From: an uncultured virus (IMG/VR IMGVR_UViG_3300034082_001676)
Lineage: Duplodnaviria; Heunggongvirae; Uroviricota; Caudoviricetes
DNA length: 64,000 nt
Direction: 5' to 3' (one strand)
IMG/VR virus record: IMGVR_UViG_3300034082_001676
Coordinates: 1 to 64,000 of that record
Each line of letters opens with the position of its first letter. Positions within the stretch are counted from its first letter, which is position 1. Under the pieces are notes generated by a model, which saw only the letters and a list, made by a program, of their open reading frames with translations, was not told where the DNA came from and searched no databases. The translations under genes were made by a program, and so were the position numbers. Below, piece by piece: positions 1 through 64,000 of this stretch.

Positions 1-346
1 CACGTTCTTTATACATACGTACACGCTCAGCCATCATTTGTTCCCAAACATCACTATTACCACTATATATCAACAGTTCTTTGAGTTGTTTTTCTGCGTC
101 TCGCAAGGCTTTACTCTGCATGGCAATTTCTATTGACATGGCTCTGATCTGTCCGTCTGTGAGAATCTTTTTGCTGGTTTGTGCGGCTGCATTAGCACTG
201 TGAATTTTATCGCTGTTTTCAAAGAACTTGGCAAACTGTCCGTAAAGGCTGTTGACATCCTTGCCTAAGGCAATGGCCTTTTTAATATAACCAACTGATT
301 GTTGTGCGGCTGTAAAAGCAATGCCAAGGGTAATAGGATCAATCAT
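1..346 (-). CDS. Hypothetical phage protein, partial (runs off window start)
   Basis: Hand-translated, not in ORF track: MIDPITLGIAFTAAQQSVGYIKKAIALGKDVNS...; ATG overlaps stop of upstream ORF (ATGA). Confidence 0.7.
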   Translation of the reverse strand, partial: MIDPITLGIAFTAAQQSVGYIKKAIALGKDVNSLYGQFAKFFENSDKIHSANAAAQTSKKILTDGQIRAMSIEIAMQSKALRDAEKQLKELLIYSGNSDVWEQMMAERVRMYKER

Positions 347-501
347 GTTTTCTTAGGATCCTTATCTTTGGGTGGCGGCTTAGTCCATTCTAAGCATACA
401 ACTCGACGATTATAAACATCCCCGGTCCAAGTCCATTTTACACAACGAGGCTCCTGGGCTAGCATGCCTGCCAACATCAATGAGCCTATGGCGTTGAACA
501 T
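343..501 (-). CDS. Small hypothetical protein, 52 aa, hydrophobic N-terminus, 2 Cys
   Basis: Hand-translated MFNAIGSLMLAGMLAQEPRCVKWTWTGDVYNRRVVCLEWTKPPPKDKDPKKT; fills the gap between neighbours with ATGA coupling. Confidence 0.65.
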   Translation of the reverse strand: MFNAIGSLMLAGMLAQEPRCVKWTWTGDVYNRRVVCLEWTKPPPKDKDPKKT

Positions 502-502
502 A

Positions 503-2386
503 CTATGGTCCCGTGCCTTGTGTTACTGAAACACTACATCCAGATAATGTAGCACACTGTTGTGTAATATTAATGTTTTGTGCTGTGGTGCCTTGTTGTA
601 TTAGATTAACTGTGCTAGAGCCACCAGCATTGGTCAAGTTGATAGTGGCTTTGTGACTGCCTGCGTCCTTTTGACTGGCAGTAACATTGTGCCCGTTGCC
701 TGTTAGGCTTAGATCAAAGTAACTGCCTGATCCTTGTTGTGTAACATCAAATACATTAGTATTACCGTTGACAACGCCAAAGAATGTTTTCTCACCGTTG
801 CCCATTTGCTTCAGTGTTCCTTGATTGCTATTACCAGTGACATCAACATAGGCAAAGTGCCCACTTGCAGTTCCGCCGTCATTGCTTTGTTTTAGACTCA
901 ACGTGTTTGTGCTGCCGTTGATATTTAGACCCATATAGTGTCCACCACTCTCTTGTCCGTCTTGTAAGCCAGTTGTAGGATTACGTGCTTGCCATAAGGT
1001 AATGTTATTTGTGTTGCCTGTGACGCTGAATTCAAACAAGTTCTTACCCAGGGTATCACCTTGTTTGATGTTTAAGGTATTGTTGTCACCGTCTATGACA
1101 GCGTAGTCAGTGCCACCTAGGCCTGAGATCTTATTATAGTTGCCTGTTTGTTCAATGGTTATTGCATTACCGCTACTGCCAATCTTTTGATCAAGATATA
1201 AACTGTTGCCCAATGTAATGTTACTAACACGACTCTTAGCAGAATTCTTCTGCGCTGTTTGATTTACAGTTATGTCGCTAGTAGAAGGCCAAGTAGGAGC
1301 ACAGTCGGCGCAAACGCTGCCTGCTTGACCTGGATTAGCAGGAGTTCCGCCTGAACCAGTATCAGTACTAGTAACGCCATCATTTAAATCATAGTAGTAG
1401 GTAACTTCAGCAATTTGCATACTGTCGCAGTTTAACCCACAGAATTCCCCTGCTTTAGTTGTTGGAAACAATATGAAGTAGTAGATATAGGCAGTAGTAT
1501 TGCCTGTCGCTATTTCGGGACTAGTCCAAAATCTCGACTCGCTTAAACTTAAACTATCTTGTTTAATCAGTGTCCAGTTGGCACCGTTATTACTACCATA
1601 CAGTTTATAGCTAGTAGGATCACGGCCACTAAAATCATTAGCAGTTGTAATAGTAAATTTCTGAACCACTCGACCTTGACTTAGTTTGACAGTTACACCT
1701 GCATTCTTTTTGTCAAAATTTAGATATTTGGTATTAACATTGCCGTCAAAGGCCTGTGTTGCACCTTCTCCAAACGGACTGTTATTGCTAGTGGGAAATA
1801 TAGTGCTGATAACCACAGGTGTGCTATTAGTTCTAATCAATTTCCAGTCAGCCGGGGCACTACTCGGTGTAGTTGTAGCAGTTTGTCCTGCGGTCAACGG
1901 TACAGTAGAATAGTTAGCGTTGGCATAAGTGTTGGCCTGTGCTACTGTGGGGTTAAGTGTGCCAGTCCATGAAACACCGTTAGTGTTATTCATACCACTT
2001 GATCCACTGAATAACTGTCCTGTGTTATTGTCACTGCCCACAAAGAAGAAATAGTCAGGACCCATGTTGACAATCTTACCGGTGCCAATAGTACCTGCTA
2101 GTGTGCCATTGCTATTGTAAACTTTACCTTCGTAAGGGTAACTACCATTACCAGTTGCTGCAAATTGAACATATTGTCCTGCTTGCCAACTCCAGGTTCC
2201 GTTAAACCAAGGAATCTTATACATAGTACCCGGTTGTTTACTGTAGATTTGGCAGGTAGTAGTATTGAGACAGGCATTGACATTCCACTGACTGTCGGCA
2301 ATTTGGCTTTGTCCAAACTTGATATCAGTTAGGTCAGCAAATGCATTAGAGCATACGAACAGTAAAGCTAATAATATCTTTTTCAT
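503..2386 (-). CDS. Secreted protein with discoidin (F5/8 type C)-like domain and C-terminal curlin-like repeats
   Basis: Signal peptide (AFA-D); AFDGNVNTKY...RDPTSYKLYGSNNGANW discoidin-type motifs; repeated Q-x-G-x-x-N units in last ~240 aa. Confidence 0.7.
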   Translation of the reverse strand: MKKILLALLFVCSNAFADLTDIKFGQSQIADSQWNVNACLNTTTCQIYSKQPGTMYKIPWFNGTWSWQAGQYVQFAATGNGSYPYEGKVYNSNGTLAGTIGTGKIVNMGPDYFFFVGSDNNTGQLFSGSSGMNNTNGVSWTGTLNPTVAQANTYANANYSTVPLTAGQTATTTPSSAPADWKLIRTNSTPVVISTIFPTSNNSPFGEGATQAFDGNVNTKYLNFDKKNAGVTVKLSQGRVVQKFTITTANDFSGRDPTSYKLYGSNNGANWTLIKQDSLSLSESRFWTSPEIATGNTTAYIYYFILFPTTKAGEFCGLNCDSMQIAEVTYYYDLNDGVTSTDTGSGGTPANPGQAGSVCADCAPTWPSTSDITVNQTAQKNSAKSRVSNITLGNSLYLDQKIGSSGNAITIEQTGNYNKISGLGGTDYAVIDGDNNTLNIKQGDTLGKNLFEFSVTGNTNNITLWQARNPTTGLQDGQESGGHYMGLNINGSTNTLSLKQSNDGGTASGHFAYVDVTGNSNQGTLKQMGNGEKTFFGVVNGNTNVFDVTQQGSGSYFDLSLTGNGHNVTASQKDAGSHKATINLTNAGGSSTVNLIQQGTTAQNINITQQCATLSGCSVSVTQGTGP

Positions 2387-3561
2387 CTAAAGTTCTGATT
2401 GATAACAATCTGTCCCACGGCTTTACCACTGCTGAAGTTCCAACTGTTGGTCTGCATGTCCTGTGTAACAATCACCTGCACTTTGGTATCTAAAGGCATA
2501 ACAACATTAGCATAGTTGCGACTGTTAGGGCTTAGGCTTTCAAACATCCAACCTATTTGTTGTGTTTCGCTTTTATCTTTAAACAATTTCTTAACGTAGG
2601 GATTTTCAGTTTCGCTTACTGCGGCCACTTCAGTGACTAAGGCATCTTTGTTAGCGGCAGTATCTAATCCTACCTTAGTAGCAGTGTCTAAATTCTCATC
2701 GCCTTCATTGGCACTACGTCCTTGCTTATAAGACTTGTTGCTTCCACCTTTTTCACCTTTACTAGCCACTTGTTGTTTTTCGCCATCTTTAGCATCATCT
2801 TTGTCATCTTTGTCTTTGTCGTCTTTTTTGCCGTCTTTCTTCGCATCGCCTGTCTTTTCAGCAGCAGCACGAGCAGCAGCGATCACGCTGACTCCAGTAG
2901 TAGTTCTTGGAGGATTAACCATTAGGTTGTTGCCAATGGCCATGCCGTTGAGAGCAACAATAACAGCAGGACTAGGAATACCATTTAATGTTTCAACTAA
3001 GGTAGCTTGATAAGGACGATTAAGTTTAACTATGCCTGCCGGTGTCTCTACATCAATAGCGCCACTGCCGCAGGTAAGTCCTTTTAAGTTTACGTTTTGT
3101 TCTATTTCACAGGTTGGCATCAACATGATCATACTAGCGCCTGTTTCACTAACAGCCATGACAAAGTCTGTGCCACGAACAGCAATGGCCGCAGTAGGTG
3201 TGTTGATTTTTACATTCTTGGGGTCTTTGGCAATACTGCCTGATACATAGCGCACAGTACCTGCGGCAGCTTTAAGTCCTAGTTTTCCGGCACCGCTTTT
3301 AGGATCATATACAAAATCGTCAATAATAAGGCTACTCGACTCAGTAACAGTAACGTTCGTATCGTCTTTAAAAACGATCTTGACTTTTCCATTCTTAGTT
3401 TCAATCTTGTCATTGGTTTTGATTTCTGTGCCTTTGACAATTTGAATTGTATCTTTACCACGCTTGATAATAGCAGTACCGGACGATTCAGTAACCGATC
3501 CGATATCTGCCCATGCCGACACGGCTGTGATCAAGCCTATGATAAGAGCAGCAACTCTCAT
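2383..3561 (-). CDS. FecR-domain periplasmic protein
   Basis: Signal peptide; FKDDTNVTVTESSSL...INTPTAAIAVRGTDF is the FecR-domain signature; K/D-rich linker. Confidence 0.8.
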   Translation of the reverse strand: MRVAALIIGLITAVSAWADIGSVTESSGTAIIKRGKDTIQIVKGTEIKTNDKIETKNGKVKIVFKDDTNVTVTESSSLIIDDFVYDPKSGAGKLGLKAAAGTVRYVSGSIAKDPKNVKINTPTAAIAVRGTDFVMAVSETGASMIMLMPTCEIEQNVNLKGLTCGSGAIDVETPAGIVKLNRPYQATLVETLNGIPSPAVIVALNGMAIGNNLMVNPPRTTTGVSVIAAARAAAEKTGDAKKDGKKDDKDKDDKDDAKDGEKQQVASKGEKGGSNKSYKQGRSANEGDENLDTATKVGLDTAANKDALVTEVAAVSETENPYVKKLFKDKSETQQIGWMFESLSPNSRNYANVVMPLDTKVQVIVTQDMQTNSWNFSSGKAVGQIVINQNFR

Positions 3562-3570
3562 TGCCGTTCC

Positions 3571-4359
3571 TTAGTTCTTCTGTGTTATATTGAATATACC
3601 GCTGTTGGATATACTTTTGATATTAACCACGTTGTCAATAGTTCCAGTTTGGCTGATAGTAAACTTGTTGCTGTTACCAGCCAAGTCAACCCAAACACTA
3701 CTACCAGCTGCACCAGTTGAACGCTGACTGATGTTAAACTCGTTAGTATCACCTACCACTTTGATTGTGTCAGTGTGCTTGCCACCAATAGCATCAATGA
3801 AGAACTTGTTGGTGTTGCCCGTTACATCAATAGCAGCTTTCAAGTCGTCGCCTGTGCCACGATATTGAATTTCATTGCTGTTGCCTGTGAACTTCATGTT
3901 TAGGTCAGCTGCTTTACATCCCGTTAGTGCTGTAGTTCCATCGCTGGCATTGCCATAACCGCAGGCCACGTCAGCTTTGTTAGTGTTACCCAACTGCTGA
4001 ATAGTCACGGTTGCGCCAACACCTGTGCCTGTGGTGTCGTTCTTTACTTCTAGGTTGATTTCGTTGCTGGCACCAACTTGGTTAGTAACAATCTTCTGAT
4101 CAATGCCACGTAGGTATACTGGACGAGCAGCTGATCCTGCTTTGTTACCTGATCCATTTTGTGTCATATTGACATTAGGATTGTCACCGCTTTGATCGAT
4201 AAAGATGCGGTTAGTTGTGGCAATGGCTAGTGAGGCTGTTGCGTTAGGGCTAACAGTTACCATTGTTGGGATTGTGGCTGCACTTGGTGCAGTTACAGCA
4301 GTCTGGGCCATTACTGGAAATGCTGCTGCTAATAATATTGTTATAATTGTTTGTTTCAT
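3571..4359 (-). CDS. Curlin-like repeat protein (candidate CsgA/CsgB-type subunit)
   Basis: Signal peptide; repeats such as IDQSGDNP, MTQNGSGN, IQQLGNTN, ISQTGTIDN; lies directly downstream of csgG. Confidence 0.65.
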   Translation of the reverse strand: MKQTIITILLAAAFPVMAQTAVTAPSAATIPTMVTVSPNATASLAIATTNRIFIDQSGDNPNVNMTQNGSGNKAGSAARPVYLRGIDQKIVTNQVGASNEINLEVKNDTTGTGVGATVTIQQLGNTNKADVACGYGNASDGTTALTGCKAADLNMKFTGNSNEIQYRGTGDDLKAAIDVTGNTNKFFIDAIGGKHTDTIKVVGDTNEFNISQRSTGAAGSSVWVDLAGNSNKFTISQTGTIDNVVNIKSISNSGIFNITQKN

Positions 4360-4387
4360 TTTTTGCTCCTAACCTTGTGGGTTATTT

Positions 4388-5326
4388 TTACTTCCAGAAC
4401 TGGATTCGTGTCCAGATACTCTTCTCTTTGCTTCCTTCAACACTTTTTCCGCTATCGGACTGCTGTGGTGAGGATGCAGTTTTGGCTGCGTCTTTGGTCT
4501 TGGTTTGTGCTTGAACCAACTCATTGGACTTCTCCTTGAATTGCCACAGGCCACCACGCTCTCCCTTTTTAATCAACTCAATAACCGCTGTTTCGATTGC
4601 TGAACGTAGGGCATAGTTACCTGGCTCGTTAAATGTTTGGCTTGAATCAAATTCAAATGCCTGTGTTGCTTGGTTGAAAAACTTCAACGCAGTGGCACCG
4701 TCGGCGGTGCTGAGCAAGTTCTTTTCCACTGTAACAGTGGTTAGTACTTCTCCAGTTTGAACACTGACCAAACGTAGGCTGATCACAACCACGTCTTGAG
4801 TATAGGCGGTAGATGTTCCAATACCTAACCAACGAGCACCTGTGCCGCCTGTTAGTGTATTGCTGTTATAATCAATAATGCCACCTTCTAGAATAACACC
4901 AGCCATTTGCAATGGTGGTAACGGTTTGGCATTAGCGCCTTCGTAGATCTCACGTGTCTGTTTGATCATCTGACGCTCTTTTAACAAGTTGTCCAAGCCA
5001 ACACGCTCAACAACTGTGAACCATTGACGATTACCAACTTCTTGTAAACTCTTCATTAGGTATGCTTCAGCACCCTGGGTGACTGCTGTTGAAAACAAGC
5101 TGAGTGTTGAACTTGGCTTTCGCTGTCCTGTTAGGTCTTTGAAACCATACACTGCCACTGTCACTGCCGGACCTGCTGGTGCAGGAACATTGGCAAAACT
5201 CTTGTTGATTGTGTCTGTAACTGTAGCTTCTTCTTTGATTTGTGTACTGCCCCATGGACGTACGGTTGAACATCCAGCTAGGGCTACTACGGCTAATGTG
5301 ATTAAGGATAATTTAATTGCTTTCAT
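4388..5326 (-). CDS. csgG: Curli assembly/transport lipoprotein CsgG
   Basis: Lipobox LAGC; VAVYGFKDLTGQRK, STAVTQG, WFTVVERVGLDNLLKERQ, EGGIIDY, LRLVSVQTGEVL, NEPGNYALRSAIETAV match CsgG. Confidence 0.92.
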   Translation of the reverse strand: MKAIKLSLITLAVVALAGCSTVRPWGSTQIKEEATVTDTINKSFANVPAPAGPAVTVAVYGFKDLTGQRKPSSTLSLFSTAVTQGAEAYLMKSLQEVGNRQWFTVVERVGLDNLLKERQMIKQTREIYEGANAKPLPPLQMAGVILEGGIIDYNSNTLTGGTGARWLGIGTSTAYTQDVVVISLRLVSVQTGEVLTTVTVEKNLLSTADGATALKFFNQATQAFEFDSSQTFNEPGNYALRSAIETAVIELIKKGERGGLWQFKEKSNELVQAQTKTKDAAKTASSPQQSDSGKSVEGSKEKSIWTRIQFWK

Positions 5327-5335
5327 ATTTTCTCC

Positions 5336-5818
5336 TTAAAAACTAAAACTAGCAATTGGAACTATAACTCGAGTAACAGTACCTTTGGCATCTACTACTG
5401 TCAGTGTAACTTTGTCGTTGGCCTTGGCCCAGGTAACTGTATTACCATCTAGAGCAAAGTTACCTGTTGTTGGATTCACGCAACCTGGAATCGCCGTGCC
5501 ATCTGCGGCAGCGCATTTGTTTGTGAATAGGTTGTTGCTTAACTGTGTTGCAAGTTGAGCATATACTTGACTTTGAAATAGACTCATGAATCTATTCAAC
5601 GGGGTGTTTAGCAGTTCAGCCTCAGCTTTGGCAATGGCTGCTTTTTTGTCTGCTTCGATAGCATCACGTCGTGACTTTTCAATGCTGTCAATGGTCAACA
5701 CATGACTGCTAAATCCAATGCCACTAAAGGCTGGATTTTTAAATTGTTGTACTAACTCTGCTTGTGCAGTCGTGGATAATGCCAGCATCATCCCTAGTGT
5801 CACTAAGGTTTTCTTCAT
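5336..5818 (-). CDS. csgF: Curli assembly protein CsgF-like
   Basis: Signal peptide then ELVQQFKNPAFSG (CsgF N-terminal FxNPxFGG-like motif); directly upstream of csgG. Confidence 0.75.
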   Translation of the reverse strand: MKKTLVTLGMMLALSTTAQAELVQQFKNPAFSGIGFSSHVLTIDSIEKSRRDAIEADKKAAIAKAEAELLNTPLNRFMSLFQSQVYAQLATQLSNNLFTNKCAAADGTAIPGCVNPTTGNFALDGNTVTWAKANDKVTLTVVDAKGTVTRVIVPIASFSF

Positions 5819-5825
5819 CGGTTCG

Positions 5826-5855
5826 CTCCCGGGTTTGTAATGTATTTACCGGGAG
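5826..5855 (-). promoter_or_regulatory. TAAATA late-type promoter enclosed in an inverted repeat that covers the csgF Shine-Dalgarno
   Basis: Minus strand CTCCCGG-TAAATA-CATTACAAAC-CCGGGAG-CGAACCG-ATG. Confidence 0.55.
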
Positions 5856-5881
5856 TTGTGCTAGAATAAACTATGAGTTAT

Positions 5882-6250
5882 CTAAAGACAGATGACAGCC
5901 GCAATGGCCAAGTAAGATGCTTGATGCGCTAGTTGATCTAGGCCGAATTGATTCCAAAATAAGGGTTTAGTATTGTCTTTGCAACCGTATTTTACCTTGG
6001 TGTAATCTATTACATAATGATATACGCCTTCAATAACTGCTACAGATATCATTGTAACAGCACTGATTGGATGAAAGAAACTAAAAATCAACAATAATAC
6101 TAATGTTCCCCAGACATGATCTAGCGTATGACTTATGCCAACAGGATCTAGCCACACACCTTTTTTAACGGTCTGCATATAGGTCTGTATCTTAAAATCA
6201 GCATACCAGTGCTTGATTTGAAACAGTAGTAAAAGTGCAAGAATTTCCAT
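5882..6250 (-). CDS. DUF3307-like membrane protein
   Basis: HWYADF..QT, HYVIDY.K and DQLAH motifs with hydrophobic helices. Confidence 0.75.
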   Translation of the reverse strand: MEILALLLLFQIKHWYADFKIQTYMQTVKKGVWLDPVGISHTLDHVWGTLVLLLIFSFFHPISAVTMISVAVIEGVYHYVIDYTKVKYGCKDNTKPLFWNQFGLDQLAHQASYLAIAAVICL

Positions 6251-6273
6251 GTTAGCTATTTATATAGCTGAAT

Positions 6274-6954
6274 TTATTTCAATTCAGGAAAAAGACAGTC
6301 CTGGATAAACATTTGGACATCTTCCTCGCTTAAACCTAAACTGACCATTACTTTAGGAGTATGTGGGTTTTGCTTTTGGTTTTGAGCATAGTAATTCTGC
6401 TGATCTTTGGTGCTTTCTGCAGTATTATTAGTTTCTCCCACACATTCTGTGTAGTGATTAACTAGTATATGTGCTAGACTTGCAATCTGTGCTAATTCGC
6501 TTTCGTCGCTGACATTGCCCGCAGCAATCATATGCGGACTAAAAATACGCTCTGCCCATTCGGGAAGTTTACGTGGTTTATTCCAGTCGTATCGGCCAAC
6601 TTCTTCAGCAAAGTATTCAATCATAGGATGATCAAAATCACCTGTAGGACTATAATCAATAAAGCAACCTGTGATCTTATTCTTACCTGCTATTACGTCA
6701 AAGCCAAAAATAGGAGCAGGGTTGTGTGTATGTGGAAACACACAGCAGTGCATCATCCATAACCCTTTACTTTCTCGAGCATCTACAACATCAATGTGAG
6801 CACGACGATAACGATCGCTAGTCCAGATGCGATTAACCCAACCTGGCTGATTAAATCTTTCCATCCCAGATTCATTAACCTCTTGACCCGTGCGGCTGAA
6901 GTTATCTTCCAATAGATGTTGGATCTCAACTAACTTTTCCCAAACTTGACTCAT
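6274..6954 (-). CDS. pcyX: Ferredoxin-dependent bilin reductase, PcyX/PcyA family
   Basis: RRAHID, MMHCCVFP, PIFGFDVIAG, LPEWA..IFS, QNYY..NQKQNPHT motifs; D55/H69/D86; adjacent to heme oxygenase. Confidence 0.85.
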   Translation of the reverse strand: MSQVWEKLVEIQHLLEDNFSRTGQEVNESGMERFNQPGWVNRIWTSDRYRRAHIDVVDARESKGLWMMHCCVFPHTHNPAPIFGFDVIAGKNKITGCFIDYSPTGDFDHPMIEYFAEEVGRYDWNKPRKLPEWAERIFSPHMIAAGNVSDESELAQIASLAHILVNHYTECVGETNNTAESTKDQQNYYAQNQKQNPHTPKVMVSLGLSEEDVQMFIQDCLFPELK

Positions 6955-7499
6955 CAGTGCCTTTCATTGTTTAGAGCCTTCATTATCTTGATAGCCCATT
7001 CAAAGGCTATTCGAGCTTCGGGTCCTAGGTCATCAGTGAGTTCAGCACGGATGGCTGCTTTTAAATTATGTGCATCGTCAAAGTCATAGAATCTTCCTTG
7101 ACCCGGCGCTTTCTTTTTAATAATTTGTCCGCCAAACAAGTCTCCCATATGACGACAATACATATGAGCTTTTATCAAATGTTTTCTTTCAGGATTCATA
7201 TTGAGTTCTAAAAGATATTGATAGTACTCAATGGTAACCGGCAACCAAAACAAGTTGTGATGTGGACCAACTAGTTCTATACAATCTTGATAGATCTTGT
7301 GTGTTCGTTCAATATCTTTTAGATTGGTCAACATTCCTTGACTTTTACAGGCAGTTTCGATACCGTTATAGACCAGCACCATTTGCCAAAGATAATTAGC
7401 ATATTCTTCTGCGGTAAAAGACCCGCTGACCAATTTCGTTGCGAAGATTGTTTTTTCTGCTTCTTCGTGCAGATCGTGTGTGATTTCTCGTAGACTCAT
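6954..7499 (-). CDS. hemO: Heme oxygenase
   Basis: LREITHDLHEEAE (proximal His) and HMYCRHMGDLFGGQII distal-helix motif. Confidence 0.9.
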   Translation of the reverse strand: MSLREITHDLHEEAEKTIFATKLVSGSFTAEEYANYLWQMVLVYNGIETACKSQGMLTNLKDIERTHKIYQDCIELVGPHHNLFWLPVTIEYYQYLLELNMNPERKHLIKAHMYCRHMGDLFGGQIIKKKAPGQGRFYDFDDAHNLKAAIRAELTDDLGPEARIAFEWAIKIMKALNNERH

Positions 7500-7510
7500 A
7501 ATATGTATAT

Positions 7511-7780
7511 TTAATTCTTTAATTTGAACTTCAAAAGAAAAATCAGGAGGTCTTTCTCCTGATCTAATTTAACAGTATATATCTGTTCATTTTGCCTTTG
7601 AAAATGCCATCTTTGGCCTAATGGGCCAAACAAACTTTCTAGATATGCTATCAAGGTTCTTTTTCCTTTTTTCCCAGAAGTTTGATTGCCGCTTCTACAA
7701 TCAAAAAGAGTTAGCCAATATTGAAATCTCTTTGTGCCAAGATCAGTGTATTTTATAACTCTGATATCTTCTTGATTCAT
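7511..7780 (-). CDS. Hypothetical protein
   Basis: 89 aa ORF coupled to clpS by ATGA overlap. Confidence 0.6.
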   Translation of the reverse strand: MNQEDIRVIKYTDLGTKRFQYWLTLFDCRSGNQTSGKKGKRTLIAYLESLFGPLGQRWHFQRQNEQIYTVKLDQEKDLLIFLLKFKLKN

Positions 7781-8079
7781 GCATCTGGTTCAATGGTTAC
7801 CACTAAAGGAAATCCATTTTGTCTTGCAGCCTGAGTAGAATCGATGCCTTTTTGTTCGGCGATTTCGTGTGTATAGATTCCTGCTACCGCACTACCCGTG
7901 TTGTGTATTTCCAAGGTAATGTCTTTGGCTCGATCCTGTGCGTGTTTGAATATTTCAGTTAACACTTCGATGACAAATTCCATAGGAGTTTTATCATCGT
8001 TCAGCAATACAACTTTCCATAGCTTTGGTGGCTGTAAGGAAACTGTTATTTTTTCATCAATTTTTAAATCAGTGGACAT
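7777..8079 (-). CDS. clpS: ATP-dependent Clp protease adaptor ClpS
   Basis: WKVVLLNDDKTPMEFVIEVL...IH..GSAVAGIY..EIAE.K...FPL. Confidence 0.95.
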   Translation of the reverse strand: MSTDLKIDEKITVSLQPPKLWKVVLLNDDKTPMEFVIEVLTEIFKHAQDRAKDITLEIHNTGSAVAGIYTHEIAEQKGIDSTQAARQNGFPLVVTIEPDA

Positions 8080-8097
8080 ATTTTTATTTGCTCCAAA

Positions 8098-8120
8098 TTA
8101 GGGGAGTAAGTCTCCCCTAA
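8098..8120 (-). terminator. Hairpin between hsp20 and clpS (terminator or stability element)
   Basis: TTAGGGGAG-TAAGT-CTCCCCTAA inverted repeat; only a short U tract follows. Confidence 0.5.
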
Positions 8121-8124
8121 TTAA

Positions 8125-8562
8125 TTACTTAATTTCCACAATATCAATGATACGTGGTTTTTCGGATTCCGGAACGTTACGGAAAAGTTGAATTCTCAAC
8201 ATACCGTTTCTAATCTCGGCTACCTTAACTTCCATGTGCTCTGCTAAAGTAAAAGTTTTTTCAAAGTCTCGTGTAGCAAGTCCACGATGAAGGTACATGG
8301 CATCTCCTAAAGACATTTCTTTAGATTCGCCAAATACGCTCAATTGATTGCGCTCGACTTCTACTCGAATTTCTTCCTTCTCAAATCCAGTAATTGCAAT
8401 TTGAATTTCGTATTGGTCTTCATTCCATTTGAGGATATTAAATGGAGGATAGTTGGTAGACACTTGGTTGGCAAATCTGCGTTCCATTTGGTCAAACATT
8501 GTGTCAAATCCCACAAGTGCTCTGCTCAGTGTGTCTAATCTCGATAGTTGATTGTTGTTCAT
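8125..8562 (-). CDS. Small heat-shock protein Hsp20/IbpA family
   Basis: NYPPFNI, YLHRGLATRDF..TFTLAEHMEV, NGML; start moved to ATG at 8562 behind AAGGAG. Confidence 0.95.
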   Translation of the reverse strand: MNNNQLSRLDTLSRALVGFDTMFDQMERRFANQVSTNYPPFNILKWNEDQYEIQIAITGFEKEEIRVEVERNQLSVFGESKEMSLGDAMYLHRGLATRDFEKTFTLAEHMEVKVAEIRNGMLRIQLFRNVPESEKPRIIDIVEIK

Positions 8563-8567
8563 AATAG

Positions 8568-8585
8568 TCTCCTTATAAAGTAAGA
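8568..8585 (-). promoter_or_regulatory. ROSE-like SD-sequestering hairpin upstream of hsp20
   Basis: Minus strand TCTTACTTTATAAGGAGA; identical 18-mer at 10528-10545. Confidence 0.55.
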
Positions 8586-8621
8586 ACAATGGGGGCCTCG
8601 AAAGTACCCCCTATTTGACAA

Positions 8622-10523
8622 TTAGCTAAACTTAGTTTCAGTAAACGTAGCGTCTACCACATTGTCATCTGCTTTGGCTTCTGGTTGAGGCGCCTGAGCT
8701 GCCTGTTCCTTGGCCTGCTTTTTATCCAATAATGTTTTCATTGCCGGATAAACCTTGTTGAGTTCTTCAGTGATCTTTTCAGGGTCTGTGCCTTTGGTAG
8801 CTTCTTCTACTGCTTTGATCACTGTTTCTAACTCAGTGATTTCTGTTTCAGAAAGTTCTGAACGGAACTCTTCTAGATCTTTACGTACTTCGTGCATCTG
8901 TGCTTCAGCACCATTACGTGTTTCAATCAGTGTACGTGCTTTCTTATCTGCTTCTGCATTGACTTCAGCATCTTGAACCATACGCTCGATTTCTTCTTTG
9001 CTCAATCCACTATCTGATTTAATAGTGATTTTGTTTTCTTTGCCGGTGTTTTTGTCTTTGGCGCTGACGTGCATGATACCGTTGGCGTCAATGTCAAAAC
9101 TCACTTCAATCTGAGGTTGTCCTCTGCGTCCTGGTGCAATACCTTCTAGGTTAAACTCGCCTAGTAACTTGTTATGTTGTACGAGTTCGCGTTCACCTTG
9201 AAACGCTTTGATGGTCACAGCAGGCTGGTTGTCTTCTGCTGTAGAGAATGTTTGACTAGCTTTAGTTGGGATAGTTGTATTCTTTTGCACCAGCTTGGTC
9301 ATAATGCCACCCATGGTCTCAATGCCTAGACTCAACGGTGTAACATCCAACAACAAAACGTCATTGCGATCACCACCTAGAACAGCACCTTGAATGGCGG
9401 CGCCTGCGGCCACAGCTTCGTCGGGGTTAACATCTTTACGGGGTGCTTTGCCAAACAGTTGCTCAACAGCTTCTTGTACTTTAGGCATACGTGTTTGACC
9501 ACCAACAAGAATAACTTCGTCGATGTCAGTGGCGGTAATGCCTGCATCTTTCATAGCTGTGCGGCAAGGTGCTAGACTACGTTCGATTAGATCAGCTACA
9601 AGACTTTCTAGTTTTGCACGGGTGATCTTTACCACTAGATGTTTAGGACCACTAGCATCAGCTGTAACGTATGGAAGATTGACTTCTGTTTGTGCAGAAC
9701 TCGATAATTCAATCTTGGCTTTTTCAGCAGCATCTTTTAAACGCTGTAGGGCAAGCATATCTTTCTTGAGATCGATTCCGGAATCTTTCTTGAATTCATC
9801 AACTAGGAATTCCATAATGCGTTGGTCAAAATCTTCACCACCTAGAAAGGTGTCACCATTGGTGCTTAGTACTTCGATTTGTTTGTCGCCTTCCACGTTC
9901 GCGATCTCAATGATCGATACGTCGAAAGTACCGCCACCAAGATCATAAACAGCAATCTTCCTGTCAGCTTTATCAGACTTATCAACGCCATAACTAAGAG
10001 CTGCCGCAGTAGGCTCGTTAATAATACGCAGTACCTCCAAGCCGGCAATCTGTCCAGCATCCTTGGTAGCTTGTCTTTGGCTGTCGTTAAAGTACGCAGG
10101 AACTGTGATAACTGCTTGAGTAACTTCATGACCTAAATAATCCTCCGCTGTCTTTTTCATTTTACGCAGAACTTCTGCTGAAATCTGCGGAGGAGCAAGA
10201 CGTTGTTCTCCTGCCTTGACCCAAGCATCACCATTACCGTTTTGGATAATTTCATAAGGCATCAGGTCGATGTCCTTTTGAACTGCATCCTCAGTGAATT
10301 TACGACCAATCAAACGCTTGGCAGCATAGATGGTGTTTTTGGGATTTGTTACTGCCTGGCGTTTTGCGCTGGCACCAACTAGAATTTCATTGTTGGTGTA
10401 GGCAACCACGCTGGGTGTAGTTCTAGCACCTTCTGAATTCTCAATAACTTTGGGAATTCCATTTTCGACGATAGCCACGCAAGAATTCGTGGTGCCGAGG
10501 TCAATACCGATGATCTTAGACAT
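8622..10523 (-). CDS. dnaK: Chaperone DnaK (Hsp70)
   Basis: [25 protein letters not shown], full-length 633 aa. Confidence 0.99.
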
Positions 10524-10527
10524 AATA

Positions 10528-10545
10528 TCTCCTTATAAAGTAAGA
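10528..10545 (-). promoter_or_regulatory. ROSE-like SD-sequestering hairpin upstream of dnaK
   Basis: Minus strand TCTTACTTTATAAGGAGA preceded by two further hairpins. Confidence 0.55.
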
Positions 10546-10604
10546 TCTAAATTGTGAGCACTATGCTCTGTAAATTGCCCTATTGGTACAATTTACGATT
10601 TTAT

Positions 10605-11186
10605 TTATCTTTGATGTGCCAACGGTTGAAAAAGTTCACCGTTGATACTACTAGCAGTTCGTAATTTTTTATAAACATTCTGAACACCTACTGCTTGATT
10701 CCAAGCATCTTCAAGGGCATGATGTTTTAGTACAGGAGGCCGGTTAGGATTGATTCCAATGTCAAATATAGTGCGAGTATCGCGTACTTCCCAGAAACTC
10801 CAAGGAATAGCTTTGCCTATCTTGCGAAAATAATGTTCTAAAATAATAACATCAAATCCTGCACCATGACTCCATACTCGCTTGCCGCCCCAACAAAACT
10901 TATACAGTTGTGTCATTGCTTCTTCGATAGAAATTCTATTTGCAGGATCAAATGCTTCGTCCTGAGCAGCTTGGCTTTGATTGGACCACCAGTCTAAGGT
11001 AGCCTGACTAACCGTAGCACCAATCCGATCACAACTATCAACATCAACACGGACATAAAATTTCTCACATTTTGGGTCATTAACATCGTCACCAAACGGA
11101 TCAAATTTAACTGCTCCGATAGTAAGGATAGTTGCGGTGGGGAGTACGTCTAGCGTCTCCAAGTCAATCATAATATCTGTGTTCAT
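10605..11186 (-). CDS. DEDDh 3'-5' exonuclease/exoribonuclease (DUF5051/Rv2179c-like)
   Basis: IMIDLETL, WSHGAGFDVIIL, RDTRT, HHALEDA. Confidence 0.88.
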   Translation of the reverse strand: MNTDIMIDLETLDVLPTATILTIGAVKFDPFGDDVNDPKCEKFYVRVDVDSCDRIGATVSQATLDWWSNQSQAAQDEAFDPANRISIEEAMTQLYKFCWGGKRVWSHGAGFDVIILEHYFRKIGKAIPWSFWEVRDTRTIFDIGINPNRPPVLKHHALEDAWNQAVGVQNVYKKLRTASSINGELFQPLAHQR

Positions 11187-11192
11187 ACAGCT

Positions 11193-11221
11193 ATTATACT
11201 ACCTTTCTGACCAATGGTCAA
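11193..11221 (-). promoter_or_regulatory. Sigma70-type promoter, leaderless-type spacing to ATG
   Basis: TTGACC-N17-TATAAT, then 6 nt, then ATG at 11186. Confidence 0.75.
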
Positions 11222-11225
11222 TAGA

Positions 11226-11468
11226 TTAAAACATTTTTTTAGGAAGTTGTTGTTCTCTGAGCTTTTTATTCCAACGTGCTTTGGCTGCGCCAGCTTTGCG
11301 TTTGCGCTCAGTTGTGGGTTTTTCATAAAATTCACGGGCACGTAGTTCTTCCAAAAGTCCACTGTCGTCTATTTTCTTTTTGAATCTTCTTAGAGCTTGA
11401 TTGATATTTTCGTTTTCTTTGACAAAAACGGTATTACCAGTTAGTCTAATTGTATTATTGTTGTTCAT
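11226..11468 (-). CDS. rpsU: Ribosomal protein bS21
   Basis: [17 protein letters not shown]...[13 protein letters not shown]. Confidence 0.93.
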
Positions 11469-11841
11469 AAGTTCCTATTACGGTTTCTAATAATTTGATG
11501 CAGTCATCAATACTATATATAGCCTTTGTATTGACCTTAGCTAGGTTTTTTAGTATCCCAAAATAAGATGAATTACGTTGTGCAGCCATATAACCAGTTA
11601 TTAACTGATTTTCGTGTTCCGCATTAAAGATTATATGGTGACTCTTGTGTTTTTTATCAAACAACCAATCTGGACTACTGTTGTTCCAGATATAAAGAAC
11701 CACCATTGGTAAATTATTGATTTTCGACAATGCTGTAGATAATAATTGTGTTTGGTCAGCGGTAAGATTGACCAGCAACAATCTCACACCATCGTAGGCT
11801 ACGTCATCGGGATCGGTGACCAAAATCACTTTACTGTTCAT
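11455..11841 (-). CDS. Hypothetical protein
   Basis: 128 aa ORF overlapping neighbours in an operon. Confidence 0.65.
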
Positions 11842-13288
11842 CTTTTTTTGCTTTCACACGTTGCCAAAGAGTGGACTTAGTCTGTTCTGCATTTTGAACG
11901 TATTCTACACTTCCTTGGTTTTCTTGATCTGCTGTGTCCCTTGTTTCTCCAACCAGGTCACTGTCTTTTTTTTTAGATTCGTCTGCGAGAACACGTTGTT
12001 CTTCTATCCATTTGGCAGCTTCGCCAGCAGCATCATCGTGATCAGGCTGCGGCCTTAGATAAGATTGCCAGGGTAGTTCTTTGATAACATTACGTTCAAA
12101 AAGTTTTCTCTGAAGTTTCAAACTGCTGTCAGGATGATCTGCTTTCCAACGGGTCATTGCAGATGCTTCACTTTCAGATGCTTGCGCCAATTCATCTTCA
12201 TCAGTGTGCTCTTCTTCTGTCGGTTCCTCAGTTTTATGGACCTGTGGACCCACTCGAAATTCTTCCGGTACTTGACTTACCCACGGTTTTAAAAGATAAG
12301 GATGTTTTTCAAAAATACCCAATTCTCTGTCTTCGACTGATAGTGTTGGTCCTTGAACCGGGAATGGCCATAATGGGCTGCCGGCCGGAATAAAAGGTTC
12401 TGCTTTTATTTTGACATCTTGCTCTGCGGCTTCTTGATCTAATTGACGAGCACGTTCTTTGCCTTGTTCGAACCATTCTTTTACTGCTAACTCGTCGTCT
12501 TCTTCTCGAGCAGTTCGGAACCATTGAAAACTGTATTGACTGGCCAACAACAAGATCACTGCCAGAGGATCAAATACCGCAACAATAATAATGATTACCC
12601 AGGTGACAGCTTTTTCTAATAGATTGGCATCTGGATTGCTTCCGTAAATAAAAGAAGCTATGTATTTTATTGGTCCAACCTCGGCCTCCACTTTTCGAAC
12701 CTCTGCCGCAATAGGTGCTCTCTCACTGTTAAGTGTAGAGATGGTCTTTTGCGATTGAGCAATTTCTTGAGTAATACGGCCGCGATCTTTTTGCTGGGCT
12801 TTACGAATTGCGACTGCTTTTTCGGCACCCTTTTCATCTGTTGAGCGACCCATAACTTGGTCCACTGCCTCATCAAGTTGTTTGAGAACTTTACGATTTG
12901 CATCTATATTTTCTTTTTCTGTTTTGATTTTCTCATCATAGACGGCAATCCTACTTTGTACGTCACCGCTTACAAGACTTTGATCACTATGTGCTTTTGA
13001 TAGGAATCCAAAGATACCCATTGATGTTATCACCATTAGGATAGCAATGGCCGCAATTAGATACGACCTAATAAAAATAGGAGCACGGGCCCAATTTATC
13101 TTGAGCCATACGGTGGCAATTAATTTGCTGACCTCTAACACAACACCCATTACAATAATAGGTATAACTGCGGCCGCAAAGATTGAAACAAGGCCAGCCA
13201 CGCTGTACCAAATTGCCACAGCAGATATAGTTAGTCCGCTTAGAAGAGCCAACCAGGCTATGATTTTATCACTTAGATTTATTTTCAT
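11831..13288 (-). CDS. Membrane protein with coiled-coil and acidic tail
   Basis: Three N-terminal TM segments, long coiled coil, another TM (VFDPLAVILLL), acidic C-terminus; TAAATA 8 nt upstream. Confidence 0.75.
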   Translation of the reverse strand: MKINLSDKIIAWLALLSGLTISAVAIWYSVAGLVSIFAAAVIPIIVMGVVLEVSKLIATVWLKINWARAPIFIRSYLIAAIAILMVITSMGIFGFLSKAHSDQSLVSGDVQSRIAVYDEKIKTEKENIDANRKVLKQLDEAVDQVMGRSTDEKGAEKAVAIRKAQQKDRGRITQEIAQSQKTISTLNSERAPIAAEVRKVEAEVGPIKYIASFIYGSNPDANLLEKAVTWVIIIIVAVFDPLAVILLLASQYSFQWFRTAREEDDELAVKEWFEQGKERARQLDQEAAEQDVKIKAEPFIPAGSPLWPFPVQGPTLSVEDRELGIFEKHPYLLKPWVSQVPEEFRVGPQVHKTEEPTEEEHTDEDELAQASESEASAMTRWKADHPDSSLKLQRKLFERNVIKELPWQSYLRPQPDHDDAAGEAAKWIEEQRVLADESKKKDSDLVGETRDTADQENQGSVEYVQNAEQTKSTLWQRVKAKKDEQ

Positions 13289-13336
13289 TGAGCTAGTATT
13301 TACCGGCCTTTAATAAAGTTAAAAACTATACTAAAT

Positions 13337-13672
13337 TTATTTAAAAAATATCAGCGCCATCATTACTGCTTGGACAATAAACCCCAATCCGATAGTAACT
13401 ACATTGAGCATATCTTTTTGCACCGTGGCTTTAACAAACAACAAGGTCAGGCCGCCCCAACATAACAGCACAAGATCCACTGCGGGCATCTTGTCAGTTA
13501 GGCCGCTCATTACTGCAAACAGACTAGGAACAGTAGCAGCGTGTAAGACAATAACTGCCAACCAACCAAATGTTTCTGCTGAAATATGACTGACCTTAGC
13601 CGTAGCCCAAGTTTTAAATTCTTGAAGATTTTCAAATTGGGGTAACGGATTAAATTTATTTAGATTAGCCAT
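13337..13672 (-). CDS. Small 3-TM membrane protein (PQ-loop/SemiSWEET-like or holin-like)
   Basis: Three hydrophobic helices; follows the cell-wall hydrolase; start moved to ATG 13672. Confidence 0.55.
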   Translation of the reverse strand: MANLNKFNPLPQFENLQEFKTWATAKVSHISAETFGWLAVIVLHAATVPSLFAVMSGLTDKMPAVDLVLLCWGGLTLLFVKATVQKDMLNVVTIGLGFIVQAVMMALIFFK

Positions 13673-14219
13673 TTGTTTTCTTTCCTTTGTAAAAGATATG
13701 ATTACCGATTGATCCAATTTTTTCTAAAGGCCAACGAGGATTGACATAGTTAGCATGATAATACAATGCTTCTTTCATTACGTCAAGTCGAAAGCCTTCC
13801 AATAACACTTTCTTGGCCACAGCCATACTTTCATTATAAGCTGATTGGTTAACAGGTCTAGCTTTGTGAGCAGTGTCACAGTACCATGAGAATTGGCAAA
13901 TGACTCTGTCTATCACTACTGACTTTTGAAAAACAACTGCACAGACATCTTTTGGGAACGAAGGATGAGCCGCCCTGTTCATAGTGACCTGTGCTACTGC
14001 TACTTTGCCTTCAAAGTTTTCGTGGCCTGCTTCGCGATAGATATTCATCGCTAGACATTCTAGTTGTCGTTCTCTAGTTTTGATTGACACAATATCAGGC
14101 GATGATAACATCTGACCCTCACGTAGCTTTGCCATTTTGGTCTGAGTAATACTTTGCACCAACATGGCTACTACAACTAAGCCCATAACATAGGCTGTAA
14201 ATCTAAATAACTTTTCCAT
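13665..14219 (-). CDS. SleB-like cell wall hydrolase (Hydrolase_2)
   Basis: CLAMNIYREA, GKVAVAQVTMNR, CQFSW, ALYYHANYVNPRW, IGNHIFY; N-terminal membrane anchor; SD AAGGAGG. Confidence 0.93.
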   Translation of the reverse strand: MEKLFRFTAYVMGLVVVAMLVQSITQTKMAKLREGQMLSSPDIVSIKTRERQLECLAMNIYREAGHENFEGKVAVAQVTMNRAAHPSFPKDVCAVVFQKSVVIDRVICQFSWYCDTAHKARPVNQSAYNESMAVAKKVLLEGFRLDVMKEALYYHANYVNPRWPLEKIGSIGNHIFYKGKKTNG

Positions 14220-14220
14220 A

Positions 14221-14502
14221 AGTCCTCCTTTGACTTGGTGTTGTAAAACTTCTACAACATTACATAAAGGGAGTTAACTTCACGAGGCTCTGACAGAACC
14301 CTACTTTCGTGTAGTTGTCTCCATTAGCCACCACAACTTGTGGTACCTTTGGCGACCCTTGGCATCCCGAAAATACGGGTTTCTCATTGGCCAAGACCCG
14401 CGGACATGATTTTGATGGTATCTCTGTCATGTCAACTATCTCAGTTTCTTTGCGAAACGTTTAATATATACCCCATAGATTCGAAATCTCCCGAGAAACT
14501 GG
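14221..14502 (-). ncRNA. Structured ~280 nt 5' leader, candidate riboswitch/cis-regulatory RNA
   Basis: Stems seen by eye: CAGTTTCT/AGAAACTG, GACATGA/TCATGTC, CGGGT/ACCCG, CCACA/TGTGG, CTAC/GTAG, GGTTC/GAGCC, TGTTGTAG/TTACAACA; GGAG/CTCC closing helix. Confidence 0.6.
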
Positions 14503-14505
14503 TGA

Positions 14506-14898
14506 TTATCGACGCATTTTGGAGATATCTTGTGCTTCTTCGTCCGAAAACACAGGCACCGCATTTGACTTGTGCATAGTGGCAATGCCTTTGACCTTGG
14601 TTCCTGTGTAGACTGGATTAGGTCGCAATACTGCATTGCCACCTGTGTTCACGCTCTTGATGTGAGCAGTACTACGGTCTGCCGGAATGGCAAGACTGTA
14701 ATTTCCCTTGAGTGGTTCTGCAGACAATGCTCGTTTACGCTTCTTGTCTTCAATTTCTACAGCCCATTTCTTCTGTAGTTCTTTCCAACTTTCGTCCAAT
14801 TCTCTAGCCTTTCTAGCGTGTTCAGCTGATGCAAACTTTTGCTTGCCTTTGCGTTTACCTGTGGTACTAAGCCACGGGCCTTCTAAATGCATTGTCAA
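14506..14898 (-). CDS. Basic hypothetical phage protein
   Basis: Ends YTGTKVKGIATMHKSNAVPVFS, a motif typical of T4-like phage hypotheticals; SD GGAGG; start TTG 14898 or ATG 14892. Confidence 0.8.
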   Translation of the reverse strand: MTMHLEGPWLSTTGKRKGKQKFASAEHARKARELDESWKELQKKWAVEIEDKKRKRALSAEPLKGNYSLAIPADRSTAHIKSVNTGGNAVLRPNPVYTGTKVKGIATMHKSNAVPVFSDEEAQDISKMRR

Positions 14899-14931
14899 AA
14901 GAAACCTCCAAACTTGTTAAACTATGTTAGT

Positions 14932-14960
14932 AGTATAACATTTAGTTTGGAGGTTGTCAA
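14932..14960 (-). promoter_or_regulatory. Sigma70-type promoter overlapped by an inverted repeat
   Basis: TTGACA-N17-TATACT; 12-bp arms at 14903-14914 and 14944-14955. Confidence 0.75.
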
Positions 14961-14969
14961 GACCCAATA

Positions 14970-15614
14970 TTACAAATCTATAGTTTCGGGATCTACCAAT
15001 GCCAATTCTTCAAATCCCCAACTCCTTTCCTCGCAAGAATAACATAAATTGCATTTTCCTCTGAGCTGCCGAGAACAAGAATGTGTATATGGTATTATAA
15101 AGTCAGTTCCTAGTTTGTACAATATATCAGTCATGTGTGGTTTAAGTAGATCCAAAAAAGGTTGCTGATACAATGGAGTTTGTTTGTAGACAAAACCTAG
15201 GCTGCCTTTGAATATTTTAATATCCGGCGATGGCATATTGTTTCCGCTCAGATAAATTTGTCCGTTAAACTGTTTGCATGTTTCAGCAACAACATTAGAG
15301 TCCATTCTTCCCTGGCGAATTGCCTCTTCAGTATTAGGAATATTATTCACGTGCAATATGCCAACTTGAAAATGGTCTTCAAACTGCTTTAAAATACGAG
15401 TTGCATACCTTGTCTCGCCTGTTGGTTTTTCTATAGTGAAAGCAGTCAATGATACTGTTTTTAATCGATCAGTCTGATATAGTTCTGTTAAAATTAAAGA
15501 TAACATTGCAGACGAGTCTAAACCGCCCGACATAAAAATTCCAATATTATCTACTTCCGGAATAGTAAAAGTAAACTCGCGTTCTAGGTGTTTAGGTCCA
15601 ATTGTTATTTTCAT
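14970..15614 (-). CDS. QueC-like PP-loop ATPase (adenine nucleotide alpha-hydrolase family)
   Basis: SGGLDS PP-loop; THSC...CNLCYSCEER zinc site. Confidence 0.7.
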   Translation of the reverse strand: MKITIGPKHLEREFTFTIPEVDNIGIFMSGGLDSSAMLSLILTELYQTDRLKTVSLTAFTIEKPTGETRYATRILKQFEDHFQVGILHVNNIPNTEEAIRQGRMDSNVVAETCKQFNGQIYLSGNNMPSPDIKIFKGSLGFVYKQTPLYQQPFLDLLKPHMTDILYKLGTDFIIPYTHSCSRQLRGKCNLCYSCEERSWGFEELALVDPETIDL

Positions 15615-15639
15615 ACTGTGGTTATTTATTAAATACAGA

Positions 15640-16344
15640 ATGACCACTGATCCTAAATTTGCTTTTCCTACTAAACCAAACGACTTTTCATCGTCTTTAA
15701 ATATCGATGTATCAACCGAACATTTAATGTGCGAAATGCAATTAAGTGCAATAGGTTGCTGGGAGCCTTTAGATTTTTTAATTGATCAGTCAATTTGGGA
15801 AGACGACAAGGGTAGGCTTAAAGACCTATGGCGACCGTTCCAGCCAAAAGAAGGAATAACCAACGATAGAGATTCAATTTTATTGTTTGGGTTGAACGGT
15901 GACACTGCAATCAGTCCAACGGGATTGTCGCACGTTCACGCAAAAATAGGTCGTTTTCCAAAAGAAACTGAATTTACCTATCCAACTGATGCTGTTCCTC
16001 TACTACATTCTTGTCAGGAAATTATGGAATTCTTCTCCCCTATGTGTCGTAGTTTTATCATAAGATTAAATGCCGGCGGCTTTTACCCAAGACACAGAGA
16101 TCACTTTTTACTTAATCGTGATACATTTAGGCTTGTTACTTTTTTAGGTAACTCGAGCGATAATTTGGAATGGGAAGTAGAAGGTAATATTAAAACATTT
16201 TTACCAAATACTACCTACTATATCGATACTAGAAAAATGCATAGACTATCGTCGTGGAATCACGGCTCAACTATGATAGTATGGAATGTTCGAAAAACAT
16301 GGGTCAACGTTCTAAAAGTTTTAACACGATTAAAACATAAATGA
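15640..16344 (+). CDS. Putative 2OG-Fe(II) oxygenase (Asp/Asn beta-hydroxylase-like)
   Basis: RLNAGGFYPRHRD (HxD) and YYIDTRKMH (distal His). Confidence 0.65.
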   Translation: MTTDPKFAFPTKPNDFSSSLNIDVSTEHLMCEMQLSAIGCWEPLDFLIDQSIWEDDKGRLKDLWRPFQPKEGITNDRDSILLFGLNGDTAISPTGLSHVHAKIGRFPKETEFTYPTDAVPLLHSCQEIMEFFSPMCRSFIIRLNAGGFYPRHRDHFLLNRDTFRLVTFLGNSSDNLEWEVEGNIKTFLPNTTYYIDTRKMHRLSSWNHGSTMIVWNVRKTWVNVLKVLTRLKHK

Positions 16345-16350
16345 ACAGTA

Positions 16351-16857
16351 TCAGCTGTTCAACACCTTAGCAACTGAATTCATAACTGCCGCGATTCTAC
16401 CAATGTCACGCAGTTGCTCTACACTATAGCCTTCTGTTTTTAGTGTTTCATAATGTGCTTTCACACAGAAGTGACACTTGCCCACAATACTAGCTGCCAA
16501 AGAGAATGCTTCAAAATTTGCCTTAGTAGTTCCGCCGTGACTAGCAATAGCGTTCATGCGTAACTGTGCTGGCAATCCTTTTAGACTAGGATCATCTGCC
16601 ATTTCAACGTAAGGGTACCATACATTGTTCTGTGCCATAATACTAGCGGCTGTCATTGCAGAGTCAGCATGTACTGGAGCATCTGCTAACAACACCGCAA
16701 GCACCTTGCCGTTGCCAGTTGCGGCCAATGCAGCCACAGCACACCCCATAGCCACATCTGCATCTAGTGTACTACGCAAAAGGACAGCGTCCAAGTTTAA
16801 CTTAGTGTCCTTTGCGTATTCTGGTAATACGCCTTTTACTGATTCAATAAAACTCAT
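16351..16857 (-). CDS. ahpD: Alkyl hydroperoxide reductase AhpD
   Basis: LPEYAKDTKLNL, MAQNNVWYPY, SIVGKCHFCVKAH. Confidence 0.92.
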   Translation of the reverse strand: MSFIESVKGVLPEYAKDTKLNLDAVLLRSTLDADVAMGCAVAALAATGNGKVLAVLLADAPVHADSAMTAASIMAQNNVWYPYVEMADDPSLKGLPAQLRMNAIASHGGTTKANFEAFSLAASIVGKCHFCVKAHYETLKTEGYSVEQLRDIGRIAAVMNSVAKVLNS

Positions 16858-16858
16858 T

Positions 16859-17275
16859 TTATGCTACCTCATCTTTCTTATCGCTAGGGAATTTTGCACT
16901 AGTGTATCGAATAACCAATACGCTGATGGCAATAATAAATGTGGAACCAGCCACTGACAGCATCTCAACAATGTTGATGGGCTGGTGACTCATGATGTCT
17001 ACCATGTGCCGGGTCAATGCAGTTATTGCTATGTAAAGTAGAAACCTAACAGGCATATGATTGGTTCTAAAGTAAATCCCAACCATGGCCCCAATTTCCA
17101 AATAGATAAACATTAGCAACAAGTCGGCAACTCCGGCATGGTGCTTCTGGAACATTTCAAAAAACGTCCAGCCAGCGGCCCATACCGTTGCGGCGCCTAT
17201 TCCAAAAAGTGCCAATCGGTGAAAAATATCAACTAAAGTATTTCCAACACGATCAACATTTTTTGTGTTTAACAT
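16859..17275 (-). CDS. psiE: Phosphate-starvation-inducible PsiE-family membrane protein
   Basis: DLLLMFIYLEIGAMVGIYF...MPVRFLLYIAITALTR. Confidence 0.85.
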   Translation of the reverse strand: MLNTKNVDRVGNTLVDIFHRLALFGIGAATVWAAGWTFFEMFQKHHAGVADLLLMFIYLEIGAMVGIYFRTNHMPVRFLLYIAITALTRHMVDIMSHQPINIVEMLSVAGSTFIIAISVLVIRYTSAKFPSDKKDEVA

Positions 17276-17814
17276 TATAGAGTCTCTCCGCCCACTGTAC
17301 GATTACAAGCACAGAGTTCACCTGTTTGTAGCGCATCCAACACACGAAGTGTTTCTTCTGGGCTACGACCAACATTTAAGTTATTGACTGTAACATGCTG
17401 AATCTCGTTGCTTGGATCAACAATGAATGTGGCACGTAATGCCGCACCAGCTGGAGCATAGAACACACCCAGTTGTTCAATCAAGCTCAACTCACCACGC
17501 TGTGTATCAGCAAACTGGTGATGTGTGATTTTCTTCAAATCAGCGTGTGCAGTCTGCCATGCTACTTTACAGAACTCATTATCTGTTGAACCTGTTAGCA
17601 GGACTGCATCACGGTCAGCAAAGTCTTGTGTCAACTTGTCGTAGGCCACAATCTCTGTTGGGCAAACAAATGTAAAGTCTTTTGGATAGTAAACGATTAC
17701 TTTCCACTTGCCTTCGAAACTATTTTCTGTAATAGTGTAGAACGCATCTTCTGGTTGTCCTGGCTTGACACCTGTAATTGCGAATGGGGCTAATTTATCT
17801 CCAACTGTTTTCAT
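17275..17814 (-). CDS. ahpC: Peroxiredoxin AhpC
   Basis: YPKDFTFVCPTE, GRSPEETLRVLDALQTGELC; start moved to ATG 17814 after AAGGAG. Confidence 0.95.
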   Translation of the reverse strand: MKTVGDKLAPFAITGVKPGQPEDAFYTITENSFEGKWKVIVYYPKDFTFVCPTEIVAYDKLTQDFADRDAVLLTGSTDNEFCKVAWQTAHADLKKITHHQFADTQRGELSLIEQLGVFYAPAGAALRATFIVDPSNEIQHVTVNNLNVGRSPEETLRVLDALQTGELCACNRTVGGETL

Positions 17815-17939
17815 GCTTATATCTCCTTGTGTGTGAATGAAACAATAATTATTGTACATTTATTTACGCTATAAATCAATGGTTTTCCATTAGTTTTGAC
17901 TAATATTTTTTAATGGCACTAATAGGAAGAACTAATAAT

Positions 17940-17962
17940 AGAAAAGGCTCCGAAGAGCCTTT
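17940..17962 (-). terminator. Intrinsic terminator
   Basis: AAAGGCTC-TTCG-GAGCCTTTTCT on minus strand. Confidence 0.8.
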
Positions 17963-17979
17963 GGTAAATTGTAAAGTGT

Positions 17980-18876
17980 TTACACTACCGGAGTATACTC
18001 AATACCTGTAGTTGCTAGACCAACTAACCCAATAGTAGTTTCAAAAGCTGCCAACTCGCTGGCAGCAACTAAGACGTCAGCCTGACTCAACTTGTTGTTG
18101 GTCATCCATGCTGTGTAGTCTGTAACCTGTGTCAATGTAGCATCAGTGCCGTAGACATTTTTGTAAACGTGCTTGATAAATGTTTCATTGCTAACACCAC
18201 CTGCATCTGTTTTGTAAACATCTGTGGCTAACAATGCTGTGGCTAATTCCTTGTTGGTCCAACCTGAATCAGCAAGTCGAATGCCAACACCTGTATAGGC
18301 TTTGGTAACATCAGCTGTACCAAGTGCGGCAGCTAACAATGCGTAAACATCACCTGCACGACCTGCGGCATCATAGGCAACAGCCTTGTCCGTGAACACC
18401 ACACGCTCGTGGTTGGCAAGATTGAATTCCATGTTGCTGACCAATGTGCTGGCTAACTTTACATTGTCAGCAGTTTTAGTAACTGTGAACTCTGTGCTCT
18501 TGCCACCCATTGCATAAGTGTCAACTCCGGTAGTACCAGTAACGTCAACTGTGATATCCACTGTGCCATCACCTGCGCGACCTGTACCCACTACACCAAA
18601 GGTGGCAATCTTACCTGCGGTGCCAACTGTGGCCACTGTGACGATCAAGTTGTTAGCCACTGCGCCGCCTAATGCTGTACCAGCAAGGGTGATTGTGTCG
18701 CCGGCAAGGTAACCTGTACCTGCACTGGCTGCTAGACTGTCTAGAACAACAGAGTATACTCCGTCTGTTTTAGTAACATCAAACGCAGCACCGGTTCCGG
18801 TTCCGCCTGTTAGGCCTGTGACATTTTGATAAGTTGCGTTAATTGGTTTGTCTTTGATCGTGATTGTTGTTGTCAT
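17980..18876 (-). CDS. Thr/Gly-rich protein with C-terminal DUF4214-like (S-layer-associated) domain
   Basis: ERVVFTDKAVAYD...SNETFIKHVYKNVYG...LSQADVLVAASE...GLATTGIEY. Confidence 0.65.
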   Translation of the reverse strand: MTTTITIKDKPINATYQNVTGLTGGTGTGAAFDVTKTDGVYSVVLDSLAASAGTGYLAGDTITLAGTALGGAVANNLIVTVATVGTAGKIATFGVVGTGRAGDGTVDITVDVTGTTGVDTYAMGGKSTEFTVTKTADNVKLASTLVSNMEFNLANHERVVFTDKAVAYDAAGRAGDVYALLAAALGTADVTKAYTGVGIRLADSGWTNKELATALLATDVYKTDAGGVSNETFIKHVYKNVYGTDATLTQVTDYTAWMTNNKLSQADVLVAASELAAFETTIGLVGLATTGIEYTPVV

Positions 18877-19003
18877 AATTTTCCTTTTTAATAATATGAG
18901 TCATAAACTTAATTAGTGGTTTATACTACCATTATACGCAAAATATCAAACAAAACTTGTGCGTACACGCACAACTTCGATGTGATAATTGATTAACTTT
19001 ACC

Positions 19004-19029
19004 AAAAAACCCGCCGAAGCGGGTTTTTT
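19004..19029. terminator. Bidirectional intrinsic terminator
   Basis: AAAAAACCCGC-CGAA-GCGGGTTTTTT; 20-nt core identical to 21435-21454. Confidence 0.85.
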
Positions 19030-19042
19030 GATTGTATTTAAT

Positions 19043-20626
19043 TTACTCGACAATGAATAAATTGTTAAATCTATCTTCTGCTTCTTGATCTGTGATATCG
19101 TCGATAACCTCTGGCTCTTCTATATGTAGAGCTAGGAATCCTGCCATAGTTATTGTTTCTGCTTCAGCATCTAATGAGCTAATCCACTCTTTCATAAACT
19201 GTTTTGGTAGACAGAAGTAAAAACGTTTTCTTATTTGCTTTTGTTGCTTGTACCAGGGTTGAGCAGAAACATACTTTATATAACTAAACACAAATTCGTA
19301 CGGAAGGGAAATGCCCTCTTCGTTCTCAGTTGCGGTATTCCAATATACCTTAAATTTGTCTGTTAGGTTGTCAGCCATATTTTTTAAAGGAACAGTCCTA
19401 CAGCACCCCGGACTACTATTTCTAGTAATGTCATATTCACAATACCCAAAGTAATCAGTACTTCCGCTAGACGGATTAGATGTAAAGTAAAAACTAGGTT
19501 GCGGATTTGGATTTAGTTCGTATACAAAACTACATTTTTTTAATGCTATATTTCTAAAATAGAATCGTGTTACTTTACGTTGCTGAATTGGTTTATAATT
19601 TTTGTCATCTGCAAAAATTGATAAATCTTTGACTACTGTTTTAACTTCGTTTATATAATCTGCAATTTGTTCTAATTTAGACTGTACTTTAACAGGGTCT
19701 TTACTGCTAAGAATTTTCAAATGGAATTTTTTATTGTGCGTTAAATCTGTAGCCAATGACGCCGCAGTAACGGGATTACTAAAAATCCTAACCAATCTAT
19801 TCTTAAATTCTGTTTGAGATTCACCAGGCGAACTAATTAGAAAACTTTCTGCAGGAACTGACCCTAAGTAAGTTTTTTTAAAAATTTGCTGAAATGGGAT
19901 ATCTGGTGATAATAGTTGTAATACTTCATCCACTGGCTCTTCTACTCCATTATGTAGAGTATTGTAGTTAGTAGTGTCGCCACCAATCTGCATACTAAGT
20001 ACAATCAGTCCTTGTGCTACATTATCAAACTTGGATGGATCTACGTCGAACACTGCTACAATTTTAAAATACTTTTTTAAGAAGTTTTTAAATTGTAGAT
20101 AAAATTTAGAATCGTTAGTAACTAGACTTTTTGGAATAACATAATGGATCCCGCCAGTATAGTTATTGGTAATCATAATGTCTGCCGTTTTTATAATAAA
20201 GAAAACAGCTTCTTCTCTAATACCAGTAACTTCATACTTGTGTGCTAGTGCTTTTACATATTTTTTATGTGTAGTTAAACTGTATGCAGGGCTTCTAAAA
20301 GGAACATTGCCAATAAAAGATACACTCTTATTTTCAAAAACTAATTCTTTATCAATGTCATAAAAATTAGAATGGTACAGATCCAAATTAGGAAATCGGT
20401 CAACTCCCTTGTCGTACCATTCTTGATCAAGCTCAACTCCCACAATTTTTTTGTCAGGATACATTTCGATCATAGGTTCAATGAACCCGCAGCCCCCGAA
20501 ACTAGGTTCAATTACAATATCAGAGTCAACTTTTATATTACCCAGAATTTCTTTAACAAGATCCACGGGTGTAAAAAATTGTCCTAACTGATATTTTTTT
20601 GATTGTATATTTTTTTCTTCTAGCAT
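19043..20626 (-). CDS. Putative N6-adenine DNA methyltransferase (gamma-type)
   Basis: LGQFFTP, IEPSFGGCGF (motif I), GNVPF (motif IV variant of NPPY); AT-rich. Confidence 0.75.
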   Translation of the reverse strand: MLEEKNIQSKKYQLGQFFTPVDLVKEILGNIKVDSDIVIEPSFGGCGFIEPMIEMYPDKKIVGVELDQEWYDKGVDRFPNLDLYHSNFYDIDKELVFENKSVSFIGNVPFRSPAYSLTTHKKYVKALAHKYEVTGIREEAVFFIIKTADIMITNNYTGGIHYVIPKSLVTNDSKFYLQFKNFLKKYFKIVAVFDVDPSKFDNVAQGLIVLSMQIGGDTTNYNTLHNGVEEPVDEVLQLLSPDIPFQQIFKKTYLGSVPAESFLISSPGESQTEFKNRLVRIFSNPVTAASLATDLTHNKKFHLKILSSKDPVKVQSKLEQIADYINEVKTVVKDLSIFADDKNYKPIQQRKVTRFYFRNIALKKCSFVYELNPNPQPSFYFTSNPSSGSTDYFGYCEYDITRNSSPGCCRTVPLKNMADNLTDKFKVYWNTATENEEGISLPYEFVFSYIKYVSAQPWYKQQKQIRKRFYFCLPKQFMKEWISSLDAEAETITMAGFLALHIEEPEVIDDITDQEAEDRFNNLFIVE

Positions 20627-20633
20627 TTTATAT

Positions 20634-21347
20634 TTAGTACACCAAGTTTTCGTATTTAGATAAATCGTATTTAGATAAATCTGTAAGGAATGGAGTTTCC
20701 CATGTGATGTCTAATAAGAACAAATCATGGAATTTTTCCGGTCTACTAATTTGTCCTTCTGTAGTGTGTCCTCGGTGTTGTGATTGTAACGGTATCATAC
20801 CTTTAGTGAAATTATCAGCACCCGCGGTGGTTGAGATTAGGTGATAAGGAACCCAGTAATGCACAGCACCGTTGCCGAACACCGCAGAAAACAATCCGTA
20901 GTCAGCTTTGTCTGGATGTATCTGTTGAAAAGTGCCGCCACCGATATAATTATAACCTTTAGTAGCAAGCGGATTCTTTACAAGTTTCTTAGTACGTGCG
21001 CCTGCTTCTAGAGCATATCCTCTTTTTTCAATTGCTTTTGTAGAGTCACCTTTGGCTATTACAGTATATTTGATTTCCACACGGGCTCCCCGTAAATTTT
21101 GCAATTTAACAACAGCAGAGTCTAAAGTGGCATCATGGGTTTCGTCTTGCTTTTCTAATAGCCCAGATGATGCACGTATTTTATCTTCCCATATATCACC
21201 TTTACGTTTAGATGAAATGGGAGCTTGTACAGGATAATACATTGCGTCAGGTAATCCATAAAACTCAGTCCACCGTGTTCGGTCTTGTGTTGACTGCAAC
21301 AATCTGTATTCTTCAGTAGTTAAGTTTTTGATGTTATCGGAAATCAT
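20634..21347 (-). CDS. Putative PD-(D/E)XK restriction endonuclease
   Basis: KGDIWE...THDATL...VEIKY spacing; paired with methyltransferase; start moved downstream of promoter. Confidence 0.5.
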   Translation of the reverse strand: MISDNIKNLTTEEYRLLQSTQDRTRWTEFYGLPDAMYYPVQAPISSKRKGDIWEDKIRASSGLLEKQDETHDATLDSAVVKLQNLRGARVEIKYTVIAKGDSTKAIEKRGYALEAGARTKKLVKNPLATKGYNYIGGGTFQQIHPDKADYGLFSAVFGNGAVHYWVPYHLISTTAGADNFTKGMIPLQSQHRGHTTEGQISRPEKFHDLFLLDITWETPFLTDLSKYDLSKYENLVY

Positions 21348-21390
21348 TTTAGTCTTTCTAGATGTGGCCGCTTGTTTAGCGTATGTGTTT

Positions 21391-21419
21391 ATTATACCGT
21401 CAATAGTGCCAAATGTCAA
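21391..21419 (-). promoter_or_regulatory. Perfect-consensus sigma70 promoter
   Basis: TTGACA-N17-TATAAT. Confidence 0.85.
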
Positions 21420-21430
21420 GTACAAAACAA

Positions 21431-21454
21431 AAAGAAAACCCGCCGAAGCGGGTT
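21431..21454 (-). terminator. Intrinsic terminator of tmRNA
   Basis: AACCCGC-TTCG-GCGGGTT-TTCTTT. Confidence 0.85.
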
Positions 21455-21801
21455 CCGAGTTTCTGTTACGAGGTATGTCTTACCCTAAGCTGAGTTTAGG
21501 CAGCTAATGCGAACTTTGAGTCGTTTGCGGTTACTTTTTTGTGTCTTCGACCGGGAGACCCCAATCCTAACGGCTTCTACATTGCCGAGCTGTCCACTCT
21601 GTTACTCTTTGCCCAATCGATCCTGTGTCAGGCCCATCAGAAAAACACTTATGTCTTGTTAAACCTTTACCTGGTGCCCAACTAAATCTATTAAAACAAC
21701 TTGGGCACAATGCGGTGTACTTCATAAATATCCTTTTGGTGGACCTGGCGGGCACTGCCCCCGCGTCTTGAACTTATTTCTCATCGCTTCATACAGCAAT
21801 A
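21435..21801 (-). ncRNA. ssrA: Circularly permuted (two-piece) tmRNA
   Basis: Acceptor piece ending CAGGTCCACCA (CCA end at 21737) precedes coding piece starting GGGCCTG (21635); G3-U alanine pair; tag frame 21528-21496 encodes ANDSKFALAA*; TAAATA at 21807-21812; 5' end approximate. Confidence 0.92.
21567..21725 (-). CDS. Possible 52 aa CxxC...HxC peptide starting in the tmRNA intervening segment
   Basis: AAAGGA SD then ATG; MKYTALCPSCFNRFSWAPGKGLTRHKCFS...; 3' half overlaps the tmRNA coding piece. Confidence 0.35.
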   Translation of the reverse strand: MKYTALCPSCFNRFSWAPGKGLTRHKCFSDGPDTGSIGQRVTEWTARQCRSR

Positions 21802-21813
21802 ACTTATATTTAA

Positions 21814-22122
21814 CTACATTTTAACAGTTAAGTCAATGTCTTCTTGTTGCTTTTGGACTTCTTTCATAGGACGAATAGGTTCTAACCAGGAATCTGGAAT
21901 GTAGGCCTTTGGAGTATCTCCGTACATATTACTCAATCCAAATTCTGTGGCTATCCACCAAAAGTGATCTGTAATAGCAGCCTTGCAGGCAATTCCCTTA
22001 AACTGAAATTCCTCACCTTGCGTAAAATGTCCCACATACTCATCCACCAACACAGTTTTGCCTATGTTGGTAGGCCGTATGCTCATGATAATTTTGGCAA
22101 GATCGCCTTGTTCACATTTCAT
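21814..22122 (-). CDS. Hypothetical phage protein
   Basis: 102 aa ORF; GDLAKII...IPDSWLEPIRP. Confidence 0.75.
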   Translation of the reverse strand: MKCEQGDLAKIIMSIRPTNIGKTVLVDEYVGHFTQGEEFQFKGIACKAAITDHFWWIATEFGLSNMYGDTPKAYIPDSWLEPIRPMKEVQKQQEDIDLTVKM

Positions 22123-22363
22123 TTTGTTTCATCAATCTAGTGTGTAAGATCATATTCTCAGTGACCAGTTTAGTGATAGTGGCCAGCATGATTAATCTAT
22201 CCGCATCTGTAATTGTTTCTTTGTCAAACTGTTCTAGAATACTAGAGCCTATCATTCGCATGGTCTGCTCTTGGCCTTTGGAAAATACTCCCCAGTCAAA
22301 CGGGTCGCCTTCTTCGTGTGCAAAAGCAATATCCACAAGTTCATCAAGAGTTATTTTAGCCAT
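22112..22363 (-). CDS. Hypothetical protein
   Basis: 83 aa ORF with AGGAG SD. Confidence 0.7.
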   Translation of the reverse strand: MAKITLDELVDIAFAHEEGDPFDWGVFSKGQEQTMRMIGSSILEQFDKETITDADRLIMLATITKLVTENMILHTRLMKQNEM

Positions 22364-22770
22364 GCTATTTTTTCTCCTGTTTCTTTTCTTCGATCATATT
22401 CTTCTGGGGTACTGGGATATCTCCAGGCCCATACAGCTACGAGAGCCATAAAGATACCTGTATAGATAACACCACGCAATGGCACTGTCCCAATACTCAT
22501 TAAGATCAAACTCAACGACATCATGCCAATCATAAGATATTTCATCTTTTGTGGAAATACACGTTTCTCTGACCAATTGCGTAGGAAAGGTCCAAACAGC
22601 TTGTGATTCATAATCCAGTTATGCATACGTTCTGAACTTCTTGCAAAACAAAAAGCACTTGCAACCACAAAGGGACTATAAGGAATACCCGGAGTTATAA
22701 CTCCAATGTATGCCATTACTAGGCAAAGACAGCCTAGAACAAAAAAGAACGCTTTTTTTAATTTAATCAT
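22351..22770 (-). CDS. YbaN/DUF454 family inner-membrane protein
   Basis: IGVITPGIPYSPF..ASAFCFARSSERMHNWIMNHKLFGPFLRNW. Confidence 0.88.
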   Translation of the reverse strand: MIKLKKAFFFVLGCLCLVMAYIGVITPGIPYSPFVVASAFCFARSSERMHNWIMNHKLFGPFLRNWSEKRVFPQKMKYLMIGMMSLSLILMSIGTVPLRGVIYTGIFMALVAVWAWRYPSTPEEYDRRKETGEKIAWLK

Positions 22771-22775
22771 ATTAT

Positions 22776-23039
22776 TTAATTAGCAAAGACATTTGACGAC
22801 CCAGTCAATGGGTCGCCACAGGTGCAGGCATCTCCCTGACGGTTAACTGGTTTGTTCCCAGCAAACACATTCCCACTTGCAGCCTGTGTTTTAGGACCAC
22901 CATGTTCACCACTGCCATGACCTTCTACTGATGCAGCAGTTACGGATATAGGAGCATTATTGACTATTACCGAAGGAACCAGTGCTTCAATAACTAGCCC
23001 CCCACAGTTGTCTACATTGACTCTTGCTACGCCTGGCAT
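22776..23039 (-). CDS. PAAR-repeat spike-tip protein (gp5.4-like)
   Basis: MPGVARV...H...H...NVFAGNKPVNRQGDACTCG...GSSNVFAN. Confidence 0.85.
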   Translation of the reverse strand: MPGVARVNVDNCGGLVIEALVPSVIVNNAPISVTAASVEGHGSGEHGGPKTQAASGNVFAGNKPVNRQGDACTCGDPLTGSSNVFAN

Positions 23040-23043
23040 ACTA

Positions 23044-23334
23044 TTAGGCCAACGCAATGCCAGTAGTTGATTCAAGAAATTGTTTGGCAAACTGTGAATC
23101 TGTTGCTTCGGCTACAGTAACAGTTGATTTTTGTAGTTTAACTTCAGTATCCGGATTGACTGTAAACAGGTAAGGCATTAAACCTGGACCTTTTGGCCCC
23201 ATACCAATTACTTGCGGATTTTTTAGTTTATAATAAACTGCACCGTCTTCTACTAACTTGGCAACAATTTCTTCACCACTTGTGAGTTTAAGAGTGATTA
23301 CTTCGCCTGCTGATACGCCTTTATTAATTAACAT
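23044..23334 (-). CDS. Hypothetical phage protein (possible Sm-like fold)
   Basis: VITLKLTSGEEIVAKL motif. Confidence 0.7.
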   Translation of the reverse strand: MLINKGVSAGEVITLKLTSGEEIVAKLVEDGAVYYKLKNPQVIGMGPKGPGLMPYLFTVNPDTEVKLQKSTVTVAEATDSQFAKQFLESTTGIALA

Positions 23335-23335
23335 T

Positions 23336-23563
23336 TTATACCTTTTCTAAATGTGCTTTAAGTTCTGTAAATCCACCAATCAGTTCTTCGCCGATAAAAA
23401 TCTGCGGAACTGTTCGTGCTGTTGGAACAGCTTCCAATAGTTCTTCTCGAGTATATCCGTCTCCAATTTTCTTTTCTTCGAACGGAATACCTCGTTGTTT
23501 TAACAAGGCCTTGGCCTGGTCACAATAGGGGCAATGGTACTTTGACCATACTGTTGCTTTCAT
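23336..23563 (-). CDS. Glutaredoxin
   Basis: CPYC, RTVPQIFI, IGGF; next to nrdAB. Confidence 0.95.
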   Translation of the reverse strand: MKATVWSKYHCPYCDQAKALLKQRGIPFEEKKIGDGYTREELLEAVPTARTVPQIFIGEELIGGFTELKAHLEKV

Positions 23564-24012
23564 TTTATTTCCTTTGTGTCATATGTCTGTTGGAAGATGT
23601 CTTTTTTCACAGCACCATAGTCTCCTTCGCCGTGACGCACAATAACATCATTGCCTGCGGTATATTCCAAGTTGCCCCACGTGGCTTTAATAACGCCATC
23701 GTGATCAGCCAACTTAGCTATTTTGATTACACCACCCTTAGGGGTTCCTGTACCGTCATGATTGTCGTCGTATTTGTCATGAAAATTTTCAGGATCCAAA
23801 GGCCAAAATTCTTTCTTAGGACCCGGACCCATGATATAATGTCCTGCCTTATGCTCTACTGGACCTTCCAATGTTTGTGTAACTCCATCACTGTCGGCAA
23901 TGGTATACGGCACTGGAATTGGCTTCTTAAAAGTTTTAAATGCCCCATCTTTAAACCAGCTATCGTCAATTTTACCTTCAATGAGGTTAATGTATTCTCT
24001 TAGTGTTTTCAT
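23560..24012 (-). CDS. Hypothetical protein with internal duplication (PGDYG-like)
   Basis: Two related halves (QTLEGPVEHKAGHYIM / KATWGNLEYTAGNDVIV); N-terminus MKTLREYINLIE. Confidence 0.7.
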   Translation of the reverse strand: MKTLREYINLIEGKIDDSWFKDGAFKTFKKPIPVPYTIADSDGVTQTLEGPVEHKAGHYIMGPGPKKEFWPLDPENFHDKYDDNHDGTGTPKGGVIKIAKLADHDGVIKATWGNLEYTAGNDVIVRHGEGDYGAVKKDIFQQTYDTKEIK

Positions 24013-24014
24013 AA

Positions 24015-24182
24015 TTAACTTGAATATATAACTCTGCCTTTTTTATCAAGGACTCTAACCAGTATAGCACCTTTAGCTTTTTTGGCCAGGGCCATAGAAA
24101 TGGCCTGAGATTCGGTGCCAGCACCGCCTATAGAATTCCAAGATTCAAAAGGACTTTTACTTTTAAATTGTACCTTGTACAT
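24015..24182 (-). CDS. Small hypothetical protein, 55 aa
   Basis: Hand-translated MYKVQFKSKSPFESWNSIGGAGTESQAISMALAKKAKGAILVRVLDKKGRVIYSS; fills intergenic gap. Confidence 0.7.
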   Translation of the reverse strand: MYKVQFKSKSPFESWNSIGGAGTESQAISMALAKKAKGAILVRVLDKKGRVIYSS

Positions 24183-24190
24183 ATATATTC

Positions 24191-25291
24191 CTAGATGGCC
24201 GGTAGCTCATCGTAATCTAGGCTTTCTCCCATTATGCCAATGACATAATTTGTGCTTTCACTTTCTTGTAGTGCTGTTTGTTTCTTGCTAGTATCAGTGT
24301 GCTTGTTAAACCAAGGGATCGGAGTTGACTTAGGCGCTGTCGCCTGGTACTTGATACCAATTTGTTTTAGTGCATCTACTGCTGTGTAGTCCACAAAATC
24401 ACGTAGGATATTAGCGTTGAGTCCAATAACTGGTCCCATCTTAAACAGGTATGTGGCCCAATCTTTTTCTTCACGTATCACATCCATGTACAGTTGATAC
24501 ACTTCTGCTTCGCATTCTTGTTTGGCTTCAACAAACCGTGTGTCCTCTTTGACCACTTGGTTGATCAAATAGGCAGTCCATCCCTTGTGTAACAACTCGT
24601 CTTGTAGAATTAATTGAATAATATTACCATTGCCCATAAAGATTTTATTCTCTACCATTGCTAAACTAGTAGCAAAACTAACCATAAAACGGAATGCCTC
24701 AAGAGCATAACTTGCGTGTAAGGCCATCCATATTGCTCGGATGTGTTCTTTCTCTGTAACTGTCTCGCCTAGCTGTTTACGACAATTGATAACGTGAAGT
24801 GCTTCATAGTAGTTGCCCACACTTGATGCCATGTCTACAATTTCTTTAGTGTCATGTATGGTGTTAAACACATCTTTGGGTACATTGTAGATGTTGCGAA
24901 TGATGTGGCTATAACTCTTGCTATGTATGTTGGTTTCAAAAAATGTCCAGTTGTATACTAGTGCTTCTAGTTCTGGCAAAGATATTACAGGCATAAAGAT
25001 TTGACTTGGGCCACGTCCTTGTAAACTGTCTAAGGCTGTTTGGCGTAACAAGTTGCTGGTAAAGATATGCTTGACAGCATCGCTGGCGTCTTTGAAGTCG
25101 TTTGAATCTTTGGTAAGACTGATCTCTTCTGGTTGCCAAAAGAAGCCACGTGCTGTTGCTTCAAAGTCGGCAATTTTTTTGTATTTGACTTCTTCAAATC
25201 TCTGTATGGTCACAGGCCCAGCTGGATCCAAAAACATCTTGCGATTAAGGTAGTCTGTCTTTGTGTTTAGGTTGTATTGTTGTTTACTCAT
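24191..25291 (-). CDS. nrdB: Ribonucleotide reductase class Ia beta subunit
   Basis: FFWQPEEI, ETNIHSKSYSHI, EAFRFMVSFA, DELLH. Confidence 0.97.
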   Translation of the reverse strand: MSKQQYNLNTKTDYLNRKMFLDPAGPVTIQRFEEVKYKKIADFEATARGFFWQPEEISLTKDSNDFKDASDAVKHIFTSNLLRQTALDSLQGRGPSQIFMPVISLPELEALVYNWTFFETNIHSKSYSHIIRNIYNVPKDVFNTIHDTKEIVDMASSVGNYYEALHVINCRKQLGETVTEKEHIRAIWMALHASYALEAFRFMVSFATSLAMVENKIFMGNGNIIQLILQDELLHKGWTAYLINQVVKEDTRFVEAKQECEAEVYQLYMDVIREEKDWATYLFKMGPVIGLNANILRDFVDYTAVDALKQIGIKYQATAPKSTPIPWFNKHTDTSKKQTALQESESTNYVIGIMGESLDYDELPAI

Positions 25292-25476
25292 TTTAAGTAA
25301 TCCACGTGTGCTACAGCCCTCCAGAGATCTAGTCTTGGAGGTTCTCCATTATCGGGTTCTTTGTATACGATTCTTATCTCAACATTGTTGGGATGAAGTT
25401 CAGCCATTAAAGAATTTATTGTTTCCAACGCTGCTTTAATGTTTTCTATTTGTTGTCCAATATTTTGTGTTGTCAT
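25288..25476 (-). CDS. Small hypothetical protein between nrdA and nrdB
   Basis: 62 aa, ATGA overlaps on both sides. Confidence 0.6.
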   Translation of the reverse strand: MTTQNIGQQIENIKAALETINSLMAELHPNNVEIRIVYKEPDNGEPPRLDLWRAVAHVDYLK

Positions 25477-27806
25477 AATTTACAGGCCTCGCAGTCCTCT
25501 TCTATTTCATATCCATTTACAGAATTTGTGTGTCCGTTTACTTGCACCACTAATTGTTCTTCTTGCATTTTGCTTCCTGCTTTGTTAATCAAGCTATAGT
25601 AGAATGTTTTTAATCCCCACATATGTGCCTGCATCAAATTCTTAGCAATCAGGGTTGTTGGAACTTTGCGTTCTGGAAAATGTGCAGGATTATAGAATGT
25701 GTTAGTTGAAATTGATTGATCAACATAAGCAGCAATAACAGCCGCTGTTTTCAAATAACCATCGCAGTCTTTTTGTTCCCACATCAATTGATATTTGTTT
25801 TTTAATCTATTATATTCTGGAACAACCTGCGTAAACGATCCTGCCTTTGATTCTTTAGTGCTGATCAAGCTCATTGGCATTTCAATGCCGTTAGTTGAAT
25901 CAATTACCACTGAGCTTGATTCAACAGGTGCTACCGCCATCAAGGTGGCATTACGAACACCGTGTTCTTTCATATTCGTACGTAGTGCTTCCCAATCAAG
26001 TTCAGGCGTAAAGTCTGCTAGTTCGTTGACTCCCTTAGCCCGCAGTTCCCAGGGAAACACACCTTGTCCGTAACGTGTTTTGGCACTCTCTAAACAAGGT
26101 CCACGTTCCTTGGCCAGTTCAACTGTGGCTTCTGTGAGATAGTAGGCCTGATGCTCCATCCAGGTTTTGACTTCTGCCAATGCATCCTGTTCCCCGTACT
26201 TCAATGAACGCTTGGCGTGCCAATAGGCTAGATTAGTAATGCCAATGCCTAGGGGCTGTATCTCATCATTACTTAATTTACTTTGTATTGATAAGAAGTC
26301 TTGATAGTCAAGAATGTTACACAGGCTACGCTGTAGAATCCTGCAGGCTCTACGCATATCCTCCGGGTTCCGGAACGCTCCCCAGTTGATAGATCCCAGT
26401 GTACATAACGCTATGCGGCCATCCTCGTCGTCTAATCTCTTAAATGAACGGGTGGGTAATAGGATCTCACAACACAAGTTACTTTGATAAATCGTATGAT
26501 ACTCAGGATCAAATGGTCCTTGATTCATTACATTATCAATGAATACAAGATATATTCGACCTGTGTCTGTGCGTTCTTTCAGTATACCACTCTTGAAAAC
26601 TTCTTCGGCACTCATGGTCTTGGTACGCAGGTCTTTGCGTTTTTCGTACTTTACGTAGAGCTCTTCGAAGCGTTCTGTGTTTTGATAAAACGCTTCGTAT
26701 AAGTCTGGTACTTGGTTGGGATCAAAGAACGTTATTTGTTCTTTGTTTTTAAATCGTCTCCAGAAGAAAGCACTAAGCACAACCCCATAATCCATATGAC
26801 GGACTCGGGTTTCTTCTGTTCCTTGGTTGTTTTTAAGCACAATAAGATCATCAAACTGATGATGCCAAATAGGATAAAAAACAGTAGCACTTGCATTACG
26901 AATACCTCCTTGACTGCAACTTCTTAGGTCGCCGAACCATTTTTTCAGGAAAGGTATCATACCTGTGTGCATAATCTCACCACCACGGATGGGACTGCCT
27001 AGTGGACGCAATCGTCCTATCTCCAAACCAATGCCTGCTCGCTTGCTGGCATACTTGGCCATCATTTCACCTGAAGCAAATATACTGTCCAGATCATCGT
27101 CACTCCTGATAAGTACGCAACTACTAAACTGTTTAGTAGGAGTCCCAAGACCAGCGAGCACAGGAGTAGCAAGAGTAAACAAGCCGTCACTAGCTGCTGT
27201 GTAATATTCTTTGATGTAGCGCATTCTCGATGCATTCTGTTCTTCTCGGTGAAATACAGTAGCGGCCGCGACCATGTATCTAATTTGTGGAGTTTCATAA
27301 GTTTCCTTTGTGGCACGATTCTTGACCAAATATTTTTCAATCAACTGCTCGATGGCAGCATACCCATATTCTTCATCTTTAGAATGATCCAGCATGTCAT
27401 TCATCTTGTTCCAATCTTCTTCGTTGTACCAAGTCAATAATTCAGCTGTGTACAAACCAGTGGCCACATTGGTTTTTACAATCTCGTAGAGGTGGGGAGG
27501 CTCGTAGGAGCCATAAACATCCTTACGCAACATACTTAAACGTTGCTTGCCTGCTACATATTGATAGTTAACATGTCCAACATCTGGATTTGATTCTACA
27601 TCAATCAAATCCACAATAGCTCTCAGCGTGATGCCATCTATTTCTTGTGTGGTGATTCCATCGTAAAAATGTGGCTGGGCTTTGATTTCAATCATGCTCT
27701 GACTGACATCGGCTATTCCTCTACATACTTTTGCAATCTGTGTCTGCCATTTTTCCAGTGTCAACTGTTCTCTTTGCCCATTGCGTTTAATCACCGTTAT
27801 TGTCAT
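25473..27806 (-). CDS. nrdA: Ribonucleotide reductase class Ia alpha subunit
   Basis: N-terminal ATP cone (VIKRNG), QFSSCVL, SNLCCEI, KTFYY, C-terminal CEACKL; start moved to ATG 27806. Confidence 0.98.
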   Translation of the reverse strand: MTITVIKRNGQREQLTLEKWQTQIAKVCRGIADVSQSMIEIKAQPHFYDGITTQEIDGITLRAIVDLIDVESNPDVGHVNYQYVAGKQRLSMLRKDVYGSYEPPHLYEIVKTNVATGLYTAELLTWYNEEDWNKMNDMLDHSKDEEYGYAAIEQLIEKYLVKNRATKETYETPQIRYMVAAATVFHREEQNASRMRYIKEYYTAASDGLFTLATPVLAGLGTPTKQFSSCVLIRSDDDLDSIFASGEMMAKYASKRAGIGLEIGRLRPLGSPIRGGEIMHTGMIPFLKKWFGDLRSCSQGGIRNASATVFYPIWHHQFDDLIVLKNNQGTEETRVRHMDYGVVLSAFFWRRFKNKEQITFFDPNQVPDLYEAFYQNTERFEELYVKYEKRKDLRTKTMSAEEVFKSGILKERTDTGRIYLVFIDNVMNQGPFDPEYHTIYQSNLCCEILLPTRSFKRLDDEDGRIALCTLGSINWGAFRNPEDMRRACRILQRSLCNILDYQDFLSIQSKLSNDEIQPLGIGITNLAYWHAKRSLKYGEQDALAEVKTWMEHQAYYLTEATVELAKERGPCLESAKTRYGQGVFPWELRAKGVNELADFTPELDWEALRTNMKEHGVRNATLMAVAPVESSSVVIDSTNGIEMPMSLISTKESKAGSFTQVVPEYNRLKNKYQLMWEQKDCDGYLKTAAVIAAYVDQSISTNTFYNPAHFPERKVPTTLIAKNLMQAHMWGLKTFYYSLINKAGSKMQEEQLVVQVNGHTNSVNGYEIEEDCEACKL

Positions 27807-27840
27807 TGTTTTCTCTACGTTATTCTTTGCGATCTGATAT

Positions 27841-28263
27841 TTATTTGTTACTGTTATTTGTCCAGATGATGCTGGTTTCAACTCCGCTTAATTCAACAGT
27901 TGACAAAACACACCCATATTCCAGGTTTAAAACGTGATTGTCTACTACCAAAAAATATTTACTGTACCTACTGGCTTCCATTGTAGACATATGTATCTCA
28001 AATCGACTTGCTATAAACCGCTGTGTTAACTTTAAAGTATACAGCATTCCAAGAACAATAGCAAGCTCATCTAGTTTAGAATTTAAAACTAGATGCCAAG
28101 GATCCGGCCACTTGTCCGGAGTAAGGGGGTTGAGATAATGACTAACAAATGGTGCTCGACTCCAAAGATGTGCAACATCCTCTAGTGGAGTTTGGCTAGT
28201 TTCTATGCTATCACGAAATTGTTTCCATTTTATTAATCTATCATTGTTGTATAGATCAAACAC
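27841..28263 (-). CDS. Hypothetical phage protein
   Basis: WPDPWHL motif; probable GTG start overlapping upstream stop. Confidence 0.7.
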   Translation of the reverse strand: MFDLYNNDRLIKWKQFRDSIETSQTPLEDVAHLWSRAPFVSHYLNPLTPDKWPDPWHLVLNSKLDELAIVLGMLYTLKLTQRFIASRFEIHMSTMEASRYSKYFLVVDNHVLNLEYGCVLSTVELSGVETSIIWTNNSNK

Positions 28264-30127
28264 CGTAGGTAATATTATATTCGATTGAACCAATAGCACC
28301 AGAAATTAATGGGTTTTGATATTTAAGAAGTAGGGTGTCATTATTTGGTCCAGCTGAATCATCATAGTTGCTGTTGTTTTTTAGTTCTGCAAAAAATTCG
28401 AATCCTGTCATAACAATTCCTCCTCCCGAATAGGTATATGTATCTGAAATTTCTATGTCAGTGTTAAATGTGTTAATCACTATGACAACTTGTCCGGTCC
28501 TTACGTGCTGACCTAATCTCAAAGTGTAATCAACATAAATGTAGTTGTTGTATGCACTGAACACAGCCAATGGTCTTGGTGCATCACTGAGATATAGTTC
28601 GCTGTAGTTTCTATCCACTAGGCTGGCTGAGCTAGCATTTTCAAATTCCACTCTAGTATCTGCAGTAGTCACACTGACAATTCCAGATTCTTGATGTCGA
28701 TTGCTGGAACAGTTTACCAATGTGTTGCCGAAGGATTCACCAAATGACACTATACTAGTATATGGTGAAGACGCACTGTTGGTGTTGTTGCCACAGTTGG
28801 TGAATCTAGATCTTTGAAACTGTGTTCCTCTTCCTTGAGTACTAATGAATGCTTGATTGGCCACTTCTTCAAAGTGACAGTCGTCAATGTGCCAAAGATT
28901 TCCCTGACCAACAACACCGCCAATATATATTCCTGTATCACAGACAAAAAATTCACAGTGTTCAAAATCCACTACTGAATCAAATGACACAGTCTGTTGG
29001 CATTCCACTGCCAATGGTGTTGAATGCCATTTGCAATCTTCAAACACCAGTTTGTTGACTCTGGTGCCAAACAAGTTATTTTCCCAAAATACTGATGCAG
29101 TTACATTGGCAGACCCATCTGTGAATTCTGCCAGCACTGGAGTAATAGTGCTGGTACTGCCGCTGCCCGAAGACAAGCTGGTCACTGTGAAATTAGATTG
29201 CACTGTTGCGGCCAATGTTGCATCTGACTTGGAACTAATTTTAATACTACCGCCTACCACAACAGCTTCAAAGTTTGCACTAAATGTGGCATCAGCATTT
29301 AATGTTCCTACTGCTATGCCTAGGGTGTTGGCAAAAGTACTGGTAAAGGCAGTGTTGATAGTTGAACTCACTCCGCTGCCCGATACTATGACGTTACCAC
29401 CTATACTCATTGTGGGTATGTTGTACAAACAACTGGCATTTTCCGGCACAAACACAGCATCACCTAACACATATCCAGATTGCCATTTAACACTTTTGAA
29501 TTTACATTCCTGTGAACCGGTTATGACTGTTTGACCATCGTTATGATTAATGGTTAAATTTTCTATCACAATGCCTTGCGGTCTACCGGAGATGTCTTGG
29601 AAGATAATATTGTTATCTCCTATTTCTAGAACTGTTTCTTGTGAATTTTCTCCCTTGATCAACACATTGCTAGGTATAATTAGATCATCAAGAAAAAGAT
29701 ACACACCATTTGGCACAGCCAATATTTTTTTAAATTTATCGTTGGAATTTTTAAACAGTTCATCAATGGCCGTGGTAAATGCTAGAGTGCTGTCAGTTGA
29801 TCCGTCTGGTATTGCACCAAAATCTACCACACTGACCTGTATCTCATCTATTTTAGACTGCAATCCACGAGCAATACTGAGAGTAATTGAATTATCATCG
29901 GCAGCAAATCTATAGCTGGCGGCCAATTCTAAAATATTATCGTGTTCAGTAAGGACTTTGGTGTTGCCCACTGCCGGGGCACCTTCAGCAACACTGCCGT
30001 TGCCTATGAATAGTTCTTGACTGTCAACAGCCCAGGCAAATTCTGCTGAACTCAGTTGTGGAACACCTATGCCTGAATTTTTTTGGCCTCTTCTGACCTG
30101 GATTTTCGAGATTTGAATTACAGCCAC
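28256..30127 (-). CDS. Baseplate/tail-associated protein with pectate-lyase-like beta-helix
   Basis: MAVIQISKIQVRRG...ELFIGNG N-terminus; SVVDFGAIPDGSTDST...VPNGVY beta-helix entry motif. Confidence 0.7.
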   Translation of the reverse strand: MAVIQISKIQVRRGQKNSGIGVPQLSSAEFAWAVDSQELFIGNGSVAEGAPAVGNTKVLTEHDNILELAASYRFAADDNSITLSIARGLQSKIDEIQVSVVDFGAIPDGSTDSTLAFTTAIDELFKNSNDKFKKILAVPNGVYLFLDDLIIPSNVLIKGENSQETVLEIGDNNIIFQDISGRPQGIVIENLTINHNDGQTVITGSQECKFKSVKWQSGYVLGDAVFVPENASCLYNIPTMSIGGNVIVSGSGVSSTINTAFTSTFANTLGIAVGTLNADATFSANFEAVVVGGSIKISSKSDATLAATVQSNFTVTSLSSGSGSTSTITPVLAEFTDGSANVTASVFWENNLFGTRVNKLVFEDCKWHSTPLAVECQQTVSFDSVVDFEHCEFFVCDTGIYIGGVVGQGNLWHIDDCHFEEVANQAFISTQGRGTQFQRSRFTNCGNNTNSASSPYTSIVSFGESFGNTLVNCSSNRHQESGIVSVTTADTRVEFENASSASLVDRNYSELYLSDAPRPLAVFSAYNNYIYVDYTLRLGQHVRTGQVVIVINTFNTDIEISDTYTYSGGGIVMTGFEFFAELKNNSNYDDSAGPNNDTLLLKYQNPLISGAIGSIEYNITYGV

Positions 30128-30156
30128 TTTGATATCCTCTATGCGTTATAGAGTAT

Positions 30157-30852
30157 TTATCTACCTAGCTTGTAGTATTCCTCTACCTTTGTGAGCCAGG
30201 CATCCTGCCACTTGTTGAAGTCTGTAGGTTCTAGTGTGAACTGCTGATATTGAAAGTCTCGTGAACACATAAAGATAACACCTTTCTTGATGTCTGTGCC
30301 ATAGACTTCATTATGTGCTAATATATAGGCCATCAGCTGTAGGTAGTAATCTTCTACCCATTCCGCTTTCTTGGGCTTGTTGGTCTGTTTGTAATCGCAT
30401 ACTGCGGGCTCTCCATCGTGTACTGCAACTAGATCAGTTGTACCTGAAAACAATCCCGGATAGTATAGACTCTGTTCCATAGCCCATACTTCGGATACTT
30501 TTGATAATCCATTTTCAATAATAACATCAGCCATTTTGTTAGCCTGTACGTGAACAGGATTGTTACCAGGCTGTCGTTGTATACCAGCAATGAATCTTTC
30601 TAGATTGCTGTGCATGGCTGTGCCTACGCCTGCAGCTTCAGTGGTAATCTGTTGTGCTTTTTCAACTCCTACTCGTTTCTTCCATTCGTTCAAATGAGTC
30701 ATGTCTTTGGTGGCACTCAATATAGTAGTCACTGAGGGTAGACTTTCGCCGTCGGGAGTTTGGTAAACACGTTTACGTGTTACGGGGTCGTTGATTTGAA
30801 CACAATTTTTATATTGGAAACGTTCAACAAAGGGTGGTGGGTTGATAATCAT
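30157..30852 (-). CDS. PD-(D/E)XK exonuclease (Cas4/MGME1-like phage family)
   Basis: PSVTTIL, GTAMH, GTTDL, DYKQT, YYLQLMAY. Confidence 0.88.
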   Translation of the reverse strand: MIINPPPFVERFQYKNCVQINDPVTRKRVYQTPDGESLPSVTTILSATKDMTHLNEWKKRVGVEKAQQITTEAAGVGTAMHSNLERFIAGIQRQPGNNPVHVQANKMADVIIENGLSKVSEVWAMEQSLYYPGLFSGTTDLVAVHDGEPAVCDYKQTNKPKKAEWVEDYYLQLMAYILAHNEVYGTDIKKGVIFMCSRDFQYQQFTLEPTDFNKWQDAWLTKVEEYYKLGR

Positions 30853-30861
30853 ATACTGTAT

Positions 30862-30890
30862 ATATTACAGTAAAGATATTATGTTGTCAA
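30862..30890 (-). promoter_or_regulatory. Sigma70-type promoter
   Basis: TTGACA-N17-TAATAT, 9 nt before ATG; overlapped by TACTGTA-N5-TACAGTA palindrome. Confidence 0.6.
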
Positions 30891-31255
30891 GCCTGGGTGG
30901 CTAATTGTTGTGGGGCAGCACTGGCTGCAATTTTATCTACTTCCGCTTGACTGTCTTTGGTGCCGTCTGGTTTTTGTTTTTCGCTGCCGGCGCCTGGCAC
31001 TTTGAGCTCAATGCCGTCATCATTGAAATTTGAAATCATTGCCTGTACTGCCGGACTTGAATCGTACATGGCTTTGAAAGTTTCATAATCAGCGGTAAGC
31101 TCAAATCCGTTGATTGCTAAAACTTTGTTGAGTCCGTTCCAATTTAATTTCGAAGGGGCTTTTTGACTGGCAGCACGACCTATATAGTTTCTAAGAACCA
31201 TTATGAATCGATCAATTTCTATTCCGGAGTTTCCGCCAAATTCAAAAAATCTCAT
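30887..31255 (-). CDS. Hypothetical (candidate head-associated) protein
   Basis: N-terminus MRFFEF; in late operon. Confidence 0.7.
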   Translation of the reverse strand: MRFFEFGGNSGIEIDRFIMVLRNYIGRAASQKAPSKLNWNGLNKVLAINGFELTADYETFKAMYDSSPAVQAMISNFNDDGIELKVPGAGSEKQKPDGTKDSQAEVDKIAASAAPQQLATQA

Positions 31256-31554
31256 TTTAGTGTGCTCAATTCTTTAGTAAGTTCTTGAATCTGCTTTTGC
31301 ATTTCTTTAATCTGCTCTTGAATGGCTTTCTTTCGTTCGGCCATCTGTTTGACCTGAGCTGCCTGCTGTTTGGCCATTGCTTGAGGATCCATTGCTGGGG
31401 CCGGTGGCTGACCGGCAGCTGGAGGTTTTGATCCTGCAGCACCAGCTGCAAATGTTCCCAACGGAGACGGTTTAGCACCCGGAGCCGCTGCACCAGGCAT
31501 AGGAGGTGTTAACTCTCTTAGTCGTAACCCACTGGTGAATTCTTCGAGTTTCAT
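31252..31554 (-). CDS. Pro/Ala-rich coiled-coil hypothetical protein
   Basis: MKLEEF...LRE; ATGA overlaps. Confidence 0.7.
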   Translation of the reverse strand: MKLEEFTSGLRLRELTPPMPGAAAPGAKPSPLGTFAAGAAGSKPPAAGQPPAPAMDPQAMAKQQAAQVKQMAERKKAIQEQIKEMQKQIQELTKELSTLK

Positions 31555-32762
31555 CCTGCTAATGCTCTCATCAAACGATTCTGATGGTTGATACTTTCGC
31601 GCATCTCACGACCTGCTTCTTCTGCACCACCTGCAGCTGGCTCAGCAGCGGCAAATTCGTCTCCACCTAATTCAGCATCTGCGTTCATGGCATCGGGTTC
31701 AGCAGCCATGTCAGCTGCCGGCTCGCCGCCTAACATATTGACAGGCTGTTCTTCACCTGTTAGTGTACGTACTCCAGTGGCCAATGCTTCACGTGTGGTC
31801 TTGAGATTTTCCAAGGCTGATTGAATTGCCGGAGCCACTGCTTCAATAAATCCCTTTGCCTGTTCTTGTCCCATTTCGTCACGGATGCTATCACCTAACT
31901 GCAATAGAGTATCATTCTCCATACCGCTTAGTTCTTCAATCCAACGGCCCACTCTGTCAACCATGGTCTTTGCTGTGACGATCGCACTTGCTTGCTGGAT
32001 CTCACCTTCTCTTAAATTATTCATACTTTCTCCTGTTTGTTCTATGCTTTCATTCTCTTTTTTGTAAATCTTATTGTCAGCTTTTTCACTGCCTCTCATA
32101 CGATTCATAACTTTCTTTGCACTCTTGTCTGTGGTCATATAGTCGCCGGAAGTCATTGTGTTTACAATGTCTTTGCCTGCTTTGTCTTGATAAGATTTTA
32201 GAGTGTTTGTACTTAATTCTGTTTGAATGTTTTCGCTTCCAACCATATCTTTGAACTGATCTTCTAGATCTTCTAGGTAGTCGGCCATGTCAATTTCGCC
32301 ACCGTCTTGATCACTATAGGCATAATATACTTCTTCCACAGCAGATTCAACATCACCTTGATTGAGAGCTGCTAGTACTTTATTATAATCAGGATCACCG
32401 TAGCCACCACGTTCGTTCATGTTTTCATCAAAGTTTTTGAGGATCATCATCAATGCTTGTTTGTCGATGTCTGCACCTTCTTGTACTGTGTTGTCTACAA
32501 TAGGTTCATCACGCTCTGATAATTCAGCTACTATGGCATCGTGCATGAACTGTGCCTGTGACAGTGCATCATTTTCCACAGTTTCATTGAAGCCAGAACT
32601 GCTACGTGCTGTGTAGATCTGTGTGCGCAGTTTGTTTCTAGCATCTTCCAGCTGTTCAACATTGAATGTTTCTAGATTCAGTTTGCGACCAAAAGTCTTA
32701 AACATACTTTCGTTCAGTCTTTTACTGGTTCTATTAATTTTGAAGAGATCTGTGGTTTTCAT
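31551..32762 (-). CDS. Acidic protein, candidate prohead core/scaffold
   Basis: Very acidic, multiple (L/I/V)xE sites, C-terminal AGREMRES; TAAATA upstream. Confidence 0.5.
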   Translation of the reverse strand: MKTTDLFKINRTSKRLNESMFKTFGRKLNLETFNVEQLEDARNKLRTQIYTARSSSGFNETVENDALSQAQFMHDAIVAELSERDEPIVDNTVQEGADIDKQALMMILKNFDENMNERGGYGDPDYNKVLAALNQGDVESAVEEVYYAYSDQDGGEIDMADYLEDLEDQFKDMVGSENIQTELSTNTLKSYQDKAGKDIVNTMTSGDYMTTDKSAKKVMNRMRGSEKADNKIYKKENESIEQTGESMNNLREGEIQQASAIVTAKTMVDRVGRWIEELSGMENDTLLQLGDSIRDEMGQEQAKGFIEAVAPAIQSALENLKTTREALATGVRTLTGEEQPVNMLGGEPAADMAAEPDAMNADAELGGDEFAAAEPAAGGAEEAGREMRESINHQNRLMRALAG

Positions 32763-32793
32763 ATTGGTTGATCCATAGTGATGTATTATTTAT

Positions 32794-33234
32794 TCAGAAA
32801 TAAGTCAAAGCGGTTACAGTTTCTTTGGCAGCTAGAGTTTTATCTCTGCTTTCGCAGTACCTTGCCCAAAGAGTATCCGCTTTTTCATAGTTTTTAGTTA
32901 TGACAGCTTTTTGATACTGTGTTCTTAGAATCTGACTATCTGTGAACCATTTGCCGTACTCTTGGTCTAATCTGTAAATTTTATCTACGGTTGCAGAATT
33001 GGTATTTTTTGTCACTAGATTGGCCATTCTGATTGCTGTGGCATTGAGATTAATGTTGCTGTAGATAAGACTGTTGTGCCTATAAAGATGTTTTGTAGTT
33101 TCTTCACTGACGATTAACACATCACCTACAAGAATACCTTCAGCAACCTTCAGTGGCAGAATGTGGTTGTCAGCTATGAGTTTATGCTGTGCGTTAGCTA
33201 CTAAGTGCTCTAACCGCCGCTGTATGTTTGTCAT
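32794..33234 (-). CDS. Hypothetical protein
   Basis: 146 aa ORF with upstream TAAATA. Confidence 0.7.
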   Translation of the reverse strand: MTNIQRRLEHLVANAQHKLIADNHILPLKVAEGILVGDVLIVSEETTKHLYRHNSLIYSNINLNATAIRMANLVTKNTNSATVDKIYRLDQEYGKWFTDSQILRTQYQKAVITKNYEKADTLWARYCESRDKTLAAKETVTALTYF

Positions 33235-33276
33235 AAAAAAAGGACCTATGGCCCTTATTTAAGTGGGTGATTGATA

Positions 33277-33582
33277 TTAGCTAAACATCTTGGCAACTAG
33301 ATCCATATGCCCTGATACCCAGCCTAATACCGCTACGCCACCAGCAGTCATATAGATCCATTTTTGTCTAAATTTTTCTAATTCTGTAATTTTACTGGCC
33401 AATTGACTATGTTGTTCACAGCTTGCACCATACATGTCTTCTAGTTTGGCCATGACACTTTCTCTAGTTTTATCTAGACAGTCGTGCATGTCTTTAACAT
33501 CAACCTTGATCTCATCTAATTTTTCGTCTAGGTTCGCTACCTTGGTTTCTACTACACCAAGTCGTTCTACGGTTGTGGCCAT
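33277..33582 (-). CDS. Coiled-coil protein with C-terminal TM helix (holin/XhlA-like)
   Basis: Heptad pattern then WIYMTAGGVAVLGWV. Confidence 0.55.
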   Translation of the reverse strand: MATTVERLGVVETKVANLDEKLDEIKVDVKDMHDCLDKTRESVMAKLEDMYGASCEQHSQLASKITELEKFRQKWIYMTAGGVAVLGWVSGHMDLVAKMFS

Positions 33583-33678
33583 GTAGGCTGTTTCCTTTTA
33601 TGTTAAGTCAAGTGCTCGCTCCGAGCCATGTGCCTAAGTGTTCCGAAATGCCTAATTGTTTTGCCTGTTAAATTATAT

Positions 33679-34083
33679 TTATCCCGCTTGTGAGATTTCG
33701 TATATCCAAATATTTGCACGATCACCTTTGGTTTGAAATATTGAAGGTGTAATATCTACTGAATTATTTAACTGATTTATCACAGGAACACCTTCAAGGT
33801 CATCCAACAGCAGACCCACTGGATCGTCACCAAGTCGAAAAACAAAATCTCTTTCAACTGAAAATTCCCAAATCCAATGAGTGGCAGCACCTTCTATAGC
33901 ATCGGGTAGTCTACCTGTGTGGCATTCTGGGTCTCGATCCCATTCCACATTTGACCTAATGCCAATGGCCTGTATGAGGCTGTTGAAATTGGCCTGTTGC
34001 CCCAATTTCAAATGATCTGTTTCTGATCTAGATGGACGAGAACGTGTGATATCAACCACACTGACAAGTTTGAACAGTTGCAT
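33679..34083 (-). CDS. Hypothetical phage protein
   Basis: VDITR...QQANFNSLIQAIGIRSN. Confidence 0.7.
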   Translation of the reverse strand: MQLFKLVSVVDITRSRPSRSETDHLKLGQQANFNSLIQAIGIRSNVEWDRDPECHTGRLPDAIEGAATHWIWEFSVERDFVFRLGDDPVGLLLDDLEGVPVINQLNNSVDITPSIFQTKGDRANIWIYEISQAG

Positions 34084-34122
34084 AATTATATGCTACTATT
34101 TAACTCTACAAAATTGTAGTCG

Positions 34123-34148
34123 TAAAAAAGCCCGGCGAACCGGGCTTA
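34123..34148 (-). terminator. Intrinsic terminator
   Basis: AAGCCCGG-TTCG-CCGGGCTTTTTT. Confidence 0.85.
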
Positions 34149-34174
34149 GTCTTCCCATCCCTGAGAATTTAAAA

Positions 34175-34543
34175 TTACATACCTTCTAGGTCTGTCGGAA
34201 CAGTTACTGTAATTGTGTTGGAATCAGACAATGTAGCAACACCGCTGCCGGCTGTATTAGTAAATGTACCTGTATCTAGAACTTGAGCAATTAGTCTAGC
34301 AACAGCGTCGATGCTGGTGCTGTGACGATCTGCTACCATAAAAATTTCAAGACCGTTGCTTTTGAATTGAAACAAACGAGCTATAGAACCTAGTGCATCG
34401 GAAATCTTTGCTGCGGCTGCGTCTGAAGCTGCTACTGCTAGTCCTGATCCATTTAGAACTACTTTGTAGAATGTTAATTCGGATGTGTATTGAATTGTAC
34501 CGCGAGCTACTGCTGTTGGATTTGTTCTTGTGAATGTTGCCAT
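34175..34543 (-). CDS. Probable virion structural protein
   Basis: Ala/Thr-rich 122 aa; own TAAATA promoter, strong TAAGGAG SD and terminator. Confidence 0.55.
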   Translation of the reverse strand: MATFTRTNPTAVARGTIQYTSELTFYKVVLNGSGLAVAASDAAAAKISDALGSIARLFQFKSNGLEIFMVADRHSTSIDAVARLIAQVLDTGTFTNTAGSGVATLSDSNTITVTVPTDLEGM

Positions 34544-34628
34544 GATATGTTCTCCTTAAATCAATAGTCCCGCTCCGGGACTGGCATATTATTTAGTCAG
34601 ATTGGAAAAAACCGTGGTCTTAGACCTG

Positions 34629-35729
34629 TTAATCGGCTCGAAACGGAGTCCAGCGATCACGTGGCACTAATTTTGAACCGCCTGCAACATAGCCTTCACC
34701 ACCGGGCTTACCACCTGTAGTTTGTTCTATGTCGCCGCCTGATGCATCTAGCTCACGAATTACTTCGTCTTTGGCCGCCATGATCTCACGCACTAGTTCA
34801 AACATCACATCCATGACTCCGGGGTGCAGTTCGCTGTGTGCCGCTATCTTGGCAGCTTTGGCAGGAGTCTTTTGCTCAAAGGCCATAAAAGCTTCTGTGT
34901 TGATATTGTCCAGTTGTTTTGTTTTCGATTGGTTATTTACAAAAGTGTAAATTTCACTCTGCAGATAGCCCATACCAGCAACAGGAGCTAACAATTTATC
35001 AATGGCCTGTTGATTTTTAGCCAGTGCTTCAATAGCAGCAATATTGTCTGCACCAACTGCTGGTCTATAGCTAACACTGGTCAAGCCAAATACCTTTAGG
35101 TCTGGATTGCCACTAAACTGATCAGGATCGTCAAAGTCCGCACCTGTCTTGTCTCCAAAGTAACCAAACACCTTGTGTGCCGCCACTGCTACCTTGGCCT
35201 TGGCCAATGCTCGACCAATTTCACTAGTGCCAGCAACAGAGTAAGTGGTTTGATTGGGAGTAAATGTAATTTTGCCGTTAGCGCCGGCATATGGTTTGCC
35301 TGGATGGAATAGGATGTCTCCGTAGACATAACCTCGAAACTCTGCAGGAGTTGCACGTTCAAATATGGGCCATAATGCTGCCATATCTCCGGCAAACTTC
35401 TCACGCCAATCTTCGCCTTTGCCACGACTCATGATAAACTGTTTGAGTTCGTCTGGGCTAGAACTTTTGCCTTCCTCACGTCCCCAGTTGTTTTTGCCTA
35501 CCAGTCGGAAACTGCCATCATCCTCACGTCCCCAGTACACTGTGGGATTGCCGTCCCACTTGATCGTGATACTGGTTTCGGGACTGGCTAGATCTTTTAG
35601 TATTTTAATGGCCTTGTTTGCACCATTGGCTTCTGTGAATACAAGATCTTCTAGGTGGTTGAACTCACGGCCCACTTTCTTGGGTGCAGGGGCTGCTTCA
35701 GCTTCACGTAAAAATTCAAATGCTCTCAT
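34629..35729 (-). CDS. RNA-ligase-like nucleotidyltransferase-fold protein (DUF6267-like)
   Basis: HLEDL, TIKWDG (KxDG), GDILF, GEGYV, KLVPR follow ligase motif order I, III, IV, V. Confidence 0.6.
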   Translation of the reverse strand: MRAFEFLREAEAAPAPKKVGREFNHLEDLVFTEANGANKAIKILKDLASPETSITIKWDGNPTVYWGREDDGSFRLVGKNNWGREEGKSSSPDELKQFIMSRGKGEDWREKFAGDMAALWPIFERATPAEFRGYVYGDILFHPGKPYAGANGKITFTPNQTTYSVAGTSEIGRALAKAKVAVAAHKVFGYFGDKTGADFDDPDQFSGNPDLKVFGLTSVSYRPAVGADNIAAIEALAKNQQAIDKLLAPVAGMGYLQSEIYTFVNNQSKTKQLDNINTEAFMAFEQKTPAKAAKIAAHSELHPGVMDVMFELVREIMAAKDEVIRELDASGGDIEQTTGGKPGGEGYVAGGSKLVPRDRWTPFRAD

Positions 35730-36541
35730 TTAACTCGTTCCATCATTTTGCGAAACCAAGAGGGTGTTCCAGTTTGCGCACTTTCAAACGAGATTACGTT
35801 TTCCGGCAAGGTAATACCTTGCTTGCCCAATGTTTCTCTTGCGCCTGCAACTAGTTCTTCGTAGTTAGGCAATTTTTTAATAAAATCTAAAATGTTGTCC
35901 ACTGATTTGATATCTTTAACTGTGGCTGTTTGTCCCAGCAACACCTTGGCAATTTGATTCCAGTCGTTGCCATTGGGTAGTAGTTCGTCTGTGGTAGCAT
36001 TTAGTATTCCGTGCTTTGGACTGTACTTGATGCCGCGAGCACGAGCAATTGAACTCAATAGGATATGTCGATGTTCACCGCGATACTCGCCCTGTCCACC
36101 AATCATTGAGCCTTGTTGAAATTTAGGATTAGCTGAAAACATAAAGTCTGCTTGTACAAATCCATTGTCCGGACTGCCTTTGATTGGCACCTTCCAGTGT
36201 ACATTGTCTCCGCTGAGTTTGATGTTTTCTTTGCCAAATTGTGCAATGAGTTTTTCAGCGAATGATTTTTTATCCACTTCGTTGGCATCAACTGACAGGT
36301 CTAGATCACCTGAACTGTTCTTTTCAAAGGTGCCATCTGGATCTTCTTTGCGGCCTGTGGTACCTAGCCATTTAACCGGCTTCTTGTCATCAAGATGCTT
36401 TTCTTTGGTAAAGTCAAGACCTGTGATTTTTTCAATGTAGAGAATGGTTTCCTCTACGTCTCCTGTGGCAATACGCTGTGTTAGTGGTTGTTTTTCCGGG
36501 CCTTTGAATACGTTGCCGCCTTCTGACAGTTTACTGATCAT
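35726..36541 (-). CDS. Pol-beta-fold nucleotidyltransferase-like protein
   Basis: LGTTG...SSGDLDL...VQADFM. Confidence 0.6.
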   Translation of the reverse strand: MISKLSEGGNVFKGPEKQPLTQRIATGDVEETILYIEKITGLDFTKEKHLDDKKPVKWLGTTGRKEDPDGTFEKNSSGDLDLSVDANEVDKKSFAEKLIAQFGKENIKLSGDNVHWKVPIKGSPDNGFVQADFMFSANPKFQQGSMIGGQGEYRGEHRHILLSSIARARGIKYSPKHGILNATTDELLPNGNDWNQIAKVLLGQTATVKDIKSVDNILDFIKKLPNYEELVAGARETLGKQGITLPENVISFESAQTGTPSWFRKMMERVK

Positions 36542-36815
36542 TGCTTTCATCCAATTTTTTCTTGAGTTTACGTGCTTCTGCTATTCTGCGAACACCACGT
36601 GTGAATTTTGCAGGATCTTGACCCTTGATTGCATTGATAAGTCTACGCTCAAGTTCGTCTGCTGAAGCAGAATCATAATTTTTATGAATACTTTCCAAGA
36701 GGTTAATAGCCGAATTGATGATGTTGGCAGCACGACTTTCTATCAACGAATCAGTGCTGCGCACATCGGCAATAGAATTTAGTTCCTGCAAAATCGATCT
36801 GGTTTGAAGCTTCAT
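36531..36815 (-). CDS. Hypothetical phage protein
   Basis: TRSILQEL...LERRLINAIKGQDPAKF; TAAATA upstream. Confidence 0.75.
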   Translation of the reverse strand: MKLQTRSILQELNSIADVRSTDSLIESRAANIINSAINLLESIHKNYDSASADELERRLINAIKGQDPAKFTRGVRRIAEARKLKKKLDESNDQ

Positions 36816-36948
36816 TGAAATATTCCTATTGTGTATTTAACTCATTTTAAACAATAATAACATTGTACTGAAAAATGTGCGATCGCACAAGAGCCGGATA
36901 AATAACTCAGTAGAAACACTGAGTCTACACTAACACACAGGAAACACA

Positions 36949-37125
36949 ATGAAATTTTTATCAGATCGAATGTTAGCTATTATGGAACGTCTATCCGAAA
37001 TGTTCCCTGGATCCAGCTATCAAAGCCGCTTAGATCAATATCTAAGCACCAAAGGCATTACCGATGCCGCACAACTCGAAAATTATATTCGACAATTCAA
37101 CTCCCAAAAGGAATCTTATCTATGA
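36949..37125 (+). CDS. Small protein, 58 aa (DUF3563-like)
   Basis: Hand-translated MKFLSDRMLAIMERLSEMFPGSSYQSRLDQYLSTKGITDAAQLENYIRQFNSQKESYL; TAAATA and AGGA upstream. Confidence 0.7.
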   Translation: MKFLSDRMLAIMERLSEMFPGSSYQSRLDQYLSTKGITDAAQLENYIRQFNSQKESYL

Positions 37126-37241
37126 AAACAATCTTAAACTCAATCTGGTCATTTTTAGAATCATTTGCACAGGCCCGTGCTGCCGCAAGTCTTGCTCGTC
37201 AAGGTCGCATTGAAGAAGCCAAAGCCGTATACACAAACTAA
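37122..37241 (+). CDS. Small protein, 39 aa
   Basis: Hand-translated MKTILNSIWSFLESFAQARAAASLARQGRIEEAKAVYTN; ATGA overlap, AAGGA SD. Confidence 0.65.
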   Translation: MKTILNSIWSFLESFAQARAAASLARQGRIEEAKAVYTN

Positions 37242-37337
37242 ATGAACTACTTAGACACCGTAATAATGCTGTTACGCTGGAAACAACAAGGGTGGGAAGT
37301 ACATCCTATAGTTGACGAATTTCACGGCTGGTTCTAA
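37242..37337 (+). CDS. Small protein, 31 aa
   Basis: Hand-translated MNYLDTVIMLLRWKQQGWEVHPIVDEFHGWF; abuts previous stop. Confidence 0.45.
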   Translation: MNYLDTVIMLLRWKQQGWEVHPIVDEFHGWF

Positions 37338-37353
37338 GCTAATAAATACTGGC

Positions 37354-37929
37354 ATGAAATTAGTGTATATACACGGTGCCAATGCCACCAGCGAGAGCTT
37401 CAATTACATCAAGAGTAAACTAGGCGACGGACTAGATATAAACTACGACAGTCGCAATGGGTTTGAAAACAACCTAAAAGATATGCAGTCTACGTTAGAC
37501 GGGAATACTGATCTAGTGTTTGTTGCACATAGTCTAGGCGGTATCTATAGCCTGCATTTGGCCAATAGTATGCCCGATGCTGTTAAAGGTGCTGTTACTC
37601 TAAGCACACCATATGGTGGCGCCGAAGTGGCAGACTATGCCCAATACTTCTTGCCGTTCAGCAGACTGATGCGTGACATTGGTCCTAGTAGTTGGGTTAT
37701 GAAACAGGCAAGAAACATCAAGATACAGCATCCTTGGACTAACATTGTAACAGTCAAAGGACAAAGTGCATTCATGCATGAGCCCAATGATGGTGTTGTG
37801 ACTATTGCTAGTCAGAAGCATCATGAGGATATGGAACTAGTAGAAGTAGATTATAACCACTATGAGGTTGTGCTCAGTGACGTAGTGGTTAAACTTATTA
37901 AAGAACGAGTAAACAAGTTCAAGAAATAA
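37354..37929 (+). CDS. Alpha/beta hydrolase (lipase/esterase-like)
   Basis: YIHG, AHSLGG nucleophile elbow, STPYGG, NDGVV, NHYEV. Confidence 0.88.
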   Translation: MKLVYIHGANATSESFNYIKSKLGDGLDINYDSRNGFENNLKDMQSTLDGNTDLVFVAHSLGGIYSLHLANSMPDAVKGAVTLSTPYGGAEVADYAQYFLPFSRLMRDIGPSSWVMKQARNIKIQHPWTNIVTVKGQSAFMHEPNDGVVTIASQKHHEDMELVEVDYNHYEVVLSDVVVKLIKERVNKFKK

Positions 37930-38016
37930 GTTGCTTTTAGATCATAGAGCATATATAATAGTACATAGAGAAAAAGAAGTATCTATGTAAACAGACATTA
38001 CACACAGGAGATTATT

Positions 38017-38292
38017 ATGTCAGAAATTTTTACAGCACCAAAGCTACCAGAAGTTAAATTCAACAAGAACGGATACGAAATTCGTACAGACATCTTGGGC
38101 ATGGCCAAGAGCCTAGTACAAGACGACTTCCAAGCCAAGTTCCAAGGTTGGGAAATGACTGCTACTCGCGATGAGAAGACTGGTCAGATCGTTACTAAGG
38201 TAGACATGCCAACTTTCCCAGGACTTGATAAAGTTCTAGAAACAGCAGAGAAAATGTACGCATTTGTCAATGCTGGCGCTACCAAGAAGTAA
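38017..38292 (+). CDS. Hypothetical phage protein
   Basis: KNGYEIRTDIL...AEKMYAFV; promoter TTGCTT-N17-TATAAT at 37931-37959; AGGAG SD. Confidence 0.8.
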   Translation: MSEIFTAPKLPEVKFNKNGYEIRTDILGMAKSLVQDDFQAKFQGWEMTATRDEKTGQIVTKVDMPTFPGLDKVLETAEKMYAFVNAGATKK

Positions 38293-38332
38293 ATTATTAG
38301 CCGCATAGCGGTATATTATAATATAGTAAATG

Positions 38333-38356
38333 AAAAAGGACCTTCGGGTCCTTTTT
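38333..38356. terminator. Bidirectional intrinsic terminator
   Basis: AAAAAGGACC-TTCG-GGTCCTTTTT between convergent genes. Confidence 0.9.
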
Positions 38357-39061
38357 CTATGTGCGTAACTTGGCCAGTCTTAAAAATTTAAATAGACTAA
38401 ACCACATCCAACCTATGTCAAACTCAAACCAACGACGACTCAGCTTAGGATTAGCAGGATCTAAGTGATGATTGTTGTGTAGTTCTTCACCGCCAATTAG
38501 TATGCCCCAAGGCACTATATTACGGCTGTGGTCTTTGGTTTCGCCATTGCGATAGCCCCACCAGTGTCCGATGCCGTTGATAAATCCAGCGGCCCAGAAC
38601 GGAATCCATAACATTTGTACACCCCACACCATAAACCCCCAAAGCCCAAATAACAATAAGTCTATGACTAGCATTAAGAGAATGCCTAGTTTGTGATGTG
38701 GGGTATACAACTTGCGTTCAATCCAGTCTTTGGGAGTGCCCATTCCGTATTTCATGATCATGTCAGCATCTTTGCCAGCACGATTATAAAACTTGACTCC
38801 ACCAAATACCAATGGCCAAATACCAAATACGTGTGGACTATGTGGATCACCTTCTACATCAGTATTTTGATGATGTTTACGGTGAATTGCTACCCATTGC
38901 TTAGTAGTCATGCCTGTGGTCATCCACAACCAAAAACGCATAAAATGGCTCAGGATTGGGTGAAATTCAATTCCTCTATGTGCTTGGTTTCTGTGTAGAT
39001 ATAGTGTGACACAGACTATTGTGATGTGCGTCATTACTAGGGTTGCGATTATTATAGTCAT
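38357..39061 (-). CDS. Fatty acid (acyl-CoA delta-9-like) desaturase
   Basis: His boxes HRNQAH, HRKHH, HNNHH; GDPHSP; WFEFDIGW. Confidence 0.93.
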   Translation of the reverse strand: MTIIIATLVMTHITIVCVTLYLHRNQAHRGIEFHPILSHFMRFWLWMTTGMTTKQWVAIHRKHHQNTDVEGDPHSPHVFGIWPLVFGGVKFYNRAGKDADMIMKYGMGTPKDWIERKLYTPHHKLGILLMLVIDLLLFGLWGFMVWGVQMLWIPFWAAGFINGIGHWWGYRNGETKDHSRNIVPWGILIGGEELHNNHHLDPANPKLSRRWFEFDIGWMWFSLFKFLRLAKLRT

Positions 39062-39076
39062 CTTTTACTTAGCCCG

Positions 39077-39105
39077 TTGACATAAGGGTTAAATTATGCT
39101 ATAAT
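39077..39105 (+). promoter_or_regulatory. Perfect-consensus sigma70 promoter, leaderless-type
   Basis: TTGACA-N17-TATAAT, 5 nt before ATG 39111. Confidence 0.85.
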
Positions 39106-39110
39106 ATAGT

Positions 39111-39710
39111 ATGAAAAATAAACTTATACTCACAGACGCAGATGGAGTTTTGCTAGATTGGGAATGGGCATTCTCAGTTTGGATGCAAGAACGCGGTTAC
39201 ACTCTAACAGCAGACAACAAGAAAAGCTATTATCTGCATGATCACTACAATGAGCTAGAGGAACGGGATTCAAAGAAAGTTGTTAAAACTTTCAACGAGT
39301 CAGCAGCCATTGGCTTTCTTCCTGCTCTACGTGATTCAGCTCACTATGTTAAAAGACTGCACGAAGAACACGGTTATGAATTCCGGGTGATCACAAGTCT
39401 AAGTCTAGACAAGAACGCAGGCAAACTGCGTGAAATGAATCTTCGTAAACTGTTTGGCAATGCCATTGAAAGTGTTATTTGCCTGGACACAGGTGCAGAC
39501 AAAGATTCAGCATTGGCTCCTTACAAGGCGAGTGGCATGTGGTGGATTGAAGACAAGCCTGCCAATGCCGATGTTGGCCACAGTCTAGGACTGCGCTCTA
39601 TCCTTATTGAACACGGGCACAATATGCATCATGAATGTTCATACCCTGTGGTCAAGAACTGGCGCGAACTCTACGAACTAGTTTTAACTCCAGTATCTGG
39701 TGCTGTCTAA
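39111..39710 (+). CDS. HAD-superfamily phosphatase (T4 gp30.2-like)
   Basis: LTDADGVLLDW, VITS, WIEDK. Confidence 0.85.
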   Translation: MKNKLILTDADGVLLDWEWAFSVWMQERGYTLTADNKKSYYLHDHYNELEERDSKKVVKTFNESAAIGFLPALRDSAHYVKRLHEEHGYEFRVITSLSLDKNAGKLREMNLRKLFGNAIESVICLDTGADKDSALAPYKASGMWWIEDKPANADVGHSLGLRSILIEHGHNMHHECSYPVVKNWRELYELVLTPVSGAV

Positions 39711-40400
39711 ACTGTCCCAATAGGCTTTGTTGTTGCGATTGACAAAGTTTTTGACTAGATACTTGGCCATGCCCATATAGCCCATCTTCTTGAATCTACG
39801 ACTGTCCTGACCAAAGTGATGTCGTATGATTCTAAACTTCTTAGGGCTGTACTTACGGCTCAAGAAGAAGTCTTCTGATGTTGCAAACTGCTCCGGAAAG
39901 CCGCCGTACTGTTCAAAGCGATCCCTGCGTGTTAGCATAAAAGCACCAACAGCAAAAGGACTAACATATTTTAATACATGATTGATTAGGTTAAATGCTG
40001 TAAACCCAATCTTTGCTCGTAGGTCTCGATCATAGCATTTGATATTCAATCCTATGAGGTCTAGGTTCTTACGCTCTATCATGTCAACAGCATCTTGTAT
40101 TACATTATCTTTAAAGAATCGCACATCAGCATCAATAAACAAGATATAGGGAGTAGTGACCAGTTGTGCTCCATTGTTCTTGGCCAGCGAAACAGGCCCA
40201 CCTTCAATGATTTCTACATTTAACTTGCCCTTTGCGGCTTGAATAACTTCACGAGTATTGTCTGTAGAACAATCAGCAATGATGATTCTAGTATCACCAA
40301 TGTTTTGGCTGCGTAGAGAGTCTAGCAAATGGTGTATGTAGTTCTCCTCATTCTTGCAGGGAACCACAATGGTAATTTTATCGCTTATTGTCGTTTGCAT
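39684..40400 (-). CDS. Glycosyltransferase family 2
   Basis: IVVPCKNEE, STDNT, LFIDAD, GGF...SEDF. Confidence 0.92.
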   Translation of the reverse strand: MQTTISDKITIVVPCKNEENYIHHLLDSLRSQNIGDTRIIIADCSTDNTREVIQAAKGKLNVEIIEGGPVSLAKNNGAQLVTTPYILFIDADVRFFKDNVIQDAVDMIERKNLDLIGLNIKCYDRDLRAKIGFTAFNLINHVLKYVSPFAVGAFMLTRRDRFEQYGGFPEQFATSEDFFLSRKYSPKKFRIIRHHFGQDSRRFKKMGYMGMAKYLVKNFVNRNNKAYWDSLDSTRYWS

Positions 40401-40555
40401 TGGCCTACCACCTTAAAATTTTTAAACTTCAGCTGCCACTTGAGGCTGCTTAGGACTTGCTCGCAGGTCTTTTGATCTTGGAACTGGAGTTCTACTCTGC
40501 CTGGTTGATCCTGGGGATCGTTTATATGTATCGCTGTCAGTATCAATAGCCACAT
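40385..40555 (-). CDS. Small 56 aa protein overlapping the 3' end of the metallophosphoesterase gene
   Basis: AAGGAG SD then MWLLILTAIHINDPQDQPGRVELQFQDQKTCEQVLSSLKWQLKFKNFKVVGQCKRQ. Confidence 0.55.
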   Translation of the reverse strand: MWLLILTAIHINDPQDQPGRVELQFQDQKTCEQVLSSLKWQLKFKNFKVVGQCKRQ

Positions 40556-41306
40556 CATCTCGCTCCTTGGTCCAAGTTATAATTTCCCAACGGCCGTTGT
40601 GGTGTTCTACAAGTGCAGTACACGATTCAACCCAGTCACCGTCATTCATATAAGTTACACCGTTGATCTCTTTGATCTCTGCATGGTGTATGTGTCCGCA
40701 TATGATTCCATCAAAGCCACGTTTCTTGCAATAGCCTGCTAGATTCTCTTCAAACTTGAATATAAAGTCTACTGCTTTTTTAACCTTGTGCTTAAGAAAT
40801 TTGCTAAGGCTAAAGTACCCAAAACCCATACGACGACGAATCCAATTAAATTTATTGTTGAGGCTAAGAATAAAGTCATAGGCCTTGTCTCCCAAGAACG
40901 CAATCCACGGTGCCAGTCTAGTAATGCCATCAAATAGGTCACCATGTGTAACTAGATAGTGTTTGCCGTCTGCACCTATATGTTCTATTTGATTGTGTAT
41001 TTCTACTAGTCCAAATGAAAAGCCATACGGTATCATGGGTCTTAGAAACTCATCGTGATTGCCTGCTATGAATACCACACGAGTTCCACGCTTGGCGTGA
41101 CCTAGTATTCTGCGTACCACATTAGTGTGGCTCTGCTTCCACCGCCATTTGTTCTGTTGTATCTTCCAGGCGTCGATTATATCTCCCACAAGGTATAGTG
41201 TGTCACAACTATTATGCTTGAGGAAATTATTTAGTTGTCCAGCCTTGCAGTCTTTGGTACCTAAGTGGACATCGCTTACAAAAATACTACGATAAGTCTT
41301 TTGCAT
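40422..41306 (-). CDS. UDP-2,3-diacylglucosamine hydrolase-like metallophosphoesterase (LpxH family)
   Basis: SDVHLG, GDIID, GNHD, HGD, GHIH, NDGDWVES. Confidence 0.88.
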   Translation of the reverse strand: MQKTYRSIFVSDVHLGTKDCKAGQLNNFLKHNSCDTLYLVGDIIDAWKIQQNKWRWKQSHTNVVRRILGHAKRGTRVVFIAGNHDEFLRPMIPYGFSFGLVEIHNQIEHIGADGKHYLVTHGDLFDGITRLAPWIAFLGDKAYDFILSLNNKFNWIRRRMGFGYFSLSKFLKHKVKKAVDFIFKFEENLAGYCKKRGFDGIICGHIHHAEIKEINGVTYMNDGDWVESCTALVEHHNGRWEIITWTKERDDVAIDTDSDTYKRSPGSTRQSRTPVPRSKDLRASPKQPQVAAEV

Positions 41307-41339
41307 CAAATATTTAACGAATATTCGATTACACTAAGA

Positions 41340-41984
41340 TTACAAAGTCATCAATTCGTCAACAAAGTCTAATAACAATGTGTGGTGGTGACCATTATGG
41401 TACAGACCCTGCATCCATGAATAGCCTTCATACCAATGAGGTTGACTTTCGGGATGACAGCCCATGATGCCTACATTGCCCTGTATAACAGCCATTGGAT
41501 CACCGTTGGGATACAGACTCCATATCTTGGCTGTGTCAATGCCTGCACCTACTAGAGCACAGCCATCATAGAAGAACATAGATTCTTCTTCACCCTGCCA
41601 CAACACTCGTTGATTCTTGGCGTGTGGTCTGCGTGTGTCAGCACCTGGACGGGTAATGTATTGTTCTGCACGAATGTCTTTGAGTAGATCAAGATAGTAA
41701 TGTTCGGCCCAATAGGCTCCCATACAGATGCCTAGGTACCGGCCACCACCACGAACAAATCTTTTGACTGCATCTCCATTCTCGCTGAATAGATAATCAA
41801 AACTACTGGCATCCCCTATGCCTCCGGGAATACAGATACAGTCTACATCGTCAAAGAAATCCCGCTCAACTTCGTGGCGGGTGAATATTTTAAAACTGTA
41901 ATGTGAGCCCAGGGCTTGCATAATCCCATTGCCGCTTTGCACACTGCACTTGGGTTGATGTAAGAATAACGCAATCTTTTTCAT
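41340..41984 (-). CDS. Class I glutamine-amidotransferase-like protein (BPL_N family)
   Basis: IPGG, GGRYLGICMGAY, HPE. Confidence 0.8.
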   Translation of the reverse strand: MKKIALFLHQPKCSVQSGNGIMQALGSHYSFKIFTRHEVERDFFDDVDCICIPGGIGDASSFDYLFSENGDAVKRFVRGGGRYLGICMGAYWAEHYYLDLLKDIRAEQYITRPGADTRRPHAKNQRVLWQGEEESMFFYDGCALVGAGIDTAKIWSLYPNGDPMAVIQGNVGIMGCHPESQPHWYEGYSWMQGLYHNGHHHTLLLDFVDELMTL

Positions 41985-42001
41985 CACAGCTCTTTATGTT
42001 A

Positions 42002-42100
42002 GTGCTCACTTAGAACGCCATTCCCGGGCACGACTCCGATAACGTTCTGCCCAGCAGCCGGGCACACCAAGTAACGCAAGCGTTCCTAAGGTAGGTGTTC
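42002..42100 (-). ncRNA. Unidentified compact structured RNA with probable pseudoknot
   Basis: ACACC/GGTGT, AACG-CTTG-CGTT, GCCCG-GCTGC-TGGGC, AGAACGTTAT/ATGGCGTTCT; TGCT can pair with 3' AGCA; G-U pairs favour the minus strand. Confidence 0.65.
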
Positions 42101-42110
42101 TATTCTAAAA

Positions 42111-42551
42111 TTAATTGCACCAGCTTTGTTTAGCGTCACCGTAGTATTCACGAGCGTGACCGTTGCTAATAAGTCCCTGTCTAATGCTCTGTCCGTTTAC
42201 CAAGATATCTCCCAATATACGGCCACCAAACTTATCCCATCCATAGATAATAACTTGGTGCTTTGGGTGGGATTGTAGGGCTTGAGTTGTAAATTTACTC
42301 GCCAGTTGCGCTCGCTGGTCTTCTTGTGGACATTGAGCTCTGTGTCCTTTTTCCGGGGTGTCGACTCCGTAGATTCTAACAGCAAGTTCAGGTTTGAGCG
42401 GTAGTGGTAGAAAGGGAGCGGCGATTACAATAGTATCGCCATCACTCACTCTAATAACTTGTGCGTCATAAGTCGCTGACTTGGCAGGCATCTTGCCCTG
42501 TGCAAATGCTAGTACCGGGACTAACAATAATACGGCTAAAAATCTTTTCAT
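42111..42551 (-). CDS. Secreted thermonuclease (SNase-like)
   Basis: Signal peptide; VSDGDT, RIYGVDTPE, DKFGGRILG, GHAREY. Confidence 0.92.
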   Translation of the reverse strand: MKRFLAVLLLVPVLAFAQGKMPAKSATYDAQVIRVSDGDTIVIAAPFLPLPLKPELAVRIYGVDTPEKGHRAQCPQEDQRAQLASKFTTQALQSHPKHQVIIYGWDKFGGRILGDILVNGQSIRQGLISNGHAREYYGDAKQSWCN

Positions 42552-42575
42552 ATAAACTCCAATAAGTGCTAGTAT

Positions 42576-43211
42576 TTATTCGTATGTAACAGTGTCTGAG
42601 TCACCTAGACGCCATTTAGGGTTCTGTTCAACCACCCACTTCTTAGTGGCCACTTTGAAGTCTGGGTGCAGCATTTCTTTGGGATTGCTGGCGGCATCAA
42701 AGAATCTGCAGCGATTGTTGGGCTGTGCGGCATACTGTCCGTTGTCTAGTTCGATAAAGTTAAAGCTCTTGTGATCTTCAGGCCATTCTGAATATGTGGT
42801 GTCTATGATGTTCATGTCAGGTGCGGCATTGTCCACTGTGAACAAGTATTTGCCCTTGTGTAGCTGACGATCCTTGGCATAGAACTCACAGCTGAGATTG
42901 CGTAGAAATGCTTTCTGGATCACAGCTATGTCATAGCTGAAACAATCCCAAATCTGTAAGGTGTCCAATGATAGGAACTTGTCCGACTCTAAGTCAGTGT
43001 TTCTACTCACATAGGCATGTAGGGGCAGCTTGTCATAGAGAGCACCGTATCTGGGCAAATAGCTTTCTATGCGGAATGCTTGACTGCGTAGGCTCTTGAT
43101 ACTAACCCAGATGCAGGGTTCATACTCTCCGTATCCTGATTTAAAATCGTAGAGAAATTCTCGTCTTACAAAACAATGTACAGGTGGCAGATTAGCCACT
43201 AAGAAACTCAT
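42576..43211 (-). CDS. Conserved hypothetical phage protein
   Basis: MSFLVANLPP...YGALYDKLPL...LQIWDCFSY...LDNGQYAAQPNNR; start moved to ATG overlapping upstream stop. Confidence 0.8.
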   Translation of the reverse strand: MSFLVANLPPVHCFVRREFLYDFKSGYGEYEPCIWVSIKSLRSQAFRIESYLPRYGALYDKLPLHAYVSRNTDLESDKFLSLDTLQIWDCFSYDIAVIQKAFLRNLSCEFYAKDRQLHKGKYLFTVDNAAPDMNIIDTTYSEWPEDHKSFNFIELDNGQYAAQPNNRCRFFDAASNPKEMLHPDFKVATKKWVVEQNPKWRLGDSDTVTYE

Positions 43212-43369
43212 TAGTTGTAGCCTCGTTGAATACCTTTGTCTACACAATCACTACATTCACAGTCCGGGCAATCGCAGCCGTCTGTCATACAGCTGAATCC
43301 GCAGTGTGCGGTACACCAGCAGGTGCATTTGGGTTTTAGTCGTTGATATGTTTCTGTTTCTTCAGTCAT
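43211..43369 (-). CDS. Cys-rich 52 aa peptide (metallothionein-like)
   Basis: Hand-translated MTEETETYQRLKPKCTCWCTAHCGFSCMTDGCDCPDCECSDCVDKGIQRGYN; 10 Cys; exactly fills the gap between neighbours. Confidence 0.7.
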   Translation of the reverse strand: MTEETETYQRLKPKCTCWCTAHCGFSCMTDGCDCPDCECSDCVDKGIQRGYN

Positions 43370-43370
43370 A

Positions 43371-44339
43371 TTAGAATCCGTTAGTGGCTGAGTTGTAGAA
43401 CAGTTTACCTGTCCAAGTCGATGTTTTAGCCTGTGTACTAGATGCCCAACTAACTGTCATTGTTCCTGGGCCTGTTAGGTTACCAAACATAACACGGAAA
43501 GGATAATAGATGTTTGCGGTCATTGCAACGGTTCCGCTCACTTCTACAGGACCGTGAAGGCCGCCATTCTGTACAATAGCATTGGTATGAGTATATCCAG
43601 TGATGGCATTCGGGCCTATCCACATATAACTAGCATCGTCGGTGTTGGTGTAGAATGTATAGGTATCTGTAGTAGGTGCTAAGAAGTATCCTGTTAGCAT
43701 AATACTACTATACTCTGGTAGGCTGGATAAGTTTAAACTTGTATAGACACCTTGAGACGTTGCGGCATAGGTGTCAAAAAATGTTAGATCATCGTTAGCC
43801 GGAGTAAAATCAGTACCAAAGTAGCCATTAGCATTCGTTGTGCCGGTTACTGTGCGATGATAAACTCCAGATGTAAATGTAATAGCTGCAACGTTGATCC
43901 ACGGACGTCCTTGTAGCAATCCTCCAGTATTAGGATTATCATCTGCGTCAGTGGCATAGGTGTCCGGTAATAGAGTGATATCAAAAGTGTTGTTCACCCG
44001 ATAGTAAGGTTTAGTTGTGTCGCCAAATGCTTGCTTTTTTGCCTGAGCAATATATAATTTTCTCAGCTGCCGTTCTTGTTTACTTTCATTTTGTTGTGGA
44101 GTACATAACACAGTATCACCGTCTACCAGCCCCATTGCTGATAACTTTGTAGAACTATCACCAAAGGTAATGCTATTTTTGCTAGGATCACTTAAGAGAC
44201 TCCAGTGATAATAATCTGCTGGTAGTCCTTCGTCTGTGGCAATGGCTGTGATTAGTGTGTCAACGGTGGCAGTGGCCAATGTTATTCCGGTAACGCTACG
44301 TTTTGTTCCGGTTAGTCCCCAATAGTTTATATCGGCCAT
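43371..44339 (-). CDS. Protein with N-terminal ubiquitin-like segment and C-terminal PA14 domain
   Basis: LTG...TV..L...I...EGLPAD...LS..G..DGDT; PA14 GYFLAPTTDTYTFYTNTDDASYMWIG...NGGLHG. Confidence 0.7.
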   Translation of the reverse strand: MADINYWGLTGTKRSVTGITLATATVDTLITAIATDEGLPADYYHWSLLSDPSKNSITFGDSSTKLSAMGLVDGDTVLCTPQQNESKQERQLRKLYIAQAKKQAFGDTTKPYYRVNNTFDITLLPDTYATDADDNPNTGGLLQGRPWINVAAITFTSGVYHRTVTGTTNANGYFGTDFTPANDDLTFFDTYAATSQGVYTSLNLSSLPEYSSIMLTGYFLAPTTDTYTFYTNTDDASYMWIGPNAITGYTHTNAIVQNGGLHGPVEVSGTVAMTANIYYPFRVMFGNLTGPGTMTVSWASSTQAKTSTWTGKLFYNSATNGF

Positions 44340-44341
44340 TA

Positions 44342-44572
44342 TTACATACCACCTAGTTGTCTAATACGTGCAATTTCTTCTTTTGCAGGATCACCTTGCT
44401 TTTGCATAAAACCTACGATTTGATCATAGTCAGCCATAGTAACAACACCCTCTTGTGATAATTTGATCACAGCTTCTGCAACATCATGCAGGTCAGCATC
44501 TTGTTTGACATCTTCGCGAGCCAGCTCTAGCAGGCGTATAAACAAGGGTACATCTAATTTAACTATATCCAT
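44342..44572 (-). CDS. Hypothetical phage protein
   Basis: [16 protein letters not shown]...DLHDVAE. Confidence 0.75.
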
Positions 44573-44617
44573 TTCAAAATCCTCAGTCTAATATTTAGCA
44601 GGTTAAATACACTTACT

Positions 44618-45829
44618 ATGATAAACAAAGCTCCCTTTAATGCTCTACTAAAAAATCTTAAAGACACTGGCAAATATCGTGTGTTTAACGATATCATCCG
44701 CGAAAAGGGCAAGTTCCCTTCAGCTATGTGGTACGGTCCCTATAATATCAAAACTATCACAAACTGGTGTAGCAATGATTATCTAGGTATGGGCCAGCAT
44801 AAAGTTGTACTAGATGCCATGCATACTGCACTAGATCACACAGGAGCAGGCAGCGGAGGCACTCGCAATATTGCAGGCACCAGTCACTATCACGTGGCTC
44901 TAGAACACGAACTAGCCACCTTGCACAACAAAGCTAAGGCCTTGCTGTTTAGTTCAGCCTATGTGGCCAACGAGTGGACATTAATTGCTTTAAGCAAGAT
45001 CATACCCAACATACATTTTGTATCAGACAGTGAGAACCACAACAGCCTAGTCATAGGTATGGTACACAGTCGTGCTCCAAAGACTGTGTTTCGTCACAAC
45101 GATCTCAATCACCTAGAAGATATATTAACCAGCATACAGCTCACAGGCAATACACCCTGTATAGTATTTGAATCAGTTTACTCAATGGATGGCGATGTTG
45201 GACACATCAAAGAAATCTGCGATCTAGCAGATCGTTATGGTGCTATAACATATATCGATGAAGTTCATGCGGTAGGACTCTATGGTCCCCACGGTGGTGG
45301 GAAAGTTGAAGAGCTTGGGCTACAATCCCGTATTGACATAGTCAATGGTACATTAGGGAAAGCCTATGGAGTCCAAGGTGGTTATATAGCTGCCGATGTA
45401 GAAGTCATTGACGCCATCCGTTCAGTAGCTGCGGGCTTTATCTTTACCACAAGTATGAGTCCTGTAAGTTGTGCTGGTGCCCTGGCTGCGGTCAAGTACC
45501 TAAAGGATCACAATGAATTGCGTGACAAACATCAAGAACGGGCTCGTAAGCTCAAGCATAGATTATCTGTGGCCGGTATGCCTGCAATGGAATGTACTAC
45601 CACTCACATTGTACCTATCCTAGTAGGAGAAGCTGTTCGCTGTAAAGCCATCAGTGATGAACTGCTCAACGAACACAACATCTACATACAGCCTATCAAC
45701 AATCCCACAGTTGCCGTAGGAACGGAGCGGTTGCGTATTGCTCCCACTCCGTTTCACGATGATGGTATGATTGAAGATCTGATTACGGCGCTGACTGCTT
45801 CATTTGCGTGTCACCCGGCGCAAGTCTAA
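44618..45829 (+). CDS. hemA: 5-aminolevulinate synthase (PLP-dependent, Shemin pathway)
   Basis: [61 protein letters not shown]. Confidence 0.93.
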
Positions 45830-46166
45830 AACGATCTTCTGCATAGTCTCCAGTACCAACTTCAAATATCACACTGTTGGCCACTAGAGATTCTACTTGA
45901 TGTGGTCCTAGCTGCCCAAAGTCAGCAGTCTGTCCTTCTTCTAGCACAGCTTCTTTTACTTCTCCGGTGGCAACATCGATAAATTTAACTTTGAACTTGC
46001 CTGCATTCACAAACCAACTCTTGGCTTTTTCTTTGTGAAACACCAAACTGGTCTTGGCCCCTGCACGTTCAAATACCAATAGTTTGCCGCAGTATTTGTC
46101 GTTGTTGGCAAACACCAATTCAAATCCCCAACCCTTGTCTATTTTACCCAATGTCTGTAAGTTCAT
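45783..46166 (-). CDS. Cupin-fold protein
   Basis: KGWGFE...YCGKLL...SLVFHKEK...H...EV. Confidence 0.75.
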
Positions 46167-46750
46167 TATCTCTCCGTTATAATTTTGTCGATGAGTCCGT
46201 AGGCCAATGCTTCATCAGCACTCATAAATTTGTCTCGTTCCATATCAGCAGTCATCTGTGCAAAAGTTTTGCCCTGGCTGTTGTGTTTGACATAGATTTC
46301 AGTCAATGTCTTTTTCATTTTAATAATCTCTTCAACTTGAATCTGCATATCTGTGGCCTGTCCGCGAGCACCGCCACTGGGTTGATGAATCATGTGTCGA
46401 GCATTGGGCAACATAAAACGTTTGCCTTTGGCTCCGGCAGTGGCCAACAATGATCCCATTGAACAGGCCTGTCCCATAACATAGGTTGATACATCGGGTT
46501 TGATAAATTGCATGGTGTCATAGATGCTCATACCCGATGTGACAACTCCACCGGGACTGTTGATAAACAGGCTGATGTCTTTGTCTGGATTTTCACTTTC
46601 TAGAAATAGTAATTGGGCTACAATAACATTGGCCATTTGATCCTCTACAGGACCATTCAGCATGATAATTCTTTCTTTGAGCAGTCGGCTGTAAATGTCG
46701 TAGGCTCGTTCGCCTTTACTAGATGATTCAATTACCATTGGTACTAACAT
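46166..46750 (-). CDS. clpP: ATP-dependent Clp protease proteolytic subunit
   Basis: [32 protein letters not shown]. Confidence 0.98.
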
Positions 46751-46784
46751 TCGCTAATCCTTTTATAAATTTGTTGTATCATAT

Positions 46785-46831
46785 ATTTTATACAAATTTG
46801 TCTTGCTTTGCAAGTAATCTGAGTGTATAAT
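46785..46831. promoter_or_regulatory. Divergent sigma70-type promoters (clpP / HNH)
   Basis: Plus TTGCTT-N17-TATAAT; minus TTGCAA-N17-TAAAAT. Confidence 0.55.
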
Positions 46832-46878
46832 GATGCTATATGTTAAATACTTGTCCGATAGATGATTAGTAAATCAAA

Positions 46879-47394
46879 ATGAGCAGTACACTTTTATTAA
46901 ACGCAGATATGCAACCCGTGAGCCTACTTCCACTGAGTGTGGTCGAATGGCAGGAAGCCATCAGATATATGGTCCTAGACAAGGTCAAGGTGCTTGAATG
47001 GCACGAAGATTGGATAGTACACAGTGCTAGATGGCAGACTCGTGTGCCTGCGGTGATCATGTTGAATCAATATCAAAAACCCAAGCACACTATGAGATTA
47101 AGCAAACGCAACATATTTCTGCGTGATGCCTACACCTGCCAATATTGTGGCATCGCAGTCACAGAAGTCACTGCCACGTTGGATCACGTACTGCCTGTGA
47201 GCAAAGGTGGCAAGACCACTTGGGAAAACTCCGCCACTGCCTGCAAGAGCTGCAACTACAAGAAAGCAGCTCACGTGGGCAAGATGAAGCCAAAGATCAC
47301 ACCCTACAAGCCTACATTTTGGGATCTAGTGGCTAAACGCCGAGATAGAGGCTATCATTTTCATCACCCCAGCTGGTCCAACTATTTAGGCTAA
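46879..47394 (+). CDS. HNH endonuclease (McrA-like)
   Basis: LLLNAD, RDAYTCQYCG, TLDHVLPVSKGG, ACKSCN. Confidence 0.93.
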   Translation: MSSTLLLNADMQPVSLLPLSVVEWQEAIRYMVLDKVKVLEWHEDWIVHSARWQTRVPAVIMLNQYQKPKHTMRLSKRNIFLRDAYTCQYCGIAVTEVTATLDHVLPVSKGGKTTWENSATACKSCNYKKAAHVGKMKPKITPYKPTFWDLVAKRRDRGYHFHHPSWSNYLG

Positions 47395-47402
47395 ATATTA
47401 CT

Positions 47403-48920
47403 ATGAGATTTTTTGAATTCCTATTAGTTGAAGCCCAAGGCGGAATGTGGGACCGCATGTTAGAGAAAAAATCTGGTGCAAATATCCAGTTTCTCAACGG
47501 TAATCAAACCTACGAACTTGTTGATGTTGCAGTGTTCCCGCAAGATCAACGATTAAAATACGAACCTGATCCAGAAAACCCAGAAACTCCAGCCACTGAC
47601 TCTATGAAGTTAGATATAGATCAATACCTTCAAGAACAAGGAGCGGCTGTACAAAAATACATAGGGGCCAAGAACAACTCCGGTGCTGCAATGGTGGTAA
47701 TTATTGGTGATCAGAATAAGAAAATAGCATTTGTTAAATTTGTCAAAGAAAAGAAATCAGTTCATCCTCCAATATATTGGCAGACCAGCGTGTTTACTCA
47801 AGATACAGGATGGAGTCAGACTGGCAAGGGCAAGTCGGCTACAGCCAAGGCCGCTGAAGTAAAAATCAGTCCGTATGATTTTGTTAGACCTGGACGATAT
47901 CAGATAACAGCTCTCCCTGGACTAATCGCTCAAAATCTAAATGCTCGCCCGGATACCTATCCGCAAAATCTCAAAGTAGGATTGCCTGCTCTCATAGACG
48001 ATTTAATCAACAACACAGGGCCTGTGCCTAATCTAGAACAATATGCTGATCAAGTTGAAGTGGTATTTGGTGAGTCAGCCGCGCCCATAGCGTTGGCCTT
48101 AAACAAACGAGTCAGCGGATCGTATAGTGATGCTGAACAGAATCTACTGGGTCCATTAGGACTAACTTGGGGTGATTTTACCGAAGTTTCTTTTGGAGCT
48201 TTTGGCGAGAAGATTGGTGATTCTTTTTTGTATGCCGGTGACACCAAAATAATTATCAGCAGCAAGAATAAAACAGGTGGAGCACCGGCCAGCCTTACTG
48301 GTGCCATGGAAACCATAGACAAGTATCCGGAAGAGTTTGGTCCAGGCACCAAGTTTTATAAAAAATATTCGCCAATATTATCTACCTTTGAAGTGCTGCA
48401 TAAAAATCAAGCAATTCCCGGAGTATTGGCTGCATGTGTACTGCAACAGATTATCACTGAAGAAGAAAAAGATTTTATTGTCAGCATCTATGGCAAAGGC
48501 ACAGGCACTGAACAAGACCTACAAAACTATCCTAATTTGCCAACTGTCTACAAGGCCAAGGCATTTTTAGGAGCACCTATCACAAACAAAGCAGGCAAGT
48601 CGGTGATTTCAAACATAGGTGTAGATCTCAGCAATGCCAAATTTCAAATGGGCTACCATTTGTTAGGCAATTGCGCTAAACTGTTAAAATTTAAACTCAA
48701 TGAAAATTCATCGCTGATGACTGATTTTTTCAAGGCTGTTCTCAACAAGTCGCAAATGGTACAGGTCTATACTGACACTGAACGATCTTCAAAGGGTATC
48801 AAGTTTAACGATTTCAATGTGGTATGGCCTCCCACATTTGCTGGCAAAATAGCTATCGAGTCAGATCATTACACATCTAACGCTAAACCCTCCAAAAAAA
48901 TTAGTTTTGTGTTCAAATAA
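47403..48920 (+). CDS. Large hypothetical protein, possible PD-(D/E)XK-like nuclease fold
   Basis: FGE...IGDSFL...IISSK motif; N-terminus MRFFEFLLVEA; TAAATA 5 nt upstream. Confidence 0.5.
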   Translation: MRFFEFLLVEAQGGMWDRMLEKKSGANIQFLNGNQTYELVDVAVFPQDQRLKYEPDPENPETPATDSMKLDIDQYLQEQGAAVQKYIGAKNNSGAAMVVIIGDQNKKIAFVKFVKEKKSVHPPIYWQTSVFTQDTGWSQTGKGKSATAKAAEVKISPYDFVRPGRYQITALPGLIAQNLNARPDTYPQNLKVGLPALIDDLINNTGPVPNLEQYADQVEVVFGESAAPIALALNKRVSGSYSDAEQNLLGPLGLTWGDFTEVSFGAFGEKIGDSFLYAGDTKIIISSKNKTGGAPASLTGAMETIDKYPEEFGPGTKFYKKYSPILSTFEVLHKNQAIPGVLAACVLQQIITEEEKDFIVSIYGKGTGTEQDLQNYPNLPTVYKAKAFLGAPITNKAGKSVISNIGVDLSNAKFQMGYHLLGNCAKLLKFKLNENSSLMTDFFKAVLNKSQMVQVYTDTERSSKGIKFNDFNVVWPPTFAGKIAIESDHYTSNAKPSKKISFVFK

Positions 48921-48950
48921 CCACAATCCAATCATCCACTCACAAACTGG

Positions 48951-48979
48951 TTGACAACCAACCCCTAATGTAGTATACT
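48951..48979 (+). promoter_or_regulatory. Sigma70-type promoter
   Basis: TTGACA-N17-TATACT. Confidence 0.8.
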
Positions 48980-49003
48980 AGTAGCATAGTAAACGATTAG
49001 GAG

Positions 49004-50323
49004 TTGATTTTGCGAACACAACCAGAATTCATTATTCGGCAATTGGAAATCCACAATAGCCGTATTAATAAAGAACAGATACTCGAAGCTGCCGTTGAAG
49101 AAGGTCTAGACGAATTCTTCGAAGGACTTAGAATGTGTTTGGATAACTTGTACACCTTTGGTGTTAAACAGGTTCCCACAAAAGATAAAGCTGAAGGACA
49201 AGGTCTTAGCTGGACTAACTTTGTTGAGCTCGCGGACAGTCTTTATCGCCGTAAACTTACAGGGCACGATGCCCGTGATGCTATTCAACTGGCCATGGAT
49301 GTGGCTACGCAAGGGCAGTGGAACGATTGGTATCGTCGTATACTGATCAAGGATTTGCGCTGTGGTGTCAGCGAGAAAACAGTCAACAAGGTACTCAAGG
49401 GCAAAACTATTGCATCTGTACCTGTGTTTGAATGTATGCTGGCACACGACGGTGCCAATCACGAAAAGAAGATCACAGGTAAGAAACTGCTTGAGCCTAA
49501 GTTGGATGGTGTTCGTGCTATCACTGTAGTAGACTACGAATCCAAAACTGTTACCATGTACACACGCAATGGTAAAGTTCTTGAAAACTTTGCACACATC
49601 ACTAGTTACCTAGAAGGCTATATCGAAGAGATTGGTCGCAGTATGGTATTTGACGGTGAAGTTGTTAGTCATTCATTCCAGGACCTCATGAAACAGGTTC
49701 ATCGTAAGAGTAATGTGCAGGCACAGGATGCTCGTTTATGTTTGTTCGATGCTGTTCCACTTGTAGAGTTTAAAGCTGGCAAGAGTGTGATGGGACAACG
49801 TCGACGTTCCAATCTACTAAAGAATTGGGCTAACATCTTTGCAGACAGCGGGTGCGTTGAGATCATTCCGCAGATTGAAGTCAACCTAGATGAGTTTGTA
49901 GGTGACATTGAATATCGAGACTACAACAAGAAAATGGTTGCTGAAGGTTTCGAAGGCATTATGATTAAGGATCCAGAGGCCAAATATGAATGTAAAAGAT
50001 CTGTTTCGTGGCTTAAACAAAAACCCTTTATCGAAGTTAGCCTTTCGATCACATCCGTGGAAGAAGGTACCGGAAGAAATGTTGGACGCCTTGGTGCTTT
50101 GGTCTGCGAGGGCGTCGATGATGATAAGACAATTTGCGTCAATGTGGGCAGTGGTTTTAGTGACGGGGATCGTGATTCTTATTGGCAAGAACGTGATACA
50201 GTGGTTGGACAGGTAGTGGAAGTACGTGCCGATGCTGTTACACAGAATCAAGACGGAACCTACAGTCTACGCTTTCCACGCTTCCTACGATTCCGTGGCT
50301 TTAAAGCTGGAGAAAAAATCTAA
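49004..50323 (+). CDS. ATP-dependent DNA ligase
   Basis: EPKLDGVR, FDGE, EGIMIK, WLKQK, VGSG, SLRFPRF; TTG start (49004 or 49010). Confidence 0.95.
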   Translation: MILRTQPEFIIRQLEIHNSRINKEQILEAAVEEGLDEFFEGLRMCLDNLYTFGVKQVPTKDKAEGQGLSWTNFVELADSLYRRKLTGHDARDAIQLAMDVATQGQWNDWYRRILIKDLRCGVSEKTVNKVLKGKTIASVPVFECMLAHDGANHEKKITGKKLLEPKLDGVRAITVVDYESKTVTMYTRNGKVLENFAHITSYLEGYIEEIGRSMVFDGEVVSHSFQDLMKQVHRKSNVQAQDARLCLFDAVPLVEFKAGKSVMGQRRRSNLLKNWANIFADSGCVEIIPQIEVNLDEFVGDIEYRDYNKKMVAEGFEGIMIKDPEAKYECKRSVSWLKQKPFIEVSLSITSVEEGTGRNVGRLGALVCEGVDDDKTICVNVGSGFSDGDRDSYWQERDTVVGQVVEVRADAVTQNQDGTYSLRFPRFLRFRGFKAGEKI

Positions 50324-50589
50324 TGAAAGAACAAATTGGATTTATCCGTTGGTGGTTCTCAAAGTTGGAAATATGGCAATGGATCTTGTTGGCTAGCCTA
50401 GTTTTTAATGTAGGCAGTCTGTTCGCTATAGGCACAGAAATATCGTCTGGTATGAATTTAGTTGGAATGATTCTACTGCTGATAGTATTTTTTAAATGGT
50501 TTGTTTTGGATTCTTTAAAGACCAGTTGGACTCGTTATAAAGAACAGCGAAATACTTTACTAACCACTATCAAAGACAGCGACAAATAA
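50323..50589 (+). CDS. 2-TM membrane protein
   Basis: Two hydrophobic helices; TAATG coupling. Confidence 0.7.
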   Translation: MKEQIGFIRWWFSKLEIWQWILLASLVFNVGSLFAIGTEISSGMNLVGMILLLIVFFKWFVLDSLKTSWTRYKEQRNTLLTTIKDSDK

Positions 50590-50590
50590 A

Positions 50591-50842
50591 ATGGCATACG
50601 ATTTCACAGAATTAAACAAAGTGGTTGCCAATTGGACCACTGACGATACCACAAGATTCAGACTTCCTAAATCTAAACCAAACAATATTATTCTGAACAA
50701 CAAGGGAGTTGAGATGCTTCGTGTTGCTGAAGATGGATTCTATGTTCGCGGCACAAAGGTTCCTGTAGATGACAAGGAAGCTGCCACAGTTTATACAGCC
50801 TTTAAAGAGTTCCTTGTTTGGAGCAGATTGAGCAGAGAATGA
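50591..50842 (+). CDS. Hypothetical phage protein
   Basis: EMLRVAEDGFYVRG. Confidence 0.7.
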   Translation: MAYDFTELNKVVANWTTDDTTRFRLPKSKPNNIILNNKGVEMLRVAEDGFYVRGTKVPVDDKEAATVYTAFKEFLVWSRLSRE

Positions 50843-51117
50843 AACCACTATTACTTGTTCTACTATTATCTGGCTGTGCAACTGCACAGCACAACAGTGC
50901 TAGTCCAAATCACCCAATTCAACCACTTCAGGTTGATTGTAGATATGGAAACATGATGTCAGCAGATCTAGAAACAATAATTTCTAATCCGCAAATTGAA
51001 AATCCCACTTGGCAGGGGACCTTTGCTACGATATCTGGTAACCAAACTGCCATACAACGAACACAATCAGCAAAGGTAGTCTTATGGACAATAAGAACAC
51101 AATGTCAAGGCTTCTAA
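50839..51117 (+). CDS. Putative lipoprotein
   Basis: MKPLLLVLLLSGC lipobox. Confidence 0.75.
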   Translation: MKPLLLVLLLSGCATAQHNSASPNHPIQPLQVDCRYGNMMSADLETIISNPQIENPTWQGTFATISGNQTAIQRTQSAKVVLWTIRTQCQGF

Positions 51118-51668
51118 TTGGTTTGGTGTTGCTGTCAGCCGCAACTGCGCAGGCAGAGTGTTATACTCGCTCGTCTACCGTGAGCAAACTGACTTCATCA
51201 ATTGAACAGATTGCAGATGTAGAACGAAAGGTGTTACCAGAAGGCAACGGTAAGAACTTGTGCCGAATTACATTTCGAGCCTATATCAATAACAAATGGC
51301 ATACTGCTCAAGGTGAGGAAATTGGCAGTGTCAATGACAGTTTGGATACTATCTGTGCCAAGGCGTTGAATTCCGGGCGTGTGAGTATTTTGGAATCTGT
51401 AAGTGGTACTAAAATTACCGGCAGTCAAGAATTGATTTGCACAGATGAACCCAAACCTAAACACAAGGCCACAGTATCTGTAGGTGATTTGATTTGGGAA
51501 AGTGAAGTTCAAGTGCATCCTGCCTACAAAGATATATTTAGATACAGAGGCAGTTTCTGTAAATGGTTTATTGAATCCAAACCCGATATTGGAAAAGTTG
51601 ATATGCAACAAGGAATTATTTGTCGAAGTCCCGATCAAAAGGTTTGGCGAGTGGTTGACAAGTGGTAA
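51102..51668 (+). CDS. Secreted Cys-containing protein
   Basis: Signal peptide ending AQA-EC; 6 Cys. Confidence 0.7.
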   Translation: MSRLLIGLVLLSAATAQAECYTRSSTVSKLTSSIEQIADVERKVLPEGNGKNLCRITFRAYINNKWHTAQGEEIGSVNDSLDTICAKALNSGRVSILESVSGTKITGSQELICTDEPKPKHKATVSVGDLIWESEVQVHPAYKDIFRYRGSFCKWFIESKPDIGKVDMQQGIICRSPDQKVWRVVDKW

Positions 51669-51683
51669 TTTTCACAGTATAAT
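51655..51683 (+). promoter_or_regulatory. Perfect-consensus sigma70 promoter
   Basis: TTGACA-N17-TATAAT. Confidence 0.85.
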
Positions 51684-51710
51684 ATATACTTCACACACAG
51701 AAAGGTAGAT

Positions 51711-51839
51711 ATGAGAAACTTTATTATAGGCACAGTCTTTGGACTTATCCTAGCAACTGTTGGATTCTCCGGCATTGCTCGGATGTTGGACAATGGAGTA
51801 GACACAGTTAAAACACACAGTAAGGAGATGGCAAAATGA
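51711..51839 (+). CDS. Small single-TM protein, 42 aa
   Basis: Hand-translated MRNFIIGTVFGLILATVGFSGIARMLDNGVDTVKTHSKEMAK. Confidence 0.7.
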   Translation: MRNFIIGTVFGLILATVGFSGIARMLDNGVDTVKTHSKEMAK

Positions 51840-51964
51840 AAACAGTAATTTTAAGTTTAGTACTAATGACACTTACTGCTTGTGGTACAATTGGTGGCGC
51901 TGTTTCGGGGGCAGGTGAAGATTTAAACAAGGCTGGCAATTACATTAAGAAAGTAGGAATCTAA
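51836..51964 (+). CDS. Entericidin EcnA/B-like lipoprotein, 42 aa
   Basis: Hand-translated MKTVILSLVLMTLTACGTIGGAVSGAGEDLNKAGNYIKKVGI; lipobox LTAC and GAGxD motif; TAAGGAG SD. Confidence 0.7.
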   Translation: MKTVILSLVLMTLTACGTIGGAVSGAGEDLNKAGNYIKKVGI

Positions 51965-51965
51965 G

Positions 51966-52739
51966 ATGAAAAAGACACTAATAACATTATGCGTGTTGGC
52001 GGTACTGAGCGGTTGTAGTAGTACAAAACTTTCGCCTAATTCTCCTATTGCTAGTCCTACTCCAGCAGTAACTAAAGATCAAACTGTACCTGCGCAAGGT
52101 AGAGCAGAAGCACCGTTGACTATTGATCTACCTAGTTGGTATGTCAAGGCTCCGGCAAGTACAGAAGAATATGTATTTGTCACAGGCACAGCAGTTAGTT
52201 CAGACTTGTCAATGAGTCGAGCTAAGGCCATGCTCGATGCGCAACATCAATTAGCAGACAAGATCAACGGAGTTATTGATTCTGTGTTCCGTCAAAGTCG
52301 AAAGGACAGTGCTGGTACAGTGACCAACGACTACTCAAGTCTCATGATCCGCAAGACTATTACCGATACAGCATTGACTGGTCATCATTTAGAGGACAGC
52401 CGGGTTATATCCGAGAATCGTGCGTATCGTACATTTGTATTAATTCGCTATCCAATGGGCGATACTAATCGTTTGCTCAAAGACAAACTGCAACGTGAAA
52501 CAATAAAGCAGGATAGTGACGAGGCAATTGATCGTGAGATTAATAAAAATACTAAAAAGCAGGTATCTGAGACACAGATTACACCTGTGGTATTGCCACA
52601 GATTACACCTGTGGCAGTTAGCAGGGTTCAACCACAGGATTTAAATCTGTTGCAGGTCGACAACGAAGAATATAAAAAGCGTCGAGACGAAGCACTACAG
52701 AAGCCAGGTGCTGTTGTAGGTAATATTACACTGCGTTGA
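51966..52739 (+). CDS. LPP20-like lipoprotein
   Basis: Lipobox LSGC; PSWY...GTAVSSDLSMSRAKAMLDA...LA. Confidence 0.7.
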   Translation: MKKTLITLCVLAVLSGCSSTKLSPNSPIASPTPAVTKDQTVPAQGRAEAPLTIDLPSWYVKAPASTEEYVFVTGTAVSSDLSMSRAKAMLDAQHQLADKINGVIDSVFRQSRKDSAGTVTNDYSSLMIRKTITDTALTGHHLEDSRVISENRAYRTFVLIRYPMGDTNRLLKDKLQRETIKQDSDEAIDREINKNTKKQVSETQITPVVLPQITPVAVSRVQPQDLNLLQVDNEEYKKRRDEALQKPGAVVGNITLR

Positions 52740-52755
52740 TTGTTAGGTATTAAAA

Positions 52756-53106
52756 ATGCGTTATTACATCGTCAGTTGGGATCAGCAGGGTGTAGAGTTT
52801 TTTGAAGAGATCACAGAACATCATCCTGACAATTGGGCCAAGGATCATTTGTTTGACACCATCAAACAAAACAAGCGGGTAGAAAAGCCCATGAGCTTTA
52901 GTATTCAATCATTGAAACTTCGTGCCCAATTCAACAGTCATCGCCACTATGAAATCTACGTATTCACCAGCAATGACGACATTACAAAAACAGATATTCA
53001 AGATTGGTTCACTACAGATGCTCAGAGCTTTGCCAATTGGGTACGCAAGAATTACAGCTACAAGATCTGGGATGAACGAGCCACAGAGCAAGCAGTAATT
53101 GTATGA
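52756..53106 (+). CDS. Hypothetical phage protein
   Basis: LRAQFNSHRHYEIY. Confidence 0.7.
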   Translation: MRYYIVSWDQQGVEFFEEITEHHPDNWAKDHLFDTIKQNKRVEKPMSFSIQSLKLRAQFNSHRHYEIYVFTSNDDITKTDIQDWFTTDAQSFANWVRKNYSYKIWDERATEQAVIV

Positions 53107-53321
53107 ACCTACGAATTGATAAACTAATTGATGATGCTAGGTTGACTGCTGTGGCGGAGATGTTTGAGGTTGAATTGACCAAGTTTGCCGAGTTGATTGT
53201 GGCAGAATGTATTCAGACTATTCAGATGGGTATCACTCGTGATGGCCACAATACTGAAAAGTATCAAAGGTCAATTAAACACATTAAACAGATTAAAGAA
53301 CATTTCGGAGTTGAAGAATGA
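53103..53321 (+). CDS. MNERI-family small protein, copy 1
   Basis: MNLRIDKL...KFAELIVAEC...IKEHFGVEE. Confidence 0.8.
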   Translation: MNLRIDKLIDDARLTAVAEMFEVELTKFAELIVAECIQTIQMGITRDGHNTEKYQRSIKHIKQIKEHFGVEE

Positions 53322-53554
53322 ACGACAGAATTCGTGAACTATACCAACAAGCCCATAGCATACGACACCATGACGGTGATCCTATGCGGGACGGTAATCC
53401 ACCTACTGTTTATTGGCAAGGTGAAAAGAGTGCTAAAAAGTTCGCCCAGTTGATTGTTCAGGAATGTGCAAGTATGGTAGATCTTCATGGTCGATGGATT
53501 TTGTATGATAAACTTGCTGTAAAAATTAAACGAGAGTTCGGAGTTGAAGAATGA
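53318..53554 (+). CDS. MNERI-family small protein, copy 2
   Basis: MNDRIREL...KFAQLIVQECA...IKREFGVEE. Confidence 0.8.
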   Translation: MNDRIRELYQQAHSIRHHDGDPMRDGNPPTVYWQGEKSAKKFAQLIVQECASMVDLHGRWILYDKLAVKIKREFGVEE

Positions 53555-53748
53555 ACAATGATGAAGATCCTCAGCGAGAAAAAATCTTTGAACTTCTCCA
53601 AGAGATTATATATTTAAAAGGACAGATAACTTATCTGCAGGAACAATTAAGCAGCGTAGAAGATGACCGGGATAATAGAATTGATCGGTATGAAAAACAA
53701 GTTGCTGACCTTGAACAACAATTGGGCAATGCCCTATTTCGGAGTTGA
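53551..53748 (+). CDS. Small coiled-coil protein inside the repeat array
   Basis: Starts in repeat 2, stops inside repeat 3 in a different frame (FRS*). Confidence 0.65.
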   Translation: MNNDEDPQREKIFELLQEIIYLKGQITYLQEQLSSVEDDRDNRIDRYEKQVADLEQQLGNALFRS

Positions 53749-53751
53749 AGA

Positions 53752-54045
53752 ATGATTGTTCCAGATTTAATCAAAGCCGTTGAATCAGGTTGGGAGAAAT
53801 CCAGACTTGAAGGACTTAAAATTCAAGGAAAACATCGTATGAACGAACGAATTAAAGAACTTGCTAGACAGGCAGGACTAATTGCACCCTATGGTAGTGA
53901 TCGTGAAGAGTTGAGTGATTTTGATTACAGAGAATTCGCCGAGTTGATTGTGAAAGAATGCGCCGGAAAAGTTGATTGGATCCTTGCCGAAGGTGGTAAG
54001 ACACAGGGTGATTTGATTCGGGAACATTTCGGAGTTGAAGAATGA
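53752..54045 (+). CDS. MNERI-family small protein, copy 3 (with 29 aa N-terminal extension; internal ATG 53839)
   Basis: MNERIKELARQAG...EFAELIVKECA...IREHFGVEE. Confidence 0.8.
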   Translation: MIVPDLIKAVESGWEKSRLEGLKIQGKHRMNERIKELARQAGLIAPYGSDREELSDFDYREFAELIVKECAGKVDWILAEGGKTQGDLIREHFGVEE

Positions 54046-54119
54046 GTTTTATTTTAGGATTCATTGCAGGTTACATAGTAGCAGCTATCATATATGCATA
54101 CCGTTCAAATGAAGATTAA
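54042..54119 (+). CDS. 25 aa single-TM peptide inside the array
   Basis: Hand-translated MSFILGFIAGYIVAAIIYAYRSNED; starts in repeat 4. Confidence 0.55.
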   Translation: MSFILGFIAGYIVAAIIYAYRSNED

Positions 54120-54133
54120 AGGACAACGACAGA

Positions 54134-54367
54134 ATGAATGAACGAATTCGACAACTTGCTGAACAGGCTGGGCTAACCACGGTTGCTGATGTCTACCTTA
54201 TGAAGAAATATATGCCTAACGAAGTAAAGTTCGCCGAGTTGATTGTGCAGGAATGCGCTAATATTGCACGTAATGTGGGAAACATTTCTGAACCCGATGA
54301 CTGGGCGCTGGATAGATGCTATGAGATTGAACAAAGAATTCAAGACCGTTTTGGAGTTGAAGAATGA
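54134..54367 (+). CDS. MNERI-family small protein, copy 4
   Basis: MNERIRQLAEQAG...KFAELIVQECA...IQDRFGVEE. Confidence 0.8.
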   Translation: MNERIRQLAEQAGLTTVADVYLMKKYMPNEVKFAELIVQECANIARNVGNISEPDDWALDRCYEIEQRIQDRFGVEE

Positions 54368-54555
54368 AAAAAGATTGGGACACCCAAGAACAATCAGATA
54401 TGTTTGACAAGTTTCTTGACGACACATCGGATTCAAGGTCGCAAACTTGGAAAGGTTGGCACGGCCGCCGTGCGCACGGTTACGATGAACTAGAATGGGA
54501 AGCATTTCAGTATGGATGGAATGCCGCAAAGGTATGTTTTGGAGTTAAAGAATGA
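54364..54555 (+). CDS. Small protein with unrelated body but FGVKE tail
   Basis: Bounded by repeats 5 and 6. Confidence 0.7.
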   Translation: MKKDWDTQEQSDMFDKFLDDTSDSRSQTWKGWHGRRAHGYDELEWEAFQYGWNAAKVCFGVKE

Positions 54556-54785
54556 ACATAGATCACGGTGCGATATTTCAACAATGTGTATACGATGCAG
54601 ATAATCGGTTTGTTGATTTAACACTCAGACCGGTTGCTGTGAATTCCCGTACATTTATGCTTACTATGACAGACACATCCAACGATGCAGAAATGGACAT
54701 GATGATTGAACTTTATCTCACAGAAGAAAATTTGAAAAAAGTGATTTACCGTTTGATAAATGTATTAGAAGGTATTGGAAAATGA
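54552..54785 (+). CDS. Hypothetical small protein
   Basis: Starts in repeat 6; ATGA coupling downstream. Confidence 0.65.
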   Translation: MNIDHGAIFQQCVYDADNRFVDLTLRPVAVNSRTFMLTMTDTSNDAEMDMMIELYLTEENLKKVIYRLINVLEGIGK

Positions 54786-55021
54786 ACGAACGAATCATAG
54801 AACTGGCTGACCACGCAAAAGAATATGCCAATCAGTGTACAAAGGATCTTGACGGTGACATTTCTTGGCACTGGATGGACTATTACACTGAAAAGTTCGC
54901 CGAGTTGATTGTTGAGGAATGTCTCTACATTGTCGAAGGTGAAGATGATGGTAGTGCTGATACTAAAAGTGTTCGATTGGCAATGATAAGAATGAAACAA
55001 CATTTCGGAGTTATAGAATGA
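54782..55021 (+). CDS. MNERI-family small protein, copy 5
   Basis: MNERIIELADHA...KFAELIVEEC...MKQHFGVIE. Confidence 0.8.
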   Translation: MNERIIELADHAKEYANQCTKDLDGDISWHWMDYYTEKFAELIVEECLYIVEGEDDGSADTKSVRLAMIRMKQHFGVIE

Positions 55022-55263
55022 ATCAAGTCCCGCTCAAAGCACACGAAGAATGGGCCCAGCAGAGAGTAGAAATTGCCCGGCGTGACACCGATCAGGCCTT
55101 GCATTTGGTTGCAATGGCGCATTTGAATTTGATGCAACATCTCAAGTACGGATTTGACCCAAAGACTGCACACAGCACCTTGATCAGCGTGGGACAAATA
55201 TATCCTAAACTAAAAGCAAAGATGAATGACTTGACTCGAGAGTTAGAGAATAAAAACGGTTGA
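55018..55263 (+). CDS. Hypothetical small protein
   Basis: Starts in repeat 7. Confidence 0.65.
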   Translation: MNQVPLKAHEEWAQQRVEIARRDTDQALHLVAMAHLNLMQHLKYGFDPKTAHSTLISVGQIYPKLKAKMNDLTRELENKNG

Positions 55264-55288
55264 CATTAAATGATATTGAGTGTATAAT
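55260..55288 (+). promoter_or_regulatory. Perfect-consensus sigma70 promoter
   Basis: TTGACA-N17-TATAAT. Confidence 0.85.
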
Positions 55289-55320
55289 ATACACTTAGAC
55301 AGTTAATCAAAGGACTTGAT

Positions 55321-56346
55321 ATGAGGAAGTTAGCAACCATTAGGAAGATTGATGCACTGCGTCCTATCCCGGATGCTGATGCTATCGAATGTGCAGTCGT
55401 AGGTGGATGGACGGCTGTGGTTAAGAAGGGTGAATATGCCGCAGGTGATCTTGCTGTGTACTGCGAAATCGATTCTTGGATTCCTCACGCACTGGCACCA
55501 TTTTTGAGCAAGGGCAAGGAGCCCAGAGTGTTTGATGGTATTCAAGGCGAACGTCTGCGTACAATGAAGCTTCGAGGACAGTTGAGCCAGGGGCTGTTGT
55601 TGCCATTGTCTACATTGACTATGATAGATTCGGAACTATTTGAAGGACTCGATGTATCATTTCCACTAGGCATTGTGAAATACGAAGCCCCCATCCCAGC
55701 ACAATTGGCAGGAGAAGTCAAGGGCATGTTCCCAGGTTGGATTCAAAAGACTGACCAAGAACGTGTTCAAAACTTGAAAGAAGAATTGGACTACTGGCTT
55801 AGAGAACAACACGTTTGGGAAGTTACTGAAAAGCTGGATGGCAGCTCAATGACTGTGTATCTGCGTGATGGAGAGTTTGGTGTGTGTTCACGTAATCTTG
55901 AACTCAAGCCCAGCGAAACCAACAGCCTGTGGAAGGTTGCAGTACGCAATGATTTGGAGTTGAAGCTTCGTCGTGCCGATCGTAATCTTGCACTGCAAGG
56001 TGAGTTGATTGGAGAAGGTATCCAAGGTAATCCATACAAGCAAAAAGGACAGGAATTTTTCTTGTTTGATATCTACGACATCGATACCAGCAAGTACTTT
56101 ACTCCTGCCGAACGCAAGGCATTTGTTCAAGAACACGACATCAAACACGTGCCTGTGCTGGCATTTGGGGCTGAACTGTCAGATACCCTAGGAGTCAACA
56201 GCATTGACGGAATTCTGCGTTTTGCAGAAGGTAAATCAGTTATGGGAATGATAGGTTGTGAACGTGAAGGCGTTGTGTTTAAAAGCAAGGCCATGCAATG
56301 TTCGTTCAAGGCGATCTCTAATAAATTTTTGTTAAAAAGTGAATAA
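55321..56346 (+). CDS. RNA ligase, DRB0094 family
   Basis: MRKLATIRKI..IPDADAIE N-domain; TEKLDGSS, LQGELIG, REGVVFK, FKAISN. Confidence 0.92.
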   Translation: MRKLATIRKIDALRPIPDADAIECAVVGGWTAVVKKGEYAAGDLAVYCEIDSWIPHALAPFLSKGKEPRVFDGIQGERLRTMKLRGQLSQGLLLPLSTLTMIDSELFEGLDVSFPLGIVKYEAPIPAQLAGEVKGMFPGWIQKTDQERVQNLKEELDYWLREQHVWEVTEKLDGSSMTVYLRDGEFGVCSRNLELKPSETNSLWKVAVRNDLELKLRRADRNLALQGELIGEGIQGNPYKQKGQEFFLFDIYDIDTSKYFTPAERKAFVQEHDIKHVPVLAFGAELSDTLGVNSIDGILRFAEGKSVMGMIGCEREGVVFKSKAMQCSFKAISNKFLLKSE

Positions 56347-56352
56347 GATATT

Positions 56353-56595
56353 ATGAAAACGAGCGGAACACCCTCAAGCTCTAGCCCGGGCATAACGGGC
56401 TTTATCGAAATATTCGAAGGTCGACTGAATAAGATGAAGTTGCATCTTAAAGAAGAATTGAGCAAAGCCAAACACGAACGAAATCGTAAGCTGATCAAAA
56501 GTCAGTTGGCTGAGGCCCGCAAACTTAACCGGACACTGAAAGACATGCGTAATGCCAATACCCGACTGTGTCCACATTGCGGAGAGAAGCTATGA
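56353..56595 (+). CDS. Basic hypothetical protein with C-terminal CPHCG
   Basis: 80 aa ORF. Confidence 0.7.
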   Translation: MKTSGTPSSSSPGITGFIEIFEGRLNKMKLHLKEELSKAKHERNRKLIKSQLAEARKLNRTLKDMRNANTRLCPHCGEKL

Positions 56596-56711
56596 CAGAA
56601 GGAGAACGAGCAGGACGCTGGGCTATGCTGTATATCTATACGGTGTTGTTTGCTTTATGGTTTAATATTGTCGCCATTGCGGTCTGGCATATCAAGGAGT
56701 GGTTTTTATGA
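56592..56711 (+). CDS. 39 aa single-TM peptide
   Basis: Hand-translated MTEGERAGRWAMLYIYTVLFALWFNIVAIAVWHIKEWFL; ATGA overlaps at both ends. Confidence 0.6.
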   Translation: MTEGERAGRWAMLYIYTVLFALWFNIVAIAVWHIKEWFL

Positions 56712-57040
56712 ACGAAAGAATTAGAGAACTTGCTAAACAGGCTGGTGATTATGTAAATGAAGTATATACACCGCCTGTAAGATCCAAGACTCCGGGTAAG
56801 ATTTGGGAAGATGGTCACATTGATTGGCATACACAGTTTAACGAAAAATTCGCCCGGTTGATTGTGACAGAATGTTGTCAAGCATTAAATCCCATGTTGC
56901 GTGACATGATTAGTCGCGGACAGGGAGTAGACATGGTTAAACAACATTTTGAAATGAATCTCAACGAAATCACAACGGCCATGCTGGACCGTACGATTAA
57001 CCAATGTGAACAACAATTAGCGGAGAAGAAGAATGACTGA
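56708..57040 (+). CDS. MNERI-family protein, copy 6 (extended C-terminus)
   Basis: MNERIRELAKQAG...KFARLIVTEC...VKQHFEM. Confidence 0.8.
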   Translation: MNERIRELAKQAGDYVNEVYTPPVRSKTPGKIWEDGHIDWHTQFNEKFARLIVTECCQALNPMLRDMISRGQGVDMVKQHFEMNLNEITTAMLDRTINQCEQQLAEKKND

Positions 57041-57230
57041 TAGATTTGATTTAGAACAACAAATTATGGACTGCTGGAAGATCACTGATGACATTCCCAT
57101 GATGGAAGCTCAAGGTGCCAATACCGCAGACATGACCTCATTGGCCTGTGTTTATGAATACAAGTTCAAACAACTGTGGGCTACCTTTGAAACTATGATT
57201 GCCGAACGGCAGTTCAAGGACACACAATGA
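57033..57230 (+). CDS. Hypothetical phage protein
   Basis: DRFDLEQQIMDCW...YEYKFKQLW. Confidence 0.75.
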   Translation: MTDRFDLEQQIMDCWKITDDIPMMEAQGANTADMTSLACVYEYKFKQLWATFETMIAERQFKDTQ

Positions 57231-57403
57231 CACTTAGCGAAATATATATCAGCGTATGGTTTATGTCGTTGATATTTTTTACTATAACAACAGGTCTATC
57301 TATGTATGAGACCGAGGGAGTATTGGCAACAACTATATTCACTTCTATGATGAGTGTGGTATTTGTTATTTCTTTGTTTGCAACTGTGTTTTTAATTACC
57401 TAA
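57227..57403 (+). CDS. 58 aa 2-TM peptide
   Basis: Hand-translated MTLSEIYISVWFMSLIFFTITTGLSMYETEGVLATTIFTSMMSVVFVISLFATVFLIT. Confidence 0.55.
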   Translation: MTLSEIYISVWFMSLIFFTITTGLSMYETEGVLATTIFTSMMSVVFVISLFATVFLIT

Positions 57404-57413
57404 AGGATATAAA

Positions 57414-57929
57414 ATGATTAATATGAAAGAATGGATGGAATTGGTTGGTTATCGAATTACAGAGGGTAGTGCATACGGCTGGCAATGCTATGGTTCTGAT
57501 GCATATGCATTAGATTCGTGGAATGGTGATCACGACGGGCATAGTTTCACAGTCATCTTTGATACCAAAGACCAAACAGTTTACGAAGTGCAGGTACACG
57601 ACTATGTGCATAATCGTGCATACCGTATGATCAATCCAGACTTCCAAAAGAAAAATAAAAAAGAAGCTCGTCGTCGAGACGTCAACAAAGACGAAGCCTG
57701 GGACGATGTCAATTATATTGATCTAGAAGTAGATGACGACTTTATCCAAAAGTGTTTGGCTATTCAAGCAGGTGAAGATTATGATACAAAAGTGTCAGTT
57801 CCGTTGGAACTAGAAGATGATAAAATGTTTGAACTTATGCGTATGGCACACGAACAGGACATTACTCTAAACCAGCTGGTAGAAAATATACTGCGTAATA
57901 TGATTGCCGAAAAAGAAATTACTGTTTAG
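57414..57929 (+). CDS. Hypothetical protein with C-terminal ribbon-helix-helix-like segment
   Basis: LMRMAHEQDITLNQLVENIL. Confidence 0.7.
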   Translation: MINMKEWMELVGYRITEGSAYGWQCYGSDAYALDSWNGDHDGHSFTVIFDTKDQTVYEVQVHDYVHNRAYRMINPDFQKKNKKEARRRDVNKDEAWDDVNYIDLEVDDDFIQKCLAIQAGEDYDTKVSVPLELEDDKMFELMRMAHEQDITLNQLVENILRNMIAEKEITV

Positions 57930-58806
57930 TAGCTTGGATGTCAAAGCCGTTGCGACAGGCATCGGCTTTGCAAATTATAGAGTTTTGAACCCCTGTAAAT
58001 TCTATTCCTAGTTTTCCAACAAGGCCACCTTGACCACAGTGGCCTCGTTTTATACGGCCCCAGGCATCAACGATTAGTTGTTCAACGCCGGCCATACACT
58101 GTTGTCCGGGAAACGTATTCTTTTTCTCAAGCATAAGAGTTTGAAAGTCTGAAAATTCTTCTTCTCCTGTGTCATTAACGTAAATCAAATCTCCGTGTTG
58201 GCGTTTTAATTTTACAGCGTGTTCAAGTTTGTATTCCATCGGCTGTTTGTTAATAGCGGGATCTTCAAACAGCATCTTTCTATGAACGAGTTGATCGGGC
58301 CACATTTTTTTTATTTTAGTAATAGTATCTTCTAATTCTTGCCATCGGTCCGGCAACATACTCACTGTTATACTTACGTTTACATTTTTCTTTTTAGCAG
58401 CATATAAGCATAGCATAAAATGACTGATCGGAGTGTGTTCTGAATGTACTTCTAGATTTATACTGTCAACTGTATCTAACAGGGTTTTCCATTCTGCAAT
58501 AGGCATACTGGCATTGGTTCGTATGCATACGTTACTGTTTTTTGTCTTGATGTGTTTTATCAAATCCACAAGCCAGGGCCACTGAGTAACTTCCCCTCCT
58601 GTAAAATAATAATTACAGGTTTTGCCTAGGGTTTTGGCAAAGTCACTAACTTGATCAACAAATTTCAAACAGTGTTCGATGTTTGGCAAGTCAATACTGC
58701 CACTTTTTATAATATCAGGACAATAACTGCAATTGTAATTGCAGTGATTCATCAACCACCAGTCGATATAGAAATATCGATTGTCTCTAATACTGCGAAG
58801 TTGCAT
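57919..58806 (-). CDS. Radical SAM protein with C-terminal Cys cluster
   Basis: CNYNCSYC, FTGGEVT, C..G......G....C...C....C. Confidence 0.9.
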   Translation of the reverse strand: MQLRSIRDNRYFYIDWWLMNHCNYNCSYCPDIIKSGSIDLPNIEHCLKFVDQVSDFAKTLGKTCNYYFTGGEVTQWPWLVDLIKHIKTKNSNVCIRTNASMPIAEWKTLLDTVDSINLEVHSEHTPISHFMLCLYAAKKKNVNVSITVSMLPDRWQELEDTITKIKKMWPDQLVHRKMLFEDPAINKQPMEYKLEHAVKLKRQHGDLIYVNDTGEEEFSDFQTLMLEKKNTFPGQQCMAGVEQLIVDAWGRIKRGHCGQGGLVGKLGIEFTGVQNSIICKADACRNGFDIQATKQ

Positions 58807-59364
58807 CTAGGCCATCCAACTGTCAGTGGCCTGTTCTCCGCATAACTGCGTGGATTCTATCCACATCTCTTTGGTATTCGTTTCTAAAAGCCAAACTGGA
58901 TCAGGTGTTTTTAAAGTCAGCCAGCTTTGTTGTCTGCTCCACGGCGGATCGCCTAGTAGCTCGCCTTCAAGTTGTCCTGGGCCCCAGCTGCTTTGTCCAA
59001 AAAATATTCTAAAACGCTCTGGATAATCGTTGTCGGCTAGATGATGAAACATACCAACATTGCTGGTCATTGACCAATCGGCATTGATCCTATGTGTTGA
59101 ATCCATCTTCCAATCACTGTGATGTAACATCCATACTGTGTTGAGTCCCACTGGACCACCCCAATAGAGATTGAAATCTTGAGCCAGCTCTATGTTTATT
59201 TCTTTGAGGACGCTGTTTATTGAATGGCTTGTTGGGCGATTTACACAGAGTGCCAGAGAACCTCGATTTGTACTATGAGTGACCAGTAACACTGTTTTGT
59301 CAAATCTTGAATCGCTCATGTTAGGAGGAGATATTAATAAATCTCCTTTTTCGATTCTATGCAT
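58807..59364 (-). CDS. YqgE/AlgH family protein (DUF179)
   Basis: LLISPPNMSDSRF..TVLL, YWGGPV, GQSSWGPGQLEGEL...SWL. Confidence 0.9.
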   Translation of the reverse strand: MHRIEKGDLLISPPNMSDSRFDKTVLLVTHSTNRGSLALCVNRPTSHSINSVLKEINIELAQDFNLYWGGPVGLNTVWMLHHSDWKMDSTHRINADWSMTSNVGMFHHLADNDYPERFRIFFGQSSWGPGQLEGELLGDPPWSRQQSWLTLKTPDPVWLLETNTKEMWIESTQLCGEQATDSWMA

Positions 59365-59370
59365 TCTAGA

Positions 59371-59613
59371 TCAACTCCAGTCTGGAAGTGGGCCGCCATA
59401 TTTCTTGCCCTTGATTCTTTTGCCTTTTACTGTGGTGCGCTCATTGCCAATCTTGTGTGATTTATTGCCGTGTCGACCACGATAGCCTTGGCTCTTGCAG
59501 CTGGCCAGTTGACTGGCACCTAGTGCAGCATTGGGTTTGCCGCTCGTGCAAAGAGCTCGGCTCGCGGGCTCTTCGTCTAATTCTTTGTTTTGGATAACTT
59601 CAAATATTCGCAT
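59371..59613 (-). CDS. Small basic protein, 80 aa
   Basis: MRIFEV N-terminus, TAAATA 4 nt upstream; Lys/Arg/Gly-rich tail. Confidence 0.7.
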   Translation of the reverse strand: MRIFEVIQNKELDEEPASRALCTSGKPNAALGASQLASCKSQGYRGRHGNKSHKIGNERTTVKGKRIKGKKYGGPLPDWS

Positions 59614-59623
59614 CAAGTATTTA

Positions 59624-60793
59624 TTAGGATTCAAAAGTTTTGTCGCCGGGCCAAAGAGGCAGTTTGGTACCTGGCGCTCTTTTAGGTATTTTACTGTCTG
59701 CACTGCTTACACAGCTAGGACTAATACAAGGTTTAGGGCCGTCAAAAAGCTGAAATCCTGTTTCTATATTACCTAACGGTGCATCGTGGCAACTATAGCT
59801 ACGTTTAATGCTGCCGTCTGGTTCACGTATAATAATGCCTCTGTAGCCGCTTGAGCATTCCCAATCTGTAAACTTGTTAAAATTAAAAGCATTGAACCGT
59901 TCAGCTTGATCCATGTACCAAATCTTCTGTTCTTTATCTACGAACTCTACTTGAAAATGCTGTGGTATTTTACTGTGTTCTTGCTTGTAAATAGGATCTG
60001 GTGTTTTAAAGAATTTGGGTTCAGGACGTTTAACTAACTTGGTCTTGGTTGCTTTATCTTCAGTGAAGGCACGTTGCGGCATACCGTTGTGTAGACGTTT
60101 TAACATGTCAGGAGTATATCCATCAACTACACGACTAGCAGTGGGATCACTCTGAGGCTTTAGTGTAACATTGATGCCTTGATTGTGAAAGAACAGAGCA
60201 TTTTCAAAATCACGTTCAAACCATTCAGGAACCATAACCTGATTAATAGTTATTTGAACATCGTGTTGCTGGCATAGTATTAGTTTGTCGGCAAACTCCT
60301 GCATCTTCTCGGGTGTGTCTACGTGTTCTGTATGTAAACTAGCAGTGATACTAGCACGATGAAATTTACTAACAGCAGGACAATACTTTTCTTCAAACCA
60401 TTTAAGTGGTCTACTCATATTGCTAGTCATGTGTACGCTAGTATAGTTTGTGTTTGCTACATCATCATTTAGATAATTAAGGATATCAATATAACCAGGA
60501 TGGAAGGTAGGCTCGCCGCCACTAAGACTAAAATGAAAACTGTTAAAATTGCGTTCTCTAGCTTGTCGTTTGATTTCATCTATTGTGCGTAAACACAGTT
60601 CGGTTGGTCTGTGGTCTTTTGTATCACTGCGGGCATAGGGCCAGCAATAGCTACAACGGTAATTACAATAACGTCCTAACAGCCAACTGACTGTAAAGAG
60701 ATCTTTGTACAACATTGTACGTTGTCCTACACGAACAATATCGTTGTAGGGTATTTGGGTAAAGTCGTAGGCCGACCAACTTAAATCATTCAT
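59624..60793 (-). CDS. Radical SAM protein with C-terminal Cys cluster
   Basis: CNYRCSYC, LSGGEPT, CSSG...C...C....C. Confidence 0.9.
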   Translation of the reverse strand: MNDLSWSAYDFTQIPYNDIVRVGQRTMLYKDLFTVSWLLGRYCNYRCSYCWPYARSDTKDHRPTELCLRTIDEIKRQARERNFNSFHFSLSGGEPTFHPGYIDILNYLNDDVANTNYTSVHMTSNMSRPLKWFEEKYCPAVSKFHRASITASLHTEHVDTPEKMQEFADKLILCQQHDVQITINQVMVPEWFERDFENALFFHNQGINVTLKPQSDPTASRVVDGYTPDMLKRLHNGMPQRAFTEDKATKTKLVKRPEPKFFKTPDPIYKQEHSKIPQHFQVEFVDKEQKIWYMDQAERFNAFNFNKFTDWECSSGYRGIIIREPDGSIKRSYSCHDAPLGNIETGFQLFDGPKPCISPSCVSSADSKIPKRAPGTKLPLWPGDKTFES

Positions 60794-61340
60794 AAGGTTG
60801 TTGTAACGGATCTATACTAATTTCATTTACACAAATATCTTTTGGTTGTTCTACAATCCATTTAATATATAGTGCGGCTTGAACAATGTCTAAACATTTT
60901 CTTGTAGGATGTTTAGATTGTACATTTGTTAAACTTCCAAAACTAACTAAGGTAATTTTAGGACCGTTATCCCAAACACCATTCATACCTAGTGTATTGC
61001 AGTAGTCTCTCAATGCTTTCTTTTCTGCGTTATACAACCAAGCGCCGCCTTTCTTCACACGGTCAGTGGTAGATCCTATGCAAATGATTTGAAGTCTATG
61101 ATTATTCTCTGTACATTTTTTGTAAACTGCATCTAATAAAATAGTTTGATTAAATTTATGTAAAGCACTACAGTTTATAAAGATATCATAATCTAATGTG
61201 AGATCCGCTAGTTTTTTCTGATCATCATTTTTTGTTAGATCAAAGCCTGTAGTACGGCTAGCAAAAAAAACATCTGGGTACAATTTAAATAATTCGGCAG
61301 CAAGGCCGTAATTTTTATTTCCTGCTACTAGTATTTTCAT
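60786..61340 (-). CDS. Short-chain dehydrogenase/reductase-like protein
   Basis: ILVAG...GL, FINCSA, IGS, YNAEK (YxxxK). Confidence 0.75.
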   Translation of the reverse strand: MKILVAGNKNYGLAAELFKLYPDVFFASRTTGFDLTKNDDQKKLADLTLDYDIFINCSALHKFNQTILLDAVYKKCTENNHRLQIICIGSTTDRVKKGGAWLYNAEKKALRDYCNTLGMNGVWDNGPKITLVSFGSLTNVQSKHPTRKCLDIVQAALYIKWIVEQPKDICVNEISIDPLQQPYE

Positions 61341-62496
61341 ATGATAATTCTGGTATTAAAGTTGCTAGATCTTGGTTGCGAGACTTGTCTAGTGCGTTTG
61401 TATAATGATAAAACTTAGGAAGTTTATGACTCCAGTCTTCTGCATTCATATAATCAATAATTCCTTTGACTTTATCTATATGCAGATAAGGTTCTAATAA
61501 TTTAACCACTTGTTCTTTTAGATGCTGTGGCAAGACCCGGATGTTTAATTCTTCCGGGTGATTTAAAATATTAAAATAAATTCTATGTCCGTAGGGAACT
61601 GCCCAATCTATTAATTCGTTGAGGCGAAGTATATTATACATCTGTACTGTGCAATGGATCTCTATTGAACAATTTTTTAATGTTCTTATCTTTTCAAAGT
61701 TTTCTTGGATATGCTGCCAACTGCTGGGAAATCTAATATAACGATCAAGTTCTCCTGTTGCATCAATAGAACAATTCAATTGTACACGTTTAAAATGCGT
61801 CCACCGATCTAATAAATGTTTTGGAACATTAGTAAGATTTGTGTTGTATTTCAATCTAATATTTTTAGCAGTACCCCTATCTATAAAATAATCCAAGAGT
61901 TTGTGCTGTGCTTTAATAATTGTTGGCTCGCCGCCTGTTAGATATATTTCTTCTACAGTGTCAGCAATAAGATATAAATTTTCCCAAGTTTTTTCTCTTT
62001 CAGGCCAATCCATGTTGTTTAATCTATTGTATTCGCTTTGACTAAGAACTTCTCCTATCAAGGGCCATTCTGCTGTCCACATATTACTAGCATAAGGATT
62101 ACACATACGACATTTTAGATTACACAAATTACTTAATCGAATGTCAACATATCTAATATTAAATGTCGCCTGGATCGGATACTCTCGGTCCGTCCCCCAT
62201 TTATCGTTGGCTGCTTGTCTTGCACTTTTAATACCTGCATCTTCTTCTCGAAAACATCTAACGCACATGTCAGGTCGTTCTCCATCTAAAAACTGCTGTC
62301 TTATTTTTGTATATGTAGGACTATTCCAAGCTTCTAACATATCATCACGTTGTATTTGATATGACGAGCCAGGACTTTTTAAAATGTTATTGTTTTTGGG
62401 ATCGCTGTTGCAACAAACACGTAAATTTCCGCTGGCATTTGTAGCCAAATGCATCCATGGCAATACACAGAATGTTTTAGAAGTTATTTCATCCAT
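61315..62496 (-). CDS. Radical SAM protein with N-terminal twitch/SPASM-like domain
   Basis: FCVLPW...VCC...CVRC then CNLKCRMC, TGGEP. Confidence 0.9.
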   Translation of the reverse strand: MDEITSKTFCVLPWMHLATNASGNLRVCCNSDPKNNNILKSPGSSYQIQRDDMLEAWNSPTYTKIRQQFLDGERPDMCVRCFREEDAGIKSARQAANDKWGTDREYPIQATFNIRYVDIRLSNLCNLKCRMCNPYASNMWTAEWPLIGEVLSQSEYNRLNNMDWPEREKTWENLYLIADTVEEIYLTGGEPTIIKAQHKLLDYFIDRGTAKNIRLKYNTNLTNVPKHLLDRWTHFKRVQLNCSIDATGELDRYIRFPSSWQHIQENFEKIRTLKNCSIEIHCTVQMYNILRLNELIDWAVPYGHRIYFNILNHPEELNIRVLPQHLKEQVVKLLEPYLHIDKVKGIIDYMNAEDWSHKLPKFYHYTNALDKSRNQDLATLIPELSYENTSSRK

Positions 62497-63719
62497 TTTT
62501 TTAAAAACTCAAATTTTTCAAACGTTTCATCTCTTGCGCCGTCAAGTGTTTTATTATACTCTAAAAACTTATTCCATTTAGTGTTATCATATTGTTCAGA
62601 TCCATTAAAAAATCTAACAACATCTCTAATACTATTGCCTACATTTAATTGTAAACCGTTCAAGTTGTCTTGATGTTTTAGATAAGATTCTAGTTTTACT
62701 TTAATTTCTTGCCGGGCTTCACCGGTCCAGATTCTACTGTCTAAGAACTTTGGCCAAGTGACAAAATGAACTCCTGTGAACACCTTCATATTTTTGAACC
62801 ATTCGAACGTTTCGGGGACATAGTAAATGTTCAGCGCCTGTACTGTTATTTTTCCCTGTATAAAAACATTAGGTAATTCTTTCTGCAATAGTCTTATGTT
62901 ATCTTCGATTACTTTGCTATCTGCTCCTGATCTAATATATTCATTAAGATCTGGAGGCCCATCTAAACTCACTGCTGCAATAACTTTTTTAAATTTTTTC
63001 CAGTAATCAACTACATTGTATTTTTTATTAGATAGCATACTTAAATTAGTTGCATAATTTAAAGTAATCTTATCAGCGCGATGCATTACACTTTCAAGAA
63101 TTCTATAATGATCATTGTCGTATAAAGGTTCGCCGCCCGCAAACCAAATTTCATCTACATTACTCATCAACTCTGGTAAGTTTTCAAAAAATTCTTCCGG
63201 ATAACTCTTTAACAATGATTTTTTAGTTAGATTAAGATCTATCATTTCTTGTTGCCAACTATCTTCGTGTAGGTGTGATATTTTTTTATAATCTTCAAAC
63301 CAACGTGTACTATCCATAGGGTGGCACATACGACATTTAAAATTGCAAAGATTGCTAAGTTTAAATTCTATCCAAGTAGGCTTATTGTTTAAACTATAAT
63401 CTTCGTTAATAGATTTTAAATTTGTTTCTGCATTAATTACCTGTCTGCCCACTGAAGAGCTGTTGTACTTCATACGAAGACTTTGGGCGCCAACATCTTC
63501 CAGTTTCCAGCAGACATCACAGCGTTCGTTTCTAACGCCGTTTATAAGGTCGTTGCGAAGCTGTTTCATTTCTTCGTTGTTCCAGGCCTGAAGCAAAGTT
63601 TCTTTTTTAATATTTGATAATGCTGGCAAACTTCTGCAGCAGGCCTTTATACTACCGTCAGTTTTAGTAGATAGGTGTGTAAACGGAGCAATACAAAAAG
63701 TTTCTTTTTTTACATCCAT
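62484..63719 (-). CDS. Radical SAM protein with N-terminal twitch/SPASM-like domain
   Basis: FCIAPF...ACC...CDVC then CNFKCRMC, AGGEP. Confidence 0.9.
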   Translation of the reverse strand: MDVKKETFCIAPFTHLSTKTDGSIKACCRSLPALSNIKKETLLQAWNNEEMKQLRNDLINGVRNERCDVCWKLEDVGAQSLRMKYNSSSVGRQVINAETNLKSINEDYSLNNKPTWIEFKLSNLCNFKCRMCHPMDSTRWFEDYKKISHLHEDSWQQEMIDLNLTKKSLLKSYPEEFFENLPELMSNVDEIWFAGGEPLYDNDHYRILESVMHRADKITLNYATNLSMLSNKKYNVVDYWKKFKKVIAAVSLDGPPDLNEYIRSGADSKVIEDNIRLLQKELPNVFIQGKITVQALNIYYVPETFEWFKNMKVFTGVHFVTWPKFLDSRIWTGEARQEIKVKLESYLKHQDNLNGLQLNVGNSIRDVVRFFNGSEQYDNTKWNKFLEYNKTLDGARDETFEKFEFLKKWMK

Positions 63720-64000
63720 CCGCCTTCTCCGTGTATAATCATATGGTATCTTGTCTCGTTGCTTTTATTAATTACAATATGGAAATAGCCAATTCTTATT
63801 CTATTGGTATCACCAGCCTCCCAAGGAACCTGTCCTAAGTATTCCCAATTCTTGTTCCAAAAATGCATTTCGCAGCCTTCTGGATTGATTATAGCCATGT
63901 TGGTTGCCCAGGTATTTGGATCAGGATTATCAGAATGCAGTCCTATCATTCCGCCTGGATCTAGCTTCATTATTCGAAGTCTATGGTATCTGTCTTTAAA
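63710..64000 (-). CDS. Putative 2OG-Fe(II) oxygenase, partial (start outside window)
   Basis: RLRIMKLDPGGMIGLHSD (HxD)...FHIVIN...RYHMIIHG. Confidence 0.7.
   Translation of the reverse strand, partial: FKDRYHRLRIMKLDPGGMIGLHSDNPDPNTWATNMAIINPEGCEMHFWNKNWEYLGQVPWEAGDTNRIRIGYFHIVINKSNETRYHMIIHGEGGWM

What the first reader, a model, noticed from the sequence alone, without database searches (positions are those of the whole stretch)
14221..14502. Riboswitch-like leader with an apparent expression platform upstream of a cell-wall hydrolase
Seen: ~280 nt non-coding gap, rare in this genome, with at least seven stems. The 3' domain reads GGAG-ACAA-CUAC-ACGAAA-GUAG-GGUUCU-GUCA-GAGCC-UCGUG-AAGUUAA-CUCC; CACGA can pair with UCGUG (pseudoknot). 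CUCC(C)UUU can pair either with the upstream GGAG (14319-14322) or with the SD AAAGGAG across an intervening hairpin. Established: c-di-AMP (ydaO) riboswitches contain GUAGGG...AGCUAAC elements and often control wall hydrolases. Inference: a variant or new ligand-sensing translational switch timing a lysis/wall-remodelling enzyme.
Basis: partly seen in the sequence, partly recalled or inferred. Interest (0 to 1): 0.72.

Follow-up and report, generated by a model that had tools for sequence, protein, structure and literature searches.

The report
Structured leader RNA before phage endolysin
A roughly 250-base folded RNA that matches no catalogued RNA family sits in front of the cell-wall-cutting (lysis) gene of a group of very large freshwater phages and probably controls when that enzyme is made.

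Summary
The gap is real. It spans 14220-14505 on the minus strand, between a gene of unknown function and a SleB-type endolysin gene (13665-14219) of a huge-phage fragment. It holds a conserved, structured RNA of about 250 nt (14470-14220).

- **Spread:** the same element lies directly upstream of SleB homologues in more than 200 viral and metagenome loci (137 distinct 3'-domain sequences). It stays 78% identical where the protein has fallen to 39%.
- **Structure:** three hairpins (P2, P5, P7) covary strongly. P1, P3-P4, P6 and the linkers are nearly invariant.
- **Possible switch:** an invariant CUCC can pair with an upstream GGAG (closing P6) or with the Shine-Dalgarno GGAG. Folding predicts competition, with the SD-free state usually favoured.
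- **Family:** no Rfam family matches, ydaO/c-di-AMP included, in the window or in 20 homologues.
- **Distribution:** one copy per genome, always before sleB, absent from 80 candidate sites in prokaryote genomes and from GenBank phages.

Verdict: a new family of cis-acting mRNA leader, most likely a translational switch for a lysis enzyme. The trigger (small molecule, protein or none) is unknown.

The parts
14462..14470 (-). TATATATTA box. TATATA is invariant. It is either a -10-type (late-promoter-like) element placed 5-7 nt before the conserved ACG, or the 5' strand of a possible long-range helix (UAUAU with AUGUA at about 14265-14261).
   Evidence: TATATA is invariant in 56 of 56 homologues, and the sequence upstream of it is not conserved. 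UAUAU:AUGUA complementarity is present in at least 54 of 56. RNTATATAW is twofold enriched in the window (23 matches against 11.9 +/- 3.7), but the sites are not clearly upstream of genes.
14444..14458 (-). P1 hairpin GUUUC-GCAAA-GAAAC, with a GNRA-like loop.
   Evidence: 100% of cells paired. The one variant is C:G to U:G.
14402..14434 (-). P2, a hairpin that varies in sequence and length.
   Evidence: 47 distinct versions among 56 sequences, all folding as hairpins. 4 of its 5 basal pairs show changes on both sides.
14352..14401 (-). P3-P4 domain: P3 helix (14401-14389 with 14363-14352), a conserved asymmetric internal loop AAUGAGAAA (14388-14380), and the P4 hairpin CCCG...CGGG (14379-14366).
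   Evidence: The same fold appears in all 19 distinct versions (55 of 56 sequences; L104 carries a deletion). The 3' strand varies (GGGUCGC, GGCUC, GCUCGC, GUUCGC, GCUUGC) while staying complementary to the near-invariant 5' strand.
14326..14346 (-). P5 hairpin. In most relatives its loop is the conserved GUUAUGAG. The window's copy lacks 7 nt of that loop.
   Evidence: 28 distinct versions, all hairpins. All 3 upper pairs show changes on both sides. Relatives carry a 7-nt insertion at 14334 relative to the window.
14270..14322 (-). P6, a long irregular hairpin: GGAG (14322-14319) / AACU / CACG / variable 6-7-nt bulge / GGGUUC-loop-GAGCCU / CGUG / AGUU / CUCC (14273-14270).
   Evidence: 98-100% of cells paired and almost no variation. 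Among 137 distinct sequences, the rare P6d variants preserve pairing 10 times and break it 3 times, including one C:G to A:U double change. The invariant G:U and U:G pairs fix the strand.
14264..14273 (-). Anti-SD CUCCCUUUAU. It is shared between P6a and the SD-sequestering helix.
   Evidence: CUCC:GGAG(SD) is complementary in 127 of 127 sequences with letters at both sides. CUCC:GGAG(P6a) is complementary in 133-134 of 134. The helix is 98.8% paired in the alignment.
14239..14259 (-). P7, a variable hairpin between the anti-SD and the SD.
   Evidence: 5 of 7 pairs show changes on both sides.
14217..14231 (-). Shine-Dalgarno AAAGGAGG (14231-14224) and the sleB start codon (14219-14217).
   Evidence: Read from the sequence. 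The SD core is invariant in the homologues.
13665..14219 (-). SleB-type cell-wall hydrolase (endolysin) with an N-terminal hydrophobic segment. This is the regulated gene.
   Evidence: Pfam Hydrolase_2; PHROG endolysin. 108 of 109 ORFs downstream of pattern matches are SleB homologues, and the one exception is a chance match.

Best explanation
The gap encodes the 5' leader of the endolysin (sleB) mRNA. It is a new, single-copy family of structured cis-acting RNA, about 250 nt long, found in one clade of huge freshwater phages.

The leader is a string of helices: P1, P2, P3-P4, P5, P6 and P7. At its 3' end it carries a three-part device: an anti-anti-SD GGAG (14322-14319), an anti-SD CUCCCUU (14273-14267) and the SD AAAGGAGG (14231-14224). 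When P6 is closed, CUCC is held by the upstream GGAG and the SD is free, so translation is on. When P6a opens, CUCCCUU pairs with the SD across P7 and blocks ribosome binding, so translation is off.

The near-invariant P1, P3-P4 and P6 parts and the linkers are inferred to form the sensor, or binding site, that sets this balance and so tunes or times endolysin synthesis. The trigger (small molecule, protein or RNA) is not known.

- Shown: the conservation, the helices, the strand, the gene linkage and the complementarity.
- Inferred: the switching itself and its effect on translation.
For: - **Conservation beyond the protein:** the leader is 78% identical over 224 nt in L056, whose SleB is only 39% identical.
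- **Gene linkage, 3' domain:** of 120 IMG/VR matches to a 3'-domain pattern, 113 are leaders and 7 are GC-rich chance matches. Of the 113, 108 are followed at a fixed distance by a SleB ORF, 2 run off a contig end, 2 are interrupted by an IS, and 1 has a deletion.
- **Gene linkage, 5' domain:** of 120 metagenome matches to a 5'-domain pattern, 106 of the 106 with enough sequence also hold the 3' domain.
- **Covariation:** 41 pairs, 96.8% of cells paired, 12 pairs and 219 cells with changes on both sides. 0 of 500 shuffles reach the count of cells changed on both sides or the covariation score, and 1 of 500 reaches the count of pairs. Slid controls give 38-49% paired.
- **P3-P4:** the fold is kept in 19 of 19 distinct versions.
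- **Strand:** invariant G:U pairs in P6d, and many G:U pairs in P2, P3 and P7, would be A-C mismatches on the other strand.
- **Not coding, not a separate transcript:** no conserved ORF and no terminator before sleB.
- **Both pairings possible everywhere:** CUCC pairs with either GGAG in every sequence with letters there, except one row in one P6a pair.
- **Predicted competition:** mean probability 0.68 for GGAG:CUCC and 0.25 for the anti-SD:SD helix. The on state exceeds 0.5 in 42 of 56 sequences and the off state in 9 of 56. In the isolated 3' domain the two states differ by 2.8 +/- 1.9 kcal/mol.
- **Copy number:** one copy in a 98%-complete 353-kb genome.
Against: - The switch helices (P6a and anti-SD:SD) never vary, so covariation gives no support for either. 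Their invariance could have other causes.
- Folding favours the SD-free state in most members (window: 0.95 against 0.02). P3 is very stable on its own, at about -20 kcal/mol. The RNA may therefore be constitutively on and not a switch at all.
- Three natural variants lack the 5' domain (L119, L157, L175) and one lacks part of P3 (L104). The window itself lacks the conserved P5 loop. Much of the leader can evidently be lost.
- 70 of 80 SleB loci from related phages have no such leader, including 6 with the same upstream gene directly before sleB. The leader is not needed for sleB expression in general.
- No transcript ends are known. RNA-library contigs cover the region but break at the boundaries of conservation, and they could come from DNA.
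Confidence: 0.6

Rival explanations
1. It is a new class of metabolite- or ion-binding riboswitch. The invariant P1/P3-P4/P6 core binds a small molecule of the infected cell, and binding shifts the GGAG/CUCC/SD balance. This is a narrower version of the best explanation.
For: - It has the typical anatomy: variable, covarying peripheral hairpins around invariant helices and about 60 conserved unpaired nucleotides in loops and linkers.
- An expression platform overlaps the conserved core.
- No known family matches it.
- A GNRA-like loop on P1 suggests tertiary docking. That reading is an inference.
Against: - It is tied to a single gene and occurs once per genome, unlike most riboswitch classes.
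- No multi-helix junction or pseudoknot is shown.
- The 5' domain is lost in natural variants.
- No ligand is suggested by the context beyond speculation: wall fragments, cyclic dinucleotides, or 7-deazaguanine precursors because a QueC-like gene lies two genes upstream.
Confidence: 0.25
2. It is a protein-responsive leader. A phage or host RNA-binding protein recognises the invariant helices and the repeated AUGAGA / AUGGAGA / GA(A/G)AC motifs, and represses or activates sleB translation, as with T4 RegA or gp32 operators or ribosomal-protein leaders. This too is a narrower version of the best explanation.
For: - Helices kept at the level of sequence on both strands fit base-specific recognition.
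- Short purine motifs recur in single-stranded parts: J1/2, J3/4, the P4 loop, the P5 loop and J5/6.
- The single-gene, single-copy distribution is typical of dedicated operators.
Against: - No candidate protein was identified.
- The adjacent basic 130-aa protein also occurs directly upstream of sleB in 6 loci that have no leader.
- The J3/4 motif varies (AUGAG, AUUGG, AUUAG).
- 250 nt is large for an operator.
Confidence: 0.25
3. It is a structural leader without switching. It would serve as a 5' stabiliser, a processing site (for example RNase III on the long P3 and P6 helices), or a translation enhancer that keeps the SD open.
For: - The SD-free state is predicted to dominate.
- P1 would lie within a few nucleotides of the 5' end if TATATA is the promoter. 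This is an inference.
- P3 and P6 are long irregular helices.
Against: - Simple stabilisers and RNase III sites tolerate covariation, yet P3, P6 and the linkers are invariant while neighbouring hairpins vary freely.
- An invariant anti-SD would have no purpose.
Confidence: 0.15
4. It is a T4 gene-e-type device. The SD is occluded only in read-through transcripts from upstream, and a late promoter inside the leader gives transcripts that lack the inhibitory strand.
For: - T4 lysozyme is controlled in this way (PMC3014915, passages of section 29 read).
- SD occlusion by CUCCCUU is possible.
- The TATATA box could pair with AUGUA only in read-through transcripts.
Against: - The only conserved promoter-like box lies about 190 nt upstream of the anti-SD, so transcripts from it still contain the anti-SD.
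- No conserved promoter-like element was seen between the anti-SD and the SD.
- This model does not explain 200 nt of invariant structure.
Confidence: 0.05
5. It is a variant ydaO/c-di-AMP riboswitch.
For: - ydaO RNAs are associated with cell-wall remodelling genes (PMC7266159, passages of section 11 read).
- The window's copy contains GUAGGG.
Against: - No match to RF00379 or to any other family at E <= 10 in the window or in 20 homologues.
- GUAG is replaced in 37 of 56 homologues.
- It is linked to a single gene.
Confidence: 0.02
6. It is a stand-alone small RNA, an antisense RNA or a small protein gene, unrelated to sleB translation.
For: - The plus strand also folds below shuffles (z -2.61).
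- ORFs of 30-85 aa occur in every copy.
Against: - G:U pairs fix the minus strand.
- There is no terminator before sleB.
- The spacing to the SD is fixed in 108 loci.
- The ORFs differ in strand, frame and length, and helix-length changes are not multiples of three.
Confidence: 0.05

Closest known systems
ydaO-yuaA (c-di-AMP) riboswitch, Rfam RF00379
   Same: A structured leader upstream of a cell-wall hydrolase gene. ydaO RNAs are linked to cell-wall remodelling genes (PMC7266159, passages read).
   Different: - No covariance-model match.
- One gene type only, in phages only.
- The architecture is a string of hairpins.
T4 gene e (lysozyme) leader and related SD-occluding structures of T4 soc, 49 and I-TevI
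   Same: A phage endolysin whose SD can be sequestered by an upstream complementary strand. Control of lysis-enzyme translation by mRNA structure (PMC3014915, section 29 passages).
   Different: - T4 uses a short hairpin, and relief comes from a late promoter inside it.
- Here a 250-nt invariant multi-helix RNA precedes the anti-SD.
- A third element (the upstream GGAG) competes for the anti-SD.
- No internal promoter was found.
Translational operators bound by proteins (T4 RegA and gp32, ribosomal-protein leaders)
   Same: Single-gene, single-copy cis elements overlapping the ribosome-binding region, with sequence-level conservation. The comparison itself rests on recalled knowledge.
   Different: It is much larger and more elaborate. 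No partner protein has been identified.
Orphan structured RNAs of phages and metagenomes (for example GOLLD, ROOL and the motifs of the large comparative screens)
   Same: Known only from comparative analysis of uncultured sequence. Phage-borne. Function unknown. The family names are recalled; they would have been found by the Rfam scans if this RNA were one of them.
   Different: No Rfam match. This one has a clear cis link to one gene and an SD/anti-SD device.

Membership tests
ydaO/c-di-AMP riboswitch (RF00379) | Match to the family covariance model | tested here: not met
   No match at the gathering score in the window. None at E <= 10 in 14100-14650. None in 20 homologous leaders.
ydaO/c-di-AMP riboswitch (RF00379) | Conservation of the quoted GUAGGG-type element among homologues | tested here: not met
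   The GU before AGGG is present in 19 of 56 homologues. The rest have CC, UC, UA or CA.
ydaO/c-di-AMP riboswitch (RF00379) | Association with a broad set of genes (transporters, osmotic and wall genes) | tested here: not met
   Found only upstream of sleB: 108 of 108 readable downstream ORFs of true members. The gene set of ydaO is taken from PMC7266159.
ydaO/c-di-AMP riboswitch (RF00379) | Binding of c-di-AMP | not testable with these tools
   Needs in-line probing or calorimetry.
Riboswitch (generic: ligand-binding cis-regulatory mRNA domain) | Conserved structured domain supported by covariation | tested here: met
   12 pairs and 219 cells with changes on both sides. 0 of 500 shuffles reach the cell count or the covariation score, and 1 of 500 reaches the pair count. 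The covariation is confined to P2, P5 and P7.
Riboswitch (generic: ligand-binding cis-regulatory mRNA domain) | Expression platform with mutually exclusive pairings that involve the SD | tested here: inconclusive
   Both pairings of CUCC are possible in all members, and folding predicts that they compete. All partners are invariant, so covariation gives no test.
Riboswitch (generic: ligand-binding cis-regulatory mRNA domain) | Direct, selective ligand binding that changes the fold | not testable with these tools
   No biochemical tool is available here.
T4 gene-e-type promoter-dependent SD occlusion | SD paired with an upstream strand | tested here: met
   In the anti-SD:SD helix, 98.8% of cells are paired. 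This shows complementarity only.
T4 gene-e-type promoter-dependent SD occlusion | Late promoter within or just downstream of the inhibitory 5' strand, so that late transcripts lack it | tested here: not met
   The only conserved promoter-like box (TATATA, 14470-14465) lies upstream of the whole leader. The one sigma-70-like site inside (14435-14406) lies in the non-conserved P2.
Any Rfam 15 family | Covariance-model match | tested here: not met
   The only real hits in the window are tmRNA models at 21451-21840.

The most novel reading that the evidence does not exclude
The leader is a new riboswitch class carried only by huge phages. It reads a small molecule of the infected cell (for example a nucleotide messenger, a cell-wall fragment or a phage-made 7-deazaguanine precursor) to gate translation of the endolysin, and so couples the lysis enzyme to the chemical state of the cell. 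It would be the first metabolite-sensing RNA dedicated to a phage lysis gene.
Probability: 0.25. Interest if true: 0.85.

Novelty: new variant of a known kind. Interest (0 to 1): 0.66.

Why it matters
Phage lysis timing is usually explained by holins and promoters. RNA-level control of the endolysin is known mainly from the simple T4 gene e hairpin.

Here a large RNA, conserved at the level of sequence, with the anatomy of a sensor is fused to the ribosome-binding site of a lysis enzyme in uncultured phages of about 350 kb. It adds a well-defined orphan to the list of riboswitch or regulator candidates. There are now 137 distinct sequences, a working secondary structure and clear mutational tests.

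If a ligand or a partner protein is found, it would reveal what these phages monitor before committing to wall degradation. The element is also a specific marker for this phage clade in freshwater data.

Tried and rejected
- **Rfam:** whole window at gathering scores, the region at E <= 10 and 20 homologous leaders at E <= 10. Only unrelated miRNA, snoRNA and sRNA noise came back.
- **tRNA or tmRNA in the gap:** none.
- **GenBank phages:** blastn 'distant' found no match in 50,697 records.
- **Prokaryote genomes:** 80 exact pattern matches. None scores with the 3'-domain model; the best was a partial match of 13.8 bits, E 0.16.
- **More copies in the same genome:** none in five phage records. 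Two weak hits (E 0.1 and 0.6) in one record were disregarded.
- **16S rRNA 3'-end mimicry** (an idea raised by CUCCCUUU, GUAGGG and GUGAAGU): local alignment scores of four leaders against an alphaproteobacterial 16S lie within the shuffles for three (130-195 of 200 shuffles as high). The fourth (L056: 9 of 200) aligns only its non-conserved P7. Rejected.
- **Small ORF or uORF:** no ORF is conserved in strand, frame or length.
- **Antisense function:** rejected because of the G:U pairs.
- **Transcript ends from RNA libraries:** 24 runs listed, 23 of them recorded as RNA and most labelled freshwater or lake, at shares of 0.05-0.15. The four laid (three labelled freshwater, one lake water; four studies) give contigs over the leader and both neighbours. 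Contigs end at 14470 in two studies, but that is also where conservation ends, and DNA carry-over cannot be excluded. This gives no information on the start site.
- **TATATA as a general promoter of this phage:** the motif is twofold enriched, but only about 5 of 29 sites lie within 80 nt upstream of a same-strand ORF start. Left open.
- **Alternative long-range pairings:** GAGUCUUG with CAGGGUUC, AUGAG with CUCGU, AACCC with GGGUU, GUCUU with GAGAC. All are conserved only because both sides are invariant. The J3/4 variants AUUGG and AUUAG weaken AUGAG:CUCGU. None was adopted.
- **Search with the most divergent SleB (L056) for more distant leaders:** it found only itself.
- **Earlier notes of this scan:** none on this sequence or genome.
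- **Literature:** four full-text searches listed no paper describing an RNA element upstream of phage sleB or endolysin genes of this kind. Only the listings and abstract starts were seen. Subscription journals are not covered.

Full report
**What the window is.** The window is the first 64 kb of a 72.6-kb IMG/VR virus record that CheckV rates 20% complete. Its relatives reach 349-353 kb, so this is a fragment of a huge phage. The hydrolase of the finding lies on the minus strand (13665..14219, 184 aa). It matches Pfam Hydrolase_2, the SleB type (E 1.3e-24), and the PHROG 'endolysin' family phrog_938 (E 7.7e-21). It has a hydrophobic N-terminal segment (translation). The gene upstream (14506..14898, 130 aa, basic) belongs to a PHROG of unknown function. 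The finding is therefore the 286-nt gap 14220-14505, read on the minus strand.

- The quoted sequence is correct.
- The minus-strand RNA folds 16 kcal/mol below its shuffles (z -3.16; 0 of 100 shuffles as good).
- Gaps of this size are uncommon. Only 3 gaps in a crude map of 94 ORFs are longer.
- No tRNA or tmRNA lies in the gap.
- No terminator-like site separates it from sleB.
- The longest ORFs inside differ in strand, frame and length among homologues (30-85 aa), and the helix-length differences are not multiples of three.

**Conservation.** Among 80 loci fetched with the SleB protein, 10 carry the same upstream sequence. One is L056, where the leader is 78% identical over 224 nt although the protein is only 39% identical.

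I then scanned IMG/VR with an exact pattern taken from the 3' domain.
- 7 are GC-rich coding chance matches.
- 113 are leaders.
- 108 of the 113 are followed, 54-79 nt after the end of the pattern match, by an ORF that phmmer identifies as SleB.
- 2 run off a contig end.
- 2 (identical sequence) are interrupted by an IS200/IS605 element.
- 1 has a deletion that fuses the leader to the middle of sleB.

A pattern from the 5' domain returned 120 metagenome stretches, again the cap. All 106 with enough downstream sequence also hold the 3' domain. The other 14 end within 73 nt of the match. So the two halves were never found apart, except in a few deletion variants that keep only the 3' half (L119, L157, L175, described below).

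Over everything fetched there are 235 matches to the 3'-domain profile and 137 distinct sequences.

The element is absent from:
- 50,697 GenBank phage records at blastn sensitivity;
- the 80 pattern matches found in 596 Gb of prokaryote genomes;
- 70 of the 80 SleB loci, including 6 with the same upstream gene directly before sleB.

It occurs once in a 98%-complete 353-kb genome and not at all in a 97%-complete 349-kb relative.

**Structure.** I aligned 56 leaders that are less than 96% identical to one another (A3) and their 3' halves (A4). The RNA reads, from 5' to 3':
- an invariant TATATA box (14470-14465);
- P1, GUUUC-GCAAA-GAAAC (14458-14444);
- the linker CU(A/G)AGAUAGU;
- P2, a hairpin with 47 distinct versions;
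- P3-P4, a helix of 11-12 bp, the internal loop (A/U)AUGAGAAA and the hairpin CCCG/CGGG, with the same fold in all 19 distinct versions (55 of 56 sequences);
- the linker CCAAAGG;
- P5, with 28 distinct stems and a conserved GUUAUGAG loop that the window's copy has lost through a 7-nt deletion;
- CUCCCUU(U/A)AUGUAAUGU;
- P7, a variable hairpin;
- ACACCAA(G/A)U(C/G)AAAGGAGG and the start codon.

On the named structure (41 pairs) 96.8% of cells are paired. 12 pairs and 219 cells have changes on both sides. 0 of 500 shuffles reach the cell count or the covariation score, and 1 of 500 reaches the pair count. Partners slid by 1-3 columns give 38-49% paired.

All of this covariation sits in P2, upper P5 and P7. 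P1, P6 and the anti-SD helix hardly vary. Among the 137 distinct sequences, the rare changes in P6d preserve pairing 10 times, including one C:G to A:U double change, and break it 3 times.

Invariant G:U and U:G pairs in P6d, and frequent G:U pairs in P2, P3 and P7, fix the functional strand as the sleB sense strand.

It is unpaired in 29-30 of 53 distinct rows at two of its four pairs, because GUAG is CCAG, GUCA or similar in most members. CACG/CGUG is then a nested part of P6 rather than a pseudoknot.

**The possible switch.** CUCC (14273-14270) is complementary both to GGAG at 14322-14319 (P6a) and to the SD GGAG. Both complementarities hold in essentially every sequence: 133-134 of 134, and 127 of 127, with letters at both sides.
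- With the 3' domain alone, forcing P6a gives a lower energy than forcing anti-SD:SD in 55 of 56 sequences, by 2.8 +/- 1.9 kcal/mol on average.
- In partition functions of the whole leader plus 30 nt of coding sequence, the mean probabilities are 0.68 for P6a and 0.25 for anti-SD:SD.
- 42 of 56 sequences favour the on state and 9 of 56 the off state.
- The window's copy is strongly on (0.95 against 0.02; SD unpaired 0.92).

The two states are thus close enough to be switchable, but the predicted default is SD-free. Because all three partners are invariant, comparative data cannot show that switching occurs.

Other conserved complementarities exist, for example P3's GUCUU with GAGAC of P6a, and the TATATA box with AUGUA next to the anti-SD. 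They are equally untestable.

One oddity: the two positions that face each other in the off helix (U/A after CCCUU, and C/G before AAAGG) co-occur as U with C or A with G in 50 of 56 sequences. These are not Watson-Crick pairs, and I have no explanation.

**What it is not.**
- No Rfam 15 family matches the window at gathering scores. The only hits are tmRNA at 21451-21840.
- The region gives nothing relevant at E <= 10, and neither do 20 homologous leaders at E <= 10. ydaO membership is therefore not supported.
- A resemblance to the 3' end of 16S rRNA did not survive alignment against shuffles.
- The T4 gene e model is SD occlusion relieved by a late promoter inside the hairpin (PMC3014915, passages of section 29). 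It fits poorly because the only conserved promoter-like box lies upstream of the entire leader.

**What can be said about function.**
- The leader is in cis with one gene, an endolysin. A small multi-pass membrane protein follows sleB in 8 of 10 leader-bearing loci and 40 of 70 leader-less loci. That fits a lysis cassette, though calling the membrane protein a holin is inference.
- Near-total sequence invariance of P1, P3-P4, P6 and about 60 unpaired nucleotides, next to freely covarying hairpins, argues for a specific tertiary fold or a specific partner. It argues against a generic stabilising structure.
- On the other side, natural variants lack the 5' domain (L119, L157, L175), part of P3 (L104) or the P5 loop (the window). 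Many relatives do without the leader altogether.

I therefore commit to a cis-acting translational control element built on the GGAG/CUCC/SD triad (confidence 0.6). The trigger is undecided: about equal odds for a small molecule and a protein, and a smaller chance that it is a constitutive structural leader.

**Expression data.** 23 of the 24 runs listed are on record as RNA, and most are labelled freshwater or lake; they share 5-15% of sampled words with the stretch. I laid four of them (three labelled freshwater, one lake water; four studies). Their contigs are 85-99% alike and cover the leader and both flanking genes. Contig ends at 14470 in two studies coincide with the boundary of conservation, so they do not define a start site. 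DNA in these libraries cannot be excluded.

**Novelty.** No catalogue entry (Rfam), no cultured phage and no paper found in four full-text searches (listings and abstract starts only) describes it. The principle of an SD-sequestering structured leader is known. The family, its size, and its dedication to a lysis enzyme of huge phages are new.

Noticed in passing
window 21451-21840 (-): A permuted (alpha-type) tmRNA gene carried by the phage (Rfam RF04321, 102 bits; RF01849, 72.6 bits). ARAGORN did not report it.
   Followed up: no
window 11226-11468 (-): A phage-encoded ribosomal protein S21 (Pfam E 4.2e-19). It lies on the same strand, four genes downstream of sleB. Whether it shares a transcript with the leader is unknown.
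   Followed up: partly
window 16351-17859 (-): Host-like stress genes in a row: a CMD/AhpD-like protein, a PsiE-family membrane protein and an AhpC/TSA peroxiredoxin.
   Followed up: partly
window 14970-15647 (-): A QueC-like protein (Pfam QueC C-terminal match E 3.8e-7; PHROG 'QueC-like queuosine biosynthesis') two genes upstream of the leader. It hints at 7-deazaguanine chemistry in this phage.
   Followed up: no
L100 1-1500 (and the identical L127): An IS200/IS605 element (Y1 transposase and an OrfB/TnpB-type protein) is inserted in the leader just after the 5' half of P7. It separates the leader from the SD and sleB.
   Followed up: partly
L119, L157, L175, L104, L187: Natural deletion variants. 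Three lack most of the 5' domain but keep P6-P7-SD. One lacks the P3 5' strand. One is fused to the middle of sleB, losing the SD and the N-terminal segment.
   Followed up: partly
window 14334: The window's copy lacks 7 nt (the conserved P5 loop) that relatives and RNA-library contigs carry.
   Followed up: yes
window 14267 and 14232 (A4 columns 70 and 120): Two positions that face each other in the SD-sequestering helix co-occur as U with C (17) or A with G (33) in 50 of 56 leaders. These are not standard pairs. Unexplained.
   Followed up: partly
window 11831-13288 (-): A 485-aa protein with N-terminal membrane helices and a coiled-coil, acidic tail is found beside sleB in 9 of 10 leader-bearing loci but in only 3 of 70 leader-less ones. 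This may simply mark the clade.
   Followed up: partly
L014-L022, about 120 nt upstream of sleB: Leader-less SleB loci share a different, shorter upstream pattern: the end of another gene, then an A/T-rich stretch and a small hairpin before the SD. Not analysed.
   Followed up: no

Follow-up and report, generated by a model that had tools for sequence, protein, structure and literature searches.

We identified, on the minus strand of a phage genome fragment, a structured RNA that represents a real, conserved and apparently undescribed family with a strong computational case for 23S rRNA targeting. Because its exposed loops are complementary to the part of 23S rRNA at which the ribosomal subunits join, the phage probably acts on host ribosomes with this RNA. 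We consider it likely that the RNA pairs with 23S rRNA. We also think it reasonably likely that it would be a multi-guide phage RNA that strand-invades H67–H71 with interchangeable loop guides carried on a fixed pseudoknotted scaffold, and that would control the fate of the host 50S subunit (its inactivation, its recycling for nucleotides or phosphorus, or the steering of its maturation). A more specific version, to which we give a little less than an even chance, is that the locus is a trans-acting phage small RNA gene, present at about one copy per genome, whose product would base-pair with the 3′ half of domain IV (H67–H71) of host 23S rRNA and disable subunits.

The window, by which we mean the whole 64,000-nt stretch of DNA that was analysed, covers 64 kb at the start of a virus record of 72.6 kb that is estimated to be 20% complete. 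Near-complete relatives are 320–525 kb in length, and the record is a fragment of a ~350-kb T4-like phage. Phage-type ribonucleotide reductase, DNA ligase and RNA ligase are encoded in the window. We also found a permuted (two-piece) tmRNA gene at 21451–21840 on the minus strand (Rfam RF04321, 102 bits, and RF01849), which was missed by ARAGORN, a PLP aminotransferase gene at 44618–45829 on the plus strand, which we take to resemble 5-aminolevulinate synthase, and a ClpP gene at 46166–46750 on the minus strand. Taken together, the aminotransferase, ClpP and the two-piece tmRNA hint at a proteobacterial host. A 52-aa ORF at 43211–43369 (minus strand), which overlaps the start of the next ORF, contains 10 cysteines in CxC and CxxC motifs and is metallothionein-like by eye.

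The RNA occupies a 123-nt gap between genes for a staphylococcal nuclease-like (SNase) protein and a BPL_N-like protein and is co-directional with both (Table 1). A covariance model (CM) search of the 72.6-kb record recovered this one copy only, with a score of 71.9 bits. Genes for a metallophosphoesterase, a GT2 glycosyltransferase and a fatty-acid desaturase lie directly downstream of the locus (38357–41309, minus strand). The initial annotation had described a GC-rich island, and the composition bears this out: the element has a GC content of 57.6% as compared to 40.5% for the whole contig, and its gap has the highest GC (0.50) among the 27 window gaps of at least 90 nt, with flanking genes of 42–53% GC. 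Raised GC was also observed in two more intergenic gaps, 59365–59623 (0.48) and 56596–56698 (0.46). Other elements of that description were correct as well. The four helices, the CUUG loop and a 10-bp stem containing two G-U pairs are all present on the minus strand, the RNA ends 17 nt from the downstream ATG, and the element is not an intrinsic terminator, as no terminator-like site was found at it.

Table 1. Coordinates of the RNA, its structural parts and its neighbours in the window.
Feature	Position	Strand	Basis or remark
Structured non-coding RNA	42002..42100 (core 42098-42004)	(-)	CM hit, 71.9 bits
Upstream gene, staphylococcal-nuclease-like (SNase)	42111..42551	(-)	PF00565; stop 10 nt before RNA
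Downstream gene, BPL_N / GATase-like	41340..41987	(-)	PF09825
TAAATA late-promoter-like word before SNase gene	42573..42578	(-)	Word scan
5′ domain: P1 (42098-42094 with 42068-42064) around guide loop L1 and optional hairpin P2	42064..42098	(-)	Fold of 5′ part; compensatory changes in close homologues
Guide segment L1	42084..42094	(-)	Perfectly complementary to E. coli 23S 1923-1933 (H69 3′ strand, running into H70/H71)
P2 hairpin, CUUG loop (42080-42077)	42073..42084	(-)	3′ strand 42075-42071 complementary to 23S 1910-1914 (H69 loop side)
P3 hairpin, 4 bp, 7-nt loop L3 (42059-42053)	42049..42063	(-)	98.4% paired, double-sided change in 4/4 pairs
P4: 10-bp stem (42048-42039/42021-42012), 3-nt purine bulge (42024-42022), 3-bp stem, apical loop L4 (42035-42028)	42012..42048	(-)	84% paired
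3′ tail, 6-bp H-type pseudoknot with L3, G42007 bulged; likely RNA 3′ end	42004..42010	(-)	Covariation

Homologues were collected in two ways. An nhmmer search over 140 loci chosen by the two flanking proteins gave 47 matches, many of them from identical or near-identical loci, and pattern scans, three on viral contigs and one on metagenomes, brought the collection to at least 307 distinct elements. Many homologues were retrieved by patterns that fix guide motifs, and related sequences are not independent; thus guide-motif frequencies are partly circular. One locus (L220) was a false pattern hit and was left out of the counts. A blastn search against 50,697 annotated phage records gave only three short chance matches. 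A pattern scan of GTDB gave 90 matches, two of which were confirmed by the CM, both next to phage-like genes; a further copy lay on a second contig of the same MAG. Given the phage-like neighbours, we read these copies as phage contigs inside MAGs and not as a cellular family. The copies lie within two bacterial MAGs (L491 and L837 in G073, L445 in G074), with L491 beside a phage-type DNA polymerase gene and L445 beside genes of PHROG families, and are probably phage contigs that were binned with bacteria.

Folding of the single sequence was no better than chance (z = −0.82; 40 of 200 shuffles were as stable), and the structural support instead comes from covariation among homologues. Compensatory changes, which the initial annotation had named as a check on the fold, were searched for and found. 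With 82 sequences in an unfitted MAFFT alignment, pairing was seen in 76.7% of the cells as compared to 58.8% after shuffling. P3 was paired in 99% and the outer P4 stem in 84% of the cells, with lower values for P1 and P2 that are at least partly due to poor alignment. RNAalifold recovered P3 alone from the MAFFT alignment because the lengths of P1, P2 and P4 vary. The P2 tetraloop is not conserved among homologues, and minimal members of the family (L829 and L837) contain no P2, such that L1 is a 9-nt hairpin loop. Two loci (L287 and L328) have the 5′ guide and the P4 loop without P3 or the pseudoknot. A different GC-rich structured stretch, identical in two records (L838 in G055 and L840 in G056), combines a P3-like hairpin with an L4-like loop and is followed by a terminator-like hairpin.

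The 6-bp pseudoknot between L3 and the tail, which caps the 3′ end, is real. Its six loop-tail pairs (42058–42053 with 42010–42004) were 94.2% paired in an alignment to a model without the pseudoknot, with double-sided change in four of the six, a result reached by none of 500 shuffles. We also carried out an alignment-free test on 22 loop types, excluding eight unparsed loci, in which pairing of a loop to its own tail scored 12.5 as compared to 9.8 ± 0.5 for permuted tails, a score reached in none of 5000 permutations; in only eight of the 22 types, however, did the loop pair best with its own tail. A database pattern with no constraint on the P3 loop or the 3′ tail gave 107 listed matches, 44 of which (a few are chance hits) had a different loop, and the tail was usually changed too. 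A loop-tail pseudoknot had been proposed before, and its existence stands, but the register given then (UGCU with AGCA) was off by 3 nt and was 80.8% paired as compared to 79.0% after shuffling.

The Rfam results agree with the earlier suggestion of a novel structured RNA. Rfam 15 applied to the whole window at the gathering score returned tmRNA only, a search of the element at E ≤ 10 gave snoRNA noise outside the element only, and searches of 20 and 14 homologue loci at E ≤ 1 gave no credible match on the element, such that no family matched the element or any of the 34 homologue loci. ARAGORN detected no tRNA-like or tmRNA structure in the element, and a terminal CCA was present in one of the 311 elements listed. 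A box C/D or H/ACA guide was rejected on the basis of no family match and of L4 classes that shift among sites up to 40 nt apart. By-eye likenesses to twister (on the reverse strand), pistol, SRP domain IV, HDV-like RNAs, CsrA sites and the tRNA elbow, judged by the features that we assume for these RNAs, gave no model match, and rRNA complementarity explains the bases better.

The main clue, absent from the initial annotation, is the complementarity of the conserved loops to 23S rRNA H67–H71. Their likeness to the complement of 23S rRNA near H69 was presumed as a starting idea and was then tested on fetched rRNA sequences. The references were the 23S rRNAs of E. coli, Mucilaginibacter and Bradyrhizobium, which may not be the host's own, and target nucleotides 1917–1937 are identical in the three. 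For 303 of the 307 distinct elements listed, the longest exact antisense match to E. coli 23S rRNA (8–17 nt, mode 12) fell within 1820–1985. The 5′ loop L1 matches 1917–1933, with 1920–1933 as its predicted target; the match in the window is 11 nt (1923–1933) and is the element's longest antisense match to the three 23S rRNAs. A pattern without the 5′ domain retrieved 113 listed elements, all of which kept the L1 core. The bases opposite 1922–1930 were Watson-Crick in 95–108 of 108 5′ domains, although the regular expression fixed part of these, and L1 variants placed a G opposite U1923 in eight cases and opposite U1926 in two, giving G-U pairs with the target. The L1 core is also near-palindromic. 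A modest excess was observed for P2, as 83 of 86 P2-bearing domains could pair at least 5 nt with 1906–1917 versus ~60% of random windows.

The apical loop of P4 supplied further guides. Among the 131 loops listed from a pattern without L4, 75 matched 1927–1937, 39 matched 1964–1969, 11 matched 1968–1978 and four matched 1938–1942, the remaining two being artefacts. L4 thus differs by subfamily, with complementarity to 1929–1937 or 1968–1978, or to 1964–1969 in the subfamily of the window, and in some members the L1 and L4 targets overlap at 1929–1933. The 9-nt L4 classes were reached by 7–11 of 3000 shuffles and, among 199 other rRNA windows, by none. By themselves, the 6-nt and 5-nt classes were not significant, and the window's own L4 (6 nt, 1964–1969) was equalled by 907 of 3000 shuffles. 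One subfamily adds a segment complementary to 1827–1835, which in the E. coli sequence is the partner strand of 1972–1976 in a helix that we take to be H67. Eight elements have this segment together with a loop complementary to 1967–1979, and by their sequence could open both strands of the helix. The guides track segments that are neighbours in the folded rRNA, which suggests that the target is RNA rather than DNA, and the landing of different loop sequences on one 60-nt region is hard to obtain by chance. While the stems and the pseudoknot drift freely, the unpaired loops stay complementary to 23S rRNA.

When the cost of opening both folds was included, 11 of 12 elements, among them the one in the window, had the H69 window as their best site out of 291 rRNA windows. 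By duplex energy alone, H69 was the best site for 30 of 41 domains, and the 5′ domain of the window preferred another 23S window (−29.8 versus −26.7). For the window by itself the case is thinner, with an L4 match of 6 nt, this energetic preference for another site, and 11-nt matches to 23S domain IV in eight of 1450 tiles of the same contig. Since these tiles match equally well, the case rests on the family and on several independent guides rather than on this one window. Other antisense matches of at least 10 nt to the domain within the contig look like chance. Two further complementarities, of the commonest P3 loop (42060–42051 in the window) to 16S rRNA 518–527 and of the commonest type of L3 and tail (42010–42004) to 23S rRNA 1070–1076 and 1099–1105, were rejected as targets because they are lost in pseudoknot variants.

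The conserved bases also bear on whether the element could be a self-cleaving ribozyme of a new kind, acting in the processing of polycistronic transcripts of the phage and complementary to rRNA only incidentally. Size, the pseudoknot, variable stems, short conserved segments and an intergenic location in a phage all fit small ribozymes, and a transcript-processing role is suggested for bacterial hammerhead and twister ribozymes (PMC6765202). However, no ribozyme family in Rfam matched, a hammerhead core word occurred in seven of the 311 elements listed with the full core in one, and the junction and pseudoknot bases are not invariant. Instead, the conserved bases are in hairpin loops, and unrelated sequences, all with a match in one rRNA region, can take the place of L4. 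We consider self-cleavage, which the initial annotation had entertained, to be highly improbable.

Comparison of 98 proteins on both sides of the family members revealed varied neighbours. Upstream genes encode SOD, ferritin, dCMP deaminase, SHMT, GIY-YIG or Fe-S scaffold proteins, whereas those downstream encode SAH hydrolase, radical SAM, terminase, isocitrate lyase, desaturase or BPL_N proteins; neither the SNase nor the BPL_N-like gene is a fixed partner of the RNA. The context counts drop loci with short flanks, and the ORF calls are crude, such that several neighbours scored as 'opposite-strand' are artefacts. Within 70 nt downstream of the RNA, 132 of the 248 homologues listed have a TAAATA or sigma-70-like word, versus five of 248 for the antisense direction and seven of 241 further upstream. 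A terminator-like site was found downstream of the RNA in six of the 248 listed. An ORF of 87–89 aa follows the RNA in several loci (L142, L144, L149, L155, L158, L172, L174, L180, L200, L201, L203, L204 and L210), mostly behind a sigma-70-like promoter, and its product in L142 is a weak match to a phage transcriptional regulator family.

These data argue against a riboswitch or leader for the downstream BPL_N/GATase-like gene, which the initial annotation had considered. The RNA does lie 14–17 nt before a start codon with a weak SD sequence, and a BPL_N gene directly follows the RNA in many members that were retrieved through BPL_N. However, checking whether the downstream gene varies among homologues, as had been advised, revealed unrelated genes that often have their own promoter word, and BPL_N homologues below ~75% identity mostly occur without the RNA. 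The RNA is thus not consistently in the 5′ UTR of functionally related genes, and we find the leader reading scarcely credible.

The copy-number pattern is consistent with a gene of its own. A model search found the RNA in 32 of 46 records, and among near-complete records it was present in seven of eight, mostly in one copy, the exception being a 160-kb phage. In 22 records selected by ClpP alone, which amount to ~5.9 genome equivalents by hand summation, there were seven strong copies in six records. One complete genome contains a second copy (L502, G001:C1:76937-77018) in which P3, the pseudoknot and P4 are kept and the 5′ guide has decayed. RNase P RNA was found in none of five near-complete relatives. 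In three loci (L174, L191 and L193) the upstream gene is divergent, the RNA is preceded by a promoter word and the next gene by a promoter-like site of its own. TAAATA ends 11–14 nt before L1 in 13 of the 275 elements listed; assuming the spacing of T4 late promoters, transcription from this word would start at P1. Context and copy number together fit a stand-alone RNA gene, as opposed to a leader or a repeat. The suggestion of a small RNA in the initial annotation was supported; of its inferences, the new structured RNA and the small RNA stood, the cis-acting leader did not and the ribozyme was disfavoured.

In most loci the RNA closely follows a gene. The upstream gene was co-directional in 117 of the 124 loci listed and ended within 15 nt of the RNA in 100 of these 117, and 16 of the 117 stop at a UAG inside L1. 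The upstream genes of three loci (L156, L200 and L206) encode GIY-YIG endonucleases and end at a UAG within the 5′ loop of the RNA; such endonucleases could have helped to carry the RNA from one locus to another. Readthrough or bypass of the UAG stop codon in L1 was rejected, as only 16 of the 117 upstream genes end there and the upstream frames are mixed (45/44/28). The close spacing raises the alternative of a cis-acting mRNA element 3′ of the stop codon that captures ribosomal subunits by rRNA pairing after termination and passes them to the next gene. Calicivirus termination-reinitiation elements are an analogue of such a mechanism. In addition to the arrangement of the upstream genes, the weak SD sequence and the lack of a promoter word for the BPL_N-like gene in the window, as well as the complementarity of L3 to 16S rRNA 518–527, are consistent with capture. 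However, short distances to a stop codon are expected anyway in a compact genome, the 16S match is lost in pseudoknot variants, and about one copy per genome beside unrelated genes, together with the three stand-alone layouts, does not suit a cis-acting element. We consider capture distinctly unlikely.

In the source genome the RNA-carrying transcript has a probable promoter in the TAAATA word before the SNase gene, which we take to be a T4-type late promoter. Of the 80 genes in the window, 20 have this word close to their start. The region is represented in contigs from four freshwater or lake RNA runs, including one contig that spans the element and both flanking genes; these contigs show presence in RNA libraries, not ends, strand or level.

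The strand evidence favours the minus strand overall, yet it is mixed. Among P4 mismatches there were 86 G-U versus 26 A-C, mostly with purine-purine mismatches otherwise, which indicates the minus strand, whereas the same test on P1 (7 versus 18) indicates the other strand. The minimum energy of P4 also favours the other strand, by 169 versus 110 (n = 282). An active opposite strand or DNA, mimicking rRNA or rDNA of H69–H71 as a decoy for a nuclease or other factor, would agree with the P1 mismatches, with the slightly better folding of P4 on the plus strand and with the rRNA-sense copies of the segments that this strand carries. Yet these segments do not follow the order of the rRNA, the element is oriented like its neighbours, and promoter words for the plus strand occur in only five of the 248 homologues listed. 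Considering also the P4 G-U pairs, the purine-rich internal loops and the G-U pair in the pseudoknot of the minus strand, we give a decoy very little probability.

Our model is that the RNA would be made late in infection, being transcribed from a TAAATA-type promoter of its own or forming the end of the transcript of the upstream gene, and that the pseudoknot would shield its 3′ end. L1 would nucleate on H69 of free or immature 50S subunits, in which H67–H71 is flexible, and L4 would take a second grip nearby. Opening of bridge B2a and the H69–H71 region would leave the subunit unable to join or mature, and the opened subunit would probably be exposed to turnover. Three literature findings led us to favour inactivation or turnover over other readings. 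H67–H71 is highly unstable in 45S precursors, domain IV matures last, and H69 forms bridge B2a (PMC3737534); a PNA against H69 inhibits growth of E. coli (reviewed in PMC7038079); and decay of E. coli 23S rRNA begins with a single RNase E cut after 1942 (PMC4931109). Even so, an inhibitory outcome is not obvious, as a lytic phage needs host ribosomes, and we propose 50S inactivation or turnover tentatively, as an outcome slightly less probable than not.

The same pairing with H67–H71 might instead help phage translation, with the RNA acting as a chaperone, a placeholder or a shield against nucleases in late 50S maturation, or as a guide for rRNA modification. All of the 23S complementarity applies equally to such a role, the phage carries another RNA that supports translation (the permuted tmRNA), and domain IV is the last to mature (PMC3737534). 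However, the L4 subfamilies hit different sites and so do not provide the constant geometry that a modification guide needs, there is no box C/D or H/ACA family match and no fixed protein neighbour, and the pairing itself would disrupt H69. We regard a helper role as unlikely, though worth serious consideration.

A literature search that covered few subscription journals revealed no description of a natural RNA pairing with the functional core of rRNA in bacteria, and a search with sequence words returned unrelated primers and siRNAs only. If the predicted pairing with H67–H71 is true, it would represent a new kind of phage control over the host's ribosomes and, for bacteria, a new class of regulation by RNA acting on rRNA. 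The RNA would then be the bacterial-phage equivalent of snoRNAs that pair with rRNA and a naturally occurring antisense inhibitor of the ribosome. Because the target is identical in three distant bacteria, the claim is directly testable with E. coli ribosomes. The natural variants of the family would map the invadable parts of H67–H71, which is relevant to antisense antibacterial design, to late assembly of the 50S subunit and to how ribosomes are turned over when infection takes place in nutrient-poor water.

Among known systems, the RNA has the features of trans-acting antisense sRNAs: its unpaired conserved segments are complementary to the target, weakly so for L4 of the window, and it is independent of its neighbours, with its own promoter word or a stand-alone layout in a minority of loci. 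OxyS, CopA and RNA I are small folded antisense RNAs with recognition sequences in loops and a protected 3′ end. The phage RNA shares these three properties, and a two-loop contact with the target is plausible. In contrast, its predicted target is the functional core of 23S rRNA rather than an mRNA or primer RNA, and its 3′ end carries a pseudoknot, not a terminator. Archaeal and eukaryotic snoRNAs, including the pre-rRNA chaperones U3, U8 and snR30, pair with conserved rRNA. Like these, the phage RNA is predicted to pair at two or more sites, possibly during assembly, but it belongs to a bacterial-phage setting and is without C/D or H/ACA boxes, constant target geometry or known partner proteins. 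Twister, pistol, hatchet, twister-sister, hammerhead and HDV-like/theta ribozymes near phage genes are alike in size, pseudoknot, variable stems and intergenic location; the phage RNA differs in having no model match, about one copy per genome and conserved bases that are explained by rRNA complementarity. The viral structured RNAs of Fremin et al. 2023 (PMC10690425) come from the same IMG/VR source and have the same size range, and the first part of that text assigns no such function to them; our motif may be among its 8495 DNA-virus candidates. The synthetic PNA on H69 (Kulik et al. 2017, as cited in PMC7038079) has the same target helix, which was shown to be invadable with inhibition of growth in E. 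coli. Whereas the PNA is an artificial oligomer, the phage RNA is natural and structured and would present two or three guide segments.

Follow-up and report, generated by a model that had tools for sequence, protein, structure and literature searches.

A coding gene junction repeated through a small-gene array of an uncultured phage, with frozen silent sites and homology breakpoints

The operon and its array of small genes

The window analysed, a stretch of 64,000 nucleotides from a 72,577-base record of an uncultured Caudoviricetes phage (IMG/VR accession IMGVR_UViG_3300034082_001676), was found to carry an array of small genes joined by a short repeat. All genes from 51966 to 55263 lie on the + strand and, by sequence scan, are flanked by two predicted promoters with 12/12 consensus positions and none between. 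The first, of sigma-70 type (51655-51683, +, TTGACA-17-TATAAT), is upstream of the operon, while the second (55260-55288, +) precedes the RNA ligase gene (55321-56346) and is part of a promoter, leader and Shine-Dalgarno (SD) cassette of about 65 nt common to other phages. The first ORF of the operon (51966-52739, +) is predicted to encode a 257 aa protein with a lipoprotein-like N-terminal signal, recognised by eye, and belongs to no Pfam or PHROG family. It is followed by an unnamed 116 aa ORF (52756-53106, +), which has relatives of 28-37% identity in seven other loci and shares an ATGA overlap with the next gene.

The array is built largely from one family of mini-proteins, encoded by ORFs of about 70-100 residues (typically about 75) with the layout MNERI..., variable segment 1, KFAELIVxEC, variable segment 2 and HFGVEE-stop. 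Of its six members in the window, all on the + strand, five carry all three constant blocks, here termed start, middle and junction blocks. Gene 1 (53103-53321, 72 aa, MNLRI...FAELIVAEC...HFGVEE) has its middle block at 53181-53210 (AAG TTT GCC GAG TTG ATT GTG GCA GAA TGT), and gene 2 (53318-53554, 78 aa) at 53438-53467. Gene 3 (53752-54045, 97 aa) has a 29-residue N-terminal extension, such that its MNERI start block lies at 53839, and a middle block at 53932-53961. Genes 4 (54134-54367, 77 aa) and 5 (54782-55021, 79 aa, ending in HFGVIE) have theirs at 54227-54256 and 54893-54922, respectively. Gene 6 (56708-57040) retains the start and middle blocks, followed by a long divergent tail without the junction block.

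Interspersed are five + strand genes unrelated to the family, here called cargo genes. They encode a 65 aa coiled-coil-like protein (53551-53748), a 25 aa hydrophobic peptide (54042-54119), a 63 aa protein with the C-terminus CFGVKE (54364-54555), a 77 aa protein whose gene ends in an ATGA overlap without the junction block (54552-54785) and, as the last of the array, an 81 aa protein (55018-55263).

The initial annotation had reported seven copies of a 21-mer at the gene joints, 188-466 nt apart. Seven copies at this spacing were indeed recovered, all on the + strand, at 53301-53321, 53534-53554, 53735-53755, 54025-54045, 54347-54367, 54535-54555 and 55001-55021; the first and fourth are the only exact 21-mers, and the constant core is the last 18 bases. 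With up to three mismatches the 21-mer itself was matched at 53301 (0 mismatches), 53534 (2), 53735 (1), 54025 (0), 54347 (2) and 55001 (2, GGAGTTATAGAATGA), and no match was obtained in any of 100 dinucleotide shuffles. The copy at 54535 (core GGAGTTAAAGAATGA) differs from the 21-mer at 4 of 21 positions and was picked up only by a search with the core TTYGGAGTTGAAGAATGA. This search (up to two mismatches) gave seven + strand copies between 53301 and 55021 and no further copy elsewhere in the 72.6-kb record, on the reverse strand or in the reversed control, so that the scan of the whole record suggested with that annotation added nothing beyond the array.

Each block consists of GGAG, a 7-nt spacer (TTGAAGA) and ATGA, where a downstream start codon and an upstream stop share bases. 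As had been proposed, all seven copies supply the GGAG-N7-ATG of the downstream gene at their 3' end, opening ORFs at 53318, 53551, 53752, 54042, 54364, 54552 and 55018, and in six the TGA is also the in-frame stop of the preceding ORF. The exception, likewise correctly described, is the intact copy 3, which is out of frame with its upstream ORF (53551-53748); that ORF ends at a TGA in another frame inside the block (53746-53748). The block was also said to join unrelated genes. This is true of two copies, found at the ends of unrelated genes and in one case out of frame; the other five are the HFGVEE-stop tail of the paralog family. The 21-mer is thus the 3' end of a small gene from a very large, unnamed phage family. 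The TTCG..GAGTTGA look-alike noticed within genes was found in exact form at 53935, 54230 and 54896 and with one base changed at 53184 and 53441; it is the middle block of the family, which is also a crossover point.

Family gene 4 has 319 database relatives at E<=0.01, and a family HMM gave 237 hits in 77 viral loci and the present record. No Pfam or PHROG family was matched, no fold was matched in the PDB (best E 2.7), and matches in the ESM Atlas were to viral 'hypothetical' clusters only. The predicted structure of gene 4 consists of three helices, with the GVEE tail outside the last modelled helix. Variable segments 1 and 2 span 39-114 and 42-159 nt, respectively, and the genes are set in an early-type operon, not in a tail-fibre locus.

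Silent-site conservation of the blocks

Codon usage in the blocks was analysed in 207 unique family ORFs from 77 other viral contigs, of which the 145 ending in FG[VI]xx-stop were used for the tail. Third positions of the tail proved to be frozen: glycine is encoded by GGA in 140/145 (background 23%), valine by GTT in 130/136 (background 35%) and the two glutamates by GAA in 118/123 and 124/125 (background 73%), while the ATGA overlap is present in 134 of the 145 ORFs. The start and middle blocks are silent-site frozen as well. Across the blocks, one codon accounts for at least 85% of the sequences in 15 of 21 conserved columns. The control was the RNA ligase encoded nearby in 59 phages, which has a higher protein identity than the family (median 62%) and in which this holds for 8 of 126 conserved columns. 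The conservation at the DNA level, beyond what the protein needs, that had been claimed for the repeat and for which a synonymous-site comparison had been suggested is therefore borne out. One silent site within the middle block is free (GTG 62, GTT 61, GTC 17, GTA 9), and the family is therefore old enough to have randomised its unconstrained sites.

These data bear on the simplest explanation of the repeat, protein-level conservation after tandem duplication, by which it would be the C-terminus of the paralogs and its DNA identity incidental. Five of the seven copies are indeed in-frame paralog tails, and FGVEE is conserved in the family, the C-terminus RFGVEE being present in 97 among the best 120 of the 319 relatives. 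The silent-site freeze is, however, far above both the codon-usage background and the RNA ligase control, copy 3 is out of frame, the GVEE tail is outside the last modelled helix, and in other phages copies occur after stop codons and on unrelated ORFs. Among 176 copies of the 15-mer (up to one mismatch) in 608 kb, 134 end family ORFs, and the remaining 42 are at the ends of unrelated ORFs or come after a stop codon. The fixed 15-18-mer has at least 137 exact-match stretches in IMG/VR, and in 62 among the 102 unique contexts sampled for the exact 18-mer a non-family gene comes next. This explanation is largely refuted and is considered very improbable.

A second explanation places the function at the RNA level, the block being a translational operator, a cut site at GGAG for a RegB-like RNase or an optimal initiation region, with mosaic genes as a by-product. 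The SD, an A-rich unstructured spacer and the opening codons of a gene are known to influence initiation, and the joint provides all three, its SD being GGAG; conservation of the block, moreover, extends to copies in non-coding positions. No stable RNA structure shared by the seven junctions was predicted (folds, z -1.9 to +1.0), which fits a ribosome site. A search for the RegB family gave no match in five records, and likewise none in the control genomes. An RNA duplex of the start block (GAACTT) with the middle block (AAGTTC), which contain reverse complements, was considered and rejected, as there was no covariation (5.04 pairs observed, 5.02 on average in shuffles, and at least as many as observed in 230 of 2000 of these). 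The middle block shows an equally strong freeze, which this explanation does not cover, and an RNA-level function accordingly appears unlikely. The freeze probably reflects dual coding and ribosome-site constraint on the joint together with repeated conversion of the blocks to the majority sequence; as the middle block has no ribosome-site role, part of the freeze is not accounted for in this way either.

Homology breakpoints and mosaic genes

The initial annotation had proposed that small genes are swapped, gained or lost at the repeat, and an alignment of related loci had been suggested. For the seven longest DNA matches between the window and its relatives, 14 of 14 ends are inside junction, start or middle blocks. 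The modules so delimited share 79.7% (L136), 89.4% (L128) and 94.9% (L040) identity with the relatives; DNA identity of the RNA ligase gene is 66.3% for L128 and 68.8% for L136. In the phage GenBank collection only the RNA ligase part was matched (9 records, 69-74% identity). Since homology between arrays begins and ends in a block, genes have been swapped, gained or lost there, as proposed. The 21-mer is, however, only one of three breakpoint blocks, the start, middle and junction blocks all behaving in this way.

Individual modules illustrate the range of exchanges. The first half of family gene 2 (53291-53469) shares 89% DNA identity with a gene of L128, while the second halves are unrelated, and a 458-nt match to L136 and a 113-nt match to L034 both have their right end in the middle block of gene 3. 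Nucleotides 54343-54557 match L040 4563-4777 at 94.9% identity, and on either side the neighbours are unrelated; the shared cargo gene (54364-54555, 95%) is bounded exactly by junction copies 5 and 6. The 65 aa cargo gene has a 95% identical homologue in L136 with the same out-of-frame block and a 55% homologue in L052 without the block. The hydrophobic peptide gene is 96% identical in L209, where it is behind the same junction, and has a 58% copy at another place in L136 without the block. Homologues of the 77 aa cargo gene (44-58%) are present in L047, L128 and L174.

Half-gene exchange was assessed in 112 complete family genes (6,216 pairs). One half is shared at 85% DNA identity or more in 17 pairs, in which the other half is unrelated (<60%) in 15, intermediate in 1 and also shared in 1. 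Where the second half is shared, the downstream flanks are unrelated in 7/7 testable pairs, and where the first half is shared, the upstream flanks are unrelated in 8/10. The sharpest break was seen between L014 and L016, which are 99.9% identical up to a joint and diverge exactly at ATGA.

In a statistical test with narrow block limits, 125 of 415 match ends fell in blocks against 119.9 expected, giving no enrichment. With sharp ends only, 57 of 134 were in blocks (38.6 expected, z 3.6), and when the block limits were widened, after the data had been seen, 120 of 134 (52.3 expected, z 12.3). Of 227 sharp ends, 93 were more than 150 nt away from any block. In L024 and L062, the one close pair with several discontinuities, a family block is present at only one of three. 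L087 and L106 have an RNA ligase 94% identical at the protein level, no array and wholly different flanks; large replacements therefore occur without this repeat. L085 and L086 do not differ over 8.5 kb (100% identity), which makes them uninformative on breakpoints.

The array sequence was unchanged in exact contigs of both 2020 and 2024 DNA runs, with at least 94% of its words present in 21 runs. There was no sign of ongoing shuffling in this phage, in contigs that by their nature cannot reveal rare variants. Apparent 'joints' in contigs have sides of 20-28 letters inside constant blocks and derive from family genes of other phages, as do spikes in contig depth over these blocks (in X17, for example, 1488 compared with about 100). 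A run from an RNA library, which may contain DNA (X22), held only relatives of the array at 90-97%.

Probable crossover at the joint and comparison with known systems

Sharp breaks at ATGA, as in L014 and L016, and the cargo gene bounded by copies 5 and 6 are features expected if a site-specific recombinase or a homing-type nuclease recognised the block, perhaps through GAGTTGA, and moved cassettes in the manner of integrons or homing elements. Further features in line with this are the presence of copies on one strand only within each of the five records searched, the 7-mer GAGTTGA common to two blocks in different frames, and an HNH endonuclease gene 6 kb upstream of the array (46879-47394). 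Yet no tyrosine or serine recombinase was found in the present record (about 20% complete) or in four large carriers of the array, two of which are 98-100% complete; PF00589 had no match in these five records while the control was matched in 14/14 genomes, and a Pfam scan of 74 ORFs gave no recombinase. Three inverted pairs were detected in 52700-55400, none at a repeat copy, and there is no hairpin at the copies. GAGTTGA, also considered as a Chi-like hotspot, occurs outside the array 6 times on the forward and 10 times on the reverse strand, where base composition predicts about 4.3 for each; this is not convincing. True hybrids of joint and middle blocks, as would arise from crossing at the look-alike, are absent from 1.3 Mb, the two pattern matches being ordinary single-block variants. 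As three different blocks also serve as breakpoints, a dedicated enzyme of this kind appears improbable.

Integron cassettes carry attC sites and are recombined by the IntI integrase and expressed from the Pc promoter. The array resembles them in being a series, in one orientation, of short single-ORF units between recurring sites, mostly without a predicted promoter of their own and downstream of a predicted one. In contrast to integrons, no IntI-type integrase and no attC-like imperfect inverted repeat were found, and the repeat lies in coding sequence, as one of three blocks at which crossovers occur. A promoter-like site is absent at six of seven copies, with a weak 9/12 match overlapping copy 7. 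Since no tyrosine or serine recombinase, hairpin or promoter accompanies it, the repeat is not integron-like. Accordingly, while the missing integrase noted for the window holds for the whole record and the four carriers, the initial description as an integron-like or protein-binding site could not be upheld.

It seems likely that the repeat is a joint of stop codon, ribosome site and start codon that doubles as a short homology tract for ordinary recombination. In this scheme GGAG would act as the SD and TTGAAGA as the spacer, and ATGA would couple the stop to the next start, such that the gene behind the block would be translated in step with the gene before it; ribosome binding and coupling are predicted here from the sequence. 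The junction block, the start block, which often comes next after it, and the middle block are near-identical DNA in many otherwise unrelated lake phages, and by virtue of this near-identity would act as short homology tracts. Crossover inside the blocks, between paralogs or co-infecting phages, would be performed by general rather than dedicated enzymes of homologous recombination, and its products would be half-gene swaps, whole-gene swaps and foreign cargo ORFs slotted between joints. A RecA/UvsX-type gene is present in three of five carrier records, including both near-complete ones.

Translational coupling through an ATGA overlap, with the SD inside the upstream gene, is well known, and the joint is of this type, with GGAG 7 nt ahead of an ATG that overlaps the upstream TGA. 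As far as is known, ordinary coupled junctions differ from gene to gene, and all the more from phage to phage, whereas here one fixed 15-18-mer is reused. No paper was found with the motif strings HFGVEE, FAELIV, MNERIKEL, MNERIREL and GGAGTTGAAGAATGA (only unrelated chance matches to 'faeliv'), and a topic search of the literature returned the work on PeSL cassettes as the only relevant paper.

PeSL (promoter-early stem-loop) cassettes of T4-type phages are described as short intergenic repeats between small non-essential early genes, which hold a sigma-70 promoter and a terminator stem-loop, end in an SD and start codon, and are points of homologous exchange giving insertions, deletions and replacements, with mini-circles demonstrated (Arbiol et al. 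2010, PMC2839356; Comeau et al. 2014, PMC4122927). The present repeat is similar in being a regulatory sequence repeated between small early genes, with SD and start codon at its 3' end, and in marking where related phages have exchanged otherwise unrelated sequences. Unlike the intergenic PeSL there described, the joint is inside the upstream coding sequence and has no sigma-70 promoter or stable stem-loop; because it overlaps stop and start, an exchange would keep the genes translationally linked in one operon. The separate 65-nt promoter cassette of these phages is closer to the promoter part of a PeSL as so described. The gp38 tail-fibre adhesins of T-even phages have hypervariable segments separated by glycine-rich motifs (Trojet et al. 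2011, PMC3157838). Set against that account, the family likewise alternates constant motifs with interchanged variable segments in a small modular protein. It differs in protein and fold, in having two variable segments against four in gp38, in its many paralogs per genome arranged in arrays, and in that its last constant block is the ribosome site of the next gene; it has no known link to adsorption, and the searches of Pfam, PHROG and PDB showed no relationship to gp38 in sequence or fold.

A bolder extension, conceivable if rather doubtful, is that the three blocks, more than homology that is simply tolerated, are a maintained in-frame recombination scaffold, a phage counterpart of exon shuffling, that yields combinatorial three-helix mini-proteins, perhaps binders for host takeover or anti-defence. 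The joint would then be a universal expression socket for captured ORFs, parts would be traded among unrelated giant lake phages, and what keeps the silent sites fixed would be selection for recombinability or a nuclease directed at the blocks, for which the HNH enzymes carried by these phages are candidates.

Phage genomes evolve by modular exchange, but the sites of exchange are rarely this clear, the PeSL being the nearest described case. If crossover at the joint is the correct reading, the crossover tract also contains a stop codon, a ribosome site and a start codon, so that each exchange would yield an expressed, linked gene, and the two further in-frame tracts would allow recombination of half-proteins. 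The freeze of the middle block is a concrete question raised by the array, which also points to a very abundant protein family without name or function. With the 15-18-mer as a simple sequence handle, arrays of this kind can be located in metagenomes together with their cargo genes, and exchange of this kind would account for the maintenance and renewal of large sets of very small early genes in large lake phages.

Repeat copies in their genome setting

The window covers the first 64 kb of a 72.6-kb record that is rated about 20% complete and derives from a large lake phage with genes for ribonucleotide reductase, DNA and RNA ligases, DnaK, ClpP and further host-like proteins. The - strand carries curli-type secretion genes at 3571-5818 (CsgG, E 4.5e-51; CsgF; an ORF with a curlin repeat), a heme oxygenase gene adjoining that of a ferredoxin-dependent bilin reductase at 6274-7499, a pair of which cyanophages are the best-known carriers, and a chaperone/protease set at 7777-10523 and 46166-46750 (ClpS, Hsp20, full-length DnaK/Hsp70 with E 3e-254, and ClpP). 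On the same strand, a cluster at 57919-63719 combines an AlgH-like gene with four radical SAM genes (SPASM domains in two) and could form a peptide- or nucleoside-modification pathway. An HNH endonuclease gene (46879-47394, + strand), 6 kb 5' of the array, is a positional neighbour.

Twelve ORFs, most of them linked by ATGA overlaps, form one + strand series between two perfect consensus sigma-70-type promoters (51655-51683 and 55260-55288). A cassette of about 65 nt, GGTTGACATTAAAT...TGTATAATATACACTTAGACAGTTAA..AAAGGAC..ATG, comprising a perfect sigma-70 promoter, a leader and an SD site, is found in the window (55245-55320 and 51640-51720) and in related IMG/VR loci (L040:2190-2246; L034:438-486 and 797-849; L136:5921-6000 and 12334-12393), where the gene behind it varies from phage to phage. 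As a second regulatory module common to these phages, it comes closer to the promoter portion of the PeSL elements.

The 21-nt repeat described in the initial annotation is real: six copies (53301, 53534, 53735, 54025, 54347 and 55001) lie within three mismatches of the 21-mer, with matches in none of 100 shuffles, and a seventh, at 54535, was detected with the 18-base core. In positional order these are referred to as joints 1-7. The core occurs seven times forward and never in reverse in the whole record (reversed control pattern, 0), so the suggested scan for further copies confirmed these seven and yielded none beyond them. Exact 21-mers are confined to 53301 and 54025. Five copies (53301, 53534, 54025, 54347 and 55001) form the 3' ends, coding for (H/R/E)FGV(E/I)E-stop, of five paralogous mini-protein genes, and the repeat joins unrelated genes too, as first claimed, since the other two end non-family ORFs. 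One of these (54364-54555, 63 residues) reads the block in frame as CFGVKE, whereas in the coiled-coil-like ORF 53551-53748 the block is out of frame and a TGA within it supplies the stop. Of the seven genes that start at the copies, three belong to the family, one of these bearing a 29-residue extension, and four are small unrelated ORFs, including a 25-residue hydrophobic peptide. A sixth paralog (56708-57040) has no tail block; the 47-aa membrane ORF directly before it (56568-56711, + strand) has a 79% DNA match at L040:3473-3592, where it follows a junction block, and in the window it meets the next gene by an ATGA overlap without the block.

A mini-protein family with blocks conserved as DNA

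Family members consist of a start block, MNERI(K/R)ELAxQAG, a first variable segment, a middle block, KFAELIVxEC, which is the look-alike first noticed mid-gene, a second variable segment and the tail block. Constant parts alternate with variable ones in a similar way in the gp38 adhesins (PMC3157838). No Pfam or PHROG model matches the family. One member has 319 relatives at E<=0.01, and the ending RFGVEE is present in 97 of the best 120 of them; the family pattern has more than 651 matches in IMG/VR, and a family HMM gave 237 matches in 77 loci and the record of the window, with up to 8 per 8 kb. An AlphaFold model from 41 sequences (mean pLDDT 79) contains three helices at residues 3-11, 28-48 and 57-73, variable segment 1 being a low-confidence loop and the GVEE tail lying beyond the last helix. 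Foldseek against the PDB gave a best E of 2.7, and the matches in the ESM Atlas were only viral 'hypothetical protein' clusters.

Codon usage was analysed in 77 loci chosen by the peptide patterns of the start and middle blocks, the tail playing no part in selection, with the long ORFs of the same loci as background. FG[VI]xx-stop ends 145 of 207 unique family ORFs, and in these tails Gly is GGA in 140/145 (background 23%), Val is GTT in 130/136 (35%), the first and second Glu are GAA in 118/123 and 124/125 (73% for each), the stop is TGA in 138/145 and the ATGA overlap is present in 134/145. The start block is likewise frozen (Arg CGA 124/139, background 13%), as is the middle block (Ala GCC 132/156, Leu TTG 141/156 and Glu GAG 122/137; backgrounds 23%, 25% and 27%). 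That plain protein conservation explains the repeat is scarcely credible, since a single codon reaches at least 85% in 15 of the 21 conserved columns of all blocks pooled against 8 of 126 in the adjacent gene for RNA ligase (in which the commonest codon has a mean share of 0.60), although the 59 unique ligase relatives, with a median protein identity of 62%, are closer than the paralogs. Within the middle block a Val site varies freely (GTG 62, GTT 61, GTC 17, GTA 9), so the family has existed long enough for drift at unconstrained sites. The block is thus conserved as DNA beyond the window as well, and third positions in the repeat do not vary freely. Silent sites are as strongly fixed in the middle block as in the joint, which may stem from repeated conversion to the majority sequence in frequent exchange.

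The block also occurs apart from the family. With at most one mismatch, its 15-mer is found 176 times in 608 kb of loci, 134 times at family ORF ends; the remaining 42 copies end unrelated ORFs (zinc-ribbon-like, coiled-coil, membrane peptides) or lie immediately 3' of a stop codon and are non-coding. The exact 18-mer alone retrieved at least 137 IMG/VR stretches, with 102 unique contexts among the 80 loci listed. A middle block lies in frame 5' of it in 65 of these contexts; among the 35 lacking one by the strict pattern, about nine are family variants by eye. A family gene starts 3' of it in 40 contexts and another gene in 62. In several contexts middle block and tail are out of frame, like window copy 3; within 150 nt 5' of the 18-mer, L187, L207, L171 and L228 have the two blocks in different frames (...SSPS*L...), so that such frame-breaking second halves would be tolerated or recent.

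SD spacing and ATGA overlaps are an established basis for recognizing ribosome sites and translational coupling. Because the block consists of GGAG, seven bases and ATG, the second codon opening with the A of TGA, it is predicted to be a ribosome site and coupling joint; this overlap fits the proteins listed as starting at its ATG, which begin MN, MK, MI, MT, MS, MR or MM. Folding of the seven window junctions gave no shared RNA structure (z -1.9 to +1.0).

Mosaic genes and the ends of shared segments

The seven longest DNA matches of the window to other phages have all 14 ends within blocks. They are 53291-53469 (L128, 89.4%; joint 1 to the middle block of gene 2), 53537-53963 (L136, 79.7%; joint 2, coiled-coil gene, joint 3, to the middle block of gene 3), 53848-53960 (L034, 86.7%; first half of gene 3), 54022-54138 (L034, 79.8%; joint 4, hydrophobic peptide, to the next start block), 54343-54557 (L040, 94.9%; joint 5, the 63-residue gene, joint 6), 54537-54807 (L047, 70%; joint 6, gene 54552-54785, to the next start block) and 54892-55022 (L040, 75%; middle block of gene 5 to joint 7). 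Gene gain and loss had been expected to break at the 21-mer, which holds in part: match ends lie in start and middle blocks too. Where a relative's locus includes RNA ligase, the module is closer than this core gene (L128, 89.4% against 66.3%; L136, 79.7% against 68.8%), so that the pieces must have passed between diverged phages. Relatives differ in gene order: in L136 the coiled-coil gene and the family gene behind it remain beside RNA ligase, the six genes that come next in the window are missing and the peptide gene lies elsewhere, and in L040 the 63-residue gene has different neighbours. L052 has a coiled-coil homologue (55%) without the block at its end.

Of the 6,216 pairs formed by 112 complete unique family genes, 17 have one variable half in common at >=85% DNA identity; their remaining halves are unrelated (<60%) in 15 pairs, intermediate in one and likewise shared in one. 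The first half of the window gene 53318-53554 matches an L128 gene (91%), the second half of which matches an L013 gene (85%) whose first half is unrelated again. Downstream sequence is unrelated in 7/7 testable pairs sharing second halves, and upstream sequence in 8/10 sharing first halves. L014 and L016 are 99.9% identical across 1,048 nt, ending exactly at ATGA.

Genome-wide, narrow block limits gave no enrichment of match ends (125/415 in blocks, 119.9 expected) and a modest one for sharp ends (57/134, 38.6 expected, z 3.6). Widened limits gave 120/134 (52.3 expected, z 12.3), and 51/60 (21.6 expected) for matches >=100 nt, both post hoc because the limits were fitted to the alignments; the true joint tract spans about 60-65 nt, from ATTAAAGAACAT... 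to ...GCTGAACAGGC. Any match that includes a constant block necessarily runs on to that block's far edge; what the test shows is block-bounded mosaicism, not the exact crossover point. No block is near 93 of 227 sharp ends, a family block lies at one of three discontinuities in the related pair L024/L062, and phages with 94% identical RNA ligase lack the array wholly.

The array looks stable in this phage: 21 lake-water DNA runs contain 94-98% of its sampled words, and contigs matching it exactly in the 2020 and 2024 runs span copies 2 to 7, copy 1 being unspanned among the pieces listed. In lake metagenome contigs, summed depth at the constant blocks (53246-53336, 54156-54246 and 54884-54974) exceeds that of the flanks 5-15 times, with values of 1488, 1066 and 702 compared with about 100 in run X17, reflecting many other phages of the same water with identical blocks.

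Probable recombination at the blocks and known systems

A dedicated site-specific system acting at the block is improbable, since no tyrosine or serine recombinase was found in the record of the window or in four large carrier records (two 98-100% complete), and the window copies have no inverted repeat or hairpin. The initial observation of no integrase in the window holds for this record of about 20% completeness; the integron-like reading was not sustained. The copies contain no promoter either, so the array is not an integron and the block is distinct from PeSL elements, as originally stated. What it has in common with PeSL (PMC2839356; PMC4122927) is a repeated regulatory sequence ending in an SD site and start codon, used as a homology tract for exchange. 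Three of the five records, both near-complete ones among them, carry RecA/UvsX-type genes.

The block is probably a recombination joint: the blocks would act as homology tracts at which phages exchange genes and half-genes. Conservation mainly for some RNA-level reason is considered unlikely. The motif strings were in no paper found, and a topic search returned the PeSL work alone as relevant (papers without their supplements in both cases). Recombination at conserved regulatory cassettes is a known kind of process; here it would take place in coding sequence and be combined with the shuffling of half-genes.
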